A stretch of DNA of 64,000 nucleotides, taken from a virus. The DNA is taken from positions 1 to 64,000 of the IMG/VR virus record IMGVR_UViG_3300030102_001905; one strand, written 5' to 3'. Each line of letters opens with the position of its first letter. Positions within the stretch are counted from its first letter, which is position 1. The notes beneath the pieces were generated by a model that was not told the origin of the DNA, ran no database searches, and saw nothing but the letters and a program-made list of their open reading frames with translations. Of this stretch, positions 1 through 64,000 are shown one piece after another. The position numbers and the translations under genes are program-made.

Positions 1-1857
1 GCAGCTCAATCTGTAGCAGGACTAAATGCACCAGAAGTATATGGTAGAGTATATTTAAAAGATGATGCAAAATTAGGTTTCAAAAAAGAGTTTACAAGCG
101 TACCGTTAGATGAAAGGGGAAAAGGTGGATCAGTCAGCTGGCAATGGAAAGGTAAAACTTATTCAGGCACACTCATTCCTAGTATGGAAGATGAAAAGAA
201 TAGATATGCTAGAACTAAGAATGGTAAAATTAAAACATTACCTAAAGCAAATGAAGGTGGAGATCCTCCTGTAAAAGAAAAGAAAAGAACAAGATTAGAC
301 ATATACGGAGATATTGTCAAATTAAATGAACAACTAAGAGATACTGATTCTCAGCTAGAACAATTCCGTCAAAATATAGGTACAATATACAAAGGTTTTC
401 AGCAAGCTGGAGATGAAACTTTAACAGATGAACAAAGACAGACTGAAATAGATACTTTATTAACTAATAGTTCTATAAACCCTGGTTTATTTGTTGCTAA
501 TACATCTAATCCTAATGAAGGTAGAGTAGTTGGTTTAGATAGTGTACCAAAAGTTACAAGAGATTGGTTACGTAGTATTGGAGGATATGGTTGTACAACT
601 TATGGTTGTGGTCTATTAAGACAAGCTGGTGCTGTAACAGAAGATGGAAGTCCTTTTCCAATGATATCAGGTAATAGCCAACTTAATAGTATGATTGAAA
701 GAAATGAAGGGGGTCTTCAAATGAAGTTAATGGATCCTGGATTTACAGATTTAAAAGCTGGTGATAGAATTGTATCTAATTATAGCACAAGTGGTGGGGA
801 TGGTGAGGCACATACAATGATATTTACAGGAGAGTATGATGATGATGGTTCACCTCTAATGATGGAGAATAGTGGTGGATACGTACCTGGAGGGGTAAGT
901 ATTAGATCATTACAAGACATTAAAGGTTTTAAAGATACAAGTGATCCTAACTCAGGGTTAAGAGTAACAAGATATAATTTAGGTAGAGATAACTTAGTAT
1001 CTCAATTGGACAAGCTAAAAGAAGAATATATGGCTGCTGATCCTGTAGAAGTAGCTGGTCCACCAAAGATAGAAATACAACCTGTTACTGTAGCTCCAAT
1101 AGAAGAACAATTAAAAGGTATATCAGGTTTAAATATACCTATAACTGCAACACAAAGAATAAAATCTAAACAGTTTGCTGGTGAAATATCTGGTGATGTA
1201 TTATTAAGACAAGTATTTGCTGAATCAAGTTTAGATCCTGATGCTGTATCACCAGCAGGTGCAAGAGGTATAGCACAATTTATGCCTAATACAGAAAAAG
1301 AACTTCAAAGATTAAATCTTGTTAATGATAAGTTTGATCCTTTAGATCCATCACAAGCAAGAAATGCACAAGAAGCATATATGAATTACTTAAGTGAAAG
1401 ACCATATTTAGCTAAGGGAAGCCCAGAAGTTCAGCTAGCAAAAGTTTTATATGCTTATAATAGAGGGCCCAATGCAGCCAAAAGAAATTTATCACAACTA
1501 AAAAGCAGTTATGATATATATAATAGTCTTGATTGGTTAGAAGGTATTAACTCTGAGTCAAGAAATTATATAAATAAAATACTTGGCAAAGATGAAAAGT
1601 TTTCTAAAGAATATGAAAATATACTTCTAGATTCTACCAAATCAGATATAGTTAAGTTATATAAAAAGTTTGGTGGTGATGTTGATCTAAAAAGAATATA
1701 TAAAAATTTCTTAGATGGTACCTATGATGGCACAGGTAATGAAAAAAGAGCCAAGGATATATATGATAAGTTAAACAGAATGTATTATAGAGAGGCTAAA
1801 TCAGCTGGAATGAGTATGCCTAATTATGTAATGACTTACATAATTGGAAATTCTTAA
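1..1857 (+). CDS. Virion-associated peptidoglycan hydrolase with CHAP/NlpC-like peptidase and lytic transglycosylase (SLT) domains; 5' end cut by the window edge
   Basis: Frame 1 has no stop from nt 1 to the track ORF start at 184, so the gene begins upstream of the window. The SLT signature VFAESSLDPDAVSPAGARGIAQFMPNT (catalytic Glu-Ser plus AGA.GI.Q) lies at nt ~1200-1560. Upstream, GYGCTTYGCG...AGDRIV...GEAHTMIF...MMENSGG (nt ~570-890) fits a Cys/His/Glu-Asn papain-fold peptidase. Confidence 0.7.
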   Translation, partial: AAQSVAGLNAPEVYGRVYLKDDAKLGFKKEFTSVPLDERGKGGSVSWQWKGKTYSGTLIPSMEDEKNRYARTKNGKIKTLPKANEGGDPPVKEKKRTRLDIYGDIVKLNEQLRDTDSQLEQFRQNIGTIYKGFQQAGDETLTDEQRQTEIDTLLTNSSINPGLFVANTSNPNEGRVVGLDSVPKVTRDWLRSIGGYGCTTYGCGLLRQAGAVTEDGSPFPMISGNSQLNSMIERNEGGLQMKLMDPGFTDLKAGDRIVSNYSTSGGDGEAHTMIFTGEYDDDGSPLMMENSGGYVPGGVSIRSLQDIKGFKDTSDPNSGLRVTRYNLGRDNLVSQLDKLKEEYMAADPVEVAGPPKIEIQPVTVAPIEEQLKGISGLNIPITATQRIKSKQFAGEISGDVLLRQVFAESSLDPDAVSPAGARGIAQFMPNTEKELQRLNLVNDKFDPLDPSQARNAQEAYMNYLSERPYLAKGSPEVQLAKVLYAYNRGPNAAKRNLSQLKSSYDIYNSLDWLEGINSESRNYINKILGKDEKFSKEYENILLDSTKSDIVKLYKKFGGDVDLKRIYKNFLDGTYDGTGNEKRAKDIYDKLNRMYYREAKSAGMSMPNYVMTYIIGNS

Positions 1858-1891
1858 ACCCTAAAGATTAGTGAATCTCCTTAATTATTTG

Positions 1892-1907
1892 TATATTAAT
1901 AATATAA
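1892..1907 (+). promoter_or_regulatory. Copy of the recurrent AT-rich motif TATATTAT-NN-ATATAG (here TATATTAA-TA-ATATAA), preceded by TTTG
   Basis: It lies in the 51-nt gap directly upstream of the ATG at 1909. The same core occurs at 29423-29437, 35355-35370 and 35442-35457, always in intergenic DNA upstream of + strand genes. Confidence 0.3.
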
Positions 1908-1908
1908 T

Positions 1909-4026
1909 ATGAGTAAAGTGAATCTAAACAAAATAAGTTTAAAACAAGACGGTGGAGGTATGATGCAACAACCTGCACAACAAGTTGATCCAGCTCTTAA
2001 ACAGATTGGGTCATTCTTCACTACGGCTGTACAACAAGGTCAGCAGCCAGAACAAGTTGTTATGTCTTTGATGCAGCAAGAAGTTGATCAACAAACTATT
2101 GCTCAAGCTCTTATGCTTGTTGGTTATCAAGAAAAACAACTTACTCAATTATTTAACAATATTGCAGATATGCAAGTAAAAGATAATCAGCCTGCATCAG
2201 CTGAAGAAATTACTTCTAATCCACAAGAACTTGCTAGAGCTGAAGAAATAGAAGATGAGTCTATGGGCTTACCTTTATTAGATGAGATAGATCCTATGGC
2301 TAAGTCTGGTATTGAAATTAAACCAGAGAACAAAGGTAAGTTTACAAGATGGGCTAAGTCACGTGGTATGACTGTTAAAGAAGCATACAGAAAGGTTTTA
2401 GCAAATAAAGATAGGTACCCTGCATCAGTTGTAAAGATGGCTAATTTTGCACGTAATGCAGCTGGTTGGGATAAAGGTAAAAAAGCAGAGACTGGCCAAG
2501 AAATGCTTGATGCAGCAAATCAGTTTGCTAATGTAGCTAACTCAAGAATTGTTGATCAAGATAATGTTATCCTTGCAGGTAATGCACCTAAACAAGAAGA
2601 TGAAGGGTTTATCCAACCAAGTCCATTTTATGTAGATCCTAATGCGTTTAAAGTTGGTAACAATTTTAGTCTAGGTAAAGCAGCTAATGTGCTTCTTGAG
2701 GGTTATGAAGATATGTTTAGTGGTAAAGATAAAGATGGTGATGGATTAAAGGATGGTTCATTTAGAGATTGGGGAAATAAAGCATTAGCTAATAAAGCTA
2801 ACAAATATGCCAATGCAGATTATACTTTTAAGTTTGACCTTAGTGATGAAAACTTAAAAAATATAGAAGCATACAGAGATAGTTTAGGAGAAGATGCAAA
2901 AGTATCTGATGTAGCAGAAGATGCAGGTATTCAAGTTGATCAAGACTTACTTCAGCAAACAACAGGTGCAGTTAGTAATTTCTTAGAACAGAATGTAGAA
3001 AATTTATCTGGTGCTGCATTAGAAACATATAATGCTCTTAAAAAGAAATTGCAAGGTAACAAACGTTATGGAGGAGAAGAATTACCTCAAGCATTATTTG
3101 GTTTTGGCAAAAGAGGTAGACAAGCTAAACAAAAAATAAAAGAAGATCCTATAGCATTTGCAAGACTAATGGCAGGAGATGTTTCAGCAATACCAGGAAT
3201 GATGGCTAAGGTTGGTGTTGAATTACCTACAGCTCAATTTGCTGGTCAGCCTGGTTTTATGGACTTTGATCCATATGATCCAAATTTTGATATGGGTGAT
3301 TATTTACAACAGTTTACTCAGACTGATTATCAAAGAGACATGAACAGTATTATACCTCCAGTACAACAAAGATCTGCAAGTTCAGATGTTGTAGATAATA
3401 GTACAGTAGAACAAGAAGGACCAAGTAGTGAAGAACTGTTTGCTAGGATAAATCAACCAACTGTTGATATTAATACAGGCGGTGTAGGTGGATTTTTAGA
3501 TAGACTTAAAAATAGTAATGTAGCTAGAGCTTTTGGAGATGTATCTAATTTTGCAGTAAAAGCAGCTGATGTTGTAAATGATTTCTTTGAAGATGAAAAA
3601 ATAGCAAAAGCAAAAATAGATTTAAGAAATTCAATGGTTGCTGATAATATTTATGGTACAAAAACAGACCCATTTAATTCTAGAGGTACATTTGATATTA
3701 ATAGTGGATTGATGGGAAGTGAAGGAGATGCAACAACTGGTCTTTATCTAACTAAGGAAGGAAAAGAACTTCCAGCAAGTGTGGATAATCCAGGATTCAG
3801 AGCATTACCCCCAAGTGCTCAGAAAAATATCTTAGATAATATGCCTAAGAAAAAATATGGTGGACCAAAAGGAGAGGACGCTTATCTTGCTAGAAGAGAT
3901 GCTGCTATAAAAGCTTCTATAGCACAACAAAATGCAATGATGGGCGGAGAGAAAAACATTGTTAACGTAGACTCAGACACATTAGCTAAACTTATAGCTG
4001 CAGGTGCTGATATTGAAATGTTATAA
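1909..4026 (+). CDS. Large hypothetical virion/ejection-type protein (705 aa)
   Basis: Long uninterrupted ORF in a run of giant ORFs. It is Gln/Ala-rich with no catalytic motif recognised. The N-terminus MSKVNLNKI resembles that of the next ORF. It also has NKRYGG and KKKYGG motifs. Confidence 0.85.
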   Translation: MSKVNLNKISLKQDGGGMMQQPAQQVDPALKQIGSFFTTAVQQGQQPEQVVMSLMQQEVDQQTIAQALMLVGYQEKQLTQLFNNIADMQVKDNQPASAEEITSNPQELARAEEIEDESMGLPLLDEIDPMAKSGIEIKPENKGKFTRWAKSRGMTVKEAYRKVLANKDRYPASVVKMANFARNAAGWDKGKKAETGQEMLDAANQFANVANSRIVDQDNVILAGNAPKQEDEGFIQPSPFYVDPNAFKVGNNFSLGKAANVLLEGYEDMFSGKDKDGDGLKDGSFRDWGNKALANKANKYANADYTFKFDLSDENLKNIEAYRDSLGEDAKVSDVAEDAGIQVDQDLLQQTTGAVSNFLEQNVENLSGAALETYNALKKKLQGNKRYGGEELPQALFGFGKRGRQAKQKIKEDPIAFARLMAGDVSAIPGMMAKVGVELPTAQFAGQPGFMDFDPYDPNFDMGDYLQQFTQTDYQRDMNSIIPPVQQRSASSDVVDNSTVEQEGPSSEELFARINQPTVDINTGGVGGFLDRLKNSNVARAFGDVSNFAVKAADVVNDFFEDEKIAKAKIDLRNSMVADNIYGTKTDPFNSRGTFDINSGLMGSEGDATTGLYLTKEGKELPASVDNPGFRALPPSAQKNILDNMPKKKYGGPKGEDAYLARRDAAIKASIAQQNAMMGGEKNIVNVDSDTLAKLIAAGADIEML

Positions 4027-4028
4027 TT

Positions 4029-6899
4029 ATGGCAAAAATTAAAATAAATAAATTACCAAAAGGTTTCAAGCTTGTTGATGGCAAGGTTGTACAGGAAATG
4101 AACTATGGTGGCATGGTTTATACCGGTGATCAAGCTAATTATGGTTTGGTTACAACTCCTCAAGAATTCTATGGTGAGACAAACTTTAATAATACACGTG
4201 ATGAAGATGTAAGATATAGTTTGTCTGCAGTCCCTAGAGATAATGCAAATATAGAAGCAGAAGGTGGAGAAACTGTACTAACAGATCTCAACAATGATGG
4301 TATGTTTGGTTTGTATAATATAAACGGACCAAGACATTCACAAGGTGGTGTGCCTATGTTTTTGCCAGAACAATCATTTATTTATAGTGATACACCAAAA
4401 CTTAGATTTACAAAAGAAGAAATGAAAGAATTTGATATGGGAGGTCAAAGAAAAACTCCTGCACAAATTTCTAAAAAGTTTCAGTTGAATGATTACTATG
4501 CAGAATTAGATAGTCAGTATGCAGATAACATATCTTCAAGAAGTGCTGAGCTTATGCTTAGAAAAAATATGCAAGATTTGTCTAAGTTAGGTTTTATGCA
4601 AGAAGCAAAGAAGAACTTTGAGGATGGTGTGCCTTTAGTATCACATCCTTACTTAGTTCAAAATGGTATTGACCCACTACAGTTTACAGCACAAGTTGAG
4701 GGAATAACTGAAAGACAAGCTGCAGAGAATGCTATTTCTCAATTACCACAAGATCAGCAAGATCAATTAAGAATGCTACAACAAATGTTAGTAGCAGCAG
4801 AACAACAAGCAAATCAGGCTGCTGAAAATACAATGAATACTCCAGCAACTTCTGCAATGCAATCTAATCTTGCACAAGGTGATGATGCACTTATGCAAAG
4901 CTTAATGGCTAAAGATGGTTTGGAGATGAAAAACTTTCTTATGAAAGCTCAAGACGGTAATGCAGAGCAGAGTAATGTAACTAGTACATATACAATAAAT
5001 GGGCAAATTGTAGATAGAGCTACTTATGTTGATTATGCAATTAGAAATAATATGCATAGAAAGTTTGATGGAAAACTAGATCAAGACTTTATTGATGGAC
5101 TTTCTGCAGATGAGCTTAAGCTTTATGGTAAAGCTTTTGAAGATATAGATGACTGGGATGTATTTGAGGCTGCAACAAATCCTCTAGTGGGTGATTTAAG
5201 TATTAGTGATGAGGTCTTTGCAGAAAGGTATTCTGATGCATCAAGCAGTGGATCAGAAGAAATAGTTGAGGTAGTGCAGAAAAATGAAGAAAAAATCAAT
5301 CAAGAGATTCAAAAAGAAGCACCAAAAGAAACAGATAAAATTTTAAGTAGATACCCAGAAGGTAGTGATACACGTAATAAATTAGAAGAATTACAAAATA
5401 GTGGTTATGAATTATCTATTGTAGATGGTAGAGTTAGAGCATACAAACCTTTTGAATCAAGATTCCAAAATGTAGAAGCGGGAGAAAGAAGAGAAGCTGA
5501 AGGATCTGGGACAGGATCAGTACCTATTTATAGTGAAGATATAGAAGGTCAAGGTCAAGTATTACAAGGATCACCTATTGGTCAATATAGATATGGTATC
5601 TTATCAGGTGGTAACAGACCTGAGAATCAAGCAGTTACAGGTGAAGGTAGCTTTGGGTCAGCAGAAATAGAAAGTGATGAGGCTAAGGCAGACTTCATGA
5701 ATAGATGGGGTGATGTTGTAAGTCAAATAGAGGGCTTTGATTATAATGCAGGTAGAAGTGATCCACAGTGGTTAGAGTTCCAAAAGCTTGCAGAAAAAAC
5801 AAGAAAAGAAGAAGCAGAAAAATTTGGTATCCCTTATGTTCCATACTTTATGGACAGTGATGATGAAAATTTTGTTAAGGGATCTGGCTTTGACGGTGAC
5901 TTTGGATTACACACATTTAACACACCTAGGTTAGATGTTGACTTTAGTTCTTCAGATGAGCAATTCTTTGACATACCAGAAGAGCCAGAAGAAATAATAC
6001 CACCACAAATAACTCCAGCACCTCTGCCAGAAAAAGAAATGTTTATACAAGATATAAATAATCTAAATGCTTTAGGGTTTATTGATGATAATTTATATCT
6101 ACCATTCCAACCAGTAATGGAAGATCAGAAAATAGATTATGTATTAGATGATTATACTGGTAGAGTAAATGCAAATCTTGCTGCACAAAATACTATGGCA
6201 CAAGCACTAGGTGCATATGGACCACAGGCTATAGCACGTAGTAATATACAAGGTAAAACTTTAGATGCTAATGCTAAAGCTATAAACCAAGTAAATCAGA
6301 ATAATGTTAGAACTATGAATAGGGTAGCTGCATTACAACCTCAATTAGATATGAGGGTTGATGCTATTAATAATAAAAGAGCTAAAGATTTATATGATAA
6401 TACAATAGTAGCATTACAAAACAAAGATAATTTTGACAATTGGAAGACAGCTAAAAATGCAGAACTATTTAATACAGCTATTACAAATGCATCTAATGCA
6501 TATAATATGAATACTTTGTATGACTATTATAATGTAGATCCAAGTGCTGGTGGAGATGTTGTATTTACACCTGGTGGTAGACAACTATATAAGCAAAGCC
6601 AAGCAGATGGTCAACAAAAAATGCTTGATGACTATATTGACCTTAAAAAGAATTTAGGACCAGATGTTGAAATTGATGAAGATTTCTTAAAAATGTATAT
6701 GGGTATGGGTAGTAATCAAGTTATGCCTGGTACAACAGCAGGACAGAATGAATTACAGCAAAGAGGTATACCAGGATACCCAGGTTCTAATAACATAATG
6801 ACTAATAATCAACAAGTAGAATCAGGTAAACTAGGTAACAAAGAAAAAAGATTAAAGAAGTTTGTAGTGCCCTTTTATAGTGGCAAGATGGGTTCATAA
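4029..6899 (+). CDS. Large hypothetical virion/ejection-type protein (956 aa)
   Basis: It starts 2 nt after the previous stop. The N-terminus is MAKIKINKL. It contains the motif NINGPRHSQGGVPMF and Gln-rich linkers. No assignable enzymatic signature. Confidence 0.85.
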   Translation: MAKIKINKLPKGFKLVDGKVVQEMNYGGMVYTGDQANYGLVTTPQEFYGETNFNNTRDEDVRYSLSAVPRDNANIEAEGGETVLTDLNNDGMFGLYNINGPRHSQGGVPMFLPEQSFIYSDTPKLRFTKEEMKEFDMGGQRKTPAQISKKFQLNDYYAELDSQYADNISSRSAELMLRKNMQDLSKLGFMQEAKKNFEDGVPLVSHPYLVQNGIDPLQFTAQVEGITERQAAENAISQLPQDQQDQLRMLQQMLVAAEQQANQAAENTMNTPATSAMQSNLAQGDDALMQSLMAKDGLEMKNFLMKAQDGNAEQSNVTSTYTINGQIVDRATYVDYAIRNNMHRKFDGKLDQDFIDGLSADELKLYGKAFEDIDDWDVFEAATNPLVGDLSISDEVFAERYSDASSSGSEEIVEVVQKNEEKINQEIQKEAPKETDKILSRYPEGSDTRNKLEELQNSGYELSIVDGRVRAYKPFESRFQNVEAGERREAEGSGTGSVPIYSEDIEGQGQVLQGSPIGQYRYGILSGGNRPENQAVTGEGSFGSAEIESDEAKADFMNRWGDVVSQIEGFDYNAGRSDPQWLEFQKLAEKTRKEEAEKFGIPYVPYFMDSDDENFVKGSGFDGDFGLHTFNTPRLDVDFSSSDEQFFDIPEEPEEIIPPQITPAPLPEKEMFIQDINNLNALGFIDDNLYLPFQPVMEDQKIDYVLDDYTGRVNANLAAQNTMAQALGAYGPQAIARSNIQGKTLDANAKAINQVNQNNVRTMNRVAALQPQLDMRVDAINNKRAKDLYDNTIVALQNKDNFDNWKTAKNAELFNTAITNASNAYNMNTLYDYYNVDPSAGGDVVFTPGGRQLYKQSQADGQQKMLDDYIDLKKNLGPDVEIDEDFLKMYMGMGSNQVMPGTTAGQNELQQRGIPGYPGSNNIMTNNQQVESGKLGNKEKRLKKFVVPFYSGKMGS

Positions 6900-6923
6900 A
6901 CTTAAAGAGTTTATTTTCAATCT

Positions 6924-6954
6924 TTTGTAAACTTAAAAAATAAAACTAATTTTG
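6924..6954 (+). promoter_or_regulatory. Bacteroidota-type sigma-A promoter candidate (TTTG-N19-TAATTTTG)
   Basis: TTTG at 6924-6927, a 19-nt spacer, then TAATTTTG at 6947-6954 match the published Bacteroides/Flavobacterium consensus TTTG-N19-21-TAnnTTTG. It sits in the 59-nt gap before the 1080-aa ORF, 4 nt from its ATG. Confidence 0.35.
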
Positions 6955-6958
6955 AACT

Positions 6959-9900
6959 ATGGCAACATATATTAAAGGAGCAGATACATATTTACCAGAA
7001 ATTACTCCGTTTACACCGGATTTTAAATTTCTGTCTGCTGTTTTAGATACTAGAACAGATAAATATGATGCTAATTTCCAAGCAACTAATGACCTTTATA
7101 ATAAGGTTGTGTATGCTGATCTATCTAGACAAGATACAAAAGATAGAAGAGATCAGTATGCAGAGACTATTGCACCACAAATTCAACAGATTTCAGGTCT
7201 AGATTTATCATTACAACAAAATGTTGATCAAGCAAAGTCTGTATTTGCCCCTTTTTATGATGATGATCTTACTGTAAAAGATATTGTTTATACTAAGCAG
7301 TATAGAGATGAGATGGCATATGCCAATAGATTATTAGATAATCCTGACCAAGTGCAAAGAGAAAAATACTGGGAGACTGGTATTAGAAAGATGCAGTATG
7401 AAATGGATGACTTTATAAATGGAAGTGAATCAGCAGCATTATCTGCACCACTACCAAAGTATATTGAAGACGCAGACTTAAATGAACTAGCTCAACAGAT
7501 TTTATCTGAAATGGATCCTCCACTTAAAATGAAGATGGACCGTTTTGCTACTGATGAAGATGGTAATGTCCAAACAGACTTTATTATTACAGAACAAAAT
7601 GGTAGACTTGTTACTGGAGCAGCATTAAATATTATAAAGAATAGATTACTAGATGATCCAAGAGTACAAAGAGCATATTATGCAGATGCATTTGTAAAGA
7701 GCAGGGATTTTGCAGCAGCGGGTATGAATGCTGGTCAGTTTAATACTGTTGATCAAGGTCAACAAGCATGGGCTGATGAAACTATATCAAGAATTAATGC
7801 ACTTAATGAGCAAAGAACTCAAGAAACTATAAAAGAAGTAAAAAAACTTGATGATGCAAATGTACGTTGGTCAAACTATAAAGCTAATAATGGAGTAGTA
7901 CCTGATTCTGATGAAGCAGAAGCAATAGAAGAACAACTATCTGTTGCAGAACAAACACAGCAAGCACTTGATGATATGCTTAATATAAATCAAGAAGCTA
8001 GAACACCAAGTAAAAGTGTACAGGGTAGTCTTAATAAAGCATATAATCTACTAATGAACTATAACATTATGGATGATATGCAGAAAGCTGCTACTGACTT
8101 TGCTGCAAGAGATCAAGAGTATACTATTAGAGAGAATAGATTTGCTCTGGCTGAAAAGGAGTTTAAATATGATTTAGCATTAGAAAGAGCAAGAGCTGCA
8201 AATGCATTAAATCTTGAAGCATTAAAACAAAAAAATAGACTTGATTTAGCTGCAGCAAAAGGTGAGCTCATGCAAGTTGACCCACTTGCTAGTATATTAA
8301 CTAAGCCTGGAGTAGAAGTTGGAGATGGTTCTTCTACAGTAGTTGCTGTTGATGATGATGGAGAAATCAGCCCTAATACAGATATGGTATTATTAAATCA
8401 GCAACAATTCCAAAATGAAGATAATAAAATACATAATAATCAAGTTAATGGTATATTAGAGTCATTACAAATTTTAGATCCAAAAGGTAATACAGCAGCA
8501 CAAGATCAAACATACCAACTTAAAGGTAGTGATGGTAACGTTTTAATGATAGGTGGTGTACCATTAGAAGGTAATATAGAAACGCTTAGAAATTTACTTA
8601 CTCAAGCTAATACAAATGAAGAGGATGGCTCTGTTATTAGTTATATAAATAGAGAGATTGTAGATCAAGTATATGATATACAAGCTGATAGAGTAAAAGA
8701 TACTAAACAAGTTACCATGAATGATCCTAATGTAACTCTTAGTGAGGATCAAAGAACACAATATGATGATCTATATAACGCATTTTTTGGTCTAAATGGT
8801 ATTGAGACACAAAGAAATACTTTAGCAGTACATACAAAAAAAATAAATGATCTAACATTACAGGCATATGATCTAATGGAATCTGAAGCATTAGCTGAAA
8901 GTAAAGGAAAAAATAATATTAATTTACTTACTCAAGCAGGATTTCCAAGAATTGTAGATGCAAACGGTAGTGTATTAAGCAAAGAAGAGTATACTAATTT
9001 AGTTATACAAGGTGTTGAAAATGGAACTATTGAAAACCCAGATTTATATGGGTATGATAGTGGTACAGGAAATAAAAACTATAAGGTTCATGCTTATACT
9101 ACTCAGTATTATGAATTTGGTCCACAGAAAACATATCAATATGATAGTCAAGGTAAACCAGTAATGGAAATTGACAGATCAGCAGTAGCAAATGATGTTA
9201 ATGCTATATATGATCAAATGTATAATATGCTTAATCAAGCTAGAACAGGTGCTAAGGGTGATATACCTACTGCAACATACAATTCTTTAAGATATGGTGC
9301 TGATCAGAATCCATCAGATGCAATTAGCATGCCTACATATACATATCCTATAAATCCATTGGCTGGTCTTGATCCAAATGCACGTGCTGAAATGGTTAAT
9401 TTATTTAATCAACTAAATACATTTGATAAAAAGGGACAAGTTTATGGTATATTACCAGGTGATTTAGATAATGTAGATGTAGAAGATTTACTTACAAAGA
9501 ATCCTTTAGCTGTAAGAGCACTAGAGCTTTATAAAGAAGATTTAGCAACATATTTAAATGATCCTAAACAAAGCCGTACAGATAAAATAGCACCAATAGC
9601 TACATTAAAATATAAACCAGTATACGGCCCAGCAGGAGAGGCTGTAAAAACAACAGCCGGATATCAGATTATATTTAGTCCTGAGTGGCTAGCTTCTAAA
9701 AAAGCAGGAACAACAGATGCACCAGTTGGAGCATTTACTACTGCAGAAATTAGACAGCTACAAGGATTAGATGATGAATCAGAAACATCAGCTGGAATTT
9801 CTATAGTATTTGAGCAAAGGCTTGATAATAATACTAAAGGGACAAACAACTCTTATTACTCTTTTGTAGAGTCTGATATACTTGCAAGTGAGAATGGATT

Positions 9901-10201
9901 TGCAGATTATACTATACCTGATGGTTTAGTTAATACTGCAGAATACAGAATCATAAAAGCTGGAACTGGAGATTATAAAATAAACTATACTGTAAATAGA
10001 TATGTACCATATGATCCTAATGCTGCACAAGGCACAACAGGAATATATGTACCCGAAACAGCAACTGCACCTGTAGATTTTTCATTAGGTTTACCTGGTG
10101 TAGATAGACAAGTAAAAGAACTACAATCTTATTTTGAAGGCATACGTAATTCAAATAGACTTGCCAAGAAAAAAGATACAGAGCAATACGGAGAGAGATA
10201 A
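6959..10201 (+). CDS. Large hypothetical virion protein (1080 aa)
   Basis: Uninterrupted ORF. Its stop overlaps the ATG of the giant ORF (TAATG at 10199-10203), implying translational coupling. No recognisable motif. Confidence 0.85.
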   Translation: MATYIKGADTYLPEITPFTPDFKFLSAVLDTRTDKYDANFQATNDLYNKVVYADLSRQDTKDRRDQYAETIAPQIQQISGLDLSLQQNVDQAKSVFAPFYDDDLTVKDIVYTKQYRDEMAYANRLLDNPDQVQREKYWETGIRKMQYEMDDFINGSESAALSAPLPKYIEDADLNELAQQILSEMDPPLKMKMDRFATDEDGNVQTDFIITEQNGRLVTGAALNIIKNRLLDDPRVQRAYYADAFVKSRDFAAAGMNAGQFNTVDQGQQAWADETISRINALNEQRTQETIKEVKKLDDANVRWSNYKANNGVVPDSDEAEAIEEQLSVAEQTQQALDDMLNINQEARTPSKSVQGSLNKAYNLLMNYNIMDDMQKAATDFAARDQEYTIRENRFALAEKEFKYDLALERARAANALNLEALKQKNRLDLAAAKGELMQVDPLASILTKPGVEVGDGSSTVVAVDDDGEISPNTDMVLLNQQQFQNEDNKIHNNQVNGILESLQILDPKGNTAAQDQTYQLKGSDGNVLMIGGVPLEGNIETLRNLLTQANTNEEDGSVISYINREIVDQVYDIQADRVKDTKQVTMNDPNVTLSEDQRTQYDDLYNAFFGLNGIETQRNTLAVHTKKINDLTLQAYDLMESEALAESKGKNNINLLTQAGFPRIVDANGSVLSKEEYTNLVIQGVENGTIENPDLYGYDSGTGNKNYKVHAYTTQYYEFGPQKTYQYDSQGKPVMEIDRSAVANDVNAIYDQMYNMLNQARTGAKGDIPTATYNSLRYGADQNPSDAISMPTYTYPINPLAGLDPNARAEMVNLFNQLNTFDKKGQVYGILPGDLDNVDVEDLLTKNPLAVRALELYKEDLATYLNDPKQSRTDKIAPIATLKYKPVYGPAGEAVKTTAGYQIIFSPEWLASKKAGTTDAPVGAFTTAEIRQLQGLDDESETSAGISIVFEQRLDNNTKGTNNSYYSFVESDILASENGFADYTIPDGLVNTAEYRIIKAGTGDYKINYTVNRYVPYDPNAAQGTTGIYVPETATAPVDFSLGLPGVDRQVKELQSYFEGIRNSNRLAKKKDTEQYGER

Positions 10202-13200
10202 TGGAAGATAACAATAACACATCTTTGGATACTACTATTAAAAGTAGTGAGAGACAGGCTAGCGTAATTCCTCAAGAACAATTTAACTTTGTTCCAATTG
10301 AGAGCATGTTTGAAACACCTGAGACAGACTTAGCTGCAGCTATAGCAACTAATCCTGATGAGATCTCTCTGATAGATCAACATAAAGTTGATATAGATAG
10401 ATATGGTATTGATGCTATGGCTAATCTTGGTGTAGCACGTCCTACCTTAGCTACTGATACATTTGATCCTGTACTTCAACAGAATCCTCCACAGAATACA
10501 TATAGCAACGTTAGAAACATATTACAAGCAAGATCAGATGGTCCTGCAGCAGATGAAGTTGCACCTACATTTTCTGGTATTAGAGCTAATAACTTTCTTA
10601 GATACTTTGAGCATCCAGAGTTTGAAGAATTAGGTTACAGACCATACTCTAACATAGAAGAGTATTATAATGCTAACTCTACAGTATGGGATGACATGGC
10701 TAGAATGAGTGGTCAGTTTAGTAGTCTTGTTGGTTCTGGATTTACTAGTGTATATAGGTCTATAGGTGATATTTTTGATGATGATGCATATTTTACTGCA
10801 CCTGATTTAAATACAGCTACAGAGTTTGAGGATGCTATGGCAATAGGTAACTCAAGTAGAGGTGGTGCGTTGGCTTGGACTAATAACTTATTACTAAATA
10901 GTGGTTATACATTTGGTATTATTGGTTCTATTGCTGTAGAAGAACTTGCATTAGCAGGTGCAACAGTACTAACAGGTGGTGGTGCAGCTCCAGCTGCAGC
11001 AACAAGAACTGGTTATAATGTTTTAAGACTTGGTAAGCTTGGTTTACAAGTACCTAAGTTCTTTTCTAAGAGTAGAGAGTTCTTAAATACACTAAGAAAT
11101 GTAGAAGCAGCTAAAGATTTCTGGTCTGCTGCAAGTACAGGTGGTAAAGTTTTAGGACAGATGTTTACTCCAAATACAATTTATGCAATTAAAAATTTAA
11201 AGACAGCAAAGAATGTATCTCAAAATGCTGTCAACTTAGCTAAAATGAGAGCCGGTTTTGGTGGCTTTTATAGAGATCTAAGAGCTGTAAACCTTGCTAT
11301 AGCTGAAAGCAAGCTAGAAGGTGGTATGGTTTACAATGAAATTGTAAGAGAAGGAGTAGATATAATGCAAAACAAATCAGGTGGTACAGTTACTCCTGAT
11401 GAAATGGCTACTATACAAAGTGAAGCTGCTAAAGGTGCATACTATACATCATTAGCTAATGCACCTATTATTTATGCTAGTAACTGGTTTGTACTAGGAA
11501 ATGCATTAGGAGGTTTTAATAGATCACTAGGTAGAGTATTTAATGATAGTTTTAGAAAAGGCTTTGCTGGTAGAATTATAAAAACAAAAGCAACAAGAGA
11601 TGCTGCAGGTAAATTAAATAAAAATGTATTTAGTGATGCAGGAGCAGGATTCAAAGGTTGGTTAAAGAAAGTTAGAGCAGGTGGTATAAAAGGTAATGCT
11701 GGTATGGCTGCTGCTGCAACCTTAAGATATTTTGCTGCTAATGTTGCTGAGGGTATACAAGAAGTATCACAAGAAGCTGTGTCATCAGCAACAAGAGGTT
11801 ACTTTACAACTGTACTTGAAGATCCTATGGCTGGTGGTATAGAGTTACGAAATGATATGATTCTATCTGGCATGGGTGATCAGCTTAGTGGAGAAGGCTT
11901 TAGTGTGTTTATGTCTGGATTCTTAATGGGTGGTATTGTACAAGGACCACAAAAGTTGTTTTTCCAAGGAGTTCCTGCAATTTATGATTATGGTCTTAAT
12001 CCTTTAGGTATAAATGTTGGTACGCAAAAACAAAAAGATGCTTTTGCAGAATATAAAAAGAACAAAGAAGAATTAATTAAGAGTCTTGTAGAAACACATA
12101 ACAATGCATGGAATACTCAAGTAGATGATCCAACAGCTATGTTTGATCCTAATAAGCTAAACTTTATGGTTCAAAAACAAGTAGCGGATGCTATGAAGAG
12201 TAATGTATTTGACCAAGATAAGTTTGGGTTTATAGATCAAAAAGATTTTGCTAAGTTTCAGCAGATGTATACCATATTCCAAATGGGTACATCTAATATA
12301 TTTAGAGGTCAGTTACAAGACTATCTGACTATGACTGATGAAGAATTAGCAGAAGCATTCCCATCATCTAAAACAGATATTAAACAGGGTAAAATTAGAG
12401 GTAGGATTCAGGATATGATTAACAACATAGATAAGGTTGAGAATCAATATAATGAAGCTAAGAATAGATTCCAAAACCCTTTTGATAGAACTCAATATAA
12501 AAAAGGTACAAGAGAGTATATACAAGAAGCACTTAAAGAATCAGCATATGAACATGCTAGATATCTTTATATGTTTACTCAAGATGGATTTACACGTGCA
12601 TTAGAAAGATCTAATTCTATATTTCAGAATCTTGCAAATGATCCACTATTTGAGAACATGGCAGCTAGTGATATGACAGTGTTATTAGATCTAGATGCTA
12701 TAGATAATGAGTTAAGGCTACTTGCTACTGAGATTATAATCAATGAGGGTGATAATGCTACAACTAGAAAGGATAAAAAGAAGAAAGAAGAAAAGTTAAA
12801 AAGACTTACAGCTATCAAAGCTATTCTTACAGACCCAAAAAATTTAACAAAGAGTGGTGCTTTTGATAGAAGAAAGATAAGTAGCCTTAGAAAAGAGTTT
12901 TATAACTATGTAAGATATATGGCATCTTCTGCCGGATCTTTTGTAGATAATACAAAGATAGATGAGGCACTAAAAGAAGTGGTAGATTATCATGCATTAA
13001 AAGATAGAGCTAAGGTCTATGATAAAGCTATTGAGTATTTACAAAACCCAGAAAGATTTAATGAGATTGTTGATAGACAATTAGAAATCAACAAAGAAAT
13101 ATATAAAAATCTTCAAAAGAGACACAAACAAAATATTGAAAAGTATATAGAAATTGTTGAGGCAAATCAATTAGTAAATGAATTAGCTGAGCTTGGTGTC

Positions 13201-16200
13201 TATGGAGATCCTACAGAAGTCAAGAATTTCTTGATGAGCGGTAATGCAAACTATCTAAAGAGTTTTTATACAGAGCAAGGTTTAGTTGATAAGAGAGTTG
13301 ATAAAGCAAAGTATGAGCAAATTCAAAGAAAACTTGATACATATAGAAAGGCTACTGAAGTTGATACAACAGAAGCAACAGAAACTAGTGAGAAACAAGC
13401 TCAGGTTGATGCACAAGAAACAAAAAATACCCAAGACCAAATCTTAGAAGAAAACGAGGTTGATGTAATATTACCTGAAACTAATAATACTCCTATGCTT
13501 AATGAGTTATTAGAGAGAAGATATAAAAGGTATGCATCTACACAGGCTGTAATTGGAGAAAAAGTGTTACCCTTTGAAGAGTGGAGAAATACAGAAGAAG
13601 GCCTTACATTACAAAATACATTTAATGCTATAAAGAAAGTATGGGCACAAGGATACTATACTACTGATGCAAAAGGTAATGCGGTATTTGTAGAAGTATC
13701 AGAAGCAGATTTAAAATCAGAAAAAGGCTTTAAGGAATATTTAAATTCAAGAGAGGCTAGAGAAAGTGATTTAATAGCTAGTGTTTTAAAATCTGCTGGT
13801 TTAGAAATTTCTGATATTGTAGAGCAAGAAGAAACATTACCAGAAGAAGGTGATATAGTAAAAGGTGATAAGAATAAAACTATTTATAAGAAAGGTATAA
13901 TTGCTAATGTTGTTAAGATTACTACAATAGATCCTGTATCAGGAGATGCAGTAGCTTTATTCAAGTTAGTAGATAGCCAAGGTAATAATTTACCATCAGC
14001 ACTATTAGACCTAGTTAGTTCCCAATATGGTACATTTGATAATGCTAGTTCTGCAGTAGCAGCACTTAAGAAGATAGAAAAAACAGCACCGGACTCAGCA
14101 GACTTTTTGTTTGATGATGTTGTACTAAATCAAGGTATGCTTGTATATGACAAGAATGGTAAAGAATTTGTTGTGTTAAGCACACCAAAGCAAATACAAG
14201 GTGGTTACTTACGTTTAGTTGCATCAGAAGACAACATTGCTAACGTAAAAGAAAGAGAGAAAAAAGTAATCAAGTTACAAGAGGGTCAGTTTGCAAATAA
14301 CTATTCTGTACAGGAACTTAAGTTTGAGGTGCTACCTAAGAATGTATCTAGACTGAACATTAGTGAGCCTATTACACCATATCCTCATATGAATTTTACT
14401 ACTGGAGAAAGTAGAGAAGGTGCATTATCTAGATACAACGCTATAATCTCTGAGCTAACTCCTGCTGAGATAGCAGCATTAGAGCTTGTTGTTACATTAG
14501 ATCCACAAGGTGGTACAGAAAGTGGTTTCTACACTATACCCGGTAACCCCTCTAATCCTTATATAAAGATTAAAAGAAGTAAGTATGTTATTGGTCTTAG
14601 AATAAATAACCCAGATACTCAAGCAAGAGTTAATTTAGTTCTTGAAAGAAATGGTATACCACAAGTAGATAGTGATCAAAATATATTTGCATACCTGCCA
14701 AATCAAAATGTTGAGATGGTAGATCCGCAAGGTAATATTATAGATCCTAGAAACATGTCTAGAGATCAAGCTAATAATACAATATTTGTAAGCAACACAC
14801 TTAGTCAACAGATGAGTAAGCCAGATATATTAAAACTTGCTCAAAACAATTTTGCACTAAATGCACTATTAGTATCTACACTTGACTCCCTAGGTATTAC
14901 ATCAGAAACTACAGCTGTTTTATCTGCTAATGATTTACCGTTTAGTATGTCTATTATTATAGAGGGCGGTGTAATGGATTATGATAATAGTTCTACAAGG
15001 TCTCTAAGAGATTTAAATTATCAGTCTGCAGATAACCAAGGTAACTTCTTAGTCTATGATTTAAAGATGGGCAAGGATGGTAAGAGAACAGAACAATCAA
15101 TAACTAATCTAGAAGGCTCTGAGGCACGTGCTTTAAGAGATCAGGTAGAAGCAGGATTGAAAGCTCAAGGTTTATGGAATCAAATGATAGAAGGTACAGA
15201 CAGATATGTAGCTGCTGTATTATTACCAAATGGTACATATGGTTTAGTAAACTTAAAGGCAGAACAGTTTAGTGCAGAAGACTTGACTGGTTTAGCTACA
15301 GACTTGGTAGAAAGAGCACAGCTTACACAAAAAGAAAATCTTGATGATAAAGGGAAAGAGAAAGATCTAGCTTATAATAGTGAATATAATGCACAGTTAG
15401 GAGAAAGTTTATTTATTAGTACTATCCCTGGATATACAGTACAATTACAAGTAAATCCTTTTGGTAAAATACAGATGCAGCTCTTTGATAAGACAAGTCA
15501 GCAGCAAGTTGGTAAGACTGTAGAGCTATCTAAGGATAAGATTAATGACACATCTTTAAGTGTATCTGATAAGATGCAAACATTAATAGATTCATTCAAT
15601 GAAGAAGCTGACATCAAAGCATCAGGTGTAAGTGTCAGTGGTAAGAACTTTAGAAACTCATTTCCTGATGGGACTACTGTAGAAGAAATTATTAGTAAAA
15701 CAAGTACTAATGTTACACCGCAGGTCATCAAGCAACAGAAATTAAGACTTACTGCTGACTCAGCAGCAATACAAGCATCAAGAGATGTTGATGCAAATAC
15801 AGATAGAAAAGTAGAGCCTATTGCAAGACCAGAGCCTACAGTAACTATTGCTGAAGAAGCTGAAGAAAGTATATTAGATCTTAGTGAAGAAGAGTTTAAT
15901 GATTATGCAGCTGATGACTTTGTTAATATGCCATCAGAGTTTATGGAGCATATTGTAAATAAAAAGCTAAGAGGTGAAGAACTTAATGATAGAGAAAAAC
16001 AAGTAGAAAGAATAAAGCTTAGTGAAATTACACTGGCTGTTGCTAAACGTGGTGGAGAAGGTTCAGTTACTATTGAGACTGAGACAGAAACAGTTGAGAA
16101 AAAAGATTCTCTATCACAAGTTATTAGGCAACTTGATGAGTTAAAAGCTCAATTACTTGAAGGAGTTGATGGTAGAAGCAGAAACAAAGTACTAAGAGAA

Positions 16201-19200
16201 AATAAAGAGTACCAAGATCTTTTAAAGATACGGAAGGCACTTGAGAAAGAAGCAAACAAAGTATTGCCAGCTGAACTATCTAATGAAGATATAGAAGACA
16301 TAAATGCATTTACAGTATGGGCAAGTGATAACTTACCAGACTATATAGATATACAAGACATTGCTACTTTAGGTGATAATCTTAAGGCAGGTGGTGTACG
16401 TGTTGGTGCATTTGTTCTTGGTTTAAATAATATTGCAGGTAATGTAAAAGTATCAGGTACAATATATACAGGTGCAAGAAGCCCATTTAAATATCATGAG
16501 GCTTTCCACGGTGTATTTAGAATGTTGTTATCTGATCAAGATATAGCAAGATACCGTAGCATTGCTAGAAAAGAAGTACGTGCAAAACTTAGAGCAGAAG
16601 GTAAAAGCTTTGAGAAAGAACTACAAAGATTTAGAAACTCTGCTGATACATATACTAATATGAGCAGAAAGGAACTTGAGAATGAGTACTATGAAGAGTA
16701 TATGGCAGATGAGTTTGAGAAGTTTAAGACAAATCCAAAGAGCACTAAGACAGATGCTAGTGTCAAGTCTTTATTTACTAGGATTTTGGATTGGATTAGA
16801 TCTGTATTTAGTTCATATAACAAGAACGAGTTACAAACATTATTTGAAAAAATTGACTCAGGTAAATTTAAGGGTGCATCAATAGCATCAAATGAGTTTA
16901 CTGCACCATTAGTAGAAGGTATAAGTGTAGAAGCAAACGCATTGATACCTTATGCATCAGAAAGATCAGGTGATAAAGTTGGTTATATTTATTTAGATAG
17001 TGATATAGCAGACCCAATGATCCGTAGTATAGCAGCAATGTTTTTAAACAGAACGGCAGCTATAGAAGGAGCATATAATCCACAAGCTGTTCTAAATGAG
17101 CTTATGGATGATTTTGCTTGGTTATATAGTCCTGACAACCCAACTAACCAAAACAAAGATGAGTTACAAAAGAAAAGACTATCTGAAATAGAATTAGCTT
17201 TTGATAATTACTCACAAGAAATATTAGAAGAAACTGTTAAGCTTTTAAATATTATTAGTGATCAAGATGTAGATCAAGAATTTACAGTTGATGAATTCCA
17301 AGATGATACAGGTCTAAGAACTACATCACAGTATGACAAGGATGCATCACTAATTGGAGGATTTAGATCATTATCTTCTAAATTAAGAGCTTATATTGCA
17401 ACAACAACTGTTGCGTCAACAGACTACTTTGGTAATGAAGAGCTGGTTGATGGTGAAAAATTAATTGTAGCTGTCAACTTTGTAGATGCATATAATGGAT
17501 TATTAAAGTCTGTAAAAAGTATAGAGGATCCATTGAAGATCTTACAGAGCATGTACTTCTTTGGTCAAGACAATCCACAAGCTGGAGCTGTTGTAAATAG
17601 AATTTTACAAGATGTAGGAATATCAGAAGAAGAATTACTATCTGGTGCTTCATTACCAGTAGAGTTGAAAAATGCACCATTATTACAGTCTATTCTAAAA
17701 GGTTTTGAAAACTTTAGAGTTGACTATATATTTAATGAAAGAGATTCACAAGGTAATATAAGAATCTACAGTGCATCTGAAAGAGATGATATTAACTCAC
17801 AACTTGATAGATGGAGCCAAGCTTTTATTAGTAAAAGAAAACAACTGGTATCTAACCCAAAAAGAAAGAGATCAACAAAGACCTTATTAGAAGATATATC
17901 ATCTGATCTACAAGTATCTGAAAAAGCAATCACTAACGTTAGAATGGAAAATGACTCTAAAAAATACTCAGAGTTATTATTTGATTTAGTTGGTATAAAG
18001 CTTAGTCCTATGTATTTGCAGTTTAGTATGGTGGCTAATAGACCATCTAATAAACTTACTGTAAAACAAAAAGCATTAGTTAATTTATATGCACAAGAAA
18101 CACCTTTATCTGTAGATGATGTAAATCAGTTAAACTTATTACTGCAACAAGATGAGAATATTTTTGCAACAGATGACTCAGGAATGAGCTCAAGACTAAA
18201 AGTAATGAGTATAAATAATGCTCCTTTTGATGAAACAATTGGTGCATCAGTATTTAAAAATCCAAATGGTGATTTGGTATATGCACATCAGCTGCCTACA
18301 TACCATCTTAAAAAAGTAGCATCATTAAATAACCAGGTTGAGTTAGAAAAAATTAAAGACTCTGACCCATATATGGACAACAATTACCTGCTTAATAATA
18401 GTGCCTTTAATAAAATGTCTGAAGAGAATAGACTAAAAGTAACTAGAGTTGCTGGTAGTAAAGTAGGACAGTCATTGCAGAGTGAGTCTGATATTAATGA
18501 TAACATATCTGGTGTTACATCAACATCTACATATGGTGATTTTACTCCACAAGAGTTTGCACTTAGTGTTATAAATAATTACACTGCTTTATTCAATACA
18601 AAAAGTAATAAAGTACAAACTGTAGAAAGCTTAGATGAAGAGGGTAAAGCTATTGTCACAGCACTAGCTCCTGTATTAATTAGAGTTATGGAAGCTTCTA
18701 ACACAGGGGATATGATTAATCTTCCTGTAATCAAAGCTGTTGATTTTGTAAATGGTGAAGCGGTATTAACAGAGGAAGCTGTAGATGTATATGTAAATCA
18801 AATAAGAACTGAATTCTCTAGAATAAACAGAGAATCAAATGAAGCAACACTTACAGGAGAAGAGATACTTGGTTATAATAGTATTGATGGTAGAGCTTAT
18901 AAGCTTCACAATACTAGACTTCTATTAAGCAATGAAACTAAAACAAAATTAGAAGGCATTGCAGTATCACAAGGTAAAGACGGTAATCCTATAACTCTTG
19001 ATGAGTCACTAAAGTTTGCAGGTATTACTATGACACAACTAAGAAAAGAAGTTGTAGATAATTTAGAAATACAATTTAATGAGTTCCAAGAACTAATTAC
19101 AGAACTTAAGATAAAAGATCAGATATCTAAAAACATAACAGATGGTTTAGTTGTTGCACAAGGTGTATCTAGAAAGAATACTATAGCATCTGCAAAGGCA

Positions 19201-22200
19201 CTGAACCTAAACTTTGATGAGACACATAACCTAAAACAGATATTCTTTAATGATTGGATTAATAGTAATGCAATAAATGAAATACTGCTTGGTGATCAGG
19301 CTGTATCTCTAAAAGATTCTGTTGATCAAGTTAAAAGAGCTAAGATGCAAAATGCATCATACTATAGTGCATATAGTGCTGTTACTGCTCCTGAACTAGG
19401 TGTAACTCATCCAGTAGAAGATATTAGTTTAGTTACATTAGAAGAGCCTAAGTCAGGTAATATAGATGTTGCGGATGCACAAATGTATATTACTACTAAA
19501 GCATTCAGATATATGTTCTTTGGTTTTGGTAAGTTAAGTCCAGCACAAGCAAAGCTGATAACAGATGTAGAAAACGGTATACCAATTAGCTCAGATAGAA
19601 TATTTGGTACAGTTGAAACACCTGAAGGTTTAGCTAAAATGCAGGCTATGCTTAACTCTAAAAAGCTTGTTTATGGTGATGGTAGTACATTCTTAAAGAT
19701 GTCTGCTTTTGTACTTACACCTGACTATACTTCAAACTGGGATGGTTCTAAATGGGTTCCTAAACCTAATAGAGTAGCACTTCACAATCTAAGAGTAAAG
19801 CTTGAGGCTATTGAGGATACAAAGGACACCATAAGTATTGCAGCTCCATTGAGTGCAATCAAAATGAAAAAACAGCGTATTAACTCTCTTGATGATCTAA
19901 AAACAGATAGTCCATTCAGTAATGGTCATACTACACTAGATGCAAGATTTATGGGATTACAAGTTCTAAATCCATCTAATAAGTTAGAAATAGTAGATCC
20001 TACACAGATAAAAGAAATTGCAACATCAGAGCAAAAAGATGATGTGTTTGTTGATGGACTTAACATGACTGTTGGGGAAATCAGACAAGCATATAATGAT
20101 GCTGTCTCAAGAAGAGTTGTACTAAAATATAAAAACAAAAGAAATTTAATCTTCAGTTTGGATACCGCTCTTGATGAGTTTAGAGTATCTAAAGAAGAAG
20201 GAGCTATAACTCCAAATCTTTCTGCATTCTTAAATTATGCAGTTGCTGGATTAAAAGCATCACAAGCTAGTAGTAACTTATTAGAGTTCTTTTCTACTAC
20301 AGACGGTGTTCAAAATTATAATCTTAATAACCCTATTACTATTAAGAAGTTTGAGCAGTTGTTCTTTAGTTACTTCAGTAGAGGTGTATTATCTGAAAGA
20401 ACACCAGGTGTTTCATTAACTCTTGTTTCTGACTTTGGTAATAGTGTATATAGAAGAGTATTTGAAATAGATGAGAATGGAGTACCAGTAAGATCAGAAG
20501 TTATAAGACAAGATGTTTGGGAAAGAATGGGTAACAAGCCTGAGCTTTCTAACATAGAAGATCTTACAAATAACAATATACCCAAAGAAGGTGTAGTTGT
20601 ATTAGATAGATTAAGATCTGGCCTTATAGAGTATGATGCACAAGGAAAACCTACAGGGCAGAGATATACTGAGATGATGATGCCAGCTCACCAGAAAGAG
20701 GTTATGGACTTAATACAAAATACTGATGCACCTATTCCTGATGTAGTAGCTAAAATGTTTGGTGTAAGAATACCATCACAAGATAATCATTCTACAGTAA
20801 ATATGAAGATGGTTGATTTCTTACCTGTATATTTTGGATCATCAGCAATGTTTGCAGAAGAGCTAATAGAAATATCAGGTGCTGACTTTGATATTGATAA
20901 AGTGTTTGCACAGATAAAAGAGTTCTATGTAAAAGATGATCAGTTTATTGAGTATGGTAAAGGTAAAAATGTAAGTGAAAAATACAGTGAGTATGTTCAA
21001 TATGTAAATAACAAAGTAGAACAGAAAGGAACTCAGTACTCAGAAGCATTAGGTATCTATAACAATAGAGAAGGAGCTGCAAGAATTCAAAACTCAGTTG
21101 ATGATGTTGAACAAGATATTGCAACTGATGCAGGCTTATCAGAAAATGCACTAAATGCATTAAAGATTCTTGGCTTACCTATTACACAAAAACAGTATGG
21201 GGAGTATGTAGCTAAACATGGAGAGCCATATGAGGCACCTATGAATAATGATGTACTTGACTATAGATATGCACTTATGGGCAACCGTGGTGTTACAGAA
21301 GGAAGTAATCCTATATCATATCAACCAGCAACAACAGATGTACTTACAGATACCCTTGACTTCTTAGCAAGTCAGTCTGAAGTTTTTGCTGAAAGAGTTC
21401 AAGAAGACAACGTTGATGTAGATAATTTATCAGGTAAGATAAAAGCATTTAGAGCTAACAAGGGTGCTTCTATTGGTGCTATTGTATTACCTAACTTATA
21501 TTTAAGTTTATTAACTGAGTACAACATCAAACTGAATGAAAGCATAAGTATTAATAGTAAATCATATAATAACTTTGGTAGAACGCTAGATGATAATGGT
21601 CAAAGAAAACAAGATACATTATCAGCACTAATTACTATGGCAACAGACAATGCAAAAGATAGACTTGTTGCTAAGTTAGGATTAAATAGACATGCAATGG
21701 GTGTTGTTGCTAACTTGACAGCATTAGGTGTACCTATACAAACTTCTATACTATTAATCAATCATCCAGTCATACAAGATTTATACTCAGAAGCTCTTAA
21801 TAAAAAAGATAAGCTTGATCCTGGTATGGATACTTTAGTAAGGAACAAACTTGCAGAGATTAAGAAAGAAGTCAAGGCAGAGCCTGTTAATGATAGATTC
21901 TTGTTAGATGTTATAGATAACCCACAAGATGAAAGTGCAGGAGAACTTAAAGGTGTTCTTTCATTATTTAGCCAAGTATTGAGAATTAAAAATTACACTG
22001 GTAAGATGGGAGCTGTTACAAGTTTATCTAAAGGTTTAGGTAAAAATGTAGCTAGCATTAGAGAAAAATCTACTGATATAAAATCACTATTTGCTCAAGA
22101 TGCACCTATGGATTTATCTCCTATATATAAAGGTAAGACTTGGCAAAATCAATACTTAAAAATATTCTATCAGATTACAGATGATTTATTACCTGCAACA

Positions 22201-23676
22201 TTCTTAACTGCAAGTGCATCTTTTAATACTATATTATCAAGTGTTCTAGACAATATGGATACTAGAGGTATTAGCTTTAATGAAGAGGTAATAGAAAGTA
22301 TTTCTACAGATCTATTGTCTTACTTAACAATAAAAGCATACCAACAAAATCAATTAGAGAATGATCAACAAAGAGTTGCTACACTAAGTAATGATATATT
22401 ATATCCAACAGATTATGAATCTATAAATGATATAATAAATAGATTAAAGGGTACAGAAGAAGGTGCAAACAACTTCTTCCTAGACAACTTTATAATTAGC
22501 CTGCGTGCTAATGAAGTTGATAACCAAACAGGTCTTAATCTTGCAAATGCAAATACTTTTAGAAATCTATCAGCTGCACAAAAAGTTGACTTACAAAGTG
22601 ACTTTGCAAAACTGTTTGGCTCAGTAAAAACTAAGAATGATGCAATGTCAATTGTAAACTATATAATGGTTAAAGATGGATTGCAAGTTAAATATGCATC
22701 ACTTTTAGAAGCTATCAGTCCTTTTGTTATAGGTAATTACCTTGATCAAATTAACAGTGTAGAGAAGGCCCTAAGAGGTGAAGCAAGTTTTGAGTCTGTA
22801 TTTGGTATTAGCCAAGAAGAATTACAACAAGAGTTTGAGAATGGATATCTTTTGTCTAATGTTTCTGGTGCAAAGTTATACACGTTTGTACGTAATGAAG
22901 TTACTGGTAGTTTACCTCAAGGTGTATCAGTAAAAGATGATGTTGTAACTGTAGCTTGGGAAAAAATGGGAATAGAAAACCCACCAAAATATTTAAGAGT
23001 AGGTGTTACAAATATTTTATCAGGTGTTACAAATTATAAAACCTATGGTAGAATAGAAGAATCAAATAAGTATGAGGTTGTAGAGACTATGGGATCAAAT
23101 CAACAGACTGCTATTGGATTTATGTTTGGTGATAGACCTACTTATAAAAGTGTAAGAGACTATGTAAAAAAGAAGAACCAAGATACTTCTGTAACAGACA
23201 TAACAGATAGCGTTGCTATTGATGAAACCAAAGGTATTCAAGAGCAGGTTCTTAAAAATGATAACAGTAATATTGAAGCAACAGAAAGTTCAGTAGAAGT
23301 ACAATTAGATCCTGAAGCAGAAGCTGTAAACTTAGCTAATACAGCAGCATTGCTTGAACAACTTGGCATGGACACTGAAGCACAAGATAGAGGTGAGGCA
23401 GAGGCCAATGTTATTGATGATGTTGATCAGTCATTACCAGAAGTCAGTCAAGTTGAAGAACAACTTATGCTTGATTTTGAAACTGAAATAGATGAGCAAT
23501 ATCCAGAGATAGCAAATTTCTGGGATGCAAACATCCAAGGAAATAAAGACGCAATGAGATTGCTAAGAGCTCAAAAAATATTATCTTTAGAAGACTTTAT
23601 AGGGAAATATGAAGAAGGCGTTTATGATGATACAGAACAATATTTAGACTTTATTAAGTCTTGTATATTAAAATAA
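10201..23676 (+). CDS. Giant polyvalent virion protein (4491 aa) with a C-terminal crAss-like two-barrel RNA polymerase signature, an HExxH motif and an N-terminal hydrophobic region
   Basis: A 13,476-nt ORF with no stop. GVRIPSQDNHS...ISGADFDIDKVF (DFDID = nt 20884-20898, residues 3562-3566) parallels NRAPTLH...NADFDGDQM of RNAP beta'. HEAFH lies at nt 16495-16509 (residue 2099). Gly/Ala-rich hydrophobic stretches lie at nt ~10861-11970. Confidence 0.7.
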   Translation: MEDNNNTSLDTTIKSSERQASVIPQEQFNFVPIESMFETPETDLAAAIATNPDEISLIDQHKVDIDRYGIDAMANLGVARPTLATDTFDPVLQQNPPQNTYSNVRNILQARSDGPAADEVAPTFSGIRANNFLRYFEHPEFEELGYRPYSNIEEYYNANSTVWDDMARMSGQFSSLVGSGFTSVYRSIGDIFDDDAYFTAPDLNTATEFEDAMAIGNSSRGGALAWTNNLLLNSGYTFGIIGSIAVEELALAGATVLTGGGAAPAAATRTGYNVLRLGKLGLQVPKFFSKSREFLNTLRNVEAAKDFWSAASTGGKVLGQMFTPNTIYAIKNLKTAKNVSQNAVNLAKMRAGFGGFYRDLRAVNLAIAESKLEGGMVYNEIVREGVDIMQNKSGGTVTPDEMATIQSEAAKGAYYTSLANAPIIYASNWFVLGNALGGFNRSLGRVFNDSFRKGFAGRIIKTKATRDAAGKLNKNVFSDAGAGFKGWLKKVRAGGIKGNAGMAAAATLRYFAANVAEGIQEVSQEAVSSATRGYFTTVLEDPMAGGIELRNDMILSGMGDQLSGEGFSVFMSGFLMGGIVQGPQKLFFQGVPAIYDYGLNPLGINVGTQKQKDAFAEYKKNKEELIKSLVETHNNAWNTQVDDPTAMFDPNKLNFMVQKQVADAMKSNVFDQDKFGFIDQKDFAKFQQMYTIFQMGTSNIFRGQLQDYLTMTDEELAEAFPSSKTDIKQGKIRGRIQDMINNIDKVENQYNEAKNRFQNPFDRTQYKKGTREYIQEALKESAYEHARYLYMFTQDGFTRALERSNSIFQNLANDPLFENMAASDMTVLLDLDAIDNELRLLATEIIINEGDNATTRKDKKKKEEKLKRLTAIKAILTDPKNLTKSGAFDRRKISSLRKEFYNYVRYMASSAGSFVDNTKIDEALKEVVDYHALKDRAKVYDKAIEYLQNPERFNEIVDRQLEINKEIYKNLQKRHKQNIEKYIEIVEANQLVNELAELGVYGDPTEVKNFLMSGNANYLKSFYTEQGLVDKRVDKAKYEQIQRKLDTYRKATEVDTTEATETSEKQAQVDAQETKNTQDQILEENEVDVILPETNNTPMLNELLERRYKRYASTQAVIGEKVLPFEEWRNTEEGLTLQNTFNAIKKVWAQGYYTTDAKGNAVFVEVSEADLKSEKGFKEYLNSREARESDLIASVLKSAGLEISDIVEQEETLPEEGDIVKGDKNKTIYKKGIIANVVKITTIDPVSGDAVALFKLVDSQGNNLPSALLDLVSSQYGTFDNASSAVAALKKIEKTAPDSADFLFDDVVLNQGMLVYDKNGKEFVVLSTPKQIQGGYLRLVASEDNIANVKEREKKVIKLQEGQFANNYSVQELKFEVLPKNVSRLNISEPITPYPHMNFTTGESREGALSRYNAIISELTPAEIAALELVVTLDPQGGTESGFYTIPGNPSNPYIKIKRSKYVIGLRINNPDTQARVNLVLERNGIPQVDSDQNIFAYLPNQNVEMVDPQGNIIDPRNMSRDQANNTIFVSNTLSQQMSKPDILKLAQNNFALNALLVSTLDSLGITSETTAVLSANDLPFSMSIIIEGGVMDYDNSSTRSLRDLNYQSADNQGNFLVYDLKMGKDGKRTEQSITNLEGSEARALRDQVEAGLKAQGLWNQMIEGTDRYVAAVLLPNGTYGLVNLKAEQFSAEDLTGLATDLVERAQLTQKENLDDKGKEKDLAYNSEYNAQLGESLFISTIPGYTVQLQVNPFGKIQMQLFDKTSQQQVGKTVELSKDKINDTSLSVSDKMQTLIDSFNEEADIKASGVSVSGKNFRNSFPDGTTVEEIISKTSTNVTPQVIKQQKLRLTADSAAIQASRDVDANTDRKVEPIARPEPTVTIAEEAEESILDLSEEEFNDYAADDFVNMPSEFMEHIVNKKLRGEELNDREKQVERIKLSEITLAVAKRGGEGSVTIETETETVEKKDSLSQVIRQLDELKAQLLEGVDGRSRNKVLRENKEYQDLLKIRKALEKEANKVLPAELSNEDIEDINAFTVWASDNLPDYIDIQDIATLGDNLKAGGVRVGAFVLGLNNIAGNVKVSGTIYTGARSPFKYHEAFHGVFRMLLSDQDIARYRSIARKEVRAKLRAEGKSFEKELQRFRNSADTYTNMSRKELENEYYEEYMADEFEKFKTNPKSTKTDASVKSLFTRILDWIRSVFSSYNKNELQTLFEKIDSGKFKGASIASNEFTAPLVEGISVEANALIPYASERSGDKVGYIYLDSDIADPMIRSIAAMFLNRTAAIEGAYNPQAVLNELMDDFAWLYSPDNPTNQNKDELQKKRLSEIELAFDNYSQEILEETVKLLNIISDQDVDQEFTVDEFQDDTGLRTTSQYDKDASLIGGFRSLSSKLRAYIATTTVASTDYFGNEELVDGEKLIVAVNFVDAYNGLLKSVKSIEDPLKILQSMYFFGQDNPQAGAVVNRILQDVGISEEELLSGASLPVELKNAPLLQSILKGFENFRVDYIFNERDSQGNIRIYSASERDDINSQLDRWSQAFISKRKQLVSNPKRKRSTKTLLEDISSDLQVSEKAITNVRMENDSKKYSELLFDLVGIKLSPMYLQFSMVANRPSNKLTVKQKALVNLYAQETPLSVDDVNQLNLLLQQDENIFATDDSGMSSRLKVMSINNAPFDETIGASVFKNPNGDLVYAHQLPTYHLKKVASLNNQVELEKIKDSDPYMDNNYLLNNSAFNKMSEENRLKVTRVAGSKVGQSLQSESDINDNISGVTSTSTYGDFTPQEFALSVINNYTALFNTKSNKVQTVESLDEEGKAIVTALAPVLIRVMEASNTGDMINLPVIKAVDFVNGEAVLTEEAVDVYVNQIRTEFSRINRESNEATLTGEEILGYNSIDGRAYKLHNTRLLLSNETKTKLEGIAVSQGKDGNPITLDESLKFAGITMTQLRKEVVDNLEIQFNEFQELITELKIKDQISKNITDGLVVAQGVSRKNTIASAKALNLNFDETHNLKQIFFNDWINSNAINEILLGDQAVSLKDSVDQVKRAKMQNASYYSAYSAVTAPELGVTHPVEDISLVTLEEPKSGNIDVADAQMYITTKAFRYMFFGFGKLSPAQAKLITDVENGIPISSDRIFGTVETPEGLAKMQAMLNSKKLVYGDGSTFLKMSAFVLTPDYTSNWDGSKWVPKPNRVALHNLRVKLEAIEDTKDTISIAAPLSAIKMKKQRINSLDDLKTDSPFSNGHTTLDARFMGLQVLNPSNKLEIVDPTQIKEIATSEQKDDVFVDGLNMTVGEIRQAYNDAVSRRVVLKYKNKRNLIFSLDTALDEFRVSKEEGAITPNLSAFLNYAVAGLKASQASSNLLEFFSTTDGVQNYNLNNPITIKKFEQLFFSYFSRGVLSERTPGVSLTLVSDFGNSVYRRVFEIDENGVPVRSEVIRQDVWERMGNKPELSNIEDLTNNNIPKEGVVVLDRLRSGLIEYDAQGKPTGQRYTEMMMPAHQKEVMDLIQNTDAPIPDVVAKMFGVRIPSQDNHSTVNMKMVDFLPVYFGSSAMFAEELIEISGADFDIDKVFAQIKEFYVKDDQFIEYGKGKNVSEKYSEYVQYVNNKVEQKGTQYSEALGIYNNREGAARIQNSVDDVEQDIATDAGLSENALNALKILGLPITQKQYGEYVAKHGEPYEAPMNNDVLDYRYALMGNRGVTEGSNPISYQPATTDVLTDTLDFLASQSEVFAERVQEDNVDVDNLSGKIKAFRANKGASIGAIVLPNLYLSLLTEYNIKLNESISINSKSYNNFGRTLDDNGQRKQDTLSALITMATDNAKDRLVAKLGLNRHAMGVVANLTALGVPIQTSILLINHPVIQDLYSEALNKKDKLDPGMDTLVRNKLAEIKKEVKAEPVNDRFLLDVIDNPQDESAGELKGVLSLFSQVLRIKNYTGKMGAVTSLSKGLGKNVASIREKSTDIKSLFAQDAPMDLSPIYKGKTWQNQYLKIFYQITDDLLPATFLTASASFNTILSSVLDNMDTRGISFNEEVIESISTDLLSYLTIKAYQQNQLENDQQRVATLSNDILYPTDYESINDIINRLKGTEEGANNFFLDNFIISLRANEVDNQTGLNLANANTFRNLSAAQKVDLQSDFAKLFGSVKTKNDAMSIVNYIMVKDGLQVKYASLLEAISPFVIGNYLDQINSVEKALRGEASFESVFGISQEELQQEFENGYLLSNVSGAKLYTFVRNEVTGSLPQGVSVKDDVVTVAWEKMGIENPPKYLRVGVTNILSGVTNYKTYGRIEESNKYEVVETMGSNQQTAIGFMFGDRPTYKSVRDYVKKKNQDTSVTDITDSVAIDETKGIQEQVLKNDNSNIEATESSVEVQLDPEAEAVNLANTAALLEQLGMDTEAQDRGEAEANVIDDVDQSLPEVSQVEEQLMLDFETEIDEQYPEIANFWDANIQGNKDAMRLLRAQKILSLEDFIGKYEEGVYDDTEQYLDFIKSCILK

Positions 23677-23682
23677 TAAGTT

Positions 23683-26600
23683 ATGGCTACGTGTTTAAAT
23701 GTAAATTTACCGGAATACAAAGCACTAAAAGATGTGTATAAAACAGATGTTGATACTGCTAATGTTGTAAATAACTGGCAGAAACTCAACAATGTAGATA
23801 CATTTCCTACAGTTTTAGAAGCACAAGACTTTGTTAGTAATCAAAAACTTGCCTTTTCATTAAGACAAAGACAGTTTAGTGATGCATTGCTGAACAACTT
23901 GCGTAGAGAAAGAATTGGACATAGTTATCAGGGTAGCTTTTATGTTAATAACTCAAACCCAACTACAAGAGAATATGATGAGATGTACTTAGCATCTAAT
24001 CTAAAAAGACTTAAGAGATATCTGCAGATAAATAATATACCAGAAAATAGAGTTACACTAGAAAGAACAGCAAAAACATATAGAGTTACTGTAAATGAAG
24101 ATATGTTTTCAGCTAAAGATATGATAGAGTCTTCTAGATCATGGGATACTCCAAGAGCTAGAGCTGTTGTAATGCATCTTAAGAGAATGTTCCCACAGAT
24201 AAATGTACAAATGTTATCTGTAAGTCAGGCAAGACAAATGTATGAAGGCTTTCCAGAGTGGAAGAAAAACAATGTGCCATTTGATCAGATGAGATCTTTT
24301 TATGTAGATGGCGTAGCATATTTAATAAAAGGAAGAGTAACTGATGAAGTAGCAATAGAAGAAATGTTACACCCTTTTGTAGATGCAATTAAAATAGATA
24401 ATGAAGGATTATTTAATAGCTTACTAGCAGAAGCAAGAAGCAACTTTCCAGAGATGGTTCAAGAAATTGAAGATTCTTACAATGAGGAGAGAAGTTTTAA
24501 TGATGTAGAAAGAGATTTAGAAATTGTAACACAGGCTTTATCTAGACACTTTAATAAGGAGTATGAGAATCAGCCAACCAAAAGATTCTTAGATAGAGTT
24601 AAGGAGGTACTTGAGTGGTTTAGAAATATAATAAACAACTTAAATGAATACCTTACTGGTAGAGCTATACCTGTATCAGAGATAAATGCTAATACAAGTA
24701 TGAGTGATATTGCCAAACTTCTTAATACAGAAGGAATACAATTTAAACTTGAGAGTAGAGTAAATGGTAAAGTAAGATATAGCTTAAGCCCTGAAAAGAA
24801 AAAGGTTGTTGATGCAGCTCTTGCTGAGGCAAACGGATTACAGGCAGAGATTATAGACAGACTATTTTTCCAAGCAAGAGCAAGTGAGCAAGAGATTGAT
24901 TCTTTGTCAGCTAACTTAAATGATACGTCATCAGGTACAATTGTTACTCTTAATGAAGAGAATCATACATATGTAGATATTACTAATGGTGAAATATATA
25001 CATCAGTAACAACTGCCATCAAAGGTGAGCTTAAGAACCAAGAAGATGTTCAGCTTAATTTAGATATAGGTAATGATGTAGATGCATTGCTAGATGCTAT
25101 AGTAACACATAGAAAACTAGAAGATGTTATTCCTGAGATGAAAATTCTTAGTGAAGAAACAGCTAAAGAAACTTATAACAATCTTTCTACAACTCTTGCT
25201 AACATAATGCCAGAGGGATCTGTTGCTCTGTCACAGGTTGTAGTATTTGATGAAGCTACAAAACTTGCAGGTACAGCAGACTTAGTAATTATAGATAAGA
25301 ATGGTAAGATAAAAATAGTAGATCTTAAGACCACAAAGAATTCATTAAAAACATTGTCTTATACAGATACTATATCTGGCAGAAGACAAAGAAAGTTATA
25401 TGATAAAGAATGGGACCTTTCAGAGGATAGCTTACTAAAACAAGCTGGTGTTGATACACTATCTACAAGAGGTCAACACAATTTACAAGTCAACTTATAC
25501 AGGAGAATGTTTGAGAACATGGGTTATACTGTATATGATGGAGACTATGCTGCATCTACAATACACTTTGTAGCCGGCATTACTGGTAAGGGTAAAAATC
25601 AAAAGTTTGATGGTAATATAAAAGCAGATCAATGGGTAGATCATCCAGCTTCTCAGAACGCTCTTTATGTTGACAAGCTTGTACCAAGAATTACAGATAA
25701 TGTTGAGTCAGAAAAATTAGAGAGTGCTATTGAAAATGCAGAAGATGCAATTTACAAAGGAGAAAAAGAATTCCAAGAAGATGAGTTTGTTGCAGACTCT
25801 ATTGATCCAAATGAATATCCTGAATACAATACAATCTTAGGTGCTTTAGAGAACTATAGAATTGGTTTATTAGATAGAAAGAAAGCTCTTGAGCAAATTA
25901 AGAGTAGTATTTTTATGGATAGAACAAAGGAACAAACTCAAGAAAATATTGCAAGCACATTAGCATATATAGGTATTGCAATAAGTGAGGGTCCTATCTC
26001 TAGGTCTCAAGCTTATTCTTCATTATTAAGAGATGCTTTAAAACAAGTTAAGTCTTTTTCTGACTATATACAAGATCCTAAAAACTTTGGTAAGTCAGAG
26101 TATATTACCTATGCTCTTAACTTTGATAGATTTATCAAAACCTTTGAGGGGCTCTATGCTATTGCAGATTCAAAAGAATTAAATGCTACACAAAGATCCT
26201 TAGTGCTTTCTTTACAACTAGAACTAAATAAACTAAGTGGAGGTAGTACAAATCAGCCTGGATTGATAGATACAGCAATTGATAACTATGTAAAAGAGAT
26301 TATAAAAACTAGATCTGGTAGAGACTTTGGAGGAGAAGGAAGTGTATTTACTATGGAAGATCTAGATGAGCTTATGAAGATTGCTCCTGATATCAATGGT
26401 ACAGAGTATATGACAAGAGACATGGCAACATCTCCTGATGTCATACTTGCACTAATGGATAAGATTTATAAAGCAAAGAAACAAGAATTACTTGACAGGA
26501 TTGGTGACAGAGAAGCACTAATTAGAGCAGCTGGAGCAAAGCTTTTAAAACTATCATCAGAGAGTGATGTTGAAAAGCTTTATGATTTTATGCTTGAGAG

Positions 26601-29367
26601 AGATTCAGAAGGAAACTTTACTGGGTTTTATACACAAAAAATAGGACAGCAGTATTATAACCTACAACAGGAACTAAGAAATGAGTTGTATGATAATGAT
26701 GGACATCCTTATGAGTATAGAGATATAAAGAATCTTGATGAGGCAAGTGAAGAAGATATAAAGTATAATAAAGCATTAGCTGAAAAGAAAAGCAGGTTAT
26801 CAGAATTTTTTAGAGCAGAGACTAAAGATGAGAATGGTGATCTTGCTGACGGAGAATATCATAGATATACAGATGAATTCAAGGCTGAAAGAGATAAGTT
26901 TGAGTTCTGGGTTCCTGGTAGTGAGGCTAGTCCAAATGGTACTTGGTATAGAAAACCTAGAATATCAGATAGAGACTATGCAATCTATGAAGCAAAGTAC
27001 TATGACTTTATTGGATACACAAAAGCAGTTAGAGTAAATGGTCAACCTACCGGTGCTATAGTAAAAGATCAAACATTTAGATCTCCAAAGCCGGAATATA
27101 GAGAGGCAAGAGAAATAACTAGCAAAGGTGAAGATATGCGTAATGCAAAGTATGTAGAGATCATGAGTCCTACAGATGCATTAGGTCAAGCTAAAAAAGA
27201 ATTCTATGAGTTATTTATAGACTTATATGAGAATGATTTACTTAATAAATTACCAGTGGGTGTAAGAACGCAGATGCTTGGACGTGTGCCTTTAGTTAAA
27301 AATAATGTTATTGATGATCTTAAAGGCAAACCAAATCTAGTTACTAAACTATATGCTAAGACTATTGGTAGTAATGCATGGAATATGTTTAAGCAAACAT
27401 CTCAACAAAAGGGTGTTGTAACTGATGAGAATGGTAATATGATTAGTACTCTTCCTATCTTCTATACAGGTAGACCAAAGGTTGACGGTGAAATGGAAGT
27501 TGTAGAAAAAGAGATTAGTAATCTACAAGCAGAGTATAAAAAGGGCAGGATAGTTAAAGACAAGTATGATAAAGAACTAGCAATACTTAATGGTAAGTTA
27601 TCAAGACTTAGAGCTACACCATCCCTAGGTCAAATTAGTACTGATATGACTACAAGTCTTTTGAAGTTTAGTGCTATGGCACAGAACTATGAGACTATGG
27701 GTACCATTGAAGATACTCTTAATGCTATGATTAAAGTATTAGAGAATAGAGAGTATACTCCTGCTGATACTTCTATAGAGACAGGTAAATGGTTAGATGG
27801 TCAATTCAAAAAAATTGGTAAGAAAAAAGGAGAGGGTGTTGAAGCAAATGTTGTAAGAAGAGCTAAGAAGTTTATGTCTATGGTTTATTATGACAATGAA
27901 CTTGTATCTAAAGGCTTCTTTGATAAACTTGCTGATGGTTTAATTCAGCTATCTTCTTTGTCATATGTTGCATTTAACCCTTTTGGTAACTTTAATAACT
28001 ACGTTATTGGTAGAATAAACAATAACATAGAGCTTCTTGGTGGTAGATTCTTTGGTAAGGCTGCTTTTATGAGAGCAAGTCTAGAGTTTAATAAAAGAGC
28101 AATACCGGATCTAATAAAGAGAACAAGTTATAATACTACAGATCTTGCTGACATAGCAACATTAGGTGTTATACCAGGTTTAAATAAATCAGATTATGAT
28201 CCAAAGAAACCAAATAGTAAGTACGAGGCATTTGTAGATCTATTTAGAATGATGGATAAGATGTCTGATATACGTGAGCAGTCTGCTGCAACTACAGGAG
28301 AAAGAAGTTGGTTTGCACGAGCTGCTGAATGGGGATATGTTCTTCAGGATTCTGCAGAATATAATGTACAGACTAAGGTGGGTATGGCCCTTCTTATGGA
28401 TACTACAATAAAAAATAGCACAACTGGTGAGACCTTATCTTTATATGATGCATTTGACTATGATGCTAAGACGCATAAGAATGTTCTTAAAGAAGGATAT
28501 GATACTATTGTTAAGAAGAATGGTACTGAAGTAGAGTATACAGATCAGTTTAGATATGAATTAAGAAATCAAATCAGAGAGGTTAACAAACAAATACATG
28601 GTAACTATGCAAGAGAAGATAGAATGGTTATGCAAAGCACAACTATTGGTAATCTTGCGGCTCAGTTCCATAAGTGGGTTGCTCCAGCTATTAGAGCAAG
28701 ATACCAAAGAGAATACTTTGATGAGAACTTAGGATGGATGGAAGGTAGATATATATCATTCCTTAAGTTTTTATCTTATATGAAGAATGAAATATCTAAA
28801 GGTAACCTACAGATGAGTAGTTATGGTAAAGGTTTCTTAAAAGAGTATGGCTTTACTGGTGAAGGAGGAAACAGAGATCAGAGAGCAAAGAATAAATTGT
28901 TTGGTTTCTACAGAACTATGGGTGAGATTGGTATTATGTCATCCGTATTCTTACTGAGTCAGATATTAAACTCAATATTAGCAGGAGAAGATGATGATGA
29001 TGAGGTAACTAAGAGATTTAAAAATATGGCCAAGTATCAAGCGGATAGAACATATAAAGAACTTATTATGTTTACACCACTTCCTCCGGGGTTACAGCAA
29101 CAATTCCAGATGTTAAAATCACCTATAGCTTCTACTAGAACATTGGGTGAAATAGGTGAGGCATTATCATTAACTGTAATGACACCTCTTGCATACATGG
29201 TACAAAGTGAAAAAGATTTCTACGCTAACTCTGAGTATGTGTACCAGAACAAGCCTAGAAAGGGAGAGCTCAAGGTTTATAAGAACTGGAAAGATGCTGT
29301 TCCTATTTTATATACTATTCAGAAATGGGATGCTTACTTAAACATGGAAGATTTCTTTATTAAGTAA
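23683..29367 (+). CDS. Giant virion-type protein (1894 aa) containing a RecB-like PD-(D/E)XK nuclease motif set
   Basis: GTADLVIIDKNGKIKIVDLKTTK (nt ~25270-25335: D...D-x-K) is followed by QVNLY (QxxxY, nt 25486-25500). A hydrophobic segment IGIMSSVFLLSQILNSILAG lies near the C-terminus. Confidence 0.6.
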   Translation: MATCLNVNLPEYKALKDVYKTDVDTANVVNNWQKLNNVDTFPTVLEAQDFVSNQKLAFSLRQRQFSDALLNNLRRERIGHSYQGSFYVNNSNPTTREYDEMYLASNLKRLKRYLQINNIPENRVTLERTAKTYRVTVNEDMFSAKDMIESSRSWDTPRARAVVMHLKRMFPQINVQMLSVSQARQMYEGFPEWKKNNVPFDQMRSFYVDGVAYLIKGRVTDEVAIEEMLHPFVDAIKIDNEGLFNSLLAEARSNFPEMVQEIEDSYNEERSFNDVERDLEIVTQALSRHFNKEYENQPTKRFLDRVKEVLEWFRNIINNLNEYLTGRAIPVSEINANTSMSDIAKLLNTEGIQFKLESRVNGKVRYSLSPEKKKVVDAALAEANGLQAEIIDRLFFQARASEQEIDSLSANLNDTSSGTIVTLNEENHTYVDITNGEIYTSVTTAIKGELKNQEDVQLNLDIGNDVDALLDAIVTHRKLEDVIPEMKILSEETAKETYNNLSTTLANIMPEGSVALSQVVVFDEATKLAGTADLVIIDKNGKIKIVDLKTTKNSLKTLSYTDTISGRRQRKLYDKEWDLSEDSLLKQAGVDTLSTRGQHNLQVNLYRRMFENMGYTVYDGDYAASTIHFVAGITGKGKNQKFDGNIKADQWVDHPASQNALYVDKLVPRITDNVESEKLESAIENAEDAIYKGEKEFQEDEFVADSIDPNEYPEYNTILGALENYRIGLLDRKKALEQIKSSIFMDRTKEQTQENIASTLAYIGIAISEGPISRSQAYSSLLRDALKQVKSFSDYIQDPKNFGKSEYITYALNFDRFIKTFEGLYAIADSKELNATQRSLVLSLQLELNKLSGGSTNQPGLIDTAIDNYVKEIIKTRSGRDFGGEGSVFTMEDLDELMKIAPDINGTEYMTRDMATSPDVILALMDKIYKAKKQELLDRIGDREALIRAAGAKLLKLSSESDVEKLYDFMLERDSEGNFTGFYTQKIGQQYYNLQQELRNELYDNDGHPYEYRDIKNLDEASEEDIKYNKALAEKKSRLSEFFRAETKDENGDLADGEYHRYTDEFKAERDKFEFWVPGSEASPNGTWYRKPRISDRDYAIYEAKYYDFIGYTKAVRVNGQPTGAIVKDQTFRSPKPEYREAREITSKGEDMRNAKYVEIMSPTDALGQAKKEFYELFIDLYENDLLNKLPVGVRTQMLGRVPLVKNNVIDDLKGKPNLVTKLYAKTIGSNAWNMFKQTSQQKGVVTDENGNMISTLPIFYTGRPKVDGEMEVVEKEISNLQAEYKKGRIVKDKYDKELAILNGKLSRLRATPSLGQISTDMTTSLLKFSAMAQNYETMGTIEDTLNAMIKVLENREYTPADTSIETGKWLDGQFKKIGKKKGEGVEANVVRRAKKFMSMVYYDNELVSKGFFDKLADGLIQLSSLSYVAFNPFGNFNNYVIGRINNNIELLGGRFFGKAAFMRASLEFNKRAIPDLIKRTSYNTTDLADIATLGVIPGLNKSDYDPKKPNSKYEAFVDLFRMMDKMSDIREQSAATTGERSWFARAAEWGYVLQDSAEYNVQTKVGMALLMDTTIKNSTTGETLSLYDAFDYDAKTHKNVLKEGYDTIVKKNGTEVEYTDQFRYELRNQIREVNKQIHGNYAREDRMVMQSTTIGNLAAQFHKWVAPAIRARYQREYFDENLGWMEGRYISFLKFLSYMKNEISKGNLQMSSYGKGFLKEYGFTGEGGNRDQRAKNKLFGFYRTMGEIGIMSSVFLLSQILNSILAGEDDDDEVTKRFKNMAKYQADRTYKELIMFTPLPPGLQQQFQMLKSPIASTRTLGEIGEALSLTVMTPLAYMVQSEKDFYANSEYVYQNKPRKGELKVYKNWKDAVPILYTIQKWDAYLNMEDFFIK

Positions 29368-29407
29368 GTTTAAACAAGACAAATTTTCATTAAAAAGATT
29401 TGTACAC

Positions 29408-29449
29408 ACCAACAAGAATGGTTATATTATTATATAGACCAACAAGAAT
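29408..29449 (+). repeat. Exact 12-nt direct repeat ACCAACAAGAAT x2 (30-nt period) bracketing a TATATTATTATATAG motif
   Basis: ACCAACAAGAAT occurs at 29408-29419 and 29438-29449. The AT motif copy lies at 29423-29437. All sit in the 107-nt intergenic region upstream of the envelope-protein operon. Confidence 0.6.
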
Positions 29450-29474
29450 TTAGATTAATTATTAAACTTTAAAT

Positions 29475-30719
29475 ATGAAAAACTATTTAAGTCTGTTGGT
29501 ACTTATACTTTTATTGTGCATACCAAACTTTTCTTATGGACAGGGAGATAAGGGTAAATTTTTCAAAGCACTATATAAAGATTTCTTACAATATGGAACT
29601 ATCTATGGTGCAGGAGATGCACGAAGTTCATATGAATCAAGCAGACAAGACTTTTTTGTAGAGAGACCAGCAGATGGTGATCTTTATGGTATTCCAAGAG
29701 TAATTAATGTAACAGAATACTATGACTTTGATTATAGAATTGGATTGGGAATCAGAAAACTAGCTAGGTTTGACTATGAAAGAAAGCCTAGAAACTGGTA
29801 TGATGGAACAGAGCAACAATTAGCATTTACTGCACCTAGCTCAGCACTAGCGGGATTAGAATATCAATTTCATTTTGAAAAAGAAAGACTACGTGGAGAG
29901 GACTTTGAGAATCATAGATACTTTATTAAGCATACAGGTAAACATCATATTGTTAAAGCTGAGTCAAGAGAAGTTGGTAGTATAAACTTAAACTATAAAT
30001 CAGCAGAAGTAAGACTAAGACTTCCAATAGGTAAAAAGTTTAGCATATCTGCGGGTACAATCTTCCGTACTCATGAACGTGCTTATGGGTATAACCCAAT
30101 TGAAATTTGGTTAAATGAAACTGAAGAATGGACTAATCCTCAGACAGGGGAAGTAATTGAATATCCAGCTAATCCTTGGTACTCTTTAGGATATGAATAT
30201 GGATATTATGATGTAGCCTATGAGTCAACAAGTATTAATCCTAATACAGGAGAAGAAGTAGAAAACTTTGATTGGTATTGGTATAATCCACAAGATCAAA
30301 TAGTAGCATACTCTGATCTACAGTTTAGAAATACTGTGTTTAGAGATTTAATTAATAGATATAATAATGAACAATGGGATCTTATTGATCCGTTTGGTGA
30401 GATTGCTCCTATTGTTGGATTTGATTTCTATCATTATAAAAATAATTTCTGGTTGCATGCTTATGCTAATTACATACTTCCATATCATAAATATATTATG
30501 GGAGATGAAGACTTTAGTTATTTAAATAGAAATAACTGGGGTAAAGGAGGTTTAAAAAAAGATTCAGAACCAGAACAATGGGATGATTATAATCTAGGTG
30601 TAAATTTTGGCTGGAGACTCAGCAAAAACTTTGGATTATATATAGAAGGTGAATATGGTAAATTTTGGGATAGTGAGCTATTTCAAAGCAGTGTAGGAGT
30701 AAATTATACATTTAGATAA
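29475..30719 (+). CDS. Secreted outer-membrane beta-barrel-like protein (414 aa)
   Basis: N-terminal signal peptide (LLVLILLLCIPNFSYG/QG). The protein is rich in aromatic/Gly alternating strands. Its C-terminus ...GLYIEGEYGKFWDSELFQSSVGVNYTFR resembles an OMP terminal beta-strand signature. Confidence 0.5.
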   Translation: MKNYLSLLVLILLLCIPNFSYGQGDKGKFFKALYKDFLQYGTIYGAGDARSSYESSRQDFFVERPADGDLYGIPRVINVTEYYDFDYRIGLGIRKLARFDYERKPRNWYDGTEQQLAFTAPSSALAGLEYQFHFEKERLRGEDFENHRYFIKHTGKHHIVKAESREVGSINLNYKSAEVRLRLPIGKKFSISAGTIFRTHERAYGYNPIEIWLNETEEWTNPQTGEVIEYPANPWYSLGYEYGYYDVAYESTSINPNTGEEVENFDWYWYNPQDQIVAYSDLQFRNTVFRDLINRYNNEQWDLIDPFGEIAPIVGFDFYHYKNNFWLHAYANYILPYHKYIMGDEDFSYLNRNNWGKGGLKKDSEPEQWDDYNLGVNFGWRLSKNFGLYIEGEYGKFWDSELFQSSVGVNYTFR

Positions 30720-30720
30720 A

Positions 30721-31281
30721 ATGAAAAAATTATTATTACTTATATCTATTTTCTTTTTATTGGGTTGTGAAAAAGAAGAAGAGGTTGTATTAGAACAAGT
30801 GTTTGAAATAACTTTAAATGGTGAAACATTTGACCCATATGAAAGATATGCTAAAGTAAATTCATTTGCGGGAAGTAAATATGTAGATGGATTTCTTAAG
30901 AAGATATTTATATTGTATCTACAAATAGATGATGGTGAAATTAGATTAGATAGACAACACTTTGCATTATATTGTTTAGACTCAGATGCAAATGATGATG
31001 GAGAACTATTAGATATTGGAACTTATACCTGGGAAAACCCAGACAATAAATATGCTGGTGTTGAAATACCGGGAGATCAAGAGTATGTAGTTTGGAATGA
31101 AGTAATAGTACAAGATGCAGGTCAATTAGGAGGACCACATACAGGCTTAATCTGTTTAACTGCTGAAGGTGCGTTTTATAATCCTTACATACAAGATACA
31201 ATGACTGTATCTATGAGACTAGAAAACTTTCCAATTGGGCAAGACATTGAATCAACTCCATATGGATACTTATTAAATTAA
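30721..31281 (+). CDS. Lipoprotein (186 aa), possibly surface-exposed
   Basis: Signal peptide with lipobox LLG-C (MKKLLLLISIFFLLGC). The residues after the Cys are acidic (CEKEEEV), like the Bacteroidota lipoprotein export signal. The ATG lies 1 nt after the previous stop. Confidence 0.65.
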   Translation: MKKLLLLISIFFLLGCEKEEEVVLEQVFEITLNGETFDPYERYAKVNSFAGSKYVDGFLKKIFILYLQIDDGEIRLDRQHFALYCLDSDANDDGELLDIGTYTWENPDNKYAGVEIPGDQEYVVWNEVIVQDAGQLGGPHTGLICLTAEGAFYNPYIQDTMTVSMRLENFPIGQDIESTPYGYLLN

Positions 31282-31298
31282 AAACTAAATAATTAAAA

Positions 31299-31589
31299 AT
31301 GGCACAGAACGCACCTCAGATTGGAGAACAAACTAAAGTTACTTTAGATCTAAAAACAATAGGTATGATTATAGGTTTTACAATAACCTTAGCTACTATG
31401 TGGTTTACTCTAAAAGCAGATATAGCACTAGCAATGGAAAAACCAGAACCACCTATTGATAGAGTAGAGTATGATCTTAAAGATGAACTAATTAGGGAAA
31501 CAATTATGAACACTCAAGAAGACGTTGAAGAAATAAAGGGTACATTAGAGAAGGTAGAGCAACGTCTTTATGAATTGAGTACTAAATAA
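31299..31589 (+). CDS. Small bitopic membrane protein with a C-terminal coiled coil (96 aa), spanin-like architecture
   Basis: One TM helix (IGMIIGFTITLATMWFTL) is followed by a charged heptad-like tail (EDVEEIKGTLEKVEQRLYEL). Confidence 0.5.
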   Translation: MAQNAPQIGEQTKVTLDLKTIGMIIGFTITLATMWFTLKADIALAMEKPEPPIDRVEYDLKDELIRETIMNTQEDVEEIKGTLEKVEQRLYELSTK

Positions 31590-31594
31590 AAGAC

Positions 31595-31993
31595 ATGAAA
31601 AAAGTACTACTAATACTATTATTACTAGTAGGTACAACTGCATCAGCCCAAGATTGGGTAACAGATGATGGATTTGATAGTGCAATCTCAGGTAAAAGTG
31701 CATTTGGAGAAGACCAAGACATTATAGTTATAGAGTTTTATGCAGAGTTTAATAAGGACAATGCATTTGCAGATTGGAATAAACTTGAAGGAGTTAAATA
31801 TTATAGGTGTGATATTGCTAAATCACCTGGAGCTAAGAAAAAATATAAAGTAAGAATGGCTCCTACTATTATTGTATTCAAAGAAGGATTCAAAGAATTC
31901 ACTTACAAAGCTGGTCTTGATCTAGAGTGTCCAGTAACATTAGAAGAGCTACAATCAGATATAGAAGAACTATCTAAAGCTAGCCAGTTTTAA
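31595..31993 (+). CDS. Secreted thioredoxin-fold protein lacking the CxxC active site (132 aa)
   Basis: Signal peptide MKKVLLILLLLVGTTASA/Q. IIVIEFYAEFNKDNAF...YKVRMAPTIIVFKEG aligns with TrxA ILVDFWAEWCGPCKMI...YGIRGIPTLLLFKNG. WCGPC is replaced by FNKDN, while the cis-Pro (APT) is retained. Confidence 0.65.
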   Translation: MKKVLLILLLLVGTTASAQDWVTDDGFDSAISGKSAFGEDQDIIVIEFYAEFNKDNAFADWNKLEGVKYYRCDIAKSPGAKKKYKVRMAPTIIVFKEGFKEFTYKAGLDLECPVTLEELQSDIEELSKASQF

Positions 31994-31998
31994 TAATC

Positions 31999-32409
31999 AT
32001 GGAAAAGTACATATACAAAGCTAAGTTGGTCAGAGTTGTTGACGGTGATACTGTTGACGCTATGATAGATTTAGGTTTTGATACTTGGATAAAGAAAAGA
32101 ATTAGATTTCACGGAGTAGATACTTGGGAGTGTAGGACGAAGAACTTAGAAGAGAAGAAGAAAGGCTTAGCAGCAAAGGCACGAACTAAAGAATTACTAT
32201 CAGATGTATCAGAAAAGAAGATGTTCTTCCGAATTAGATCTTATGGCACAGGTAAATATGGTAGAGTGCTAGCAGAGATCTTTATACTGAATGATCAGGG
32301 TATAGAGATAGACGTGTGTAAAACTTTAATAGAGGAAGGACATGCATATGTATACCACGGGGGTAAGAAACAAACGCTTGTCCCTCCTAATAGAGCAGCA
32401 GGTCTTTAA
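31999..32409 (+). CDS. Staphylococcal nuclease (SNase/thermonuclease)-like nuclease (136 aa)
   Basis: VRVVDGDTVDA...IRFHGVDTWE...GKYGRVLAEI...EEGHAY matches SNase motifs (DGDT, RL.GIDAPE, D.YGR.LA). No signal peptide. The 3' end overlaps the nrdA 3' end by 4 nt (convergent). Confidence 0.7.
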   Translation: MEKYIYKAKLVRVVDGDTVDAMIDLGFDTWIKKRIRFHGVDTWECRTKNLEEKKKGLAAKARTKELLSDVSEKKMFFRIRSYGTGKYGRVLAEIFILNDQGIEIDVCKTLIEEGHAYVYHGGKKQTLVPPNRAAGL

Positions 32410-34031
32410 CCTTCACAACTTGCACAATCCAATATATTTCTAGAGAATGCTTGAGCTGAGCTTTGACTGAATTGATAGTACAAAGTTTTTACACCTTCTT
32501 CATAAGCATATATATAAAGAGCATTTATATCTTTTGCTGGTACTGATGGATGTATCATCAAGTTTAGTGACTGTGACTGATCAATATACTTCTGTCTTTG
32601 TGCCGCCTGAAGAACTAACTCTTTTGGTGTTATTTCTACAAATGACTTAAACACTGCTTTAGTTGGAAAGTCTAGATGCTGTACAGATCCATCTTTCTTT
32701 AATATACTATCCCAGGTCTTCTTGTTATTTAAACCATACTTTTCTAACTCACATTCTAAAAATGGATTCTTGTATATAGTTTTAGACTTTGCAAGATCCT
32801 TGATAAAGTAATTAGACTTGATTGGTTCAATACCCATTGACACAGCACCATGTATAAATGAACTAGATTTAGTAGGTGCTATAGCCATCAGTGTGGTGTT
32901 TGCAAAACCTTCACGTAAGGATCTATAACCTCTGTGTTCATATAACCATCTAGATGCAGCATCTGATGTTTCTTTTAGGTGTTTAAATATATGATTGTTT
33001 AACTGCTTAGCCGCAAGAGATTCAAACTCAATTAGCTTTGACTGAAACAAACTATGATATCCTAACACTCCTAAACCAATTGCTCTATGATCCTTTGCAA
33101 AGTTATAAGCTCTTTTAAGGCCTGCTTTTACTTCAGCCTTCTTAATGAATTCATCCATAACAGCATTAAGGAAGAATACATAAGTTTCTATTGCATCAGT
33201 CTTTATAATATCATCCCAGTGTAATAGGTTGATAGAACCAAGACAACAAACAAAAGAGTTATAAGTATCTGTAGGCAATTGAATCTCAGAGCATAAATTA
33301 GATGCAGTGATCTCCATACCTATTTCTTTATAAGGACTATTGTCATTAGAGTTATCTTTAAACATTATATATGGAAATCCAAACTCACTTCTTCTTTGAA
33401 TAACTTTGGCCCATATCTTACGTTTATCTTTATCTCCAGACCTCATCTGCTCCATCCAGTTATTAGTTACGGTAACACCATACTGCAAGTTTTGTATTGG
33501 GTTTCCCTCAGTACCAATATCTAAGAACTCCATGATATCTGGGTGCTCTAAAGGTAAGTATGCAGCACAAGCACCACGTCTAGCTTCAGATTGTTTACAC
33601 ACATCAACAACTGTATCATATATTCTGGCATAGTGTACAGGTCCATCTGCATGTCCTCCTGTTGATATTACAGATCCTCTAGGTCTTATATTACCTAAGT
33701 AGCAACTAGTACCACCGCCATACTTAGACATCATACCAATCTCACGCCCAGCATTTAATATGCTATCTAAGTTATCATCTATATTTGATCCGTAACAACT
33801 GATAGGTAAACCTTTTTGTTTACCAAAGTTTATCCAAACAGGTGTAGATAAACTATAGAAACCTCTAGACATGTAGTCTTCAAACTTTTGTGCAAAGCCC
33901 GGCATGTGTAAATACTTCTCTGCAGTATTTGCTATGTCTTTTATTCTTTGTTCTGGTTCCTCTGATATATATCCTCTTGATAAAAATTTACGGCTATCTT
34001 CATTTAGCCAATAGTATTTACTATATTCCAT
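32406..34031 (-). CDS. nrdA: Ribonucleotide reductase class I alpha subunit, short form without ATP-cone (541 aa)
   Basis: Active-site NLCSEIQLP, an APTKSSS loop, and a C-terminal redox-shuttle Cys pair (DCASCEG). It is paired with a ferritin-like beta subunit immediately downstream. Confidence 0.85.
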   Translation of the reverse strand: MEYSKYYWLNEDSRKFLSRGYISEEPEQRIKDIANTAEKYLHMPGFAQKFEDYMSRGFYSLSTPVWINFGKQKGLPISCYGSNIDDNLDSILNAGREIGMMSKYGGGTSCYLGNIRPRGSVISTGGHADGPVHYARIYDTVVDVCKQSEARRGACAAYLPLEHPDIMEFLDIGTEGNPIQNLQYGVTVTNNWMEQMRSGDKDKRKIWAKVIQRRSEFGFPYIMFKDNSNDNSPYKEIGMEITASNLCSEIQLPTDTYNSFVCCLGSINLLHWDDIIKTDAIETYVFFLNAVMDEFIKKAEVKAGLKRAYNFAKDHRAIGLGVLGYHSLFQSKLIEFESLAAKQLNNHIFKHLKETSDAASRWLYEHRGYRSLREGFANTTLMAIAPTKSSSFIHGAVSMGIEPIKSNYFIKDLAKSKTIYKNPFLECELEKYGLNNKKTWDSILKKDGSVQHLDFPTKAVFKSFVEITPKELVLQAAQRQKYIDQSQSLNLMIHPSVPAKDINALYIYAYEEGVKTLYYQFSQSSAQAFSRNILDCASCEG

Positions 34032-34042
34032 TTATTTTGGTT

Positions 34043-35023
34043 TTAAAATAAGTCATCAACTGTGATGCTTTTACTCTTTTTATTATAATCTACAGACTTC
34101 TTATAAAAGAAATCTCCTTCTTTGGTAGATGTAATTTCAACATCAAACCATTCAGTTACTTTTAATGCTTCACTATCCACATCAAAGATGGGAGACATTC
34201 CAATCTTTACAAGTGAATTATTAAATCTATTCTTGATAAAATTGTAAATAGTATACTTTGGTAAGAATGGTAGTTCACCACTCTCAAATATCCAATCAAG
34301 AATACCACATTCAGCACTGTAAGCCTTCCTACATGCAGAATATACTAACTCCTCAAAATCTTCATCAAACCACTCTGGGTTCTCTTTCTTAATTATATTG
34401 ATGAGCTCAGCACCAAAGTTACCATGTATCTCTTCTTCTTTACTAGTAGCTTCAACTACATTAGAGATACCCTTAAGTACATTCTTTTCTTTGTTAAAAC
34501 TCATCATGATTAAGAACTGACTAAACAAACTAACATGTTCTATGAAGAGTGAGAACAATAAAACAGATTTAGTGTACATTTTATTGTCTCTAGATCTTGT
34601 ACCGTCTAAGTACTTTTTTAAATACTTAATTCTATTTGCAATAGCTGGTACTTCAACTACATTCTCAAATTCTTTTTCTAGCCCAAGAATCCTAAGTAGT
34701 CTTGCATATGCATCTTTGTGTCTTACTTCTGACTCAGCAAAAGTAAAACCTACATCACCAATTTCTGTGATAGGCATGCGTTTATATAGATCACCCCAGA
34801 AAGTTTTTACATTAACTTCAATCTGTGCAATTGCTAACATTGTTTTCTTAATAACATCTTTCTCCCCAGGAGTAATATGAATCTTAAAATCTTGTACGTC
34901 TTCTGTAAAATTAAATTCTGTATCTATCCAATAAGAGTGTCTTATTGCATCTTTATATTCTAATAATTGTGGGTATTCATAAGGCAGAATATTTACTCTG
35001 GGTTTAAAAATGTTTTTGTTCAT
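34043..35023 (-). CDS. nrdB: Ribonucleotide reductase class I beta (radical-generating) subunit (326 aa)
   Basis: Di-metal ligand motifs ESEVRHKDAY (E-x2-H-x3-Y), FIEHVSLF and EEEIHGNFG (E-x2-H). The candidate first ligand lies in IAQIEVNV (Glu rather than Asp). Confidence 0.85.
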   Translation of the reverse strand: MNKNIFKPRVNILPYEYPQLLEYKDAIRHSYWIDTEFNFTEDVQDFKIHITPGEKDVIKKTMLAIAQIEVNVKTFWGDLYKRMPITEIGDVGFTFAESEVRHKDAYARLLRILGLEKEFENVVEVPAIANRIKYLKKYLDGTRSRDNKMYTKSVLLFSLFIEHVSLFSQFLIMMSFNKEKNVLKGISNVVEATSKEEEIHGNFGAELINIIKKENPEWFDEDFEELVYSACRKAYSAECGILDWIFESGELPFLPKYTIYNFIKNRFNNSLVKIGMSPIFDVDSEALKVTEWFDVEITSTKEGDFFYKKSVDYNKKSKSITVDDLF

Positions 35024-35127
35024 AATAATCTATTTACGGTTATAGGATAAAATAGCCGCACCCTCTCTGATGAAAGTGCAGCTGTCAAGTAATTATAATG
35101 TAAGAAAAATTAAGGAGACATAAAAGC

Positions 35128-35316
35128 CTAATTAATTAAATTTACATAAGAGATAGTAAAAAATATAAATCCTAATTCAAAGCCAACTACATGATGATAT
35201 TGTTTATCATCACACAAGACTTCACAATTAATAATTTTGACACCTATCAAAGTTTCAGTTGGTAAAATTTCCAAACTAAATTTATGCTTAAATGTCATAG
35301 GATTAGGTTGTTCCAT
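35128..35316 (-). CDS. Hypothetical small protein (62 aa)
   Basis: Track ORF upstream of nrdB on the same strand. No motif. Coding status uncertain. Confidence 0.3.
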   Translation of the reverse strand: MEQPNPMTFKHKFSLEILPTETLIGVKIINCEVLCDDKQYHHVVGFELGFIFFTISYVNLIN

Positions 35317-35354
35317 ATATTCAATTCTTAAGGTTAAACTTCACATAATTTTTG

Positions 35355-35370
35355 TATATTATGTATATAG
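35355..35370 (+). promoter_or_regulatory. Motif copy TATATTAT-GT-ATATAG preceded by TTTG
   Basis: TTTGTATATTATGTATATAG lies at 35351-35370 in the divergent intergenic region 35317-35477. It is 18/20 identical to the copy 87 nt downstream. Confidence 0.35.
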
Positions 35371-35441
35371 CGTATCTGCCTCAGCCACACAAATATAGCA
35401 TTTATATGCCGTATTCTGTTGCTAAAGTGATACAAAATTTG

Positions 35442-35457
35442 TATATTATTCATATAG
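35442..35457 (+). promoter_or_regulatory. Motif copy TATATTAT-TC-ATATAG preceded by TTTG
   Basis: TTTGTATATTATTCATATAG lies at 35438-35457, ending 20 nt before the ATG at 35478. Confidence 0.35.
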
Positions 35458-35477
35458 TACTATTAAAATACTTTATT

Positions 35478-35726
35478 ATGTTTAAAAAATTTGTAAATAT
35501 TATTTGGACCTATAGCCCACAAGACTATTGGGTAGGCTTATGGTCTAAAACTTCTATTGATGAGAAAGCAGTGAAGACACTGAAAGAAATCAAGAAGAGA
35601 TATAAACTTACTGCAGCTGAGTTAGCAGATGTTGGTAAGGCTATAAAACAAGTTGGTAATCAACTTGGTGATATTGATGATGCTTTAAAAGGCAAAGCAA
35701 GAAAAGGCAGAAAGAAAAATGGCTAG
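35478..35726 (+). CDS. Hypothetical protein (82 aa from the ATG; the track ORF starts at a TTG at 35352)
   Basis: The first ATG with a clean downstream protein (MFKKFVNIIWTYSPQDYW...) is at 35478 (Met43 of the track ORF). The upstream part is low-complexity and overlaps the repeated intergenic motifs. Confidence 0.55.
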   Translation: MFKKFVNIIWTYSPQDYWVGLWSKTSIDEKAVKTLKEIKKRYKLTAAELADVGKAIKQVGNQLGDIDDALKGKARKGRKKNG

Positions 35727-35853
35727 ATACGTAGTAAAAGCATATGAGAAGCCTCCTAAGAAAAAAAGGCCAGGTGTTCATGCTAAAACTAAGACCAGTA
35801 AGGGGAAAGGAAGTAAAAATTATATTAAACCATATAGAGGTCAAGGAAGATGA
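35719..35853 (+). CDS. Very basic miniprotein (44 aa, MARYVVKAYEKPPKKKRPGVHAKTKTSKGKGSKNYIKPYRGQGR)
   Basis: Hand-translated ORF below the track cutoff. Its ATG overlaps the end of the previous ORF, and its stop overlaps the next ATG (ATGA at 35850-35853). Confidence 0.45.
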   Translation: MARYVVKAYEKPPKKKRPGVHAKTKTSKGKGSKNYIKPYRGQGR

Positions 35854-35954
35854 GAAACATATGTGTACTAATAAAATGGTTAACTTTTGGTAAAGTCTGT
35901 TTAGGGTGGTGCCGTGAGGGTGTGTGCTCTAAAAAAGACTCTAAGCAAAAGTAA
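35850..35954 (+). CDS. Cys-rich miniprotein (34 aa, MRNICVLIKWLTFGKVCLGWCREGVCSKKDSKQK)
   Basis: Hand-translated. Translationally coupled with the preceding mini-ORF. Confidence 0.3.
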   Translation: MRNICVLIKWLTFGKVCLGWCREGVCSKKDSKQK

Positions 35955-35956
35955 CT

Positions 35957-36100
35957 ATGGATTGGCATTTAGAAATAGCATTCCATTGGCCGCATGATAG
36001 ATTGGCTTTGGGATGGGAGTGTATCAAACCAGATGAAGAGAATAATTATTATACCTTCAAGCTGTATTTGTTATTTATAACATTAACGTTAGATATCTAA
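35957..36100 (+). CDS. Hypothetical miniprotein (47 aa, MDWHLEIAFHWPHDRLALGWECIKPDEENNYYTFKLYLLFITLTLDI)
   Basis: Hand-translated. Starts 2 nt after the previous stop. Confidence 0.35.
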   Translation: MDWHLEIAFHWPHDRLALGWECIKPDEENNYYTFKLYLLFITLTLDI

Positions 36101-36103
36101 GAG

Positions 36104-36277
36104 ATGAAATATAAGAAGTTACCAAAGCAAAAAATGAGTAGGCAAAAGTTTAAATTACTTTTAGGCAAGGGCGGTGAGCTTGATGAGATAATGGAAAAGT
36201 CTATGTTAGAAAAATATAATAAGGGTGGTAAGAAAGCTAAGTTAGGTGGAGGTACCCATAATACATACAGTGGATAA
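36104..36277 (+). CDS. Lys-rich miniprotein (57 aa, MKYKKLPKQKMSRQKFKLLLGKGG...KGGKKAKLGGGTHNTYSG)
   Basis: Hand-translated. Its stop overlaps the ATG of the fibre-like gene (TAATG at 36275-36279). Confidence 0.45.
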   Translation: MKYKKLPKQKMSRQKFKLLLGKGGELDEIMEKSMLEKYNKGGKKAKLGGGTHNTYSG

Positions 36278-37281
36278 TGAATATTTTAACTGACGTATTA
36301 AGTTTAATAAGAAGAAGCCAGTTTGTCAAGAAGGCAGAACTGAATGATGTTCTTGTTCTAGGTACTAATGAGGAACCAGAAATGACAGGTGTTGCCTCAC
36401 CAATACCTTATAAAAGTATTAAGATCATAAAAGTAAGGGATCTTAAGGTTGCTGCAGAACACTGTGCTCACGCAAATTCTCCAGCTACTCCAGCTGCTGG
36501 CACTGGTCAAGTATATCAGAAAACAGTATCTGATGAAGTTCTTGAGACATGTACTGTATTTTACAGATCTCTGAAGTCTCTGAGCAGCAACCTCACCCTT
36601 GCTACATCTGCTGATGATGATTATATAGAGATAACCACATCAGGAGAGCCAAACACTGCTGCTAATGTTGGTAGTGGATTTGGTATTTGGAAAGATAAAG
36701 TTGGTGAAACATTAAACTTTAGATCTCTAGTAGGAGGTTCTAATGTTAATATTAGCCAAAGTGGTAATGAAATTACCATAAGTGCAACAGGCGGTGGTAG
36801 TGGAGAAGCTAATACTGCAAGTAATGTTGGTCATGGTGGTGGCTTCTTTAAGCAGAAGACAGGAGTTGATTTAGAATTTAGAAGTCTAACTTCACCTGAT
36901 AATACTTTAAGTATTGCACAGAATAGTAATACTGTTGACATAACATTGCCATATGTATATGCTGAGATGTTGATAGAGCAAACTGGTAGTTCAGCTCCAA
37001 CAGCTAATATACTGCATAATTCAACAGGTAAAACATTTTCTTTTGCCCGTACAAATGCAGGAATGTATGATTTAACATATAGTTCAGCTGTTGCTGACGC
37101 AGACAAAGTAGTCATAAATATAGGTATGGCATTTAAAAACAGATATGCATATGCACATGTTTATGATGCAGCTAATGATGGATTTAAAATTAGTTCAATG
37201 ACGCATTCACCTAGTGGAGGGTCAACTTTGGCAGATGATTTATTATATAGAACACCATTAACAATAAAAATATATCCGTAA
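36277..37281 (+). CDS. Tail fibre / receptor-binding-like protein with two ~53-aa repeats (334 aa)
   Basis: The repeats are ANVGSGFGIWKDKVGETLNFRSLVGGSNVNISQSGNEITISA (nt ~36661-36790) and SNVGHGGGFFKQKTGVDLEFRSLTSPDNTLSIAQNSNTVDITL (nt ~36820-36950). This is an NVG.G..[WF]K.K.G..L.FRSL pattern that I recall from phage fibre proteins. Confidence 0.55.
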   Translation: MNILTDVLSLIRRSQFVKKAELNDVLVLGTNEEPEMTGVASPIPYKSIKIIKVRDLKVAAEHCAHANSPATPAAGTGQVYQKTVSDEVLETCTVFYRSLKSLSSNLTLATSADDDYIEITTSGEPNTAANVGSGFGIWKDKVGETLNFRSLVGGSNVNISQSGNEITISATGGGSGEANTASNVGHGGGFFKQKTGVDLEFRSLTSPDNTLSIAQNSNTVDITLPYVYAEMLIEQTGSSAPTANILHNSTGKTFSFARTNAGMYDLTYSSAVADADKVVINIGMAFKNRYAYAHVYDAANDGFKISSMTHSPSGGSTLADDLLYRTPLTIKIYP

Positions 37282-37751
37282 TGAGTACAAAACCTAAAAA
37301 GAAGTTCAAAGAAACCAAGGTGGGACAATTTCTCACTGAAAAAGTACCTAGTATATTAGGCGTTGTTGGTGATGTATTGCCTGATGCAGGAGTACTGGGT
37401 GTTGTAAAAGGTTTGATAGAGGGACAAGATCCAAAAGTTCTATCAGCTGAAGACAAAGAATACGCATTAAAGCTGCTAGAACAAGACATGGTTGAGCAGC
37501 AAGAAGTAAGTAAGAGATGGGAGGCTGATATGAAGTCTGACTCATACCTTTCTAAAAATACAAGACCTCTAACTTTGATATTTTTAACTGTTTCATTAGT
37601 TATATTTATCTTGTTAGATGGCTTTAATATAGACTTTAGTATAGATAGTGGTTGGGTAGATTTACTCAAGTCACTTTTAATTACTGTCTATGTGGCTTAT
37701 TTTGGTTCCAGAGGGGCTGAAAAATTTAAAACAATTAGTAATAACAAATAA
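37281..37751 (+). CDS. Holin-like membrane protein (156 aa)
   Basis: A charged/coiled N-terminal half is followed by C-terminal hydrophobic helices (PLTLIFLTVSLVIFILL; LLKSLLITVYVAYFG). The architecture is reminiscent of the '3TM holin' family. ATG overlaps the previous stop. Confidence 0.45.
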   Translation: MSTKPKKKFKETKVGQFLTEKVPSILGVVGDVLPDAGVLGVVKGLIEGQDPKVLSAEDKEYALKLLEQDMVEQQEVSKRWEADMKSDSYLSKNTRPLTLIFLTVSLVIFILLDGFNIDFSIDSGWVDLLKSLLITVYVAYFGSRGAEKFKTISNNK

Positions 37752-37763
37752 AATTTAGAAATC

Positions 37764-37967
37764 ATGGGTAAAGATAAAGTATACATGAAAACAAGAGGTG
37801 CCGGAGATGGTGACCTTACTGCCGGTTTATTAGGAATGATGGACGGTGGAGACGTAACAGAAATGTACGGCTCAATGGGTGGAGCAGAAATGGGAAAAGA
37901 AATATATAAGAGAGGTGGCTCCATGAAGAAGAAAAAGAAAAAAATGAAAAAATCTAAAAGATATTAA
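37764..37967 (+). CDS. Gly/Met-rich miniprotein with a poly-Lys tail (67 aa)
   Basis: Track ORF. ...GLLGMMDGGDVTEMYGSMGGAEMGKEIYKRGGSMKKKKKKMKKSKRY. Confidence 0.5.
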   Translation: MGKDKVYMKTRGAGDGDLTAGLLGMMDGGDVTEMYGSMGGAEMGKEIYKRGGSMKKKKKKMKKSKRY

Positions 37968-37969
37968 TC

Positions 37970-38050
37970 ATGAAGAATAATCAATGCATATGTGGACATA
38001 CAGAAGATCCAAATGGAAACTGTGATGGTTCACACATAACTTGTAAATAA
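37970..38050 (+). CDS. 26-aa miniprotein with a CDGSH-type iron-sulfur-like signature (MKNNQCICGHTEDPNGNCDGSHITCK)
   Basis: Hand-translated ORF, packed between neighbours (2 nt after the previous stop, 7 nt before the next ATG). C-I-C-G-H-T-x2-P-x3-C-D-G-S-H is close to the CDGSH consensus C-x-C-x2-[ST]-x3-P-x-C-D-G-[SAT]-H. Confidence 0.4.
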   Translation: MKNNQCICGHTEDPNGNCDGSHITCK

Positions 38051-38057
38051 TAGAACA

Positions 38058-38255
38058 ATGAAAGAACATATGGAAAACTCCTACTATGATCCTACTTCTA
38101 TTGCACAAGCTATTCAACAAAAAAAGAATAGAAAGCAAGTAGAAGCAAGGATTAGAATGGCAAAAAAAAGTAATTTAAATCCTCCTCAAAAGTCAACTAG
38201 AGCAGCAGAACCTGTTCAGTCAGCAGCTTTTAAGAAAGGATATAGAAAAGGATAA
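38058..38255 (+). CDS. Basic miniprotein (65 aa)
   Basis: Track ORF. Lys/Arg/Gln-rich (QQKKNRKQVEARIRMAKKSN...FKKGYRKG). Confidence 0.5.
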   Translation: MKEHMENSYYDPTSIAQAIQQKKNRKQVEARIRMAKKSNLNPPQKSTRAAEPVQSAAFKKGYRKG

Positions 38256-38266
38256 AATAATTAACT

Positions 38267-38614
38267 ATGGCACAATTAACAGCACAACAAATAACACAAG
38301 CAGGTCTAGAGCCTGTCTACGTGACTCCTACTGTAACTGAAGGAGACAAGGTTGCTAATACAGGCAAACAGTTCTTCCACGTACAAAATGATAGTGGATC
38401 AGCAATTACAGCAACTGTTGTGCCTGAGATTACAACTGTAGTGGATCCTTTATTAGGAACATTAAAAAAAGAAAATGCAGTCTTAAATTTAGCTGCGGGT
38501 GAAGAAGGTTTCTTAGGACCTTTTGAGACTAAAGCATTTAATGACTCATCTGGTAATATTAAAATAACTTGCTCAGCTGTAAGCTCAGTAAAACTGGCTG
38601 CACTGTTTTTATAA
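38267..38614 (+). CDS. Hypothetical, probably structural beta-rich protein (115 aa)
   Basis: Track ORF immediately upstream of the large fibre gene. No motif. Confidence 0.6.
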   Translation: MAQLTAQQITQAGLEPVYVTPTVTEGDKVANTGKQFFHVQNDSGSAITATVVPEITTVVDPLLGTLKKENAVLNLAAGEEGFLGPFETKAFNDSSGNIKITCSAVSSVKLAALFL

Positions 38615-38624
38615 AATTTGAATC

Positions 38625-41600
38625 ATGAGTGTATATACACAAGAAGTCTTAGGACTCTTAAAGAGAAATAAAAAGAAGATCAAACTTGATAGAATTAGGG
38701 ATCATTTTGAGTTTGGTAAGCTGTACAGAAACAGTTCCTTAAATACGGGGGCTGCTTATAATCCAACTATGGAGCCCTTTGTTATTAAATGGGGAGACTT
38801 CAAGTGTGCTACAGAAGAAGGTATGGTTAGACAAGACCCTACTGGAACAGAAGAACGTCATATCACTATGTGGACTGATCCCGTCTTTCAAGGTGAGTGT
38901 CAAACAGCTACTATTACTAAAACAATTATATCACAGAATATAGCAGGAAATGAAATTAATATTGCTGGTGATTTAGATGTAGATAATAACTTAAATGTTG
39001 ATGGTAATGCACTTATTGATTTGCAATTAACAGCAGGCTCAGCAAATATTCTAGATCTTACAGAAGACCGCATTGTCATAGTAGGACCTAATGGAGAACT
39101 AGAAGATGATGGTAATCTTACTTTTAATGGATCATTCTTTAATATAGGTCAAGGTAACTTTACTGTGCAAGTAAGCACAGGTAATACTCAAATTGTTGGA
39201 ACTTTAGATGTTGATAGTCAAGCTACTCTTGCTAGTGCAAATGTAGAAGATCTAACTGAAGATAGAATAGTTATTGTAGGTCCAAATGGTGAGTTAGAAG
39301 ATGATGCTAACTTCACAATGGATGGAACTACTTTTACAGCAAATGTGAATGTAGTACATGGTACTGATGTCCCTGGAGGTACTCCAGCTGAGACAACAAC
39401 CATAAACTCTAATTTAAAACTAGAAGGCCCTGTATATGATTCATTAGGTAATATAGGTAGCCTTAACAAAGTACTTGTTGGTTTAGCTGATGGTAGAGTA
39501 AAATGGCAAGATGATGACGTAGTAGAAGCACTTACATATGGTGCACTATGGCAAGGAGATCCAACAAACTACAAAGTAGAATTACCTATTGGTACTGCAG
39601 GCCAGATTCTTATTTCTGATGGTACTACTTTTTCATGGCAAGATGATCCTTATGTAGATGGTAATGGTACACTATACAGATTACCTTTATGGACTCCTGA
39701 TGGAGATTCATTAGGAGATTCTCTTTTAATACAAGATGGAGATGTAAATACTCCAGCCACCCAAGTGCAAAATGATGGTATGCTAAAGAATGTTGGCATA
39801 GTTAAATTAGATAGTGTTGCACAAGATGATACACTTACTCAAGTACTTGTTAGAGATACAGGTAATGCAAACGAAGTAAAATTTAGAGATGCAGCATCAA
39901 TCAAACCTGCAGTTGGTTTTGATACATTAGATATGACACCTGATGGCTGGGCATCTACTGATGGTAACTTTAATGCATACGTAAAACTGGATGACTCAAC
40001 TACACCTATTAAGAATATCAAAGATATGAATTGGCTTGTTGATGGTGATAGAGTTCTTGTAATTGCAGAAAATGTCAAGACTGGTAGTTTGCTAGCAGAT
40101 AATGTTCTTAGATTCCCAACATGGGGAACTGGACAGCAAGTATTTAATCAAACATCTTGGAATCAAGCAAGTATAGGTACTGGTTGGACTGGGGCAATTG
40201 ATAATGGATATCAGACCTCAACTCTTCTATACGGAGAAAAGCTTAAGATTAGGGGTGAAATGTATGATACTCCCGGTGTTTCAGATAGACAAATGAACTG
40301 GGATGCATGCTGTAAAATATATTCTAATAATGCATGTCCTGTTGCAAATAATTTAAACTTTACTATAGATGAAGATACAGGATTATCAAATACTGTAAAC
40401 GTTTCAGATGATGGATATGGTGGTTATGGTTTAACATATACTGTTATTCAGCAACCAAATAATGCAAAAACATTTACTTTTGATACTGCTACTGGTGGAT
40501 TTACACTTACACCAGATCTTAATTTCTTTGGTACAATAACATTTACTTATCAAGCAAATGATGGATACTGTGATAGTAACGTAGCTACAGTAACTGTAAC
40601 AGTTAATGCTGTTGATGATGCTCCAGAATGGACATCTACCGACCCTGTAACTGCTAATACATATCCTAACCTAACAGGTGGTGATACATGGACATACAAC
40701 TGGACAGTTGCAGATGCAGATACACCTTGTGGTAGTTTAACATTCCCATCTCAGACTATTCCAAGCTGGTTAACCTTTACTAATAACGGTAACTGTACTG
40801 GAACATTAACTGGTACTTTTCCTAATACTGGTGGTAATTTCCCAGTTCAATTAAATGTTAGTGATGGAACAAGTACAGCCTCACAATCATTTACAATTGG
40901 TGGTTTAGCTGTAACAAAAGATACATATTTTGTATTTTGGAGTGATACTTCTGGATCTATGAATACTACTATTAGTGTAATGTCTAGAATGGTAAGTGCT
41001 GCAGAAGTTAAGGTACAAGCTACTACTATTTCAGGTTCTAGTGTTACTTTAACAAATGGTGCTAATACTAGAAAAATAAATGATTCTACAGGTACATGTT
41101 CTAAAGCATTCTTAGCTATTCATGATGGAATGGAAGTAACTGCAGGTGGAAGTGGTGTACCAAGTGGAACTACTGTAGTAAGTGGTGGTGGTACACAAAA
41201 CCTTACACTAAGTAACAGTATTACTAGTACATCTGGTACAGTCCTTACATTTAAGCCAACACAAGCTATGAAAGATGCAGACTATGCTGACACAACTAAT
41301 TTAAGAAACTTGTTACAAGATTTCTATGCAACAGGTGGTACTAAAGGAAGTGGTAATACTGATCCGGCAACTAATGGTCAAGACTTTTATGACTCTCATA
41401 TATATTGGTGCCATGACCCTGTTGAAAGACAAATTGATCATTTAGGAAATAGAGGTCAAGGTAATACAATTGGTCCAAGTGGATATTTTCCTGATGCTGA
41501 TGGAGTAGTTGTAATGGGATTTGCTGATGAGTCTAGTGATTATGGATTAGCAGGAACCGGTGGTGGTACTTGGGCTGACCGTGCAAGTAGTACAGTAGGT

Positions 41601-41966
41601 AACATTACTACAGATGTTAATACTGTAAAGAACTTTATAAATGCTCTAGAAACAGCTGCTGGAAATAATACTATATATAGAGGTATTTTCTTTAATGTTC
41701 TTGGAGGTTATACTCCTGGTCACGATAATCTTGAACCTTTATTAGGGCCAACAGGATTGAACGCTACAGGTGGTGTAATTGCAAATGGATTTGGATATCC
41801 TCCTGCAGCATCAGCTTATGATCCTGTAAATGATACATTATATCCAGAGTCACACGGGTCTCCAACTAGAATTAAATATAGACCTGATATGACAGATGGT
41901 GCTTCTCAATCTTATTACTATAATGAGGTTAGAGCAGGGCTTAACAGTGTAGGATTTAGCTTGTAG
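38625..41966 (+). CDS. Large tail fibre / adhesin (1113 aa) with tandem repeats, a cadherin/VCBS-like segment and a C-terminal vWA-like MIDAS motif
   Basis: The ~64-aa repeats are LDLTEDRIVIVGPNGELEDDGNLTF (nt ~39051-39125) and VEDLTEDRIVIVGPNGELEDDANFTM (nt ~39243-39320). VTVTVNAVDDAPEW lies at nt ~40600-40631. YFVFWSDTSGSM (DTSGS = nt 40944-40958) and VVVMGFADES also occur. Confidence 0.6.
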   Translation: MSVYTQEVLGLLKRNKKKIKLDRIRDHFEFGKLYRNSSLNTGAAYNPTMEPFVIKWGDFKCATEEGMVRQDPTGTEERHITMWTDPVFQGECQTATITKTIISQNIAGNEINIAGDLDVDNNLNVDGNALIDLQLTAGSANILDLTEDRIVIVGPNGELEDDGNLTFNGSFFNIGQGNFTVQVSTGNTQIVGTLDVDSQATLASANVEDLTEDRIVIVGPNGELEDDANFTMDGTTFTANVNVVHGTDVPGGTPAETTTINSNLKLEGPVYDSLGNIGSLNKVLVGLADGRVKWQDDDVVEALTYGALWQGDPTNYKVELPIGTAGQILISDGTTFSWQDDPYVDGNGTLYRLPLWTPDGDSLGDSLLIQDGDVNTPATQVQNDGMLKNVGIVKLDSVAQDDTLTQVLVRDTGNANEVKFRDAASIKPAVGFDTLDMTPDGWASTDGNFNAYVKLDDSTTPIKNIKDMNWLVDGDRVLVIAENVKTGSLLADNVLRFPTWGTGQQVFNQTSWNQASIGTGWTGAIDNGYQTSTLLYGEKLKIRGEMYDTPGVSDRQMNWDACCKIYSNNACPVANNLNFTIDEDTGLSNTVNVSDDGYGGYGLTYTVIQQPNNAKTFTFDTATGGFTLTPDLNFFGTITFTYQANDGYCDSNVATVTVTVNAVDDAPEWTSTDPVTANTYPNLTGGDTWTYNWTVADADTPCGSLTFPSQTIPSWLTFTNNGNCTGTLTGTFPNTGGNFPVQLNVSDGTSTASQSFTIGGLAVTKDTYFVFWSDTSGSMNTTISVMSRMVSAAEVKVQATTISGSSVTLTNGANTRKINDSTGTCSKAFLAIHDGMEVTAGGSGVPSGTTVVSGGGTQNLTLSNSITSTSGTVLTFKPTQAMKDADYADTTNLRNLLQDFYATGGTKGSGNTDPATNGQDFYDSHIYWCHDPVERQIDHLGNRGQGNTIGPSGYFPDADGVVVMGFADESSDYGLAGTGGGTWADRASSTVGNITTDVNTVKNFINALETAAGNNTIYRGIFFNVLGGYTPGHDNLEPLLGPTGLNATGGVIANGFGYPPAASAYDPVNDTLYPESHGSPTRIKYRPDMTDGASQSYYYNEVRAGLNSVGFSL

Positions 41967-42249
41967 ACTTTTCATTTTCTAGTTCTTTTTGTAAGCATGC
42001 TAATGCACGCCATGCTACTTTTGCAGTATGACGAATTCCGTCATCATCTACAGTACCAGCATCAATAAGATGTCTAGCGAGAGCATCATAGTCATCAGTT
42101 GATTTACTACGATCCCAGTGTAATGGTTTATCAGGGTGGTGTTGCTTATTACCAGCTAACGATACCCTTGCTATTTCCATAATAGCATCAGGGAAATATT
42201 TAAGTACACCAGTAAATACTGGCCTTTCTTTTCTTTCTTTGGCATTCAT
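41956..42249 (-). CDS. Small phage protein resembling the DUF5664 / dATP-dGTP diphosphohydrolase N-terminal domain (97 aa)
   Basis: The pattern KERPVFTGVLKYFPDAIMEIARVSLAGNKQH...HWDRS...DDYDALARHLIDAG..DDDGIRHTAKVAWRALACLQ matches my recollection of that family (LDLLP..AL.EVARV...GA.KY...NW..G......LDAL.RHL.....GE..D.ESG..HLAH...). The 3' end overlaps the fibre gene 3' end by 11 nt. Confidence 0.35.
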   Translation of the reverse strand: MNAKERKERPVFTGVLKYFPDAIMEIARVSLAGNKQHHPDKPLHWDRSKSTDDYDALARHLIDAGTVDDDGIRHTAKVAWRALACLQKELENEKSTS

Positions 42250-42299
42250 GCGTTATTCTTTTATAGGGTGGACATATAACAAAAATGTTATAAGAGAGT

Positions 42300-42327
42300 G
42301 GGCCCAAGAATGCAAAAACTTGGACCC
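42300..42327 (-). terminator. Hairpin downstream of the DUF932 gene (possible terminator)
   Basis: GGGCCCAAG-N10-CTTGGACCC gives a 9-bp stem with one mismatch in a 172-nt non-coding gap. There is no clean U-tract. Confidence 0.25.
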
Positions 42328-42421
42328 ATGTTGGTTTTACTCTCCATTTAATAATCAAGGTTATTCTTACTACATATGTAAAAACAAACTATGGCTAATA
42401 CTATTACAATATATATTCCCA

Positions 42422-43339
42422 CTATCTACCCATGTAAACATCTTGTAATAGTCTATTGTAGTTGATTTCAGTATCAACCTCTACTGGCTCAAATGTTTCT
42501 ACTTCAACATCAATACCATGCTCTGTATCAGCATTGGTAATACCTAAATCTTCATTATCAAAGTTTAGTATCCATTCTTCATATGGTTTTACAGTAGAAA
42601 GATTGAGAATCTCAGCTGTTATAAAATCATGAAAGTTTTTCTGATCTACCATCCAATCTCTTGGGTGAGCTTTTTTCAATGCATGCGTAACATGATTGTA
42701 GTAAGCCCAGGCAGTTCCTGTCCCTCCTTTATACTTAAAAGAAGGCTTATCTATTTCTTTCTTGATGCAGGTTACTTGTTGTGAGTCAAGCATGTCTTCA
42801 TCTATAAACAACCTTCCTGTCAACTCTGACATTTGTGTAGTAGATAAATCAATCTGCTTCATTGTTTCCTTATCACTAATTAACCTTTTATAATACTTCT
42901 CAGCATTTTTAATCTGACTAGATATATGATTTCTTACATCAGTATCCGCAGCTCCAGTATGTTTTCTTTTATAGTGGTACATGTCTCCTGCACACATACC
43001 ATTACTACATACTTTTACATATGCTCCAATTGTACAATTAAACATTGTACTCTTGTCATATGAATTCACCCAGGTAAACATCATACCCAACTCTTTCTCA
43101 TCATTAATCTGTTGATCTGTTGATGTAGGTTGAATATAATATACTCCCTGTGCAACATTAGCATTCATATTAGTTCTATACTTTTCTTCTAGAACTTTGA
43201 ATCCACTATTCTTAAGTAGGTCTAATGTATTGTCTATCACTGTTTTATGTGATATTACTGTATAACTCTTACCGTGATTTGGTAAAGGTGCATTTTCCAG
43301 ATATGCTCTGGTTGTATTTATTGGTTTTTTATATCCCAT
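42422..43339 (-). CDS. DUF932-family phage/plasmid protein (305 aa)
   Basis: FTWVNSYDKSTMFNCTIGAYVKVCSNGMC resembles the NSHDGS...G..R.VCSNG core of DUF932. Confidence 0.55.
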   Translation of the reverse strand: MGYKKPINTTRAYLENAPLPNHGKSYTVISHKTVIDNTLDLLKNSGFKVLEEKYRTNMNANVAQGVYYIQPTSTDQQINDEKELGMMFTWVNSYDKSTMFNCTIGAYVKVCSNGMCAGDMYHYKRKHTGAADTDVRNHISSQIKNAEKYYKRLISDKETMKQIDLSTTQMSELTGRLFIDEDMLDSQQVTCIKKEIDKPSFKYKGGTGTAWAYYNHVTHALKKAHPRDWMVDQKNFHDFITAEILNLSTVKPYEEWILNFDNEDLGITNADTEHGIDVEVETFEPVEVDTEINYNRLLQDVYMGR

Positions 43340-43390
43340 ATCTTAAACTTTTAAAGTGTAAATATAATAAAAAATACTGACTCACCAAAA

Positions 43391-44224
43391 TTAAAATATA
43401 TATCTAATGGTATCTAATGGAAAAAATTCTTTGTATATGTCTTTGAATTCATTTAGGAGTCTGGTTTTATGCTGTAAAGGATAACGCATAACACCTGATG
43501 CATTTTTTATTTCAGAAGACCTTCTCATTAGTTCTTTTGCAAGCTCTGATGCTCTGGCCATCTGTTGTTTATGATTTGTGAGTGCTATCACCTCACATTT
43601 ATTTATCCCGGCTATTTCTTTTACCTTACTAAACAGTTCATAATATAGCTCTTTCCAATAAAAATGAAATACAAGCGGGCTATAGTTAATATGAACTTGC
43701 CATCCTAAATCCTTGAGACGGTTTACATCTTCAATACGGCTCAATATATTTTGCATTTTAGGCTCAAGTATATTTGAATACTTCTGAGGCATAAGGCTTA
43801 CACGTACTCTAGGTGGTTTATTAAAATGATTTACATCTAATTTTAGTAATCCTGGATACTTAGTAGCCATAGTACTGTTAAGCCGGGGGTGATCATCATA
43901 TCTTTTTAGATAATCAATAAGTGGTTCTGGCATATGTCTTTGCATAAGAACTAAGTCTGAGTTACATGCAACATCTACCATAGTATATATAGGGTCCTGC
44001 TGATCCGGTTCTTTATAAAAAGTTTTTTCCCATTCAACTACAGACTGAAAAATCTGATCAACATTCTTATTTACAAAAACTCTACGTCCATTATAACGAG
44101 ACATATAACAATAAGTGTTTACACAGCCGCCCATGCAACCATAGATTACATTGGGGGCTATGCAGTTTGCACTATTGTTATTGGGTTTTGTAATTAAGGT
44201 TTTAGTATTCTGTACCTTAATCAT
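43391..44224 (-). CDS. Spore-photoproduct-lyase-like radical SAM family protein with atypical Cys spacing (277 aa)
   Basis: NVIYGCMGGCVNTYCYMSR resembles SplB-type GCMGHCHYCY, but the spacing is C-x3-C-x4-C rather than C-x3-C-x2-C. Confidence 0.45.
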   Translation of the reverse strand: MIKVQNTKTLITKPNNNSANCIAPNVIYGCMGGCVNTYCYMSRYNGRRVFVNKNVDQIFQSVVEWEKTFYKEPDQQDPIYTMVDVACNSDLVLMQRHMPEPLIDYLKRYDDHPRLNSTMATKYPGLLKLDVNHFNKPPRVRVSLMPQKYSNILEPKMQNILSRIEDVNRLKDLGWQVHINYSPLVFHFYWKELYYELFSKVKEIAGINKCEVIALTNHKQQMARASELAKELMRRSSEIKNASGVMRYPLQHKTRLLNEFKDIYKEFFPLDTIRYIF

Positions 44225-44615
44225 TTATTATTGGTTTATTTATCACATATGCAGCCTCTGTGCCAGCTATTATCTCTACTCCGTTTACTGTAATATCTTT
44301 TACATCTACTTCATAGAGAGAATACTGTGTGGTAATCTCATCTCCAGACTTAACATCTTTAATTAATTGAAGATGCAGAATTCCACAATCTATATCTCTT
44401 GATTCTTTACAACCAATGAGTTTTGCATTAGGCTCTTTACCATGATTAATAAAACCACCCAATGGAGTTCTAACGTAACGGTTTTCAAATCTTTGGTCAT
44501 ATACATGGGTTACACCTAAATCTGTTCCAGAAGCAATATCTTCTGTAGCAAATAGGCCTAACCCATCTATAACTGATTGTCTAACCGTAACTGAAGGTGG
44601 TAACGGTCTATACAT
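44217..44615 (-). CDS. Minimal SET-domain protein, putative lysine methyltransferase (132 aa)
   Basis: IDGLGLFATEDIASGTDLG (GxG SAM pocket), GGFINHGKEPNAKL (NH..PN) and SGDEITTQYSLY (catalytic Tyr region). The start overlaps the polB stop. Confidence 0.65.
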   Translation of the reverse strand: MYRPLPPSVTVRQSVIDGLGLFATEDIASGTDLGVTHVYDQRFENRYVRTPLGGFINHGKEPNAKLIGCKESRDIDCGILHLQLIKDVKSGDEITTQYSLYEVDVKDITVNGVEIIAGTEAAYVINKPIIND

Positions 44616-46606
44616 TAAAATAATTTTAATTGATTACTACTAACTGCAAGAATATCATTTATCTCTTTTTCTATAGCAGATAAATAATAGGCTTTATTAA
44701 TGTCATATGTTTCCCATTTAGGAGCTATATCCATTTTATTATATACAGTTTGTAACCATTTACCAGATTCTAACTGTATCTCACGCCCATCATTCTTGTT
44801 TACTTTGATAATCTTTACACCTCCATTAGATATATAGTATCTATTTATCTTTTGTAGATGCTCTTCTGTGTAGTTACCTGATTCCACAAACCTAGCTACT
44901 TGTTGCCAATCACCCTTTGATTTACCACCTATACAATAATCAAGTATGTTTTTATTCTTATCCAGATAGTCTTCCGGTAGAATATTATTTACAAAATATT
45001 GATAGATAGCTTTTTTAATAACAAGCTTTGATTTGTTTTTGTGTAACTGAAGATTATGAAAATCAAAACGGCCCTTGAGTTTTACGGGTGCAAATGAAAA
45101 TTTATCATTGTCCACTTTATAAATATAATGTGGTTGTGATTGCTTTAATTCTCTCCACGTGGTTATATCAACATCTTTATAGTTATTCACACCAATATAG
45201 TTATTGACATCCGCAAGGACCAGTTTTTGATATTCATCATGTTCAAGCTGGAGATTAGTAATATCTTCCCACTCTTCACATATTTTCATATAATCATCAT
45301 AGTATTGTCTTGGTATCATTGTCTCAATACCATCTGTATTATGTAATAATGCTACAGCATCAGGTATCCTTTCCATGATTTGCTCATAGAGCATCATCAA
45401 AGTAAGTTGACCGTTTACTGTAATCTTCATACATAACTCTGGATCATAAAAGAAACTATTCTCATCATTACTAAGACCAAAGGTAGAATTGAGTATAATC
45501 TTGTATACATAATTCATTGGGTTGCTCTTAGGAATCTTCTTTCTTTCATTAAAGAACCATTCATACTGATCACAAAACTCCTCTTTAGGAAAGTGACCAG
45601 GTGAAAATTTATTTCTAATAGCTAGATTAGGATAGAAACTAGTGACATCTGATGATATAATAACCATATCATCATCACTTTCATACACACCTTTCTCTCT
45701 AGCACCATGAACACCGCCAAGGCCAAAGTCAGTTTTAACATTTTTATATGTTACACTGTATCTAAAACTGCCTTTTAATCTACTAGGATCTATCTCTAAT
45801 GAGTTAAATCTATCTAGTAGTGTTTGGAATTCTGGTGAAGTAAAATTTACATATGGTAGGATTATATCTTTCATAGCTATAGTATCCCTAAAAGTTCTCA
45901 TCTTTCTGATTTCACTTTTATGAATGTTAAGCTTTTTAGATAGATAGTATCCAAACAATTCTTTACTGATCCGTGGTTCTGAGGCACTAAATAAATTAAT
46001 GCCATATGCTTTAGTAAGTTCTTTTCTTAATTGTATCTGTGATTTAGATCTATTAAAGATTTCTTTTGTTGACTCAACGTCATTAACACAGTACTCTATA
46101 ATAGTATCTAACTCTTCTTGTTTAGTAATTTCTGTATCATGATGAATAGGCATATCTAAAATGTTTTGCCAGTCCATACTATACTGTATCCACTTAAGAC
46201 TAGAACGCTTAGCAGGATTATCCCAGTGGTGCATCTTGAATATATCAATCTGACCTATACTGAGTTTCCATAGTGGATAGTCTGACCATTCTTTATTATT
46301 TGCTTTATGTATACATTTCTGTGCATACCTGAAAATAGTTCTAGCAATCTGATCAGCTGAGTAATCCTCCCATTGAGAGTGATTTTCTATAATATATTGA
46401 GTGACCTGTGAATCAAAGGCCAATCCATTGTAAGAGATATGCCATTGTTTATCATTAACATTCTCTCTAAGAAATTCTATGAAGCTATCAAAATCATTTT
46501 GTAGCTCATGTACAACAAAAACTTTTTTCTCATTTGTCTTATAATGTACAAAGACGCCAACAAAACAATTGGATAGTGTTTCATAGTCCATTACCCAGTG
46601 TTTCAT
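44615..46606 (-). CDS. Family B DNA polymerase with 3'-5' exonuclease (663 aa)
   Basis: Exo I VMDYETLSN, Exo II SYNGLAFDSQ, Exo III YCVNDVEST. Pol motif A SSDVTSFYPNLA, motif B KIILNSTFGL, motif C LHNTDGIE. Confidence 0.85.
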   Translation of the reverse strand: MKHWVMDYETLSNCFVGVFVHYKTNEKKVFVVHELQNDFDSFIEFLRENVNDKQWHISYNGLAFDSQVTQYIIENHSQWEDYSADQIARTIFRYAQKCIHKANNKEWSDYPLWKLSIGQIDIFKMHHWDNPAKRSSLKWIQYSMDWQNILDMPIHHDTEITKQEELDTIIEYCVNDVESTKEIFNRSKSQIQLRKELTKAYGINLFSASEPRISKELFGYYLSKKLNIHKSEIRKMRTFRDTIAMKDIILPYVNFTSPEFQTLLDRFNSLEIDPSRLKGSFRYSVTYKNVKTDFGLGGVHGAREKGVYESDDDMVIISSDVTSFYPNLAIRNKFSPGHFPKEEFCDQYEWFFNERKKIPKSNPMNYVYKIILNSTFGLSNDENSFFYDPELCMKITVNGQLTLMMLYEQIMERIPDAVALLHNTDGIETMIPRQYYDDYMKICEEWEDITNLQLEHDEYQKLVLADVNNYIGVNNYKDVDITTWRELKQSQPHYIYKVDNDKFSFAPVKLKGRFDFHNLQLHKNKSKLVIKKAIYQYFVNNILPEDYLDKNKNILDYCIGGKSKGDWQQVARFVESGNYTEEHLQKINRYYISNGGVKIIKVNKNDGREIQLESGKWLQTVYNKMDIAPKWETYDINKAYYLSAIEKEINDILAVSSNQLKLF

Positions 46607-46627
46607 TCTTTTACATTTTTAATTTAC

Positions 46628-46659
46628 AAAAAAAAGGCACGCAGTGTGCATGCCTTTTT
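46628..46659 (-). terminator. Intrinsic terminator (bidirectional shape) between the 138-aa ORF and polB
   Basis: A8 (46628-46635), stem GGCACGCA-GTG-TGCATGCC (8 bp with 1 mismatch), then T5. On the minus strand the hairpin is followed by a U8 tract. Confidence 0.6.
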
Positions 46660-46698
46660 GACCAGTACCAATAAGGAGTTGGACGGATATAGGAAACC

Positions 46699-47115
46699 CT
46701 ATTGACCTGGCATGATTATAGGTGATGTTTTAGTTTCATCAACATCAACCACGTACTGTTTCCAATCAAACTGCTCTGCATTCACAGCAAACATATTTAT
46801 GAAAAGATCTATATCATCTTTATCAGCAATATAAAATTCTGAGAATGTTTCAACTTGAGCTCTTTGCTCTTTAACAGTCTTCCCGGTTTGTTTATTAGGA
46901 ACTTTTAGCCTCATAGGTTGTCCGTTGTCATCTAACCTGGGCATCATATGAAAAGATTTTTTCATAACTTTACTAATAACAGCTAGTATCCCTGATGATG
47001 GGTCATACATAGCTTCAACATAAGGTGAGTCTAAACTCACCGGTATAAGTGTAAAAGATTTAGCATTTCTGAAGCTAGAGTGAACTAGCAACATATTCTG
47101 TCCAATTTGTGCCAT
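46699..47115 (-). CDS. Hypothetical protein (138 aa)
   Basis: Track ORF with no motif. Followed by the terminator hairpin. Confidence 0.7.
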   Translation of the reverse strand: MAQIGQNMLLVHSSFRNAKSFTLIPVSLDSPYVEAMYDPSSGILAVISKVMKKSFHMMPRLDDNGQPMRLKVPNKQTGKTVKEQRAQVETFSEFYIADKDDIDLFINMFAVNAEQFDWKQYVVDVDETKTSPIIMPGQ

Positions 47116-47127
47116 ATAATTATTGAT

Positions 47128-47706
47128 TTATTTTTCCAAAGATATGGAATCATTTTTTAATAATTGATAAATTATAGAATTATTATCAACTAATGTTTCT
47201 TTAACTAGGTCAGGTGGACTACAAACTTCATATACTTCTTCAAGTAGTTCCTTTTTTACACCAAGAAAATCTGCATAGTTCTCATGCACATCTGGAGGAG
47301 AAAGAAAACCTTGTATATAGTCTGCAATCTTACCTTTGTCACCAAAGAAGTCTATTATGTGGATCTTACTATCTAAACTAAACTTTGAGTATCTGCCTTG
47401 TACAAATGCATTAAAATCATGTTTATATTGTGTAAAATCAAATATGACCAAGTGTCTACCGTCATCTAGCTCTACGGAGCCTTCATACAATGGATGTCTT
47501 TCTAAAGTTTTATGACTGAAAAGTTTAAACTTATTTACATTATTGTATTTATATTCACACAGAAATCTAGTACTTTCAAAAGTATACATATTCTCCCAAG
47601 CAACATAAGTTTCTTGAGGAACATAGGTTATGCCTTTCTGCAACCTTAATAAAGGATACAGAAAGACTTTACTCTTTTGAAAATAGTCTGTGTAAACACC
47701 CTTCAT
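47128..47706 (-). CDS. Hypothetical protein (192 aa)
   Basis: Track ORF, tightly packed, no motif. Confidence 0.7.
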   Translation of the reverse strand: MKGVYTDYFQKSKVFLYPLLRLQKGITYVPQETYVAWENMYTFESTRFLCEYKYNNVNKFKLFSHKTLERHPLYEGSVELDDGRHLVIFDFTQYKHDFNAFVQGRYSKFSLDSKIHIIDFFGDKGKIADYIQGFLSPPDVHENYADFLGVKKELLEEVYEVCSPPDLVKETLVDNNSIIYQLLKNDSISLEK

Positions 47707-47707
47707 A

Positions 47708-48694
47708 CTATAAGTTAATCTTATTTACCAAGAAATCATAGGGTAAAGAGTAGTTTTTCTCCTCAAAATGATACTTAGCAGTCTTTAAAGTGCCTCCTAA
47801 CCCCTCTGCCCAAGCAGCTAAGGTTGTTTGAGATACATCAAAGACATATACCTGTTTATACTGATCTATCACTATAAACTTAAATTCAATTGTATATTCA
47901 TCCGCATCATCCCCTAGAAAATCATACACTAGTTTACTATATATAGCAGCTTGTAACCAGTAATTATAAAAGTCAACTGTCTCAGTAAAATCTGCAATAG
48001 TTTTACTAGTTGTTTTTAAATCACATATAGTTGCTATTTTCTTGTCTGTATCTATCTTTAAGTAATCTACATAACCATGTAATCCAAAAGGGTAACCATC
48101 CATTTCAGAACGTAAATAATGTTCTTTATAAGTTGTAATAGGATCCAAATCAAAGTCCGTTGAGGTCTCTGCAAATATAGACATTACATCATCATTATTT
48201 TTTAGATATGTAATATCTTCTGAACATTTGTCATAAGTTGCACGATCTATTACATCTACATTATTATTAGATAAGAATGCCCAATAAGGTTCATTATCCT
48301 CAGTTCTGATTTTTGCTATTCTTTGTTCATCTGTCTTCAGAGATTGATATAAGTTTAGATCTTTTAAAGAATCTAAAATTATAAAGTCTTCACAGTCAAC
48401 TAAAGTTTTAGCATCAGTATGTAAAGACATATCTTTTAAGACTTTCCTTACATTATCACTTGGTGTCTTACCTGGTACCAGGTTAAACTTCTTATCAAAG
48501 TTCTCAGGCTCAAACAATAAACAGTGTATAAGCTTACCTTCAATAAGATGCTTATCTGTTCTTAGTTCTCTATCCTGTAAAATATAATCTTTGTAAAACA
48601 AAGAGGGTGAAAAAATTAATTTATTAAGAGAAGAGTAGCTGAAGTTAAACGCTTCAGCATAAAACTCTTCTTCTTTCTGATGATCTCTATTCAT
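47708..48694 (-). CDS. PD-(D/E)XK (RecB/Cas4-like) exonuclease (328 aa)
   Basis: HGYVDYLKID...KIATICDLKTTSK (D...D-x-K) and LQAAIYSKL (QxxxY). Confidence 0.7.
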   Translation of the reverse strand: MNRDHQKEEEFYAEAFNFSYSSLNKLIFSPSLFYKDYILQDRELRTDKHLIEGKLIHCLLFEPENFDKKFNLVPGKTPSDNVRKVLKDMSLHTDAKTLVDCEDFIILDSLKDLNLYQSLKTDEQRIAKIRTEDNEPYWAFLSNNNVDVIDRATYDKCSEDITYLKNNDDVMSIFAETSTDFDLDPITTYKEHYLRSEMDGYPFGLHGYVDYLKIDTDKKIATICDLKTTSKTIADFTETVDFYNYWLQAAIYSKLVYDFLGDDADEYTIEFKFIVIDQYKQVYVFDVSQTTLAAWAEGLGGTLKTAKYHFEEKNYSLPYDFLVNKINL

Positions 48695-49835
48695 CTATAA
48701 CTTGCTTTTCAAATTTTTCATTTAATTTTAAATCATCCAAATCTACTGCAAAGACCTGAGCAGATTTTCCAACATACTGACCTAAGAAATCTTTCATAAG
48801 CTTTTCTCTTGTCCTATCTACTGCAAATTTAGTTAATTTTCCGTCTTTTGCAAGCTTTTCTATGTATGCATTGTAAGACCAGATACCACTATTACTATGG
48901 CCACCTTCATAATCTTTCAATTGCTGACGCATAGCTTTAACATTTACACTATTCCAGTGATCAGTATCTTTAAACCAATCATAGTGCCACCAATAAATAC
49001 CAGAAACAACGTCAAATGATTTGTTAATATTACAATTAGCAATCATTTCTACCGCCATATTTCTGTTATCTCTGTCACTACTATTGATCATCTTTTCTAT
49101 TTGCTCATACTGAGTATTATCTATTACTGCCAGATCTTCATCAATAATATCAAGCAATTGCCCATCCATTATTAATTTTTTAGAGCCAACCATATCTTTA
49201 AATGAGTTTACCTCACTTGGATTAACAGAAAAAATTCTATTAGTTTCATATGGTTTTTTAGCAGCTGAAACTGGTTCTAATACATTATCACAAAACTTAT
49301 CATAGTCATCACTTTTACTACCATAATAATATCCCGGTCTATGGATTAAGAACATTGCATCTCTTTCAAGCTCTAATATATCTCTACACTTTAATAAAGC
49401 AGTTTCTCCTAATAAGTTATTCTCTTTCCATGTTTGAAATACTTTATAAAGATCTTTAAATGATATAGCAGTGTTCCAATTATTATGGAATAAACTTCCT
49501 AAAAATTTATGTGATATAACATGATAATCTGCTTTGTCTTTGTTTCTAACGACTTTCAAATTAAACTTATCCTTAAGTAGATCTACCTTTTGTCTAGGTA
49601 AATTTAATTTTGGATATCTATATAATGACTTATCTTGTAAATCAATAGTATCTTTATTAGCTACTATATCACAATACTTTAAGTCTTCAGCTGTTATATT
49701 CCAGCTATTTGTGTTTGCTATAAATATACCTCCGTCTATTAACTCAATGCCGGTGCTAATGACATAGTTGCCATTAGCATCCATAGCAATTGAATTTTCT
49801 TCAAGAGATATCTTAATTTCATAATACTTTTTCAT
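48687..49835 (-). CDS. Hypothetical protein (382 aa), paralogue of the adjacent 342-aa ORF
   Basis: It shares three collinear motifs with the neighbouring ORF: LP..(K/P)V....K...(V/I)(V/T).N....AD..(V/I)I(S/T)H; Q(I/V)..M.N...D.R..A; and KD..HW. Confidence 0.7.
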   Translation of the reverse strand: MKKYYEIKISLEENSIAMDANGNYVISTGIELIDGGIFIANTNSWNITAEDLKYCDIVANKDTIDLQDKSLYRYPKLNLPRQKVDLLKDKFNLKVVRNKDKADYHVISHKFLGSLFHNNWNTAISFKDLYKVFQTWKENNLLGETALLKCRDILELERDAMFLIHRPGYYYGSKSDDYDKFCDNVLEPVSAAKKPYETNRIFSVNPSEVNSFKDMVGSKKLIMDGQLLDIIDEDLAVIDNTQYEQIEKMINSSDRDNRNMAVEMIANCNINKSFDVVSGIYWWHYDWFKDTDHWNSVNVKAMRQQLKDYEGGHSNSGIWSYNAYIEKLAKDGKLTKFAVDRTREKLMKDFLGQYVGKSAQVFAVDLDDLKLNEKFEKQVIDE

Positions 49836-50860
49836 ATTAAATATTTTTGATATTCTTTTTTAACTGATACTTTGAATACATATAGTTCTCTATTATGGAT
49901 AGTTATATCTTTACGAACTATAGGTTCTAGATATTTGAAGCTTATCTTATTAAGATGACCTTCTTCTTCCATCCATTGTATCATAGATTCTGCATTCTGG
50001 TTATAATAAAACTCCCACCTGCTAGCTGTCATCCAGTGGTTGAGATCTTTATTATGGTGATTATAATGTATACTACCTAACTCTTGAGTCAACTTCCACA
50101 TCAAATGATGATTTGTTGTATAGTCAAGTGTAGTTAATAACTGCGTAGCAACTTCTCTATCATCTCCCCCTGCATTCCACATTCTAATAACCTGGTCAAC
50201 AACATCTTCATTTAGAGGCTGTCTTGTTGCAGATGTGTGTAGTACAGTTTCAATTGACACAGTGCTTTTATTACCAACATATATTTCATATGCTAGATTA
50301 AGTGCAAGACCTGTAATAGCCCAAGTATCATAGAGACTATCTTCAACATCTAAAGCATAATAACGCATGTTATTTGTGATCTTTGGAGTTATAATCACAT
50401 GACGCCCACAATTCTGAATCATTTGATTAAGACTTAAATTACTAGTAGGATCACCTGAAGTAGTTTCATAGTTCCAAAGTTTATACATCATTTTAGTTGT
50501 CTTAATTGTCTCACTATTTTCAAACTTGTCATCAAATTCATCATGAGTTATAATTAAGTCTGCCTGTGTATAATCATTAGTTACAGTAATCTTATGTTCT
50601 TTTAGTGCTGCCTTTATCTTATCATTAGATACCGGGCTACTAGGAAGAACAAAAGCTTTCTTCTTATTTATAAATGTTTGATCCGTTTCAGTTGGCTTTG
50701 CAATTATCTCACGGATATTACTATATGTTGTTTCATCTTGTGTAACTAATACATCTTCAACATTTGATCCAGCAATGACCCCATAAATAGGGTCACTTGC
50801 CAAATCAAAATAATCCAATGCATCAGTATCATATTTCTGAAATACTGATTTACTTGCCAT
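49832..50860 (-). CDS. Hypothetical protein (342 aa), paralogue of the adjacent 382-aa ORF
   Basis: See the previous entry. The segment KKAFVLPSSPVSNDKIKAALKEHKITVTNDYTQADLIITH is loosely BRCT-like in pattern. Confidence 0.7.
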   Translation of the reverse strand: MASKSVFQKYDTDALDYFDLASDPIYGVIAGSNVEDVLVTQDETTYSNIREIIAKPTETDQTFINKKKAFVLPSSPVSNDKIKAALKEHKITVTNDYTQADLIITHDEFDDKFENSETIKTTKMMYKLWNYETTSGDPTSNLSLNQMIQNCGRHVIITPKITNNMRYYALDVEDSLYDTWAITGLALNLAYEIYVGNKSTVSIETVLHTSATRQPLNEDVVDQVIRMWNAGGDDREVATQLLTTLDYTTNHHLMWKLTQELGSIHYNHHNKDLNHWMTASRWEFYYNQNAESMIQWMEEEGHLNKISFKYLEPIVRKDITIHNRELYVFKVSVKKEYQKYLI

Positions 50861-50861
50861 A

Positions 50862-52133
50862 TTACTTCATTGTCATTTGAATGATCTCAGGGATCATCAT
50901 TAGTTTATTAAACTTCTTTTTATTACCATTAAAGATTGTTCTGACAATTAAATACTTAAGATCATTAGTAAAATAATCTGCAGTACATAAAGTCTTCAAT
51001 CTATCAGTAATCTTCTGTGTTACTGTATTCTCTTTAGAGTATACCACAGCATAGTTACCAAGCCTTGTAGCTAGAGTAGAAGCAATATCTGCACGGTAAG
51101 TATCATCCTTACCAATACAACTTCTTAACTCATTAAGAATGTATTGCTCATTATCATGAGTCAATAAATCTACAGGTGTTACAAGCTTGTCTAACTTATT
51201 ATTAATAAAGGTGGTAAACATAGATGCAAAAGCATCACCAACACTACCTTCACCAATCATTTGGATCATAGGTAGACTGTCTTCAAACTTTTCAAAGCTA
51301 GAAATAGCATTAAAGAAAGTTGTGATGGATCTTGCATTTGTTTCTTGTGTCACAAGCTCTGGGTGTAGCAACAAGAAGTTAATACATCTTGTATCTATAC
51401 CTGCTCCTTCTGCCCATTGTGCCCAAACATTTACATCAAACTTAAGATTTGCTGTAATATATCTAGTCTTCTGTGCTGAGTCAACACTATTTACCATATA
51501 GTCTCCATTATCTGGATTTGCTGTGAGAATAATATGCCAGTCTTTTGGAAGAGTCCATGAGATATAAGTTTGTCTATCTATCAGTTCCATAACTGCTTGG
51601 ATAAATCTTGTATCTGCACGGTTCCAATCATCTAGTAATAGAATGCCTCCTTCTTTCTTATCAGCAATCCATTCTGGTGCACAATAAGACATTCTGTTCT
51701 TACCTGTCATTTTGTATCCATTCTTTAGATACTCTTGTACGGCAAGTTCATCTACCCACTGACCAACCTTTTTGGTTACTGTTGTGTTTAGATTAGCTAG
51801 ACTAGCACCAGCTGCTCTTTGAGTTGCTGTTACCATGGCTAAGTTATCAGGTGTGTTTTTTACAGTGACCTGCTTCTCTTTATACATTTGGAATTGACGA
51901 ACAGGAAAACCTACAAGATCACCTATCTCCTCAATCTGAGCAAGGTTAAGCTTTACAAAGTTTAAGTTATTATCCTTTGCTAGCTCAACAATTGTAGATG
52001 TTTTACCAATACCTGATTCACCTACAACTTCTACTGATACTGGGCCTTTACCCTGCTCTTGTAAAAATCTATTATTCTCAATAATGTGGTTAATAAAACC
52101 TTTTAGTTCCGTTACATTTAAATTTACTTGCAT
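50862..52133 (-). CDS. MoxR-like AAA+ ATPase (423 aa)
   Basis: Walker A VGESGIGKTS, Walker B GGILLLDDWNRAD, sensor-1-like IILTANPDNG. It sits immediately downstream of a vWA partner. Confidence 0.75.
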   Translation of the reverse strand: MQVNLNVTELKGFINHIIENNRFLQEQGKGPVSVEVVGESGIGKTSTIVELAKDNNLNFVKLNLAQIEEIGDLVGFPVRQFQMYKEKQVTVKNTPDNLAMVTATQRAAGASLANLNTTVTKKVGQWVDELAVQEYLKNGYKMTGKNRMSYCAPEWIADKKEGGILLLDDWNRADTRFIQAVMELIDRQTYISWTLPKDWHIILTANPDNGDYMVNSVDSAQKTRYITANLKFDVNVWAQWAEGAGIDTRCINFLLLHPELVTQETNARSITTFFNAISSFEKFEDSLPMIQMIGEGSVGDAFASMFTTFINNKLDKLVTPVDLLTHDNEQYILNELRSCIGKDDTYRADIASTLATRLGNYAVVYSKENTVTQKITDRLKTLCTADYFTNDLKYLIVRTIFNGNKKKFNKLMMIPEIIQMTMK

Positions 52134-52139
52134 TTTTAT

Positions 52140-53306
52140 TTAATTTAATTTTATTTTTAATCCTGGTAATTCATCATTTATACTAGAAACACTGCTATGT
52201 ACCCATAAGGTATTTTTTGGGCAGTCTTCTGGTGTATAAGCTTCACCATCTGTTAAGTATATAAGGGCAGTATATCTCCCCTTCTTTTCATTATAGTGAT
52301 CAATTACTGGTTGAAAACTAGTTCCACCACGACCATGTATCTCCCAATCTTTATTTGGATTAAACTCTTTAACACTTTTCAATTCAGTATCACACTGTGC
52401 TACTGTAATCTTATGTCCTGTTTTATGCATATGTGTAAGTTCACCAAAGAATTCCTTTAGCTCTTCACTATTTACAGATCCACTTGTGTCAACACCAACA
52501 AGGATGTGATTCTTAAATTTAATCTTAAGTCCTGGATTTGCTGAGTATCTTTTATTATACTTACGTCTCAGCTTTTTTGTATATACTACACTTGAGTTTC
52601 CTACAAATCTTCTTAAGTAACCTTTCCAATCAAACTTAGGTGGTTCTACATTTAAGAGTCTATTAATAAGCTCTGCTAGCTCACCAGGCACTGTACCATG
52701 TTTCTTCTGTGTTTGTTCAGCACTCTCTTTAATCTGATGTTCTATTTGCTTTTGTAATAGTTTCTTATCTGCTTCTGATAGATCTTCTATCTCATCCCAA
52801 CCTGGATGACAATAACAAGAGTTACCATCCATTTGACTCATCAAGTTATCTAAACTTGGACATGTACCATCTTCTCTAGCCTGTTGTAATAAATCATAAT
52901 ATGTTTTAGTACCGGCTCTCTCAGGAAGATTAAGTTCAGGAAAACTACCAAGCATCAGCCCGCCTTCAGGTAAATGATGATTTGCTATATACTGATTGAT
53001 CTCTAGATCTGCAGCTATATTAAATAACTTTTTATCACTATATAAATCTCTCATAATCATATGCCCGAAACTAATATGTAGTATTTCATGTTTTATAAGA
53101 CCATATCTATGATCTTCACTAAGCTCTGTAAAGAACTCAGGGTTTATAGATAATTGGACACCTATATTTCTTTTACTTACACCTGCAGTAGGTATAGTAG
53201 TAATGTACTCTTTATTAAGTCCAATCAAAAAGAGCCCGTAAAAGGGCTCAGAAAAAATTAATGTTTTAGTAGTTCTAGAAACTAACTCTTGAATATTATT
53301 TGTCAT
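52140..53306 (-). CDS. vWA-domain protein with an N-terminal HExxH metallopeptidase-like domain (DUF2201-like, 388 aa)
   Basis: KHEILHISFGH (HExxH). ILVGVDTSGSVNSEEL (MIDAS DxSxS). ALIYLTDGEAY. Confidence 0.7.
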   Translation of the reverse strand: MTNNIQELVSRTTKTLIFSEPFYGLFLIGLNKEYITTIPTAGVSKRNIGVQLSINPEFFTELSEDHRYGLIKHEILHISFGHMIMRDLYSDKKLFNIAADLEINQYIANHHLPEGGLMLGSFPELNLPERAGTKTYYDLLQQAREDGTCPSLDNLMSQMDGNSCYCHPGWDEIEDLSEADKKLLQKQIEHQIKESAEQTQKKHGTVPGELAELINRLLNVEPPKFDWKGYLRRFVGNSSVVYTKKLRRKYNKRYSANPGLKIKFKNHILVGVDTSGSVNSEELKEFFGELTHMHKTGHKITVAQCDTELKSVKEFNPNKDWEIHGRGGTSFQPVIDHYNEKKGRYTALIYLTDGEAYTPEDCPKNTLWVHSSVSSINDELPGLKIKLN

Positions 53307-53610
53307 ATCCCATATCTCTTAAAATTTTATAGTATACTTCTTCTGCTTCATATTCCTCCATATAAGCATGTATTTCCTTATTAGAGGGCAGATTAAATGT
53401 GAACTTTATTGCATCACAAAACTTTCTCCTGGGTTCAAAGACTAATGCTTTAGCCATTAATAGATCTACAATTTCTTTATCTGCAAATCCACTATTTTTA
53501 TATACTTCTACTGCTATAGCTTGGTCTTCTTCAATACCCATAAACATTTCTTTGAGTCTAAAAAACTCTTCAGCTGTAATTATTTTTCTTTTAAAATTCT
53601 TCTTTGTCAT
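53296..53610 (-). CDS. Hypothetical protein (104 aa)
   Basis: Track ORF. It overlaps both neighbours by a few codons. Confidence 0.65.
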   Translation of the reverse strand: MTKKNFKRKIITAEEFFRLKEMFMGIEEDQAIAVEVYKNSGFADKEIVDLLMAKALVFEPRRKFCDAIKFTFNLPSNKEIHAYMEEYEAEEVYYKILRDMGYDK

Positions 53611-53986
53611 TTTCTATTATTAATTCTATCCATACGCCTGGGTTCTTTTTATCATAAGAGTATTGTTCAAATGCTGGTATAATAAACTCAGCATTATCAT
53701 CTTCAATCCATCCATGCTTAACCATATCATCCTGTACTGTTTGTGCGGGATTAATATAATCAAACTTATGTCTTGTACCTCTTATAAACTCAAAACAAAT
53801 TTTTACTGGTAACTCTTGTTTTGCTACTTCACTTTTAAAATCATCTGCATATTTAGCATAATATTCTTTAGTAGCCTTTCTATAGTTAACTACAGCCTTG
53901 CTAGCAATAAAATATTTACCGGTCCATCTTCTACCATTCTTGCTACTAGGAACATTACCTGGTATGAACCATCTATGTTTATGCAT
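53591..53986 (-). CDS. RusA-like Holliday junction resolvase (131 aa)
   Basis: PGNVPSSKNGRR...ASKAVVNYRK and PVKICFEF...FDYINPAQTVQDDMVKHGWIEDDNAEFI parallel E. coli RusA PPSNNRYYR...SAEGQAYRD and PVKIRIEC...[27 protein letters not shown]. Confidence 0.55.
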   Translation of the reverse strand: MHKHRWFIPGNVPSSKNGRRWTGKYFIASKAVVNYRKATKEYYAKYADDFKSEVAKQELPVKICFEFIRGTRHKFDYINPAQTVQDDMVKHGWIEDDNAEFIIPAFEQYSYDKKNPGVWIELIIENDKEEF

Positions 53987-53987
53987 A

Positions 53988-54965
53988 TTATTTATTTAGT
54001 GTTTCCTTTAATAAAGGCTTAAGCATTGCATGAACTTCTTTTAGTCCGTGCTCTTTCATTGCATCTGATATATCTTTACTTAGTGTAGGATATACACCAT
54101 GTATACCATATGTATCATGATACCTTTTAATTGCATGCTTACCTGCCTCATCATTATCAAAAACTGTTATTACCTTTTTATACTTCTTCTTCAGGTATTC
54201 TACTATGTGTGGTTTAATCATAGTATTTTCTGAGTCAGGGCTAATTACCTCAATATTATAACCTATACCTTTGAGACACATTGCATCTTTAAGTGATGAA
54301 CATATTACAAGATATGGTTTATTATATTCAAGTTGATCATACCCTTGAAGATGAGATTTAACTTTAAAGAATTTGTTCTTCTTACTCTTAGGCTGATATA
54401 TCTTATAGACATTACCATCCTTATCAAAGTAACCATAGCACCACTTGCTACCTATCTTTAACTTTTTTATACCATCTTCTTCTTCCTTAACTAGATTATA
54501 ATAATCTATAGGTTTAACATTATACTTTTCTAATATAGTTTTACCTATCCTGAAAGATAACCAAAACTTTCTATCTTCAATAGTCCAACCTCTTTCTTTG
54601 ATGTAATCTACTTTCCATCTAGCTGCTGGTTTTATCTTGATATCTTTATAATCAGATGATTTAATGTACGTATTGTAATCTTGTACTATCTTATTCATAG
54701 CCTCATGGAATTCTAGATTAAATAGTTCTTTAACTAAATCAACCTTACTCCCATTCTTACCAGTTGAGAAATCTTTAAACTTATACTGCATTATAGTTTT
54801 ATCTACATATATGCAAAAGCTTGGTGTTCTCTCATTAGGATTAAATATAGACTTAATCTTAATGTCTTGTCCTGTTAGACTTTCTGGTAGCTCTAAATAG
54901 TATTGAAATACCCACGTGCTTGGAACATCTGAACCTTCTAATACAAAGTTTTTAGTGTTAAACAT
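53988..54965 (-). CDS. DnaG/Toprim-type DNA primase (325 aa) with a Cys-less zinc-binding-domain remnant
   Basis: NPNERTPSFCIYVDKTIMQYKFKDFSTGKNG resembles H.EKTPSF.V....Y.CFGCG..G but lacks the Cys ligands. Toprim motifs are LVICSSLKDAM and ITVFDNDEAGKHA. Confidence 0.7.
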   Translation of the reverse strand: MFNTKNFVLEGSDVPSTWVFQYYLELPESLTGQDIKIKSIFNPNERTPSFCIYVDKTIMQYKFKDFSTGKNGSKVDLVKELFNLEFHEAMNKIVQDYNTYIKSSDYKDIKIKPAARWKVDYIKERGWTIEDRKFWLSFRIGKTILEKYNVKPIDYYNLVKEEEDGIKKLKIGSKWCYGYFDKDGNVYKIYQPKSKKNKFFKVKSHLQGYDQLEYNKPYLVICSSLKDAMCLKGIGYNIEVISPDSENTMIKPHIVEYLKKKYKKVITVFDNDEAGKHAIKRYHDTYGIHGVYPTLSKDISDAMKEHGLKEVHAMLKPLLKETLNK

Positions 54966-54989
54966 GATCCAAATATATTAAAAAGAAAT

Positions 54990-55011
54990 GGGCCCAGCGT
55001 TAACTGAGCCC
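54990..55011 (-). terminator. Hairpin after the SSB-like gene (candidate intrinsic terminator)
   Basis: GGGCCCAG-CGTTAA-CTGAGCCC gives 8 bp with 1 mismatch. On the minus strand it is followed by the T-rich CATTTCTTTTT, and then by TATATTTG 4 nt before the primase ATG. Confidence 0.4.
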
Positions 55012-55027
55012 ACTCTTTTGGTTTATA

Positions 55028-55702
55028 TTAGAGATCAAAGTCATCCCCTGCAGCTGCTGCAGGTTCAAATGTAGATGTTGCTACTGCCTCCTTTTTCTCT
55101 AATTTTCTTAGATGATTAGTATTATTACTGTCAAATGTAAGAAGTCTAGAACTCTCTTTGCCTACGGCTTCCAATGGAATTCCATCCTTACTCATTCTTG
55201 GTAAGAATAAATCATTATTAATATAACCTTCTTTATTTTCCCACTCACGTGCACCCAAACATGCATTGAAGAACTCACTATTAGAGAATAACTTATTGCA
55301 CTCTACCATAAAGTCTTCAATTGTTTGTGCCTCAATCTTATCAAGAGCTTCTCTTTTATCAAGAACCTCTGATAAATATACCATAGCTTTCAATACCTCT
55401 GTATCTCTAGATACTTCTCTACCGCTTGGTAATGTAGCATCTTTGTATGGATAAGGAGAGAATCTAACTCTACCAACTTGACCTTCATAACGTGGGCCAT
55501 TTGGATTATTCATATCTTTCAAGAAACCTTGAAATTCTCCTTGTACTGGCTCTGACTCAACATGCAATATAATATTGTATGCATTTACATCATATGGTGT
55601 TTGATCAAATGAAATTGAATTGATTCTAACAACTTGGTTACCTGGACCAAGAACTGGCTTAATACTGCCTGACCCTGCAGACATGTCTTTTGTACTTAAC
55701 AT
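55028..55702 (-). CDS. Putative ssDNA-binding protein (224 aa)
   Basis: The acidic/aromatic C-terminal tip ...AAAAGDDFDL is typical of SSB interaction tails. It lies between the recombination ATPase and the primase. The OB fold was not verifiable by eye. Confidence 0.4.
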   Translation of the reverse strand: MLSTKDMSAGSGSIKPVLGPGNQVVRINSISFDQTPYDVNAYNIILHVESEPVQGEFQGFLKDMNNPNGPRYEGQVGRVRFSPYPYKDATLPSGREVSRDTEVLKAMVYLSEVLDKREALDKIEAQTIEDFMVECNKLFSNSEFFNACLGAREWENKEGYINNDLFLPRMSKDGIPLEAVGKESSRLLTFDSNNTNHLRKLEKKEAVATSTFEPAAAAGDDFDL

Positions 55703-55734
55703 AATTTACTTTTTAAAATTTATTTATTAATTAA

Positions 55735-56418
55735 TTACTCTTCATATTTCTGTATGCACTCTTTCACATACTGTAGGTCATTAGGAATGAAGAAATCCTC
55801 AAACATACCCATTGGTGATTTACATGTGTTCTCTCCATTGTTTTGTGTTTCAAAACCATAGTCAAGACCATCATCATCATTTTTCTTAGCTCTACCAAAT
55901 AATACAATAGAGAATAGACCTTCCAAAGTTAAAGCATTATCAATCATTTTACCAATTGTTTTTGCTTTCACTTTCCTATTACCATTGATATCTGTTGAGT
56001 CCTCTGAATGAGTTAAGAAGAAAACTGTTAAGTCCTCTCTCAGATCTTTTGGAAGCTTTGCAACCATGGCTAAGTTGGATGCAATCTGAGTAAACTTATC
56101 ATAACCTTTCTCTTGTGCTCTATCAAAATACTCAAAAGAACTCATATATTGCCAGTCATCAACAACAATTGTTTTGACTTCTGGCATTTTATCATTAACA
56201 TGCTTCATAGCTTTAATGATACCAGCAGCTGTAGCAGCTGAAGTAAGATTACCTTTTGGGTTATCTTTACTTATTTGTGTATACTTGCTTTTCCAACCTT
56301 TAAAAGGCAAAGGTTTGTTAGCAATGTTTATAATGAAAGTCTCTTTTGGATCTAAATTTCTGATAGAGGTAGACTTTCCTGTACCTGAATCAGCAATAAC
56401 TAAAATACTTTGTGCCAT
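55735..56418 (-). CDS. Sak4-like / RecA-core P-loop ATPase (227 aa)
   Basis: N-terminal Walker A VIADSGTGKST and Walker B KTIVVDDWQ. Its size and position are typical of phage Sak4-type annealing/recombination ATPases. Confidence 0.55.
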   Translation of the reverse strand: MAQSILVIADSGTGKSTSIRNLDPKETFIINIANKPLPFKGWKSKYTQISKDNPKGNLTSAATAAGIIKAMKHVNDKMPEVKTIVVDDWQYMSSFEYFDRAQEKGYDKFTQIASNLAMVAKLPKDLREDLTVFFLTHSEDSTDINGNRKVKAKTIGKMIDNALTLEGLFSIVLFGRAKKNDDDGLDYGFETQNNGENTCKSPMGMFEDFFIPNDLQYVKECIQKYEE

Positions 56419-56966
56419 TATTTAATTAATTTATTTATTACTTTTGTTAATGTTATTATTGACTGATTAATATCTTCTAACTTATCAATCAGTTTACTAT
56501 CTTCTGAAACTATATTTTCATCAGGGTTAGGTAAGTTTGGATTTGCAAAGTCAATTATCTGACTGCCTGATCTACTTGTTACATCATTAATAACTTTCAG
56601 TTCACTTACAGGTATGATATGTCTTTGAAATCCTGAGCTAGATGTAATCATTTCATATTCATCTTTCCAATGTGGGTTATATTTTACTAGGTATAAAGTC
56701 CTTTTTGGATCTTCACTTTCATAATCTATACTCACGAACTCAGTATATATATCTTCATTTTTCTCAAGTTCACTTGGAAAGAATGATACATGTAAGTCAT
56801 CTTTACCTGTTGGCCTGTAAGCCATCTTAGGTATATATAGTGCATTTATCTTACCTTCTGTTTGAAAGTAATCCTCATGCTCTTCTTTTAATTTTGCAAC
56901 TTTTACTTTGCGTTGCTCTGGTGTTAGTCCCATCTTATTTTTATTTATGTTCTTAGTATTTATCAT
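56418..56966 (-). CDS. Hypothetical protein (182 aa)
   Basis: Track ORF with ATG/stop overlaps to both neighbours. Confidence 0.7.
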   Translation of the reverse strand: MINTKNINKNKMGLTPEQRKVKVAKLKEEHEDYFQTEGKINALYIPKMAYRPTGKDDLHVSFFPSELEKNEDIYTEFVSIDYESEDPKRTLYLVKYNPHWKDEYEMITSSSGFQRHIIPVSELKVINDVTSRSGSQIIDFANPNLPNPDENIVSEDSKLIDKLEDINQSIITLTKVINKLIK

Positions 56967-57919
56967 CTTCTTTCTTGTTGTCCTGGAGTTGGCATCTCTT
57001 CTATTTGCATTTGTTCAAACTTTGCTCTAAAGAATGACATTCTTGCATCACCATTTCTGGCTTTTAAGAAGTGTAATACCAATGTCCTATCATTTTCAAT
57101 TATATATCTATCAGGACCATAGTATCTAATCTTCTGCTTTGCTGGCCTGTTAATACCTATTAAAGTATCAGCATGCTGTAGCATTGCATCTGAGCCAAAT
57201 ATGTCTGACTCAAGAATATAGTTACCATACTTGCCATCTATAGCTCTATCTGGATTATCAATGTTACGGTTTAACTGTGATAAACAAATAAACAAACACG
57301 GATAGTCCCTCTTACACTGTGTAAAGAATTCACCTAACTCAAATAGCATATCTAATGTACTATTCTGATATGGTGCTCTCTTAACAAGCATACTATGGTC
57401 TAATGTTACCATTGTTGGTATACCCTTATGATGGTTCATATATCTATCTATCTGTTCACGCATTTGATTTACAGTCATAGGTGTAGATACAATATCTACA
57501 GGATACTTAACTCTTTCTTTTGCATATAAATGACATTGATTTAATACATCTGAAGAAAGTGTTGACCCTGCACTACATAGTTCTTTATAGGTTTTACCTG
57601 TAATAGAACTAAACTCTCTAATAGCTGAGGTTCTTCCTACCATCTCAAACTGAAATTCTAAAACTCTGAACTTATCATTTGGATTAAGTAAGAATGATTC
57701 CCTTACTATCTGATCTTTTATTAGTGTTTTACCTGAGCCAGGTCTACCACCAATAACAGTTAGTGTATTCCATTCTAAACCATCAGTAGTAGCATCATTG
57801 AACTTTGGCCAGGGTGTATATATAGATTTTTCCTCACCGGTAGATCTAGCATACATATATTTAAGTGCCTCATTAAAGGCTGCATATTGTCCAATCCATG
57901 CATCTGTGGTTTTTTTCAT
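56963..57919 (-). CDS. DnaB-like replicative helicase, RecA-fold C-terminal domain (318 aa)
   Basis: Walker A IGGRPGSGKTL, VTLDHS Walker B-like, and the DnaB motif LSQLNRNIDNPDR. Confidence 0.75.
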   Translation of the reverse strand: MKKTTDAWIGQYAAFNEALKYMYARSTGEEKSIYTPWPKFNDATTDGLEWNTLTVIGGRPGSGKTLIKDQIVRESFLLNPNDKFRVLEFQFEMVGRTSAIREFSSITGKTYKELCSAGSTLSSDVLNQCHLYAKERVKYPVDIVSTPMTVNQMREQIDRYMNHHKGIPTMVTLDHSMLVKRAPYQNSTLDMLFELGEFFTQCKRDYPCLFICLSQLNRNIDNPDRAIDGKYGNYILESDIFGSDAMLQHADTLIGINRPAKQKIRYYGPDRYIIENDRTLVLHFLKARNGDARMSFFRAKFEQMQIEEMPTPGQQERR

Positions 57920-58506
57920 ACAACGTTTTCTTTAAAGTGTTCATCTTCTGTATTGATACCTTCTAGTATCATATCACAGTAGTCAGCTAATGTAGAATGC
58001 TTTACTCTATGCTTATCTTGTTTGCATATGAAGTACTGACTAGTTTGCATATACATATACTCTTTGTCTCTGTATTCATTTACATACATTTTAGTAGCAT
58101 TTATTATATCATCCCATGTGTAATCATATGTTTCAAAGAACCATCTAAATGCTTCACCAAGAGCTTTTACATTATTCCTTGCTGGTTTACCACTAGGTAG
58201 TTTCTTAGCAGGGAATATCTCTCTGTATGCATTTATCTTATCTACATGATTCTTACCCATAAGCTGGATATCAGTCTTCTTCTTAGCTTTTATAAAATAA
58301 TTATCAAGTGACACTATCAGAAGCTTAGCTTCTCTTGTCAGTGTATATTGTCCATCTTCTAGGTTTAAATATCCTAAGTTTACTAATTCAGTTTTATCTT
58401 TATCAGTTGTCTTGGGCAATGAAACGCCTTGCTTCATCCCAAATAGGATCAGAACTTGATTTGGACTTAAGTTTCTCTTTAAGATTCTTTGGAATAGTTC
58501 CCACAT
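57916..58506 (-). CDS. Hypothetical protein, possible replication-organiser/helicase-loader partner (196 aa)
   Basis: Track ORF upstream of the helicase (ATGA overlap). The N-terminal wHTH-like segment is only an impression. It overlaps the upstream ORF by 35-104 nt depending on the start used. Confidence 0.55.
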   Translation of the reverse strand: MWELFQRILKRNLSPNQVLILFGMKQGVSLPKTTDKDKTELVNLGYLNLEDGQYTLTREAKLLIVSLDNYFIKAKKKTDIQLMGKNHVDKINAYREIFPAKKLPSGKPARNNVKALGEAFRWFFETYDYTWDDIINATKMYVNEYRDKEYMYMQTSQYFICKQDKHRVKHSTLADYCDMILEGINTEDEHFKENVV

Positions 58507-58912
58507 CTTGTAAAATTTGTTTTAATATTTCTCTATAAGCATACAAGAAATCTTTATCTTCTGCAAAGAAGAAGTTCTCAGCCTGCCTAATAGCATTTAT
58601 TATTGAGGCATGATTTTTTCTTAAATGAGTTGCTATATAGTTTTTCCTGTGACCATCTACCCAAGCTAATTGACACATTGCTTGATAATAACCCATGAAT
58701 CTTCTAAGTCTAACTCTATCTTTCATAGACTTAATATGTTTTAGATCAGGATTATTTTTGATAAATGCTTTGTATGTACAGCGTTCAAGTAGGTTAAGAT
58801 CTATTTTATATTGTGATTCCTTTGGTAAGAATACATATACATCAACACCATGTTCTGTTTTGAACTGACGTTTGAACGCTTCTATTGCACTATGTTTCTG
58901 ATAATCAGACAT
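58403..58912 (-). CDS. Hypothetical protein with a DnaA domain IV-like HTH (169 aa)
   Basis: RLRRFMGYYQAMCQLAWVDG...YIATHLRKNHASIINAIRQAENF resembles DnaA C-terminal R..I..ARQIAMYL......IG..FG.RDHTTV.HA..KI. Confidence 0.35.
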   Translation of the reverse strand: MSDYQKHSAIEAFKRQFKTEHGVDVYVFLPKESQYKIDLNLLERCTYKAFIKNNPDLKHIKSMKDRVRLRRFMGYYQAMCQLAWVDGHRKNYIATHLRKNHASIINAIRQAENFFFAEDKDFLYAYREILKQILQDVGTIPKNLKEKLKSKSSSDPIWDEARRFIAQDN

Positions 58913-58950
58913 TTATATGTTGGTTTTGAGGTTTATAAATATAGGAAAAA

Positions 58951-59670
58951 TTACCAAGTTATACAAGTTCTATCTTGCTTTTTTAGGATTTCATTTGCCT
59001 TATTAAAGACATCATTACAATCCCATTCTCCACCTCTATATGCAGCTGATGCTGGGTGAGCACATTTTAGAACTTTACAATTTGTTAAATAGGTTTGCCA
59101 TTCCTCTGCTTTCTTACCCATAAGGATAAAAATAGTATCAGGACAACATCTATTTAATCCTTCAAACAAATACTCATCAAAACTTTTCCATAAATGATAA
59201 TGTGATCCAATCTTATTGACCTCTACAGTTAGTGCTGTATTTATTAATAGCACACCCTGGTTAGCCCAACGTCTTAAGTCACATTCTTCTGGTGTATACA
59301 TAACTCTTCCTGTCTCAGTATAATCACCAATGGTTTGTTTTAGTATGTATTGTAAGGATTTTTCTGCTTTTCCTTTGTTGGAGCAACTAAATGCTATACC
59401 ATCAGCCACTCCAAGCTGAGGATACGGGTCTTGTCCTACCATGACAACCTTAAGATCATCATATGGACACTCTTTAAATGCATTAAATATGTTTTTAAAT
59501 TTTGGGGTAAATCTTTTACCTTGATTAACATTATCTACTAAAGCATTTACTATATAGTCAAAGTTCAAACCATTCACATAAGGTGATAACATCTTGTCCC
59601 AACCTGATGATTCCAGTTTTTCATTTAAATTTTCTCTTAATTTTACTATGTCAACGCTAATTTTTTCCAT
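58951..59670 (-). CDS. ung: Family 1 uracil-DNA glycosylase (239 aa)
   Basis: KVVMVGQDPYPQ (GQDPY water-activating loop), GVLLINTALTV and CAHPASAAY (HPSP-type loop). Confidence 0.8.
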   Translation of the reverse strand: MEKISVDIVKLRENLNEKLESSGWDKMLSPYVNGLNFDYIVNALVDNVNQGKRFTPKFKNIFNAFKECPYDDLKVVMVGQDPYPQLGVADGIAFSCSNKGKAEKSLQYILKQTIGDYTETGRVMYTPEECDLRRWANQGVLLINTALTVEVNKIGSHYHLWKSFDEYLFEGLNRCCPDTIFILMGKKAEEWQTYLTNCKVLKCAHPASAAYRGGEWDCNDVFNKANEILKKQDRTCITW

Positions 59671-59695
59671 ATATTTGTTTTAAATTACTATAATT

Positions 59696-60169
59696 ATGTC
59701 AGAAAATACTAGAAAGCAGCAAATAGACTCTTATAACTTTGATAAAGATATGAAGGGTCTAGTTATTAATCCTAGATATATTATTGGTCTTCAGCAAATT
59801 GTATCAAAATTAATTCTTGACGCCTCTGAAGAACAGCAGATGCAGATTCCTGACATTATAGCTAAGATTGAAAAAATACTTACATATACTGCTGAGGGTA
59901 AAGAAATAACAGATGACATGAGTCTTAGTAATGACTTTGAAAGACACCTATATTTCTTAATGTCCCTAATTCAATATTTTAGATATGAAGCAAGAGAGCA
60001 AGGTCTAGTCAAAAAAGTTGATGTTGATTTACCTCCTGATCTACTTGAAACTATAACAGCAAATGCTAAAGCTATTAATGAAGGTAATAAAGATCAAGAC
60101 TTACTTGATACTGAAGCCTGGAAAAAGATAGTTGATATAGCAGATAAAATTGGTGTAAGCTCATCTTAA
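59696..60169 (+). CDS. Hypothetical protein (157 aa), the only + strand gene inside the minus-strand block
   Basis: Track ORF. TATATTTG (59670-59677) lies 18 nt upstream. The 3' end overlaps the convergent ORF by 9 nt. Confidence 0.6.
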   Translation: MSENTRKQQIDSYNFDKDMKGLVINPRYIIGLQQIVSKLILDASEEQQMQIPDIIAKIEKILTYTAEGKEITDDMSLSNDFERHLYFLMSLIQYFRYEAREQGLVKKVDVDLPPDLLETITANAKAINEGNKDQDLLDTEAWKKIVDIADKIGVSSS

Positions 60170-60544
60170 TTGCATACCACTAAAGTCTCCTATTTCTAAG
60201 GCTGCTTGTATAGCTAAGTTTAATTCTTCTTTATCACATTTAGCAAAGGATTTACAAAACTCTACATTATTTTTAACAAAGCATAGTCCTGCTCTACGTT
60301 TTACTTGTAGTTTTACCTCTTCAAATGTATGACCTATTTCATTAGCTATCTCTCTTATCATAGCATGAACTCTAGCTAACTGCGGGTTACTACCCTTACC
60401 ATCATTCACTCCTATGAATATATCTAGCCTTACGCTTTCAGGCTGCTCTTTGAGAAAGTTTTTAAACTTTAACTCATAAGCTTTTATAGGGAAATGTAAT
60501 TCACCATCCTTCACACGTGCCTCTACAAACAATTGATCTTTCAT
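60161..60544 (-). CDS. Hypothetical protein (127 aa from the internal Met), weak NinB/Orf-like pattern
   Basis: The ATG at 60544 forms an ATGA overlap with the stop of the upstream 60-aa ORF. The N-terminal 21 aa of the track ORF look non-coding. SNPQLARVHAMIREIANEIG...CKSFAKCDKEEL loosely resembles lambda NinB. Confidence 0.5.
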   Translation of the reverse strand: MKDQLFVEARVKDGELHFPIKAYELKFKNFLKEQPESVRLDIFIGVNDGKGSNPQLARVHAMIREIANEIGHTFEEVKLQVKRRAGLCFVKNNVEFCKSFAKCDKEELNLAIQAALEIGDFSGMQLR

Positions 60545-60723
60545 AGTGTACAGTGTGAGAATAAAGCAATTAATATAAAACAAACAAGGCAACCCACGAT
60601 GCTCCATCCAGCCACCTTTTCAGTTTGTTCCACCCGAAATTTGGATCTGCCTTGTCTGTATTTTTTGTCTTCTTCTGTCATTTTTAAATATTCTTTTGCG
60701 TTATTATAAAAGTGTTTCATCAC
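60541..60723 (-). CDS. Small membrane protein (60 aa)
   Basis: C-terminal TM helix WSIVGCLVCFILIALF. Coupled to neighbours. Confidence 0.5.
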   Translation of the reverse strand: MMKHFYNNAKEYLKMTEEDKKYRQGRSKFRVEQTEKVAGWSIVGCLVCFILIALFSHCTL

Positions 60724-60865
60724 ATATGTTTTTTATCTCATTTAATAAGATAATAGCTGTATCCAGCTTCCTTCCATCAGAACTTGGGTGTATATCAATA
60801 TCAATCAGCATATCTAATGCGTGATTAATCTTGAGACACACCAAGTTTTTCACATGTTCATCCAT
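60704..60865 (-). CDS. Hypothetical miniprotein (53 aa from MDEHVKN...)
   Basis: The ATG at 60865 overlaps the stop of the upstream 48-aa ORF (TAATG). Confidence 0.45.
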   Translation of the reverse strand: MDEHVKNLVCLKINHALDMLIDIDIHPSSDGRKLDTAIILLNEIKNICDETLL

Positions 60866-61011
60866 TATCTTCTGTTTTCTAGATCCCAATCCCAACTATA
60901 ATCTGGGTCATGTGGATCTAATTCTGTAGACGGGGCTTTTACCCATCTACCATTCTCTAATATATACTTTGTTCCTTTGATTGTTCTTTCTTTTTTTTCA
61001 TTATGGTTCAT
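60865..61011 (-). CDS. Hypothetical miniprotein (48 aa, MNHNEKKERTIKGTKYILENGRWVKAPSTELDPHDPDYSWDWDLENRR)
   Basis: Hand-translated. Its start overlaps the end of the acidic 90-aa ORF. Confidence 0.4.
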   Translation of the reverse strand: MNHNEKKERTIKGTKYILENGRWVKAPSTELDPHDPDYSWDWDLENRR

Positions 61012-61273
61012 TATCTTCAATGATTTGTTCTTCTATACTATCTAAATCTATATGAGGTTCAAGTACATCTAGAATATCTACATATACTTGAGACCCATTC
61101 TTATCTTCAACTACAGCATATGCTGCTGTAACTGTAACGTCTGGCCCTGTTGGAGGCACTCCAGGATCTCCATTAGGATACGTGTGTATTCCTGGATCTC
61201 CTGCTTCATAAGTATAATGGAACTCTACTTCAGTTCCTTCTACGTCAATTTCTATTGTTCCTTTTGTTGTCAT
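61001..61273 (-). CDS. Highly acidic small protein (90 aa)
   Basis: Track ORF. Asp/Glu-rich throughout (…EIDVEGTEVEF…VVEDKNGSQVYVDILDVLEPHIDLDSIEEQIIEDNEP). Confidence 0.6.
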   Translation of the reverse strand: MTTKGTIEIDVEGTEVEFHYTYEAGDPGIHTYPNGDPGVPPTGPDVTVTAAYAVVEDKNGSQVYVDILDVLEPHIDLDSIEEQIIEDNEP

Positions 61274-61422
61274 CCTACTAAAAGTATTACACCCATAACT
61301 AATATCATAGCTATAAATATTATACCTACTATATTAACTATTTGCATTTCCATTTCTTTTTTTCTCCTACGCTCTGCCAATGTTATATAACGCTTGGGAA
61401 CTTTTTTAAATATATTTCTCAT
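61270..61422 (-). CDS. Small membrane protein (50 aa, MRNIFKKVPKRYITLAERRRKKEMEMQIVNIVGIIFIAMILVMGVILLVG)
   Basis: Hand-translated. TGATG overlap with the upstream ORF and ATGA overlap with the downstream ORF. Basic N-terminus plus one TM helix. Confidence 0.5.
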   Translation of the reverse strand: MRNIFKKVPKRYITLAERRRKKEMEMQIVNIVGIIFIAMILVMGVILLVG

Positions 61423-61655
61423 CATTTAAATCTTTTACTTCCATTTACATATACATATTCTACACCGCAAGCTTCACAGATTGCAGTACTTTCATTCCTA
61501 ACTATAACTGGTGTATCACAATTGCTACAACCTTCTTCTGGTGCAGATATAAACTCTTCACAAGTTTGTCTAGCAAGTTCTTGTATGTGTGCATCATAAT
61601 CACCATTATATTCATGCTCTATCATTTGCATGTATATTTCTTTCATTTTTCCCAT
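61422..61655 (-). CDS. Zinc-ribbon miniprotein (77 aa)
   Basis: GCSNCDT...(x14)...CEACG gives two CxxC knuckles. Confidence 0.6.
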   Translation of the reverse strand: MGKMKEIYMQMIEHEYNGDYDAHIQELARQTCEEFISAPEEGCSNCDTPVIVRNESTAICEACGVEYVYVNGSKRFK

Positions 61656-61657
61656 AA

Positions 61658-62788
61658 TTATCTATTTAGTGGATTATACCTTTGAATTTTATTACTATCA
61701 AATGAATTTAAAGCTTGATCAACCCATCTTTCATCTTGTGTTCCTTTGTAACACAATATGTGACATACTGCTGTCTCAGTTGGATTTAGCCTTAGTAATC
61801 TACCTATACGTTGTGCAGTCTTACGTTCATTACCATATGCATGCATAATAATCCCCTGTTTTAAGTTGGGTATTGTAACACCTTCTGATAATTGTAACAC
61901 ACAAGATAATTTATCTATCCTACCGTCAGAGAATAACTCAAGGTTCTCCTCTGACTTAGGATTCTGAGAATGATAACTATGCTTACATATTCTGTCTGCT
62001 TGTTTCTGAGTATTTGCAAATACAATACACTTAGTGGAAATGTTACTGATCATACTCTTTACATAGCTCTCTTTACTTGTATAGTCCATTAATGCTCTCA
62101 TACGCATGATTCTAGCAAACTGTATTTGCTTTTGAGTCTGTGCTTCCCTGCATCTTGACGTTACATAGTCATAATCTTTCTTCTCAGATGTATACCAAAA
62201 GCCACCGGCTTTGTTCTTTTTCTTTAAAGTTGGTAGTTTAGATAACTCTAACTCATGTACAATAATCTTATAGTCATTTAATATCTTTGAGTCAGTAGCT
62301 TTATCTACATTGAATAGGTATTTCATGGGACAATACTTTTGCACAAGTCTACCCTTTTCTGAGTTCTTATGCTTAGGTGGTGTCCCTGTTAAGCCTAATA
62401 TCTTACCAGAGAACTGGTTTAAGAATGTCTCATGAGACTCTTTTAGGCTGTGGCATTCATCTAAATATACTATATCATAATCATTTGGATTATGTTTATT
62501 AAGTGATAGATAAGTAGTGAATGTAATATGATCTAATAGATCACTGTATTTTGTGCTAATATTTAGTTCATCTATCCAGCTGTCTCTGATAGAGAGTTTT
62601 GGTACTACAACTAGTGCACATATAAGAGGGTTATAATTACTGTAAAGATGTTCAATAGCAATACGTGTTTTACCAACACCCATTGATATACCCAAGCCAC
62701 ATCTTTTATTTGCTAATGCAACTTTAAGTGCATCAGATTGGACTATATCCCTATTAGAAACATTATCCAATGTATTAGGTTGTACCAT
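61658..62788 (-). CDS. Superfamily 2 (DEAH/SNF2-like) helicase (376 aa)
   Basis: Motif I SMGVGKTRIA, motif II VYLDECHS, motif III LGLTGTP, motif VI AQRIGRLLR. Confidence 0.75.
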   Translation of the reverse strand: MVQPNTLDNVSNRDIVQSDALKVALANKRCGLGISMGVGKTRIAIEHLYSNYNPLICALVVVPKLSIRDSWIDELNISTKYSDLLDHITFTTYLSLNKHNPNDYDIVYLDECHSLKESHETFLNQFSGKILGLTGTPPKHKNSEKGRLVQKYCPMKYLFNVDKATDSKILNDYKIIVHELELSKLPTLKKKNKAGGFWYTSEKKDYDYVTSRCREAQTQKQIQFARIMRMRALMDYTSKESYVKSMISNISTKCIVFANTQKQADRICKHSYHSQNPKSEENLELFSDGRIDKLSCVLQLSEGVTIPNLKQGIIMHAYGNERKTAQRIGRLLRLNPTETAVCHILCYKGTQDERWVDQALNSFDSNKIQRYNPLNR

Positions 62789-62880
62789 ATAAATATTGTT
62801 ATTCCTGTTATTAATGACCAGGCTAATATCCTTATCATTATAATTTTAGTTCTTTTGTTCATATCATTTCTTTTCCAAGG

Positions 62881-62954
62881 TGCACCCTACAGGGCTTGAA
62901 CCTGTGACCTACCGGTTATGAGCCGGTTGCTCTGACCAACTGAGCTAAGAGTGC
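62881..62954 (-). tRNA. tRNA-Met (anticodon CAT; elongator or Ile2-type)
   Basis: The minus-strand sequence GCACTCT-TA-GCTC-AGTTGGTCA-GAGC-A-ACCGG-CTCATAA-CCGGT-AGGTC-ACAGG-TTCAAGC-CCTGT-AGGGTGC-A folds as a canonical cloverleaf. G1-C72 are paired, and there are no 3 G-C pairs at the base of the anticodon stem, so it is not an initiator. Confidence 0.85.
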
Positions 62955-62957
62955 AAG

Positions 62958-63042
62958 TAGCCGGAGTGGGACTTGAACCCACACGGGCTTACAGCCCAAC
63001 AGATTTTAAGTCTGTCATGTCTACCAATTCCATCATCCGGCC
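62958..63042 (-). tRNA. tRNA-Leu (anticodon TAA), class II with a long variable arm
   Basis: GGCCGGA-TG-ATG-GAATTGGTAGA-CAT-G-ACAGA-CTTAAAA-TCTGT-TGGGCTGTAAGCCCGT-GTGGG-TTCAAGT-CCCAC-TCCGGCT-A. There is a G1-U72 wobble. Confidence 0.85.
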
Positions 63043-63047
63043 ATATG

Positions 63048-63121
63048 TGATCCCACTAGGACTTGAACCTAGAACCTACAGCTTAGAAGGCTGTTGCTCT
63101 ATCCAGTTGAGCTATGGGACC
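63048..63121 (-). tRNA. tRNA-Arg (anticodon TCT)
   Basis: GGTCCCA-TA-GCTC-AACTGGATA-GAGC-A-ACAGC-CTTCTAA-GCTGT-AGGTT-CTAGG-TTCAAGT-CCTAG-TGGGATC-A. Confidence 0.85.
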
Positions 63122-63127
63122 ATAAAT

Positions 63128-63397
63128 TTATGATCTTGAGCCTGAAAAACCTAATTCATAGGCTTCAGCTGGATGTTCTTCTATCCACATATGGCAGTTT
63201 CTACAAACTGGTAACCATGTGGATTCATCTAAGTGGTATACACCACGGCCATTTTTGTGATGAACATCTGTGGCATGCAAAGAACATTTATAGATCTTTG
63301 CATGACAGATAGGATTGTTAGACAAATACTCTTTACGCTGTTTAGCATACTTAGCATTGATCCTTGACATTTTATTTGAGACTTTTTTGATACTCAT
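63128..63397 (-). CDS. Small HNH endonuclease (89 aa)
   Basis: C-HAKIYK-C...ATDVHHKNGRG...WLPVCRNCHMWIEEH shows an HNH/His-Me finger with flanking Cys pairs. Confidence 0.6.
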   Translation of the reverse strand: MSIKKVSNKMSRINAKYAKQRKEYLSNNPICHAKIYKCSLHATDVHHKNGRGVYHLDESTWLPVCRNCHMWIEEHPAEAYELGFSGSRS

Positions 63398-63914
63398 TTG
63401 GTTTTATACTAAAGTAATTACGTGGTAATAATCCCAGTGACAAGAATTTAAGTATAACATCTTCATATGTTAGACCTAAGTCTCTGAATGTCATTGTGTT
63501 ATTGTAATCTTCTAAAGTTTCTTCAGCTGGTATATTTGCAATATACTGTGCTAAAGGACTGTGTTTAAAAGTTTCCCTAAGATACTGATTTATTTTCTTA
63601 TTGCAAAGGTATTGTTTCCAAGCATTGATTTCTCTTTGCCCACGTTTCCATACCCTTGTAATCCTTCTTCTCTTATCCCAGTGTAACTTCTTAACTTCTT
63701 CAGGTTTATACACATTAAGACCATGAAGCACACGTTTAAATAAAAAATGTTGATACGGGTTTAACTTCTGGTAGTTTAGTGTATTTACTATTGAAGGTGG
63801 ATGTAATTGATACTCAGACAATAAGCCTAAGTATTCATAACGCTCTCTGCGTTTGCTTAATTCTAATTCTCTTTCATTAAGTTTTAATTTTTGGATTTGA
63901 TCTTGAGATAACAT
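63372..63914 (-). CDS. Hypothetical protein (180 aa)
   Basis: Track ORF. Basic, no assignable motif. Confidence 0.65.
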   Translation of the reverse strand: MLSQDQIQKLKLNERELELSKRRERYEYLGLLSEYQLHPPSIVNTLNYQKLNPYQHFLFKRVLHGLNVYKPEEVKKLHWDKRRRITRVWKRGQREINAWKQYLCNKKINQYLRETFKHSPLAQYIANIPAEETLEDYNNTMTFRDLGLTYEDVILKFLSLGLLPRNYFSIKPNEYQKSLK

Positions 63915-63965
63915 ACATGTTTATTTAAAAGTTTAGTAAATGATTATAGTGGAATTGATGTCCAG

Positions 63966-64000
63966 GGATAGCAAGTGGGTCCTGAGCCACTTAACTATCC
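63966..64000. other. Strong interrupted hairpin at the window edge
   Basis: GGATAG-C-AAGTGG-GTCCTGAG-CCACTT-AA-CTATCC gives 12 bp in two helices. It is relatively GC-rich in AT-rich surroundings, and its context is cut by the window end. Confidence 0.4.

Follow-up and report, generated by a model that had tools for sequence, protein, structure and literature searches.

The question raised by this locus is what is encoded by a single open reading frame (ORF) that continues for 13,476 nt without a stop codon. The ORF lies in a window of 64,000 nt (the whole stretch of DNA that was analysed), comprises 4,491 codons, begins with ATG, and overlaps by 1 base (TAATG) the stop codon of the 1,080-aa ORF upstream. 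At 33.5% G+C, the chance of 4,491 stop-free codons is ~1e-150. An earlier note on this DNA had pointed out the unbroken frame, as is borne out here, and had proposed that the last quarter of its product is a crAss-like virion RNA polymerase (RNAP) fused to more than 3000 residues upstream. From sequence comparison and structure prediction, the ORF most probably encodes (at a probability of roughly 0.85) a virion RNAP of the family of phi14:2 gp66, fused to a protein like crAss001 gp47 and p-crAssphage gp45. The best explanation of the ORF is that two proteins, separate in phi14:2 and crAss001, form one translated chain.

Before the content of this chain is considered, it should be noted that a frame of this length might be an assembly or sequencing artefact in which two genes have been joined in frame, and the corresponding region is indeed split in three relatives (L001, L002, and L013). 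However, the single ORF is present in independent contigs from many samples. Two IMG/VR contigs, 99% identical over a 600-residue query segment, likewise have an ORF of 4,491 aa, and at eleven further, more distant loci, the homologue is in most cases a single ORF of 4,505-4,775 codons. Over their whole length, six complete sequences can be aligned at 48-60% identity. Furthermore, a HMMER search with residues 1-1200 yielded 866 representative clusters, and among the best 150 of the 866 representatives (clusters at 50% identity), at least 40 are giant proteins of 4,350-5,724 aa that contain both of the motifs discussed below. Each of these giants has a DFDxD, at about 3,380-4,460, and nearly all have HE[AS]FH, at about 1,930-2,430, with two having another HExxH there. 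In the three split relatives, the stops or frameshifts interrupt conserved sequence and the terminal cysteines of genuine gene junctions are absent; consequently, we read the splits in L002 and L013 as sequence errors and that in L001 as an error or an unexplained 404-nt replacement. The L001 segment, ~400 nt and rich in stops, was also considered as a group I intron, a candidate that was rejected when Rfam gave no match at E up to 1. Given the independent contigs and the clusters of giants with both motifs, an artefactual origin of the 4,491-aa ORF is extremely improbable and was rejected.

The ORF belongs to a block on the + strand whose large ORFs are, in order, 557, 705, 956, 1,080, 4,491, and 1,894 aa (Table 1), the first of which has an SLT lytic transglycosylase domain. 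Next come ribonucleotide reductase genes and then a replication module on the - strand that includes PolA, a DnaB-like helicase, a primase, a Sak4-like protein, and other helicases; three tRNAs are also present. The 1,894-aa product immediately downstream matches crAss001 gp49 at E 1e-36 and phi14:2 gp65 at E 3e-6, and a 2,049-aa tail protein upstream matches crAssE-Sib, Cellulophaga phages phi17:2 and phi4:1, Flavobacterium FpV phages, and a Leptolyngbya phage. None of the genes for capsid, portal, and terminase falls within the 64,000-nt window, and it is by its RNAP block that this phage, which is marine, appears to be crAss-like. Searches with the capsid, portal, and tail proteins of phi14:2 gave no match in the related loci, whose sequences stop short of the structural module.

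Table 1. Coordinates of the 4,491-aa ORF, of its segments and motifs, and of the adjoining ORFs
Feature	Residues	Nucleotides	Strand	Basis or remark
Three upstream ORFs (705, 956, 1,080 aa), without any Cys		1909..10201	+	candidate further cargo/ejection proteins
Whole ORF, 4,491 aa		10201..23676	+	probable gp47/gp45-like cargo protein fused to gp66/gp50-like virion RNAP
Conserved N-module	~125-1100	10573..13500	+	866 representative clusters
Gly/Ala-rich conserved, moderately hydrophobic segment, YTFGIIGSIAVEELALAGATVLTGGGA	236-262	10906..10986	+	
Variable middle region	~1101-2030	13501..16290	+	31-46% identity in close relatives; fission point of L101, L102
HExxH (zincin-like) domain	~2040-2230	16318..16890	+	conservation
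HEAFH (H2099, E2100, H2103 invariant)	2099-2103	16495..16509	+	alignment
Glu in EEYxADxF, invariant; candidate third metal ligand	2166	16696..16698	+	alignment
Mostly helical domains, predicted equivalent of gp66 N-terminal ~1,000 residues		16891..19350	+	predicted fold match
Predicted two-barrel RNAP core	~3051-4100	19351..22500	+	alignment, AlphaFold2 model, Foldseek
GVRIPSQDNHS	3521-3531	20761..20793	+	R3523, P3525, S3531 invariant
Catalytic DFDID	3562-3566	20884..20898	+	same as gp66 motif; three Asp invariant
C-terminal domain and acidic tail	~4101-4491	22501..23673	+	
Sole Cys of the 4,491-aa protein (…FIKSCILK*), four residues from the end	4488	23662..23664	+	
Downstream ORF, 1,894 aa		23683..29367	+	crAss001 gp49 / phi14:2 gp65 homologue (RNAP-associated protein)
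Sole Cys of the 1,894-aa protein (MATC…)	4	23692-23694	+	

Several lines of evidence place an RNAP of the gp66 type in the C-terminal part of the protein. In a tblastn search with residues 2800-4491 against 50,697 phage records (2.3 Gb), 68 records matched; all are crAss-like phages or unnamed gut-phage sequences, and the annotated genes among them are RNAPs. The best match is a crAss001 'putative RNA polymerase' (E 4e-14, residues 3476-3889). In pairwise blastp, the protein matches residues 1265-1863 of phi14:2 gp66 at 2e-10 and crAss001 gp50 at 1e-18. The catalytic DFDID sits in ISGADFDIDKVF, and both this motif and the GVRIPSQDNHS upstream of it are found where the earlier note had located them. 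The defining motif of the gp66 family is DFDxD with Ile or Val at position 4 (gp66 preprint), and the motif here has Ile at that position. In an alignment of 44 sequences, all three of its Asp residues (D3562, D3564, and D3566) are invariant, as are R3523, P3525, S3531, and K3221 among others. In gp66 itself, which is 2,180 aa (the earlier note had given ~2200, and its size comparison was right), DFDID lies at 1361-1365 and is required for activity (gp66 preprint).

The predicted fold leads to the same assignment. An AlphaFold2 model of residues 3001-4200 (pLDDT 84.6, pTM 0.84) was matched by Foldseek to chain A of PDB 6VR4, which is phi14:2 gp66, with E 9.9e-29, TMq 0.68, and 1,314 columns; next came QDE-1 at 4e-5 to 2e-3 and then P23-45 gp96 at 0.1, while matches of this model to cellular beta' subunits were not significant (E about 1). 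A model of residues 1900-3050 (pLDDT 76) also matched 6VR4 chain A (E 1.9e-13, 982 columns), and in BFVD, its matches were N-terminal fragments of crAss-like RNAPs, one of them made up of residues 1-1,090 of a phi14:2 structural protein that is presumably gp66. No T7-type polymerase is among the matches listed in the two PDB fold searches, and the significant matches are all to two-barrel enzymes (gp66 and QDE-1). The predicted core would run from a beta-like barrel containing the invariant K3221 through a connector to a beta'-like barrel and then to a bridge-helix/trigger-loop region that contains a conserved TMATDNAK (3812-3819). These barrels, connector, bridge helix, and trigger loop are predicted as an overall fold only, with the elements placed by offset from gp66 coordinates, and the catalytic loop (model residues 558-564) is modelled at low confidence (pLDDT <50).

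Profile methods found much less. Neither Pfam nor PHROG gave a match when the protein was scanned as a whole or in pieces of 1,500 aa. PDB sequences likewise yielded nothing in phmmer and hmmsearch runs that used the full protein, its polymerase segment, or a six-sequence family profile, and megablast found no match among phage genomes. With hhalign, a 4,498-column profile returned gp66 at a probability of 97% but without aligned columns, and nothing for gp65 or gp67. The homology consequently rests on BLAST-level matches (21-23% identity) together with predicted structures. The HMM sequence searches missed 6VR4, yet gp66 was found by both BLAST and Foldseek.

Taken with the gp65/gp49-like neighbour, the BLAST matches and the predicted fold support the earlier proposal of a crAss-like, virion-type, two-barrel RNAP at the C-terminal end. 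Its extent needs to be revised, since residues from about 2280 (with fold similarity from ~2050) to 4491 appear to be the counterpart of phi14:2 gp66 and crAss001 gp50; the gp66-like part is thus about the last half of the protein rather than its last quarter. By analogy, we infer packaging, ejection, and polymerase activity for the 4,491-aa protein. It would be packed into the capsid, as is gp66, pass out through the tail before the DNA or together with it, refold, and then transcribe early genes without relying on the host polymerase. The orthologues of gp66, like those of the products of its two neighbouring genes, are found in virions (gp66 preprint), and gp47, gp49, and gp50 have been detected in crAss001 virions, for which an N-to-C extrusion of partly unfolded cargo has been proposed (Bayfield 2023).

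What then lies in front of the polymerase? The ~2,280 residues there are not a novel addition and appear to be the counterpart of crAss001 gp47 and p-crAssphage gp45, including the HEAFH. Residues 2064-2226, around this motif, match residues 2132-2293 of crAss001 gp47 at E 1e-6, and cr118_1 gp14 is also matched. Giant fusions have the conserved N-module at their N-terminus, and so do separate proteins of 1.4-2.4 thousand aa; the profile of this module, built from 191 homologues, matches residues 426-681 of crAss001 gp47 at 4e-9, a weak match in a small database. Against PDB and PHROGs, the N-module profile gave only coiled-coil noise and a ParB-like domain in one member. The hydrophobic region mentioned in the earlier note exists, but it is modest: over residues 238-258, the Kyte-Doolittle value averages about 1.6 and two Glu are included, so that the segment is not a clear transmembrane helix. 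Equivalence of the N-terminal half with phi14:2 gp67 was also considered; sequence comparison gave no match, and the possible link is an indirect one, by way of crAss001 gp47 and gene order.

Giant RNAPs of 'up to ~6000 aa' have been called a crAss hallmark in a review, and a giant fused crAss-like RNAP is not new, since cr118_1 gp14 and p-crAssphage gp44 are already known. The present family extends this hallmark to an abundant marine group, with at least 599 related IMG/VR loci in addition to the 866 N-module clusters. When the block is written with A for the N-module, Z for the zincin-like domain, R for the RNAP, and B for the gp65/gp49-like protein, the phage of the 4,491-aa ORF is [A-Z-R][B]; crAss001, IAS virus, and cr128_1 are [A-Z][R][B]; p-crAssphage and cr8_1 are [A-Z][R-B]; the metagenomic loci L101 and L102 are [A][Z-R…]; and cr118_1 gp14 is [?-Z-R]. 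For crAss002, the two-gene layout of p-crAssphage and cr8_1 is assigned by annotation and motif positions only, the B part of gp33 included. Thus, the same building blocks (A/Z, RNAP, and gp65-like) are divided and combined differently from lineage to lineage, and these natural fission points provide domain boundaries for experiments. In the four individually measured lineages with HExxH and DFDID in one chain, the two motifs are separated by 1,463, 1,475, 1,490, and 1,508 aa, and in other giant representatives, by up to about 2,300 aa.

The individual comparisons are instructive. Likeness to phi14:2 gp66 includes the identical DFDID, a common upstream strand with R-I-P…S, a predicted fold match that covers about 2,100 residues (E 1e-28 and 2e-13), a gp65-like gene downstream, and a Cys near the C-terminus. 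However, the sequences are only about 21% identical, gp66 is a separate product whereas ~2,280 extra residues are fused in front here, and in phi14:2, gp67 lacks HExxH and the sole HExxH of the block is in gp65. The virion cargo protein gp47 of crAss001 (2,341 aa) has TYHEAFHVVF at 2157, and the likeness extends to its C-terminal HEAFH region, to gp50 (the RNAP half), to gp49 (the downstream ORF), and to the terminal-Cys pattern. There, however, gp47, gp50, and gp49 are three genes, with gp47 on the opposite strand, whereas the gp47-like and gp50-like parts are one polypeptide here. The same three building blocks are found in p-crAssphage (Carjivirus communis), in which gp45 (1,957 aa, HExxH at 1743) is annotated as 'putative RNAP associated protein fused to zincin protease' and gp44 (4,070 aa) as 'RNAP catalytic subunit fused to unknown RNAP subunit'. 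In that phage, the RNAP is joined to the downstream protein, but in the 4,491-aa ORF, it is the upstream protein that is joined to the RNAP.

A single-chain parallel in layout is cr118_1 gp14 (YP_010110531, 4,946 aa; Suoliviridae), which is annotated 'exonuclease V / DNA helicase'. Its HEAFH (1734) and DFDID (3209) are 1,475 aa apart, versus 1,463 aa in the 4,491-aa protein; it also has a C-terminal Cys at 4943, and the protein that follows starts MIC. It differs in that cr118_1 is a gut phage, only local alignment at 21-35% identity is obtained, there are four further internal Cys, and the first 1,700 residues have no detectable similarity to the N-module. More remotely, Neurospora QDE-1 and the cellular beta/beta' subunits also have two double-psi beta-barrels and a DxDxD metal loop, but they lack sequence-level similarity, and position 4 of the motif is Ile in the 4,491-aa protein rather than Gly. 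Coliphage N4 also packages and ejects a giant virion polymerase (vRNAP, ~3,500 aa), whose polymerase is flanked by ejection/encapsidation domains, but this enzyme is a T7-like single-subunit polymerase of unrelated fold, and it is not among the matches listed in the two PDB fold searches.

The presence of an HExxH domain in the same chain as the polymerase raises the question of proteolysis. The HExxH reported in the earlier note was recovered, and it is the only one in the 4,491-aa protein. Residues 2101-2200 are the most conserved 100-aa stretch (78% identity in close relatives, versus 68% around DFDID), and H2099, E2100, H2103, and E2166, the last 62 residues downstream, are invariant in 21 diverse sequences. 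An H/E/H with a downstream Glu such as E2166 is the pattern of a gluzincin. In a profile search of PDB, the best match to the domain was 6FPC chain A, an M34 Pro-Pro endopeptidase (E 0.012), aligned across the HExxH; in Pfam, single members gave sub-threshold matches only (ATLF at 0.035 and M41 at 0.031). Given the motifs and this borderline profile match, a metallopeptidase is the most economical reading of the domain, as a candidate only, and any role that we infer for it is conditional.

One such role would be self-processing, in which an active zincin would split the 4,491-aa precursor into two products, one gp47-like and the other a gp66-like RNAP, either while virions are assembled or once the protein has been ejected, and may also remove a cleft-blocking segment. 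Cleavage of a fused polyprotein and a role for the zincin have already been proposed in the literature, so the earlier suggestion of a polyvalent, self-processing protein restates published hypotheses, and the GenBank name of p-crAssphage gp45 includes a fused zincin protease. The invariance of the four residues, the standing of the domain as the best-conserved part of the protein, and the M34 match are all consistent with self-processing. However, no Pfam match is significant, Foldseek with the 1900-3050 model returned no peptidase, the strands that precede the HExxH helix are of low model confidence, and a cleavage-site motif has not been identified. In addition, the domain is as conserved in crAss001 and p-crAssphage, where the modules are already separate genes, so that the cutting of a fusion cannot be all that it does. 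On balance, we regard self-processing as unlikely.

A different feature of the block may bear on how such proteins leave the capsid. Only one Cys is present in the 4,491-aa protein, at position -4, and only one in the 1,894-aa protein that follows, at +4; the 705-, 956-, and 1,080-aa ORFs have zero. Other proteins of the window average 1.2% Cys, at which the chance of finding one Cys or fewer in 4,491 residues is 7e-23. Just upstream of the block in L018, a close relative, the tail proteins are rich in Cys, with 34 in 2,049 aa. In 185 homologues of at least 1,300 aa, Cys makes up only 0.04% of the residues, and 168 of the 185 nevertheless have a Cys within the last 12 residues, versus 0.5% expected; most of the remainder end inside conserved sequence and look truncated.

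Moreover, of the 21 gene junctions examined, 20, from nine phage groups, pair a C-terminal Cys with an N-terminal Cys in the next protein. In phi14:2, gp67 ends …NTIC, gp66 starts MAC and ends …QECK, and the sole Cys of gp65 is at residue 3. In crAss001, the residues are Cys2339 of 2,341 in gp47, Cys5 and Cys2404 of 2,412 in gp50, and Cys5 in gp49, and cr128_1 has the same pattern. In IAS virus, gp058 ends in Cys, gp057 has Cys5, and the RNAP has a Cys three residues from its end. The pairs are Cys1956 of 1,957 in gp45 and a start of MSC in gp44 for p-crAssphage, Cys2337 of 2,338 and then Cys5 for cr8_1, and Cys4943 of 4,946 and MIC for cr118_1. In L101 and L102, Cys at -4 and -2 are followed by proteins that start MKC and MNC, and the pairing is present at the junction in all eleven close relatives. 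The protein at the head of a series never carries a Cys at its N-terminus, nor does the one that closes it carry a Cys at its C-terminus; in addition, the Cys pair is missing wherever two modules are fused. No mention of this pattern was found in the crAss-like phage literature examined, and it is apparently undescribed.

These observations have suggested a model in which cargo proteins of the crAss-like RNAP block are joined head to tail, a Cys at the very end of one protein and a Cys at residues 3-5 of the next forming a disulfide or sharing a metal. The single Cys of the 4,491-aa protein and that of the 1,894-aa protein, together with terminal pairing at the junctions, suggest disulfide chaining of ejected proteins, and the near-absence of other Cys in about 9,100 cargo residues would protect the pairing. 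For this locus, the intact 4,491-aa protein would be linked through Cys4488-Cys4 to the 1,894-aa protein, giving ~6,400 residues in one covalent chain, whose N-terminus would be the first part to be ejected. In the simplest model, the cytoplasm reduces the disulfide, and gene fusion and disulfide are interchangeable means of making the chain. Thus, the proteins may leave as one continuous chain in a fixed order and be released in the reducing cytoplasm, and in the 4,491-aa fusion, a peptide bond may have replaced the first junction, so that Cys4488-Cys4 is the only one left.

The recurrence of the pairing from phi14:2 to L101/L102, its absence from fused genes, and chain ends that carry no unpaired terminal Cys speak for such a linkage, and crAss001 virions contain many inter-subunit disulfides. 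On the other hand, the bond is deduced from the positions of the cysteines, the cytoplasm, in which the capsid is assembled, is not normally a place of disulfide formation, and the cysteines could bind a metal or a virion component instead. There are also exceptions: the first Cys of crAss002 gp33 is at residue 35, and the C-terminal Cys of p-crAssphage gp47 has no obvious partner. On balance, both the head-to-tail joining in general and the ~6,400-residue chain in particular are possible but somewhat doubtful. If the terminal-Cys chemistry is real, it would offer a testable answer to how huge cargo proteins exit the capsid in a fixed order and would explain why fusions of their genes are tolerated.

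Two annotations deserve comment. The start assigned to crAss002 gp33 may be wrong. In IAS virus, the N-terminal part of the RNAP is annotated as a separate gene (gp055, with Cys5), and the junction there is less clear.

Five successive putative cargo proteins, together 9,126 aa long, contain only 2 Cys in total, whereas the tail proteins encoded directly upstream in the related contig L018 are Cys-rich (34 in 2,049 aa and 8 in 316 aa). In the giant protein, the sole Cys lies at the extreme C-terminus, and in the downstream 1,894-aa ORF, a homologue of phi14:2 gp65, the sole Cys is residue 4. Such pairing of a C-terminal with an N-terminal Cys is found at nearly all of the RNAP-block gene junctions examined, which come from nine phage groups; loci L001-L017 and L101-L107 were among the sequences considered. 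Furthermore, the terminal Cys pair is missing at those positions of the block where genes are fused.

Within the giant protein, conservation is higher in the HExxH domain than in the polymerase active-site region (78% versus 68% identity in 100-aa windows). The catalytic loop of the polymerase has the lowest confidence within an otherwise good AlphaFold2 model, and its equivalent in the crystal of gp66, the phi14:2 virion RNAP, has an inactive conformation that is unusual.

Residues 407-616 of the 1,894-aa ORF are similar to residues 1654-1854 of crAss001 gp47 (E 2.5e-7), and this likeness suggests that a domain has moved from one block protein to another. In the same ORF, residues 478-559 give a weak Pfam match to PD-(D/E)XK (E 9e-4). 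Among the homologues, P0021 carries NADAR and DUF7831 domains in its C-terminal quarter, P0008 carries DUF7831 in the corresponding quarter, and the source of P0164 lists it under a NUDIX-family name. In addition, a stand-alone protein consisting of the N-module (one member of A5) matches ParB-like PHROG families. Extra domains of such kinds are a typical feature of polyvalent injected proteins.

In two related loci, the giant gene appears interrupted. In L001, 253 nt of coding sequence have given way to 404 nt that contain stops in every frame; a search of Rfam to E 1 found nothing similar to this segment, which could be an unrecognised intron, another insert, or an assembly error. In L002, a frameshift and four in-frame stops crowd into some 250 nt of a coding region that is otherwise conserved, probably through local assembly error.

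Elsewhere in the window, a 1,113-aa ORF has Big_9/cadherin-like domains and matches Arr-ms, a rifampin ADP-ribosyltransferase, at a sub-threshold E of 2e-4. Finally, because at least 599 IMG/VR loci are related to the helicase that adjoins three tRNA genes, the phage group of the window is abundant in the environments that were sampled.

Coordinates of the features discussed
Feature	Source	Nucleotides	Strand	Residues
Five putative cargo proteins	window	1909-29367		
HExxH domain	window	16501-16800		2101-2200
Catalytic loop	window	20872-20892		558-564 (model)
Cys of giant protein	window	23662-23664		4488
1,894-aa ORF, gp47-like region	window	23683-29367 (whole ORF)		407-616
Cys of 1,894-aa ORF	window	23692-23694		4
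1,113-aa ORF	window	38625-41966	+	
Helicase and three tRNA genes	window	61658-62788 and 62881-63121		
Tail proteins	L018	1816-8930		
Substituted segment	L001	9621-10025		
Frameshift and stops	L002	8640-8900

Follow-up and report, generated by a model that had tools for sequence, protein, structure and literature searches.

Which genes in a run of five small plus-strand ORFs of an uncultured phage belong together, and what could they do at the envelope of the host? We approached this question by analysing the whole stretch of viral DNA in which they lie (64,000 nt, positions 1 to 64,000 of IMG/VR record IMGVR_UViG_3300030102_001905, hereafter the window) and by comparison with related loci. As first described in an earlier note, the five ORFs are present back to back at 29475–32409 (Table 1). 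They are separated by 1, 17, 5 and 5 nt in the order G1, g2, G3, G4 and g5, and the stop of g5 overlaps the stop of a convergent gene for the RNR large subunit. G1, g2 and G4 are the sole ORFs of the 64-kb window with a credible Sec or lipoprotein signal, and the clustering of exported proteins is therefore more than chance. The gap 5' of G1 carries two exact copies of ACCAACAAGAAT (29408–29419 and 29438–29449) and a TATATTAT..TATA.ACCAAC element, which is kept 5' of G1 in the subclade loci L003, L004 and L025 and is absent from the rest of the window. The gap is possibly the module's own regulatory region.

Table 1. Coordinates of the features discussed in the text (positions refer to the window).
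Feature	Position	Strand	Length	Description	Remark
Upstream gap	29368..29474	+	107 nt	AT-rich	5' of G1
G1	29475..30719	+	414 aa	predicted outer-membrane beta-barrel	core of trio
g2	30721..31281	+	186 aa	predicted lipoprotein	accessory rider
G3	31299..31589	+	96 aa	predicted bitopic membrane protein	core of trio
G4	31595..31993	+	132 aa	predicted secreted thioredoxin-fold protein	core of trio
g5	31999..32409	+	136 aa	SNase-fold nuclease	neighbour outside envelope module
Holin-annotated PHROG match	37281..37751	+	156 aa	two C-terminal TMDs	phrog_3427 at 1e-17

The conserved unit turned out to be smaller than the five-gene accessory operon originally proposed: it is the trio G1, G3 and G4, which is core and syntenic, while g2 and g5 are sporadic add-ons. 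Linkage was counted over 64 non-redundant related loci, with adjacency scored in 58. G3 and G4 are adjacent in all 58 of these and neither separated nor overlapping by more than 15 nt; G1 adjoins G3 in 51, with a median gap of 2 nt. The trio is intact at a G1 identity of ~32–35% (L082), and the more distant G1 of L085 (27% identity) has a g2-like lipoprotein and a G3-like gene behind it. G1 and G4 are co-distributed at similar abundance, with 2,316 (metagenomes and Tara data) and 2,552 homologues, respectively, and the median identities of G1, G3 and G4 amount to 62, 66 and 52%, compared to 39% for the RNR large subunit. No homologue of the module was found among 50,697 GenBank phages, and no Pfam family exists for G1, g2 or G3; the phages that carry the trio, thousands of them, are uncultured marine ones of Flavobacteriia type. 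The trio closes a plus-strand block of giant virion-type genes in the window and in many relatives.

The fifth gene does encode the cytoplasmic SNase-type nuclease that had been read from its sequence. It matches Pfam SNase (PF00565) at 4.9e-7 with 30.6 bits, above the cut-off of 21, as well as phrog_452 at 3e-37, and has no signal peptide. DGDT, RFHGVDTWE and YGR are readable in its sequence, which we take to be the Ca-binding and catalytic Asp/Arg/Glu positions of SNases. It is a sporadic neighbour, unrelated to the envelope module: it lies near the trio in 5/80 loci, comprising two near-identical copies of the window's own phage (L001 and L002) and three others, which leaves 3/78 loci without these two copies. 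RNR genes are found within ~8 kb of the trio far more often (49/78 loci), on either side and on either strand, in some loci directly upstream on the same strand. Such neighbours could suggest that the trio serves nucleotide supply by uptake through the envelope, with G1 as a Tsx-like channel and G4 and G3 as helpers for the adjacent RNR and nuclease genes, and the position of g5 directly 3' of G4 in the window would fit as well. We nevertheless consider this function highly improbable, since RNR genes on either side and strand show the pattern of a neighbouring module and not of an operon partner, a transporter-like inner-membrane component is missing (G3 spans the membrane once), resemblance to Tsx or to a transport family was not found, and the nuclease accompanies the trio so rarely.

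The proposed OMP-like beta-barrel with a signal peptide was borne out for G1. Its N-terminus reads MKNYLSLLVLILLLCIPNFSYG followed by Q, and 64/64 distinct orthologues share a hydrophobic h-region with Gln behind it. Gln after the cleavage site is the Q-rule of signal peptidase I substrates in Bacteroidetes (PMC5837995). The AlphaFold (AF2) model is all-beta and of moderate quality (pLDDT 69, pTM 0.61), and its top Foldseek matches in the PDB are all outer-membrane beta-barrels with a probability of ~1, at TM-scores of only 0.2–0.3. The C-terminus, ...GVNYTFR in the window, with ...NYTF(R/K) endings in the family and ...NYLIF in distant members, resembles the OMP beta-signal, so that G1 combines signal peptide, predicted barrel fold and C-terminal aromatic beta-signal, the features by which outer-membrane beta-barrels are recognised. 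No significant match to any described OMP family was obtained in Pfam (nothing at E<=1) or in PDB sequences, where a profile built from 21 diverse members gave nothing at E<=10. Residues 99–124 are strongly conserved yet poorly modelled (pLDDT ~30), which is consistent with a partner-binding site.

G4 likewise carries a signal peptide followed by Gln, in 57/57 orthologues, and matches Pfam Thioredoxin (PF00085) at 1.2e-5 with 25.7 bits, above the cut-off of 23.5. Its model (pLDDT 87) adopts the canonical Trx fold, with Foldseek TM-scores of ~0.7 to thioredoxins. The catalytic CxxC is missing and replaced by F-N-x-x-N, the invariant Asn53 aligning with the nucleophilic Cys of WCGPC, and neither of the two Cys in the window's G4 is conserved. 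The Trx substrate groove is formed by three loops, and it is in these that the invariant residues lie: at the active site, at the cis-Pro (RMAPT) and behind beta5. Sequence and model thus agree with the signal-peptide thioredoxin-fold protein without CxxC described before, and we regard G4 as a predicted secreted, redox-inactive member of this fold. Redox-inactive Trx-fold binding modules are known from the b' domains of PDI, and E. coli thioredoxin acts as the processivity subunit of T7 DNA polymerase. G4 resembles such modules in keeping the groove loops while Asn replaces the nucleophilic Cys, and is unlike them in being phage-encoded within an envelope operon and, as predicted, secreted to the periplasm.

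G3 consists of a 17–20-aa N-tail, one TMD (residues ~21–38), an LPxP hinge and a ~55-aa acidic helical/coiled-coil domain. In the alignment the soluble tail is conserved, while the TMD is variable and the least conserved part. Weak matches to generic coiled-coil Pfams were obtained for 10/30 orthologues, and families and PDB entries gave nothing more specific than generic coiled coils. The flanks of the TMD carry 2.46 versus 1.43 K+R, by which the positive-inside rule weakly favours an N-in/C-out orientation, whereas an N-out topology would agree with the DxDxDG insert that three orthologues carry in the N-tail. We retain the bitopic inner-membrane protein with a coiled coil as first proposed; the location of this tail in the periplasm is weakly predicted. 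A single N-terminal TMD followed by a charged helical domain is the architecture expected of an i-spanin, compared to which the putative periplasmic part of ~55 aa is short, and no lipobox ORF is embedded in G3.

A possible role in lysis emerges from the genes around the trio. In 39/64 non-redundant loci, a gene for a peptidoglycan hydrolase follows G4 on the same strand at a distance of no more than 3 kb. This slot is filled by four unrelated families (Peptidase_M15_3/phrog_894, PG_binding_1+Amidase_2, phrog_3000/33083 and DUF5675), and a fifth, Glucosaminidase, was seen elsewhere, directly 3' of G4 in L176. It should be noted that the 39 loci are phylogenetically related and do not represent 39 independent events; the independent observations are the ~five endolysin replacements. 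Holin-type genes flank the trio on both sides, namely f10 (Pfam Phage_holin_4_1), f24 (phrog_3427) and the 2-TMD families f7, f46 and f22, giving for instance the order f7-G1-G3-G4-amidase-holin in L015. The f24 family, of which the window carries a copy (Table 1), adjoins the trio in L062, L067 and L075, and L042 seemed to be holin-less until a TTG-start f22 ORF was found. Canonical spanin candidates were not seen in these cassettes, except for one u-spanin-like ORF in L067. According to a 2025 survey, unimolecular spanins are the only type reported for Bacteroidetes phages (PMC12596118).

The same cassette context would also fit control of lysis timing, in which G3 acts as a holin or antiholin with one TMD and G4 binds its periplasmic tail, as in the T/RI pair of T4, and G1 is an outer-membrane sensor or anchor, together setting or delaying the time of lysis instead of breaching the outer membrane. 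G3 is small, has one TMD and a highly charged tail, which is the generic description of a holin, shows a faint match to the PHROG holin phrog_1296 (E 0.037), and is never apart from G4. In the M15-type cassettes of L011, L045, L065 and L078 it is moreover the sole clear non-signal TMD protein near the endolysin. However, the TMD, which is the working part in holins, is the least conserved part of G3, the same cassettes usually contain other holin-like genes (f7, f10, f22, f24, f46), and holin control needs no large, highly conserved outer-membrane barrel. With holin T and antiholin RI the trio shares a one-TMD protein with a (putatively) periplasmic domain and a small secreted periplasmic partner, but there is no homology, the signal peptide of G4 is cleavable and not a SAR anchor, the tail of G3 measures ~55 aa compared to 163 aa in T, and T4 has no barrel partner. 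A timing function thus appears distinctly unlikely to us.

The lipoprotein g2 displays a lipobox LLG followed by Cys and then E-K-E-E-E, and C-x-K-(D/E)2 is shown at the lipobox Cys by 7/7 close relatives, the optimal surface-export signal as defined in Capnocytophaga (PMC5080379). It thereby carries the LES motif of the surface-exposed lipoprotein class of Bacteroidota and is predicted to be surface-exposed and outward-facing, in agreement with the surface-export-like lipoprotein with an acidic post-Cys segment of the first description. g2 is the only lipoprotein in the 64-kb window. With 598 homologues, about a quarter of the number found for G1, detection in 8/80 related loci and a varying position (between G1 and G3, after G4 or ~5 kb off), it is an optional add-on riding on the trio module. 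We considered it as an o-spanin, which would face the periplasm and be encoded by a gene embedded in, overlapping or next to that of the i-spanin. This was rejected: g2 floats in position, is present in few loci and bears a surface-export signal, by which it would end up on the face of the outer membrane opposite to that of an o-spanin, and the constant partner is the barrel G1. Instead, g2 may act as a partner or cap for G1, or as a receptor-masking or exclusion factor.

Lysis genes are not found beside the trio everywhere. In the window's own phage (~112.5 kb) the endolysin (PG_binding_1+Amidase_2) lies ~41 kb from the trio, with none found inside the 64-kb window, and in L008, L024 and L028–L035 a terminator of its own precedes the trio, and the genes after it are sigma-like, Nei, MazG and PolB instead of lysis genes. 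The proposed lysis role is read from gene neighbourhood, and lambda bor is an example of an unrelated envelope gene beside a lysis cassette. These separated loci would suit surface remodelling or superinfection exclusion, in which receptors are altered or masked or the entry of competing phage DNA is blocked, as would the surface-export signal of g2 with its patchy, moron-like distribution and floating position. Phage-encoded outer-membrane barrels are common in metagenomic phages, and for Porphyromonas phages, Q-rule proteins without assigned function have been proposed to modify the outer membrane (PMC10367356). Exclusion genes are, however, typically single, variable and lineage-specific, while three genes are kept together in the trio across a very large clade, with higher conservation than RNR. 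No integrase or lysogeny module was seen in the window, PADLOC gave no matches, and the sole Cor-family PHROG match (E 0.47) covers the signal peptide alone. Lambda Lom (an 8-strand barrel) and Bor (a lipoprotein), T5 Llp and Cor are likewise Sec-exported phage outer-membrane proteins and lipoproteins, Bor adjoins the lambda lysis genes and g2 is similarly patchy. In contrast to the trio these are single genes, for the most part prophage-expressed, and no multi-gene unit of them is conserved; the module has no sequence or family match to any of them in Pfam, PHROG or PADLOC. This reading fits g2 better than the trio, for which we regard it as unlikely.

We propose that G1, G3 and G4 form a spanin-like module, unrelated to spanins by homology, for bridging the envelope and disrupting the outer membrane, a function we infer from gene context and to which we assign a probability of roughly 0.4. 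The three proteins would constitute one functional unit, made late and exported via the Sec system of a Flavobacteriia-type host. G3 would sit in the inner membrane and extend its acidic coiled coil into the periplasm, G4 would serve as a soluble periplasmic adaptor holding a partner in its cysteine-free former thioredoxin substrate groove, and G1 would be inserted in the outer membrane. In physical contact, the trio could bridge the envelope and, after the endolysin has cleared the peptidoglycan, destabilise or fuse the outer membrane. This would be the same job as that of the Rz/Rz1-type spanins of Proteobacteria phages, carried out by unrelated proteins and with a beta-barrel replacing the lipoprotein.

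As in the two-component spanins of the lambda Rz/Rz1 type, there is an N-terminal TMD with a charged helical tail (G3), a predicted outer-membrane partner, linked genes, which in most relatives but not in the window's own phage lie beside endolysin and holin genes, and a proposed action after peptidoglycan removal. The differences are considerable: there is no sequence relationship, and no Pfam or PHROG spanin match at E<=1 for G1, g2, G3 or G4; the outer-membrane subunit is a beta-barrel of the 16-strand class and not a small lipoprotein; a third, soluble Trx-fold subunit is obligatory; the tail of G3 is short and lacks Cys for disulfide-linked dimers; and the sole lipoprotein, g2, is optional and predicted to face outwards. 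The earlier idea that a set of proteins spans the envelope and may act in lysis gains real comparative support, but the membership proposed for it, an inner-membrane coiled coil with the lipoprotein and the OMP, does not hold, as the lipoprotein is absent from most loci and the always-linked third partner is the Trx-fold protein. More tentative still is the stronger form of this proposal, an undescribed three-component outer-membrane-breaching machine of beta-barrel, redox-dead thioredoxin adaptor and inner-membrane coiled coil, which might supply the missing last step of lysis in a very abundant clade of marine Bacteroidota phages without Rz/Rz1-type spanins.

For the breach of the outer membrane at lysis, two-component spanins are not found in Bacteroidota phages, and only unimolecular ones are reported (PMC12596118). 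The trio is a candidate of very wide oceanic distribution (over 2,300 homologues in metagenomes and Tara data), and as three small, clonable genes it is directly testable. If lytic, it would join spanins and disruptin as a third way of disrupting the outer membrane, with a beta-barrel used as lysis effector, and would provide an annotation for thousands of hypothetical proteins in marine viromes. If it acts in exclusion or remodelling instead, it would be an unusually conserved system of this kind. In both cases the Q-rule signal peptides and the LES lipoprotein serve as useful host markers, and because of them the sequences point to Flavobacteriia/Bacteroidota as host of this uncultured clade of ~90–165 kb phages.

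The five plus-strand ORFs of the module (g1–g5) are tightly packed and lie exactly where the earlier note had placed them, and its descriptions of their products, namely export signals, a lipobox, a transmembrane domain (TMD), a thioredoxin (Trx) fold without CxxC and an SNase, also hold. Its grouping of all five into a single unit does not. After mapping the window proteins onto 80 related loci from IMG/VR and clustering all neighbouring ORFs, we found only the families of g1, g3 and g4 to be universal, and the unit is a three-gene core of G1 (outer-membrane barrel), G3 (bitopic protein) and G4 (secreted Trx-fold protein), joined by two riders, the lipoprotein g2 and the nuclease g5. G3 and G4 are adjacent in 58/58 non-redundant loci, where they overlap slightly or are separated by no more than 15 nt; G1 and G3 adjoin in 51 of the 58 (median gap 2 nt), and insertions within the trio occur between G1 and G3 only. 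The trio is intact in Tara contig L082, where G1 is only about 32–35% identical; in L085 (G1 27% identical), the genes after G1 encode an Ala/Glu-rich protein, a g2-like lipoprotein and a G3-like protein. Homologue counts are nearly equal for G1 (2,316) and G4 (2,552), compared with 598 for g2. Median identity to the window amounts to 62% for G1, 66% for G3 and 52% for G4, while the large subunit of ribonucleotide reductase (RNR) reaches 39%, and the neighbouring 1894-aa gene is detectable in three other loci only. The conserved cleavable signal peptides render a reading as virion structural proteins unlikely.

In the window, g1–g5 end a long plus-strand run of very large genes (557, 705, 956, 1080, 4491 and 1894 aa), the first of which carries an SLT transglycosylase domain. 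The RNR genes converge head-on with the g1–g5 block; otherwise the window is occupied by a replication module on the minus strand, comprising polymerase, primase, helicase and recombination genes. No ORFs in the 64 kb other than g1, g2 and g4 are credible candidates for export. The giant plus-strand ORFs, those of 4491 and 1894 aa among them, received no family assignment and are probably virion or ejected proteins; the 1894-aa ORF has a weak PD-(D/E)XK match, and in the related locus L088 ORFs of 2049 and 895 aa precede the giant ORFs. Adjoining the DNA polymerase are genes for a dATP/dGTP diphosphohydrolase N-terminal domain (PF18909), a DUF932 protein and a spore-photoproduct-lyase-like protein, which may hint at an unusual nucleotide or base metabolism.

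Coordinates of the module and of further features in the window and in related loci
Feature	Position	Strand	Remark
g1	29475-30719	+	
g2	30721-31281	+	
g3	31299-31589	+	
g4	31595-31993	+	
g5	31999-32409	+	
12-nt direct repeat	29408-29419, 29438-29449		gap 5' of g1
Giant ORFs	184-10201, 10201-23676, 23683-29367	+	
334-aa protein	36277-37281		tail-fibre-like repeats
156-aa protein	37281-37751		two C-terminal TMDs; phrog_3427 ('holin', 1e-17)
Three genes beside DNA polymerase	41956-42249, 42422-43339, 43391-44224	-	
Three-tRNA cluster	62879-63121	-	Met-CAT, Leu-TAA, Arg-TCT
118-aa gene	L001 9811-10167		also in L002
Endolysin of the window's phage	L182 41-961	-	+ in window orientation
Examples of loci with other exported cassette proteins (f19, f21, f175/f200)	L010 12745-13158, L045 7765-7995, L056 10237-10668, L004 9227-9955		

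The most informative result is the position of the trio in its relatives. A gene for a peptidoglycan hydrolase follows G4 within 3 kb, invariably in the same orientation, in 39 of the 64 non-redundant loci. These hydrolases come from four unrelated families (Peptidase_M15_3/phrog_894, PG_binding_1+Amidase_2, phrog_3000/phrog_33083 and DUF5675), and a member of a fifth, Glucosaminidase, directly follows G4 in L176. Holin-type genes are found on either side of the trio, including the small families f7, f22 and f46 with two to three TMDs and a Phage_holin_4_1 member after the amidase; recurrent orders are f7-G1-G3-G4-amidase-holin and f22-G1-G3-G4-M15 peptidase. This lysis-cassette context lends partial support to the role in lysis which the earlier note had considered, the unit now being a three-gene core with two riders. 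That the trio would itself be a device for lysis timing of the holin/antiholin type, in which G3 and G4 would be similar to T and RI of T4, we regard as quite unlikely. According to a recent survey, Bacteroidetes phages have unimolecular spanins only (PMC12596118), and the trio cassettes contain no u-spanin candidate (a lipoprotein with a C-terminal TMD) or embedded lipoprotein except for a small ORF in L067. Further exported proteins recur in the cassettes, namely a mini outer-membrane barrel of 137 aa (f19), a secreted 76-aa protein that has a poly-Lys/Arg tail and is encoded immediately 5' of G1 (f21), and Tyr/Trp/Pro/Asn-rich lipoproteins which lack an export signal and whose genes interrupt the G1-G3 pair (f175 and f200).

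For the window's own phage, the link between trio and lysis is indirect. The window itself yielded no endolysin; that of the phage, a PG_binding_1+Amidase_2 protein of 306 aa, is encoded behind a fibre-like gene of 506 aa, about 9–10 kb past the window end and at a distance of about 41 kb to the trio, in a genome which contigs of 112.5 kb suggest to be about 112.5 kb long. For large phages it is nothing unusual that lysis genes are scattered. The window does encode a holin-like 156-aa protein, whose family adjoins the trio in L062, L067 and L075. The stop of the gene for the 334-aa protein overlaps its start; as a candidate for the missing endolysin, the 334-aa protein was rejected, being unlike the phrog_3000-type lysin and every PDB entry. 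In L008, L024 and L028-L035, a terminator-like G+C-rich hairpin with a T-run lies immediately upstream of G1, and sigma-like, Nei, MazG and PolB genes, not lysis genes, come after the trio, which suggests that the trio can be transcribed on its own in surroundings unrelated to lysis. In the window, the gap 5' of g1 contains an exact direct repeat of 12 nt, ACCAACAAGAAT, with its copies 30 nt apart, inside a TATATTAT..TATA.ACCAAC element which is kept 5' of G1 in L003, L004 and L025. Since the repeat is unique to this gap within the window, it is not a general phage promoter, and together with its surrounding element may serve the module as operator or promoter.

Two core proteins carry export signals: the signal peptides of g1 and g4 end in ...SYG and ...ASA, each immediately before Q, and a hydrophobic h-region followed by Gln is present in 64/64 distinct extractable g1 orthologues and 57/57 of g4, which is the Q-rule for substrates of signal peptidase I in Bacteroidetes (PMC5837995). 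AlphaFold models g1 as an all-beta meander (pLDDT 69), for which Foldseek retrieved exclusively outer-membrane barrels from the PDB (porins, omptins, autotransporter barrels, FapF and BamA) with probabilities near 1, yet poor TM-scores of 0.2–0.3; the viral library gave the same picture, while the G1 profile had no match among PDB sequences. The only strong structural relative among UniProt viral proteins is BFVD A0A516LKJ4 (342 aa, E 1e-24, TM 0.5–0.6, 23% identity). The C-terminus of the family is beta-signal-like (...NYTF(R/K) or ...NYLIF). Residues about 94–126 are strongly conserved, yet modelled with very low confidence, and might serve for docking. A function as outer-membrane enzyme (OMPLA-, PagP-, PagL- or omptin-like) gained no support, although the poor model makes its rejection tentative. 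No catalytic motif was found: invariant positions among members 24–61% identical are mostly Gly and aromatic, and the only near-invariant Ser and His, S311 and H328, lie on neighbouring strands of the model with an offset of about 8 residues.

G3 combines a single TMD with an acidic helical tail, which is the layout of an i-spanin, with its orientation only weakly predicted. Its conservation sits in the soluble tail and not in the TMD, fitting an anchor with an interaction domain. Orthologues in L016, L040 and L073 carry a calcium-loop-like DxDxDGxxD insert in the N-tail, and in L010, L012 and L014 a second paralogue directly precedes a DUF5675 hydrolase. G4 is a confident Trx fold in which CxxC is replaced, the invariant Asn53 aligning with the nucleophilic Cys, and the two Cys of the window protein are unconserved. 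All substrate-groove loops are kept (the former active-site loop, the cis-Pro RMAPT loop and the loop after beta5), and this retention together with the lost thiol chemistry suggests a protein-binding adaptor. A T4 NrdC-like role as RNR reductant, prompted by the adjoining RNR genes, is excluded by the same loss of CxxC, the unconserved Cys and the universal signal peptide. An uptake system tied to nucleotide metabolism is very improbable.

Taking the i-spanin layout of G3, the adaptor features of G4 and the conserved segment of G1 into account, we favour a model in which the trio would bridge inner membrane, periplasm and outer membrane and act after wall degradation, as a functional analogue of spanins whose outer-membrane subunit would be a beta-barrel. 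All of its steps past export, fold, synteny and context are inferred, the support for its function coming so far from gene neighbourhood only, and we give this reading a probability of roughly 0.4. The second proposal of the earlier note, surface remodelling or exclusion, is unlikely, and accounts better for g2, with its patchy distribution and surface-directed product, than for the core trio. In g2 the lipobox is followed by E-K-E-E-E, and 7/7 close relatives have C-x-K-(D/E)2, the optimal surface-export signal of lipoproteins as defined experimentally in Capnocytophaga (PMC5080379). Its gene lies between G1 and G3, downstream of G4 or about 5 kb off; in L180 two G4 paralogues flank a g2-like lipoprotein. 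The nuclease g5 has no signal peptide, and an SNase occurs near the trio in 5/80 loci, two of which (L001 and L002) represent the window's own phage in nearly identical form. These two contigs, 94–100% identical to the window, carry between g2 and g3 an extra 118-aa gene, holin-like with two TMDs and a coiled-coil tail, which is missing from the window (31282-31298) and thus constitutes a presence/absence polymorphism within the module.

By tblastn against 50,697 GenBank phage records g1, g2, g3 and g4 had no match, a DNA search returned a short SNase match only, and no Pfam family covers G1, g2 or G3. In 185,579 species genomes, G1 is confined to six MAG contigs, of which the four binned as Flavobacteriaceae or Bacteroidetes are probably phage contigs. 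Identity of the DNA polymerase to that of the nearest cultured relatives does not exceed 35%, and PADLOC reported nothing relevant to a defence or anti-defence role. That the trio is a truly new machine is conceivable, though doubtful. The module has neither the defining o-spanin feature nor spanin homology and is consequently no member of the spanin family, but it may work like a spanin, and it is abundant, uncharacterised and directly testable.

Follow-up and report, generated by a model that had tools for sequence, protein, structure and literature searches.

We have identified the 132-aa ORF that directly follows a DNA polymerase gene in the window (the whole stretch of 64,000 nucleotides of viral DNA analysed here) as a SET-fold methyltransferase, an assignment in which we have high confidence, and the collected relatives show that it joins a large unstudied family already present in marine phages and SAR11. 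The overall best explanation is a compact, probably active SET enzyme for which a lysine of a host protein would be the substrate (probability about 0.55). SET enzymes are known above all for writing marks on eukaryotic chromatin and for serving intracellular pathogens as effectors, and SAR11 is among the most abundant marine bacteria; the SET version of about 100 residues is common in ocean viromes as well as on SAR11 chromosomes. In the literature searched we found no study on the substrate of the compact marine SET proteins or on the function of the phage protein family phrog_28741 to which they belong, nor any phage SET protein that has been characterised. The outcome for the window alone is modest, as it concerns an accessory gene of a replication operon that is now correctly named and is not a rarity. 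The features of the SET gene are as follows.

44217..44615, minus strand: SET-domain ORF, 132 aa, ATG to TAA (ORF list, Pfam SET, phrog_28741)
44310..44615, minus strand: SET core, residues 1-102, common to all family members (homologues, AlphaFold, Foldseek)
44217..44309, minus strand: C-terminal tail, residues 103-132 plus stop (pLDDT below 50)
44547..44564, minus strand: GLGLFA, residues 18-23, the GxG cofactor-binding motif (family and MLL-type alignment)
44427..44447, minus strand: NHGKEPN, residues 57-63, the NHSxxPN motif (aligned to INHSCAPNC of MLL4)
44322..44339, minus strand: EITTQY, residues 93-98, the ELxF/YDY motif (aligned to EELTYDY of MLL4)

The SET fold and its compact core

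The Pfam SET model (PF00856) recognises the 132-aa ORF with 29.1 bits (E=1.4e-6), which exceeds its gathering score of 22.4, and is carried by all 120 relatives listed, and phrog_28741 matches residues 1-103 with E=3.6e-21. In a single-sequence search of the PDB the nearest matches, the lysine methyltransferase LegAS4 of Legionella and vSET, were non-significant (E=0.2-0.6), so that a family profile was needed; this profile aligned over nearly its whole length with MLL-type SET domains (3e-8) and with the 119-aa chain of vSET (E=4e-7). The AlphaFold model has a mean pLDDT of 75.7 with residues 1-99 being confident, and the best 50 PDB matches found by Foldseek are all SET lysine methyltransferases with a probability of 1.00, including S. 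pombe Set7, MLL1, vSET, PFL0690c, ASH1L and NSD1. A BFVD search with the same model ranked viral SET proteins at the top. Profile search and structure prediction, both proposed as a check by an earlier sequence-only reading of this DNA, thus agree on the SET fold (family profile about 1e-8, Foldseek probability 1.00). Scans against NCBIfam and PADLOC gave no match and therefore no tie to known defence systems. Taken together, the ORF encodes a genuine SET-fold protein with a signal far above chance, and probably an active SAM-dependent methyltransferase.

The three hallmarks on which the sequence-only reading was based could all be located, namely GLGLFA at residues 18-23, NH and PN within residues 57-63 and Tyr98. 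FINH occupies residues 55-58 and PN residues 62-63, and hence the spacing between them is three residues instead of the two it had given, which is the canonical NHSxxPN spacing. The tyrosine it had placed near the C-terminus is close to where the SET core ends, yet 34 residues short of the true C-terminus, and a second tyrosine follows at position 101. In the family profile GLGLFA aligns to GLGLYA of MLL-type SET domains; the NHSxxPN motif serves cofactor binding and the pseudoknot, and the ELxF/YDY motif holds the conserved active-site tyrosine. Among 58 aligned relatives G18, G20, N57, E93 and Y98 never vary, H58, P62 and N63 are conserved in at least 90%, and an invariant His37 and an invariant Arg49 are found near the predicted active region of the family. 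Position 59 is a glycine in the window protein, whereas at least 90% of the relatives have a serine there, and a 98%-identical variant of the window protein differs by G59S. The assembly collection contains the identical 132-aa protein in 55 blocks, among them a 112.5-kb scaffold from Tara Oceans, which shows that the ORF is not an assembly artefact. A search of the phage collection for DNA nearly identical to positions 43000-47000 gave no match.

In canonical SET enzymes the peptide groove is built from the SET-I region and a post-SET element, which also close off the lysine channel. The mini-SET subfamily has lost nearly all of the helical SET-I insert and has no post-SET domain. The distance from the first strand to the tyrosine is 91 profile positions compared to 101 residues in vSET and 118 in MLL4, and core family members have only 97-113 aa, making them more compact than the chlorovirus enzyme. 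Homologues cover about 77% of the window protein, and most of them stop 2-8 residues past Y98/Y101. The 30-aa tail is absent from most family members, and its motif KDIxVxGxxIIxGTExxYxI is common to the window protein and a 143-aa homologue (L009) that is 50% identical to it overall. Neither a secretion signal nor extra domains were found in the window protein.

The chlorovirus protein vSET (PBCV-1 A612L), a dimeric histone H3K27 methyltransferase of 119 aa, is one of the closest known proteins, and the earlier statement that both proteins are of about the same size is correct (132 aa compared to the 119-aa chain). Both are virus-encoded, minimal, single-domain SET proteins, the mini-SET profile aligns to residues 5-105 of vSET, and Foldseek superimposes the window model on it with a TM score of 0.69 (normalised on vSET) at about 21% identity. 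However, the single-sequence match is non-significant (phmmer E=0.6), about 10 residues fewer separate the first strand from the tyrosine in the mini-SET core, and the substrate of vSET is the eukaryotic histone H3, which is absent from a bacterial host. The window protein is a structural analogue of vSET within the superfamily and stands outside the vSET lineage.

The polymerase operon

The two genes flanking the SET gene and its junction with the polymerase gene are located as follows.

44613..44617, minus strand: TAATG junction, polymerase stop and SET start sharing one base (sequence)
44615..46606, minus strand: DNA polymerase gene directly upstream of SET, 663 aa, motifs of the family-B type (phrog_1252 'DNA polymerase', E=1e-134)
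43391..44224, minus strand: 277-aa ORF of the spore-photoproduct-lyase (SPL) family of radical-SAM proteins, immediately downstream of SET (Pfam SPL, E=2.7e-15)

As stated in the sequence-only reading, the SET start overlaps the polB stop, the overlap being 1 nt within TAATG at 44617-44613. The polymerase shows the exonuclease-type motifs D7xE, N60GLAFD and Y172CVND as well as D320VTSFYP, K369IILNSTFG and HNTDG (at 422) for motifs A, B and C, all in the right order when compared to the family-B reference, which runs ExoI-III, A (DxxSLYPS), B (KxxxNSxYG) and C (DTDS). As none of the Pfam polymerase models matches the 663-aa protein it must be a divergent member of family B, and its sole polymerase-like PDB match is a weak, non-significant hit (E=0.56) to motif B of E. 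coli Pol II. On the other side, the start of the SPL-like gene overlaps the SET stop by 8 nt; its product also matches TIGR03886 (E=2e-37, below the cutoff of that model).

Both overlaps, together with a flat GC content and the finding of no terminator-like site on the minus strand between the polymerase and SET genes, support one transcription unit, and judged from gene spacing the SET gene would be co-transcribed with the polymerase. A promoter scan gave no more sites than were found in shuffled sequence. The linkage to the polymerase suggested earlier therefore holds for the window, with tight coupling on the same strand, but it is specific for one clade and not a property of the family. 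Among the members of this clade the SET gene is 50-56% identical, compared to 71-78% for the polymerase and 82-84% for the SPL-like gene. A close variant differs by 3 non-synonymous and 5 synonymous codons in SET and by 4 and 29 in the polymerase, these counts being too small to carry weight.

A family shared by marine phages and SAR11

The sequence-only reading had considered SET proteins rare in bacteria and rarer still in phages, which cannot be maintained: the mini-SET family is represented in IMG/VR by at least 580 loci and in the one-genome-per-species GTDB set by 278, for the most part from SAR11, and it forms 793 clusters at 50% identity (E<=1e-10). It is scarce only in deposited phage genomes, where 9 of 50,697 records carry it, mostly labelled as hypothetical. 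Using tblastn against these deposited records, homologues were found in phages of SAR11, Prochlorococcus and Rhodoferax, with 32-43% identity to residues 1-103 of the window protein. Gp27 of Pelagibacter phage Kolga and PSSM7_204 of Prochlorococcus phage P-SSM7, both annotated as hypothetical, and the proteins of P-RSM6 and Rhodoferax phage P26218 belong to phrog_28741 like the window protein and have the same invariant residues. They differ from it in being about 100 aa long and ending just past the catalytic tyrosine, where the window protein adds its 30-aa tail, and in their genomic contexts.

SAR11 carries a longer chromosomal form, and on SAR11 contigs the homologues are located among ordinary metabolic genes; the family is probably also present on the chromosomes of some other marine bacterioplankton. 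One representative of the longer form (P0112) matches the AnkI/LegAS4 model with E=4.2e-6, far below the cutoff of that model. A scan for fusion proteins yielded an informative domain in a single case, which combines Amidoligase_2 with SET (P0161). The pI of family members is mixed (median 5.6, range 4.3-9.6) and thus gives no clear hint of the substrate. From the phage-type genes in the window its host is presumably bacterial, and histones are therefore not expected as the substrate.

In order to find partner genes we compared 30 window proteins with 167 loci by tblastn, clustered 2012 ORFs all against all and scanned 95 large neighbours with Pfam. No conserved neighbour of SET emerged, the most widespread neighbour family reaching 9 of 76 viral loci, and the neighbours are a mixture of PD-(D/E)XK nucleases, clamp-loader ATPases, RNR, terminases and glycosyltransferases. 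The arrangement of polB followed by SET was found only in the clade of the window phage (L009, L011/L012, L013 and L088), and a polB homologue of the window type lies within 6 kb at 7 of 80 loci. On a second, unrelated phage contig (L177) a DnaE-type polymerase is split, and the family member separates its two halves. The SPL-like gene is adjacent to SET once outside the clade (L024) and is missing in L088. A small nucleotidyltransferase and a P-loop kinase had seemed to be linked with SET. This link was rejected after an HMM check; it collapsed as the 'viral' loci concerned reproduce the chromosomal gene order of SAR11 and are probably cellular fragments.

The possible methyl acceptor

That known prokaryotic SET proteins methylate nucleoid proteins, as had been claimed, is true for cpnSET, which acts on Hc1, and Go1-SET, which acts on MC1-alpha, both being DNA-binding proteins of the organism itself, whereas most of the characterised bacterial enzymes are secreted effectors acting on eukaryotic histones (PMC10117894). 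Legionella LegAS4/RomA, Chlamydia cpnSET/NUE, Bacillus BaSET and Methanosarcina Go1-SET are, like the window protein, SET enzymes of prokaryotic systems, and LegAS4 is its top named bacterial sequence match, although a non-significant one. These bacterial and archaeal proteins are mostly larger, multi-domain and secreted, in contrast to the single-domain window protein, which would be made by the phage inside the bacterium. The claim is further limited by BurB from Burkholderia thailandensis, a SET-domain methionine S-methyltransferase that converts free methionine into S-methylmethionine (PMC12542666). BurB, compared here by description, is like the window protein a small single-domain bacterial SET protein using SAM; it has 172 aa, is tetrameric and places its small substrate at the position of the lysine channel (PMC12542666). 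SETD3 is described as a methyltransferase of actin histidine-73 (PMC11462206). As shown by BurB and SETD3, the SET fold alone does not fix the methyl acceptor.

For the window protein we favour a protein-lysine methyltransferase acting on a host protein, a role to which we give about even odds. Translation of the SET protein would be coupled to that of the family-B-type polymerase on a shared mRNA, and for this reason the protein would be made inside the cell in the replication phase; it would not be a component of the virion. In the cell it may use SAM to methylate a lysine in a widely conserved bacterial protein, and thus in a host protein, as the family occurs in phages of unrelated hosts, some hosts possess their own copy and no phage-encoded partner travels along with the gene. 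Points against the host-protein lysine are the loss of most of SET-I and of post-SET, Gly59, the invariant His37 and Arg49 and the existence of SET enzymes that do not act on lysine. Once the acceptor is found, it might reveal a new way by which marine phages modify their hosts, explain the retention of a mini-SET in a streamlined genome and show how small a working SET domain can be.

It is also conceivable, although rather unlikely, that all mini-SET proteins share one universal target, either a conserved protein or a central metabolite, that is reset by the phage during replication; among proteins the ribosome, EF-Tu, RNA polymerase or a nucleoid protein would be candidates. As possible targets the sequence-only reading had named HU-like proteins, Lys-rich miniproteins and the translation apparatus. 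If a universal target exists, the mini-SET would, within the literature searched, be the first SET methyltransferase encoded by a phage for which a function is defined, and the smallest working SET enzyme known, and its peptide groove would have to be completed by a partner, by oligomerisation or, in the window phage, by the C-terminal tail.

Among the alternatives, a small-molecule methyltransferase acting as auxiliary metabolic gene product on a free metabolite (methionine, another amino acid or an osmolyte) is a real rival, although a rather improbable one. BurB provides the proven precedent, most elements of the peptide groove are lost from the mini-SET family, and the copy in P-SSM7 is located among auxiliary metabolic genes (nrdAB, talC, hli). 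Furthermore, genes for a dimethylglycine-dehydrogenase-like protein, a Rieske oxygenase, an M24 peptidase-family protein, a class I methyltransferase and an aminotransferase are found near the SAR11 homologue, and these families may point to a catabolism of methylated compounds. However, gene neighbourhood is weak evidence in the streamlined SAR11 genomes, the phage copies are found without biosynthetic partner genes and the matches shown that come closest in sequence and structure are protein methyltransferases throughout; BurB is not among the 5 single-sequence, 60 profile and 50 fold matches listed, although the libraries may omit it.

Even less probable is a methylation of the phage's own proteins, either replisome components from the same operon or Lys-rich miniproteins of the structural region. 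The SET gene immediately follows the polymerase gene within the replication operon, which would fit this idea, as would the L177 member within its split polymerase, and two putative Lys-rich ORFs are present in the window at 36104-36277 (57 aa, 25% Lys) and 37764-37967 (67 aa, 21% Lys). These two nevertheless lie within the structural module on the opposite strand, a window-type polymerase is lacking within 6 kb of most family members, no phage gene family co-occurs with SET beyond the maximum of 9 of 76 viral loci, and SAR11 possesses a chromosomal mini-SET without having these phage proteins.

The idea that the protein is weak or inactive in the window phage, where it would be a module for binding, a protein that binds SAM or acts as a sink for it, or the product of a decaying accessory gene, is the least credible, since the replacement of the near-invariant serine of NHS by Gly59, the lack of a post-SET element, the lower conservation of SET in the clade relative to its flanking genes and the codon differences of the close variant, which are too few to weigh, are opposed by G18, G20, N57, H58, P62, N63, E93 and Y98 all being intact, by an exact sequence that recurs unchanged in many metagenomes and by an ORF that is intact in all relatives of the clade, with its tail conserved in L009.

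SET fold and compact core of the 132 aa protein

The ORF at 44217–44615 on the minus strand runs from ATG to TAA, and four independent lines of evidence identify its 132 aa product (MYRPLPPSVTVRQSVIDGLGLFATEDIASGTDLGVTHVYDQRFENRYVRTPLGGFINHGKEPNAKLIGCKESRDIDCGILHLQLIKDVKSGDEITTQYSLYEVDVKDITVNGVEIIAGTEAAYVINKPIIND) as a SET domain, with sequence, motifs and predicted fold all placing it in the SET superfamily. The hallmarks named in the sequence-only reading are present:

Residues 18–23: GLGLFA, SET motif
Residues 55–58: FINH, SET motif
Residues 62–63: PN, SET motif
Residues 93–98: EITTQY, SET motif including Tyr98

Their geometry had been described less precisely, as the gap between NH and PN is three residues and thus the canonical NHSxxPN spacing, and the Tyr placed near the C-terminus does close the SET core as Tyr98 but lies 34 residues upstream of the true C-terminus.

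The protein scores 29.1 bits against Pfam SET (gathering score 22.4) and matches phrog_28741 with E = 3.6e-21. Using an alignment of 58 relatives (A1) as profile, solved structures were matched at about 4e-8 (SET domains of MLL2–4) and 4e-7 (vSET, the chlorovirus histone methyltransferase, 1n3j; profile positions 8–98). In the alignments to solved SETs GLGLFA is paired with GLGLYA, (F)INHSxxPNC with (Y)INHSCAPNC and GEELTAKY with GEELTYDY. Structure prediction had been proposed as a check, and the AlphaFold2 model obtained from A1, which is confident for residues 1–99 and shows a pLDDT below 50 for residues 100–132, does match SET methyltransferases: these make up all of the best 50 Foldseek matches in the PDB (probability 1.00), including S. 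pombe Set7, MLL1, vSET, Plasmodium PFL0690c, ASH1L and NSD1. In a viral structure library, the top matches that bear a name are SET proteins from uncultured tailed phages and from giant viruses.

Invariant in the 58 relatives are G18, G20, N57, E93 and Y98 as well as P4, S14, I16, G34, H37, R49, P51, L52, G53 and F55, and at least 90% conserved are H58, S59, P62 and N63, a pattern that fits a working enzyme. One deviation qualifies this: position 59 is Gly in the window protein, where almost every relative carries the Ser of NHS; Ser59 is present in P0001, a variant 98% identical to it. As 55 blocks of the assembly collection contain the Gly59 form, among them a 112.5 kb Tara Oceans scaffold, it is a natural allele and not an error. 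Compared to the 98% identical variant (contigs L170/L171), the SET gene differs by 5 synonymous and 3 non-synonymous codons (E25K, G59S, N126D) and the adjacent polymerase gene by 29 and 4, respectively.

Most family members comprise 97–113 aa and end 2–8 residues past Tyr98/Tyr101. The stretch between the first strand and the catalytic Tyr takes up 91 profile positions in the family, compared to 101 residues in vSET and 118 in MLL4. As only about 33 residues separate GLGLFA and NH, the helical SET-I insert seems to be largely gone. A post-SET domain also seems to be absent from these mini-SETs. The window protein is unusual in having 30 extra C-terminal residues (KDITVNGVEIIAGTEAAYVI). This tail is also found in the 143 aa homologue of the related contig L009 (KDIQVHGIDIISGTEIGYII), and that both proteins share it despite only 50% overall identity indicates that it is under selection. 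A reasonable guess is that the tail stands in for the missing C-flank.

The replication operon around the SET gene

The SET gene is located inside a long minus-strand replication and recombination operon reaching from about 63.9 kb to 42 kb, listed here in transcript order from the 63.9 kb end:

Helicase (ResIII and Helicase_C), UDG-family protein, DnaB-like helicase
AAA_24 ATPase, primase, ORF with a weak RusA-like match
In the region 50862–53306, minus strand: 423 aa ORF whose sole match, to AAA_5, is weak and below threshold, adjoining and preceding the DUF2201 protein
DUF2201 protein (metallopeptidase and VWA-like domains)
PD-(D/E)XK exonuclease
Polymerase, SET, spore-photoproduct-lyase-family radical-SAM protein (SPL)
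DUF932 protein and 97 aa dATP/dGTP-diphosphohydrolase N-domain protein

The 663 aa polymerase has no Pfam polymerase match. It matches phrog_1252 ('DNA polymerase', 1e-134), carries the family-B motif series D7xE, N60GLAFD, Y172CVND, D320VTSFYP, K369IILNSTFG and HNTDG and aligns weakly to E. coli Pol II at motif B, so that its earlier label polB is fair for a divergent member. The overlap between SET start and polB stop described before could be located as TAATG on the minus strand (44617–44613), the A of the ATG being shared with the TAA stop, and the SET stop overlaps the ATG of the downstream 277 aa SPL gene by 8 nt. As no minus-strand terminator-like site was found between the polymerase, SET and SPL genes, GC is flat across them (0.33–0.34) and the 25 bases upstream of the SET ATG show no purine-rich Shine-Dalgarno-like stretch, co-expression of SET with the polymerase by translational coupling is likely. 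A 71 aa ORF on the opposite strand (44151–44366) was taken as spurious, since it lies almost wholly inside the SET and SPL coding regions.

SPL (43391–44224, minus strand) matches Pfam SPL at 2.7e-15 and TIGR03886 at 2e-37, the latter under the TIGR03886 cutoff, and contains the cysteine motif CMGGCVNTYC (C-x3-C-x4-C). In the unrelated contig L024, too, SET is directly preceded by a distant SPL homologue (32% identity). The 97 aa ORF 41956–42249 (minus strand; PF18909, 4.8e-11; phrog_27780, 7.7e-34) is the best-conserved gene of the neighbourhood with 84–88% identity in the clade, and no adenylosuccinate-synthetase-type Pfam match was found among the other operon ORFs scanned. Three tRNAs for Met (CAT), Leu (TAA) and Arg (TCT) cluster at 62879–63121 (minus strand).

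Distribution and genomic contexts of the family

SET proteins had been called rare in bacteria and rarer in phages, which does not hold for this family with at least 580 loci in IMG/VR and 278 in the GTDB one-genome-per-species set. When 1.84 billion 50%-identity representatives were searched exhaustively with a profile, 2897 matches were obtained at E ≤ 1e-3, 793 clusters at 1e-10 and 39 at 1e-30; a large protein database gave 809 clusters at E ≤ 1e-3, with PF00856 in all 120 among the matches listed. Among the 80 GTDB matches listed most belong to Pelagibacteraceae (SAR11), whose form of 134–146 aa carries about 40 additional residues inserted behind the PN motif, the remainder coming from Flavobacteriaceae, Marinimicrobia and other marine MAGs. 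Only 9 of 50,697 deposited phage records carry a homologue, representing six distinct phages: Pelagibacter phage Kolga, Prochlorococcus phages P-SSM7 and P-RSM6, Rhodoferax phage P26218, one marine single-cell virus and one Caudoviricetes MAG. In both deposited records examined the gene is labelled 'hypothetical protein'. Phage SET proteins appear in genome papers (e.g. PMC9025141), no characterised one was found in the literature searched, and phrog_28741 is already catalogued but uncharacterised. Of ten longer members scanned, only the metagenomic P0161 (363 aa) shows an informative domain fusion, in which an Amidoligase_2 domain (PF12224, 2e-18) precedes a C-terminal mini-SET.

The polB–SET arrangement is kept only in the phage's own clade, namely in the IMG/VR contigs L009, L011/L012 and L013 and in the contig L088, which was binned together with a Campylobacteraceae MAG; in L013 an extra ORF separates both genes and L088 is without SPL. 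Within this clade SET (50–56% identity) diverges much faster than the polymerase (71–78%) and SPL (82–84%). Across 76 viral loci no conserved neighbour was found, each neighbour family being present in 9 loci at most, and the large neighbours are varied, with PD-(D/E)XK nucleases, clamp-loader ATPases, RNR, terminases and glycosyltransferases among them. SET also stands beside a replicative polymerase, here of another family, in a second and independent case, the Tara contig L177 (TARA_SAMEA2623579_METAG-scaffold_918, region 2137–6650), where the 112 aa member P0086 is located between the halves of a split DnaE-type polymerase (Pol III alpha), with an 8 nt overlap between the start of P0086 and the end of the first half. 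The gene order is:

PHP and DNA_pol3_alpha (623 aa)
SET (P0086)
RNase_T-like exonuclease (224 aa)
DNA_pol3_finger/HHH_6 (547 aa)

The SET gene behaves as a mobile accessory gene that is often, not always, found in replication or nucleotide-metabolism modules. In the contig L004 (1559–7101; JGI 3300045477) a Tad6-family gene comes directly after the member P0117, and CTP_transf_like, DHFR, thymidylate synthase and an Acb3-family gene lie upstream, so that P0117 may be part of an anti-defence or accessory region. The phage-like contig L175 (4001–6981; JGI 3300043015) has, as a single instance, a HU-type DNA-binding gene (PF00216) 2.4 kb downstream of its mini-SET.

In SAR11 the gene is chromosomal (at about 4001–4441 in L096, L097, L123, L150 and other Pelagibacteraceae loci) and shows two conserved contexts, one with aminotransferase, alanine dehydrogenase, SET and a dimethylglycine-dehydrogenase-like gene and one with class I methyltransferase, Rieske oxygenase, SET and an M24 peptidase-family gene. 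From their Pfam families we infer that these neighbours suggest catabolism of methylated compounds.

Methyl transfer and possible substrates

Motifs and modelled fold argue for SAM-dependent methyl transfer. As the nearest solved relatives are protein-lysine methyltransferases, we rank first a lysine on a conserved host protein as predicted substrate (probability about 0.5). That the family occurs in phages whose hosts are unrelated (SAR11, Prochlorococcus, Rhodoferax), is chromosomal in SAR11 and has no phage partner points to a target that bacteria in general possess. The window protein is only about 21% identical to vSET (E = 0.6 by single-sequence search), does not belong to the vSET lineage and cannot share its histone substrate. 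It is also unlike the characterised bacterial SETs, which are mostly larger effectors that are secreted and act on eukaryotic histones (PMC10117894), and is noteworthy for its compact core, its lineage-specific tail and a family common to SAR11 and phages. That it would at once have a universal bacterial target, be the first functionally defined phage SET and be the smallest active SET enzyme is, as one joint reading, rather unlikely.

The main rival of the host-protein lysine is a small-molecule substrate, as BurB from Burkholderia thailandensis, a 172 aa SET protein, methylates free methionine in the usual lysine pocket (PMC12542666), mini-SETs seem to have shed most of the peptide groove and the SAR11 copies have the catabolic neighbours described. 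An inactive or weakened protein is possible in view of Gly59 and the faster divergence of SET, but the remaining motifs are intact. Nothing phage-encoded co-varies with the SET gene, which makes it less likely that the phage's own proteins are methylated. Lys-rich miniproteins had been named as such targets, and small ORFs of this kind do exist in the plus-strand block, which are probably those meant:

36104–36277, plus strand: putative Lys-rich ORF, 57 aa, 25% Lys
37764–37967, plus strand: putative Lys-rich ORF, 67 aa, 21% Lys
38058–38255, plus strand: putative Lys-rich ORF, 65 aa, 15% Lys

They stand upstream of a 1113 aa ORF (38625–41966). The same block contains two giant ORFs at 10201–23676 (4491 aa) and 23683–29367 (1894 aa), and among the large ORFs flanking them only 184–1857 has a clear PHROG match, to an endolysin / lytic tail protein domain.
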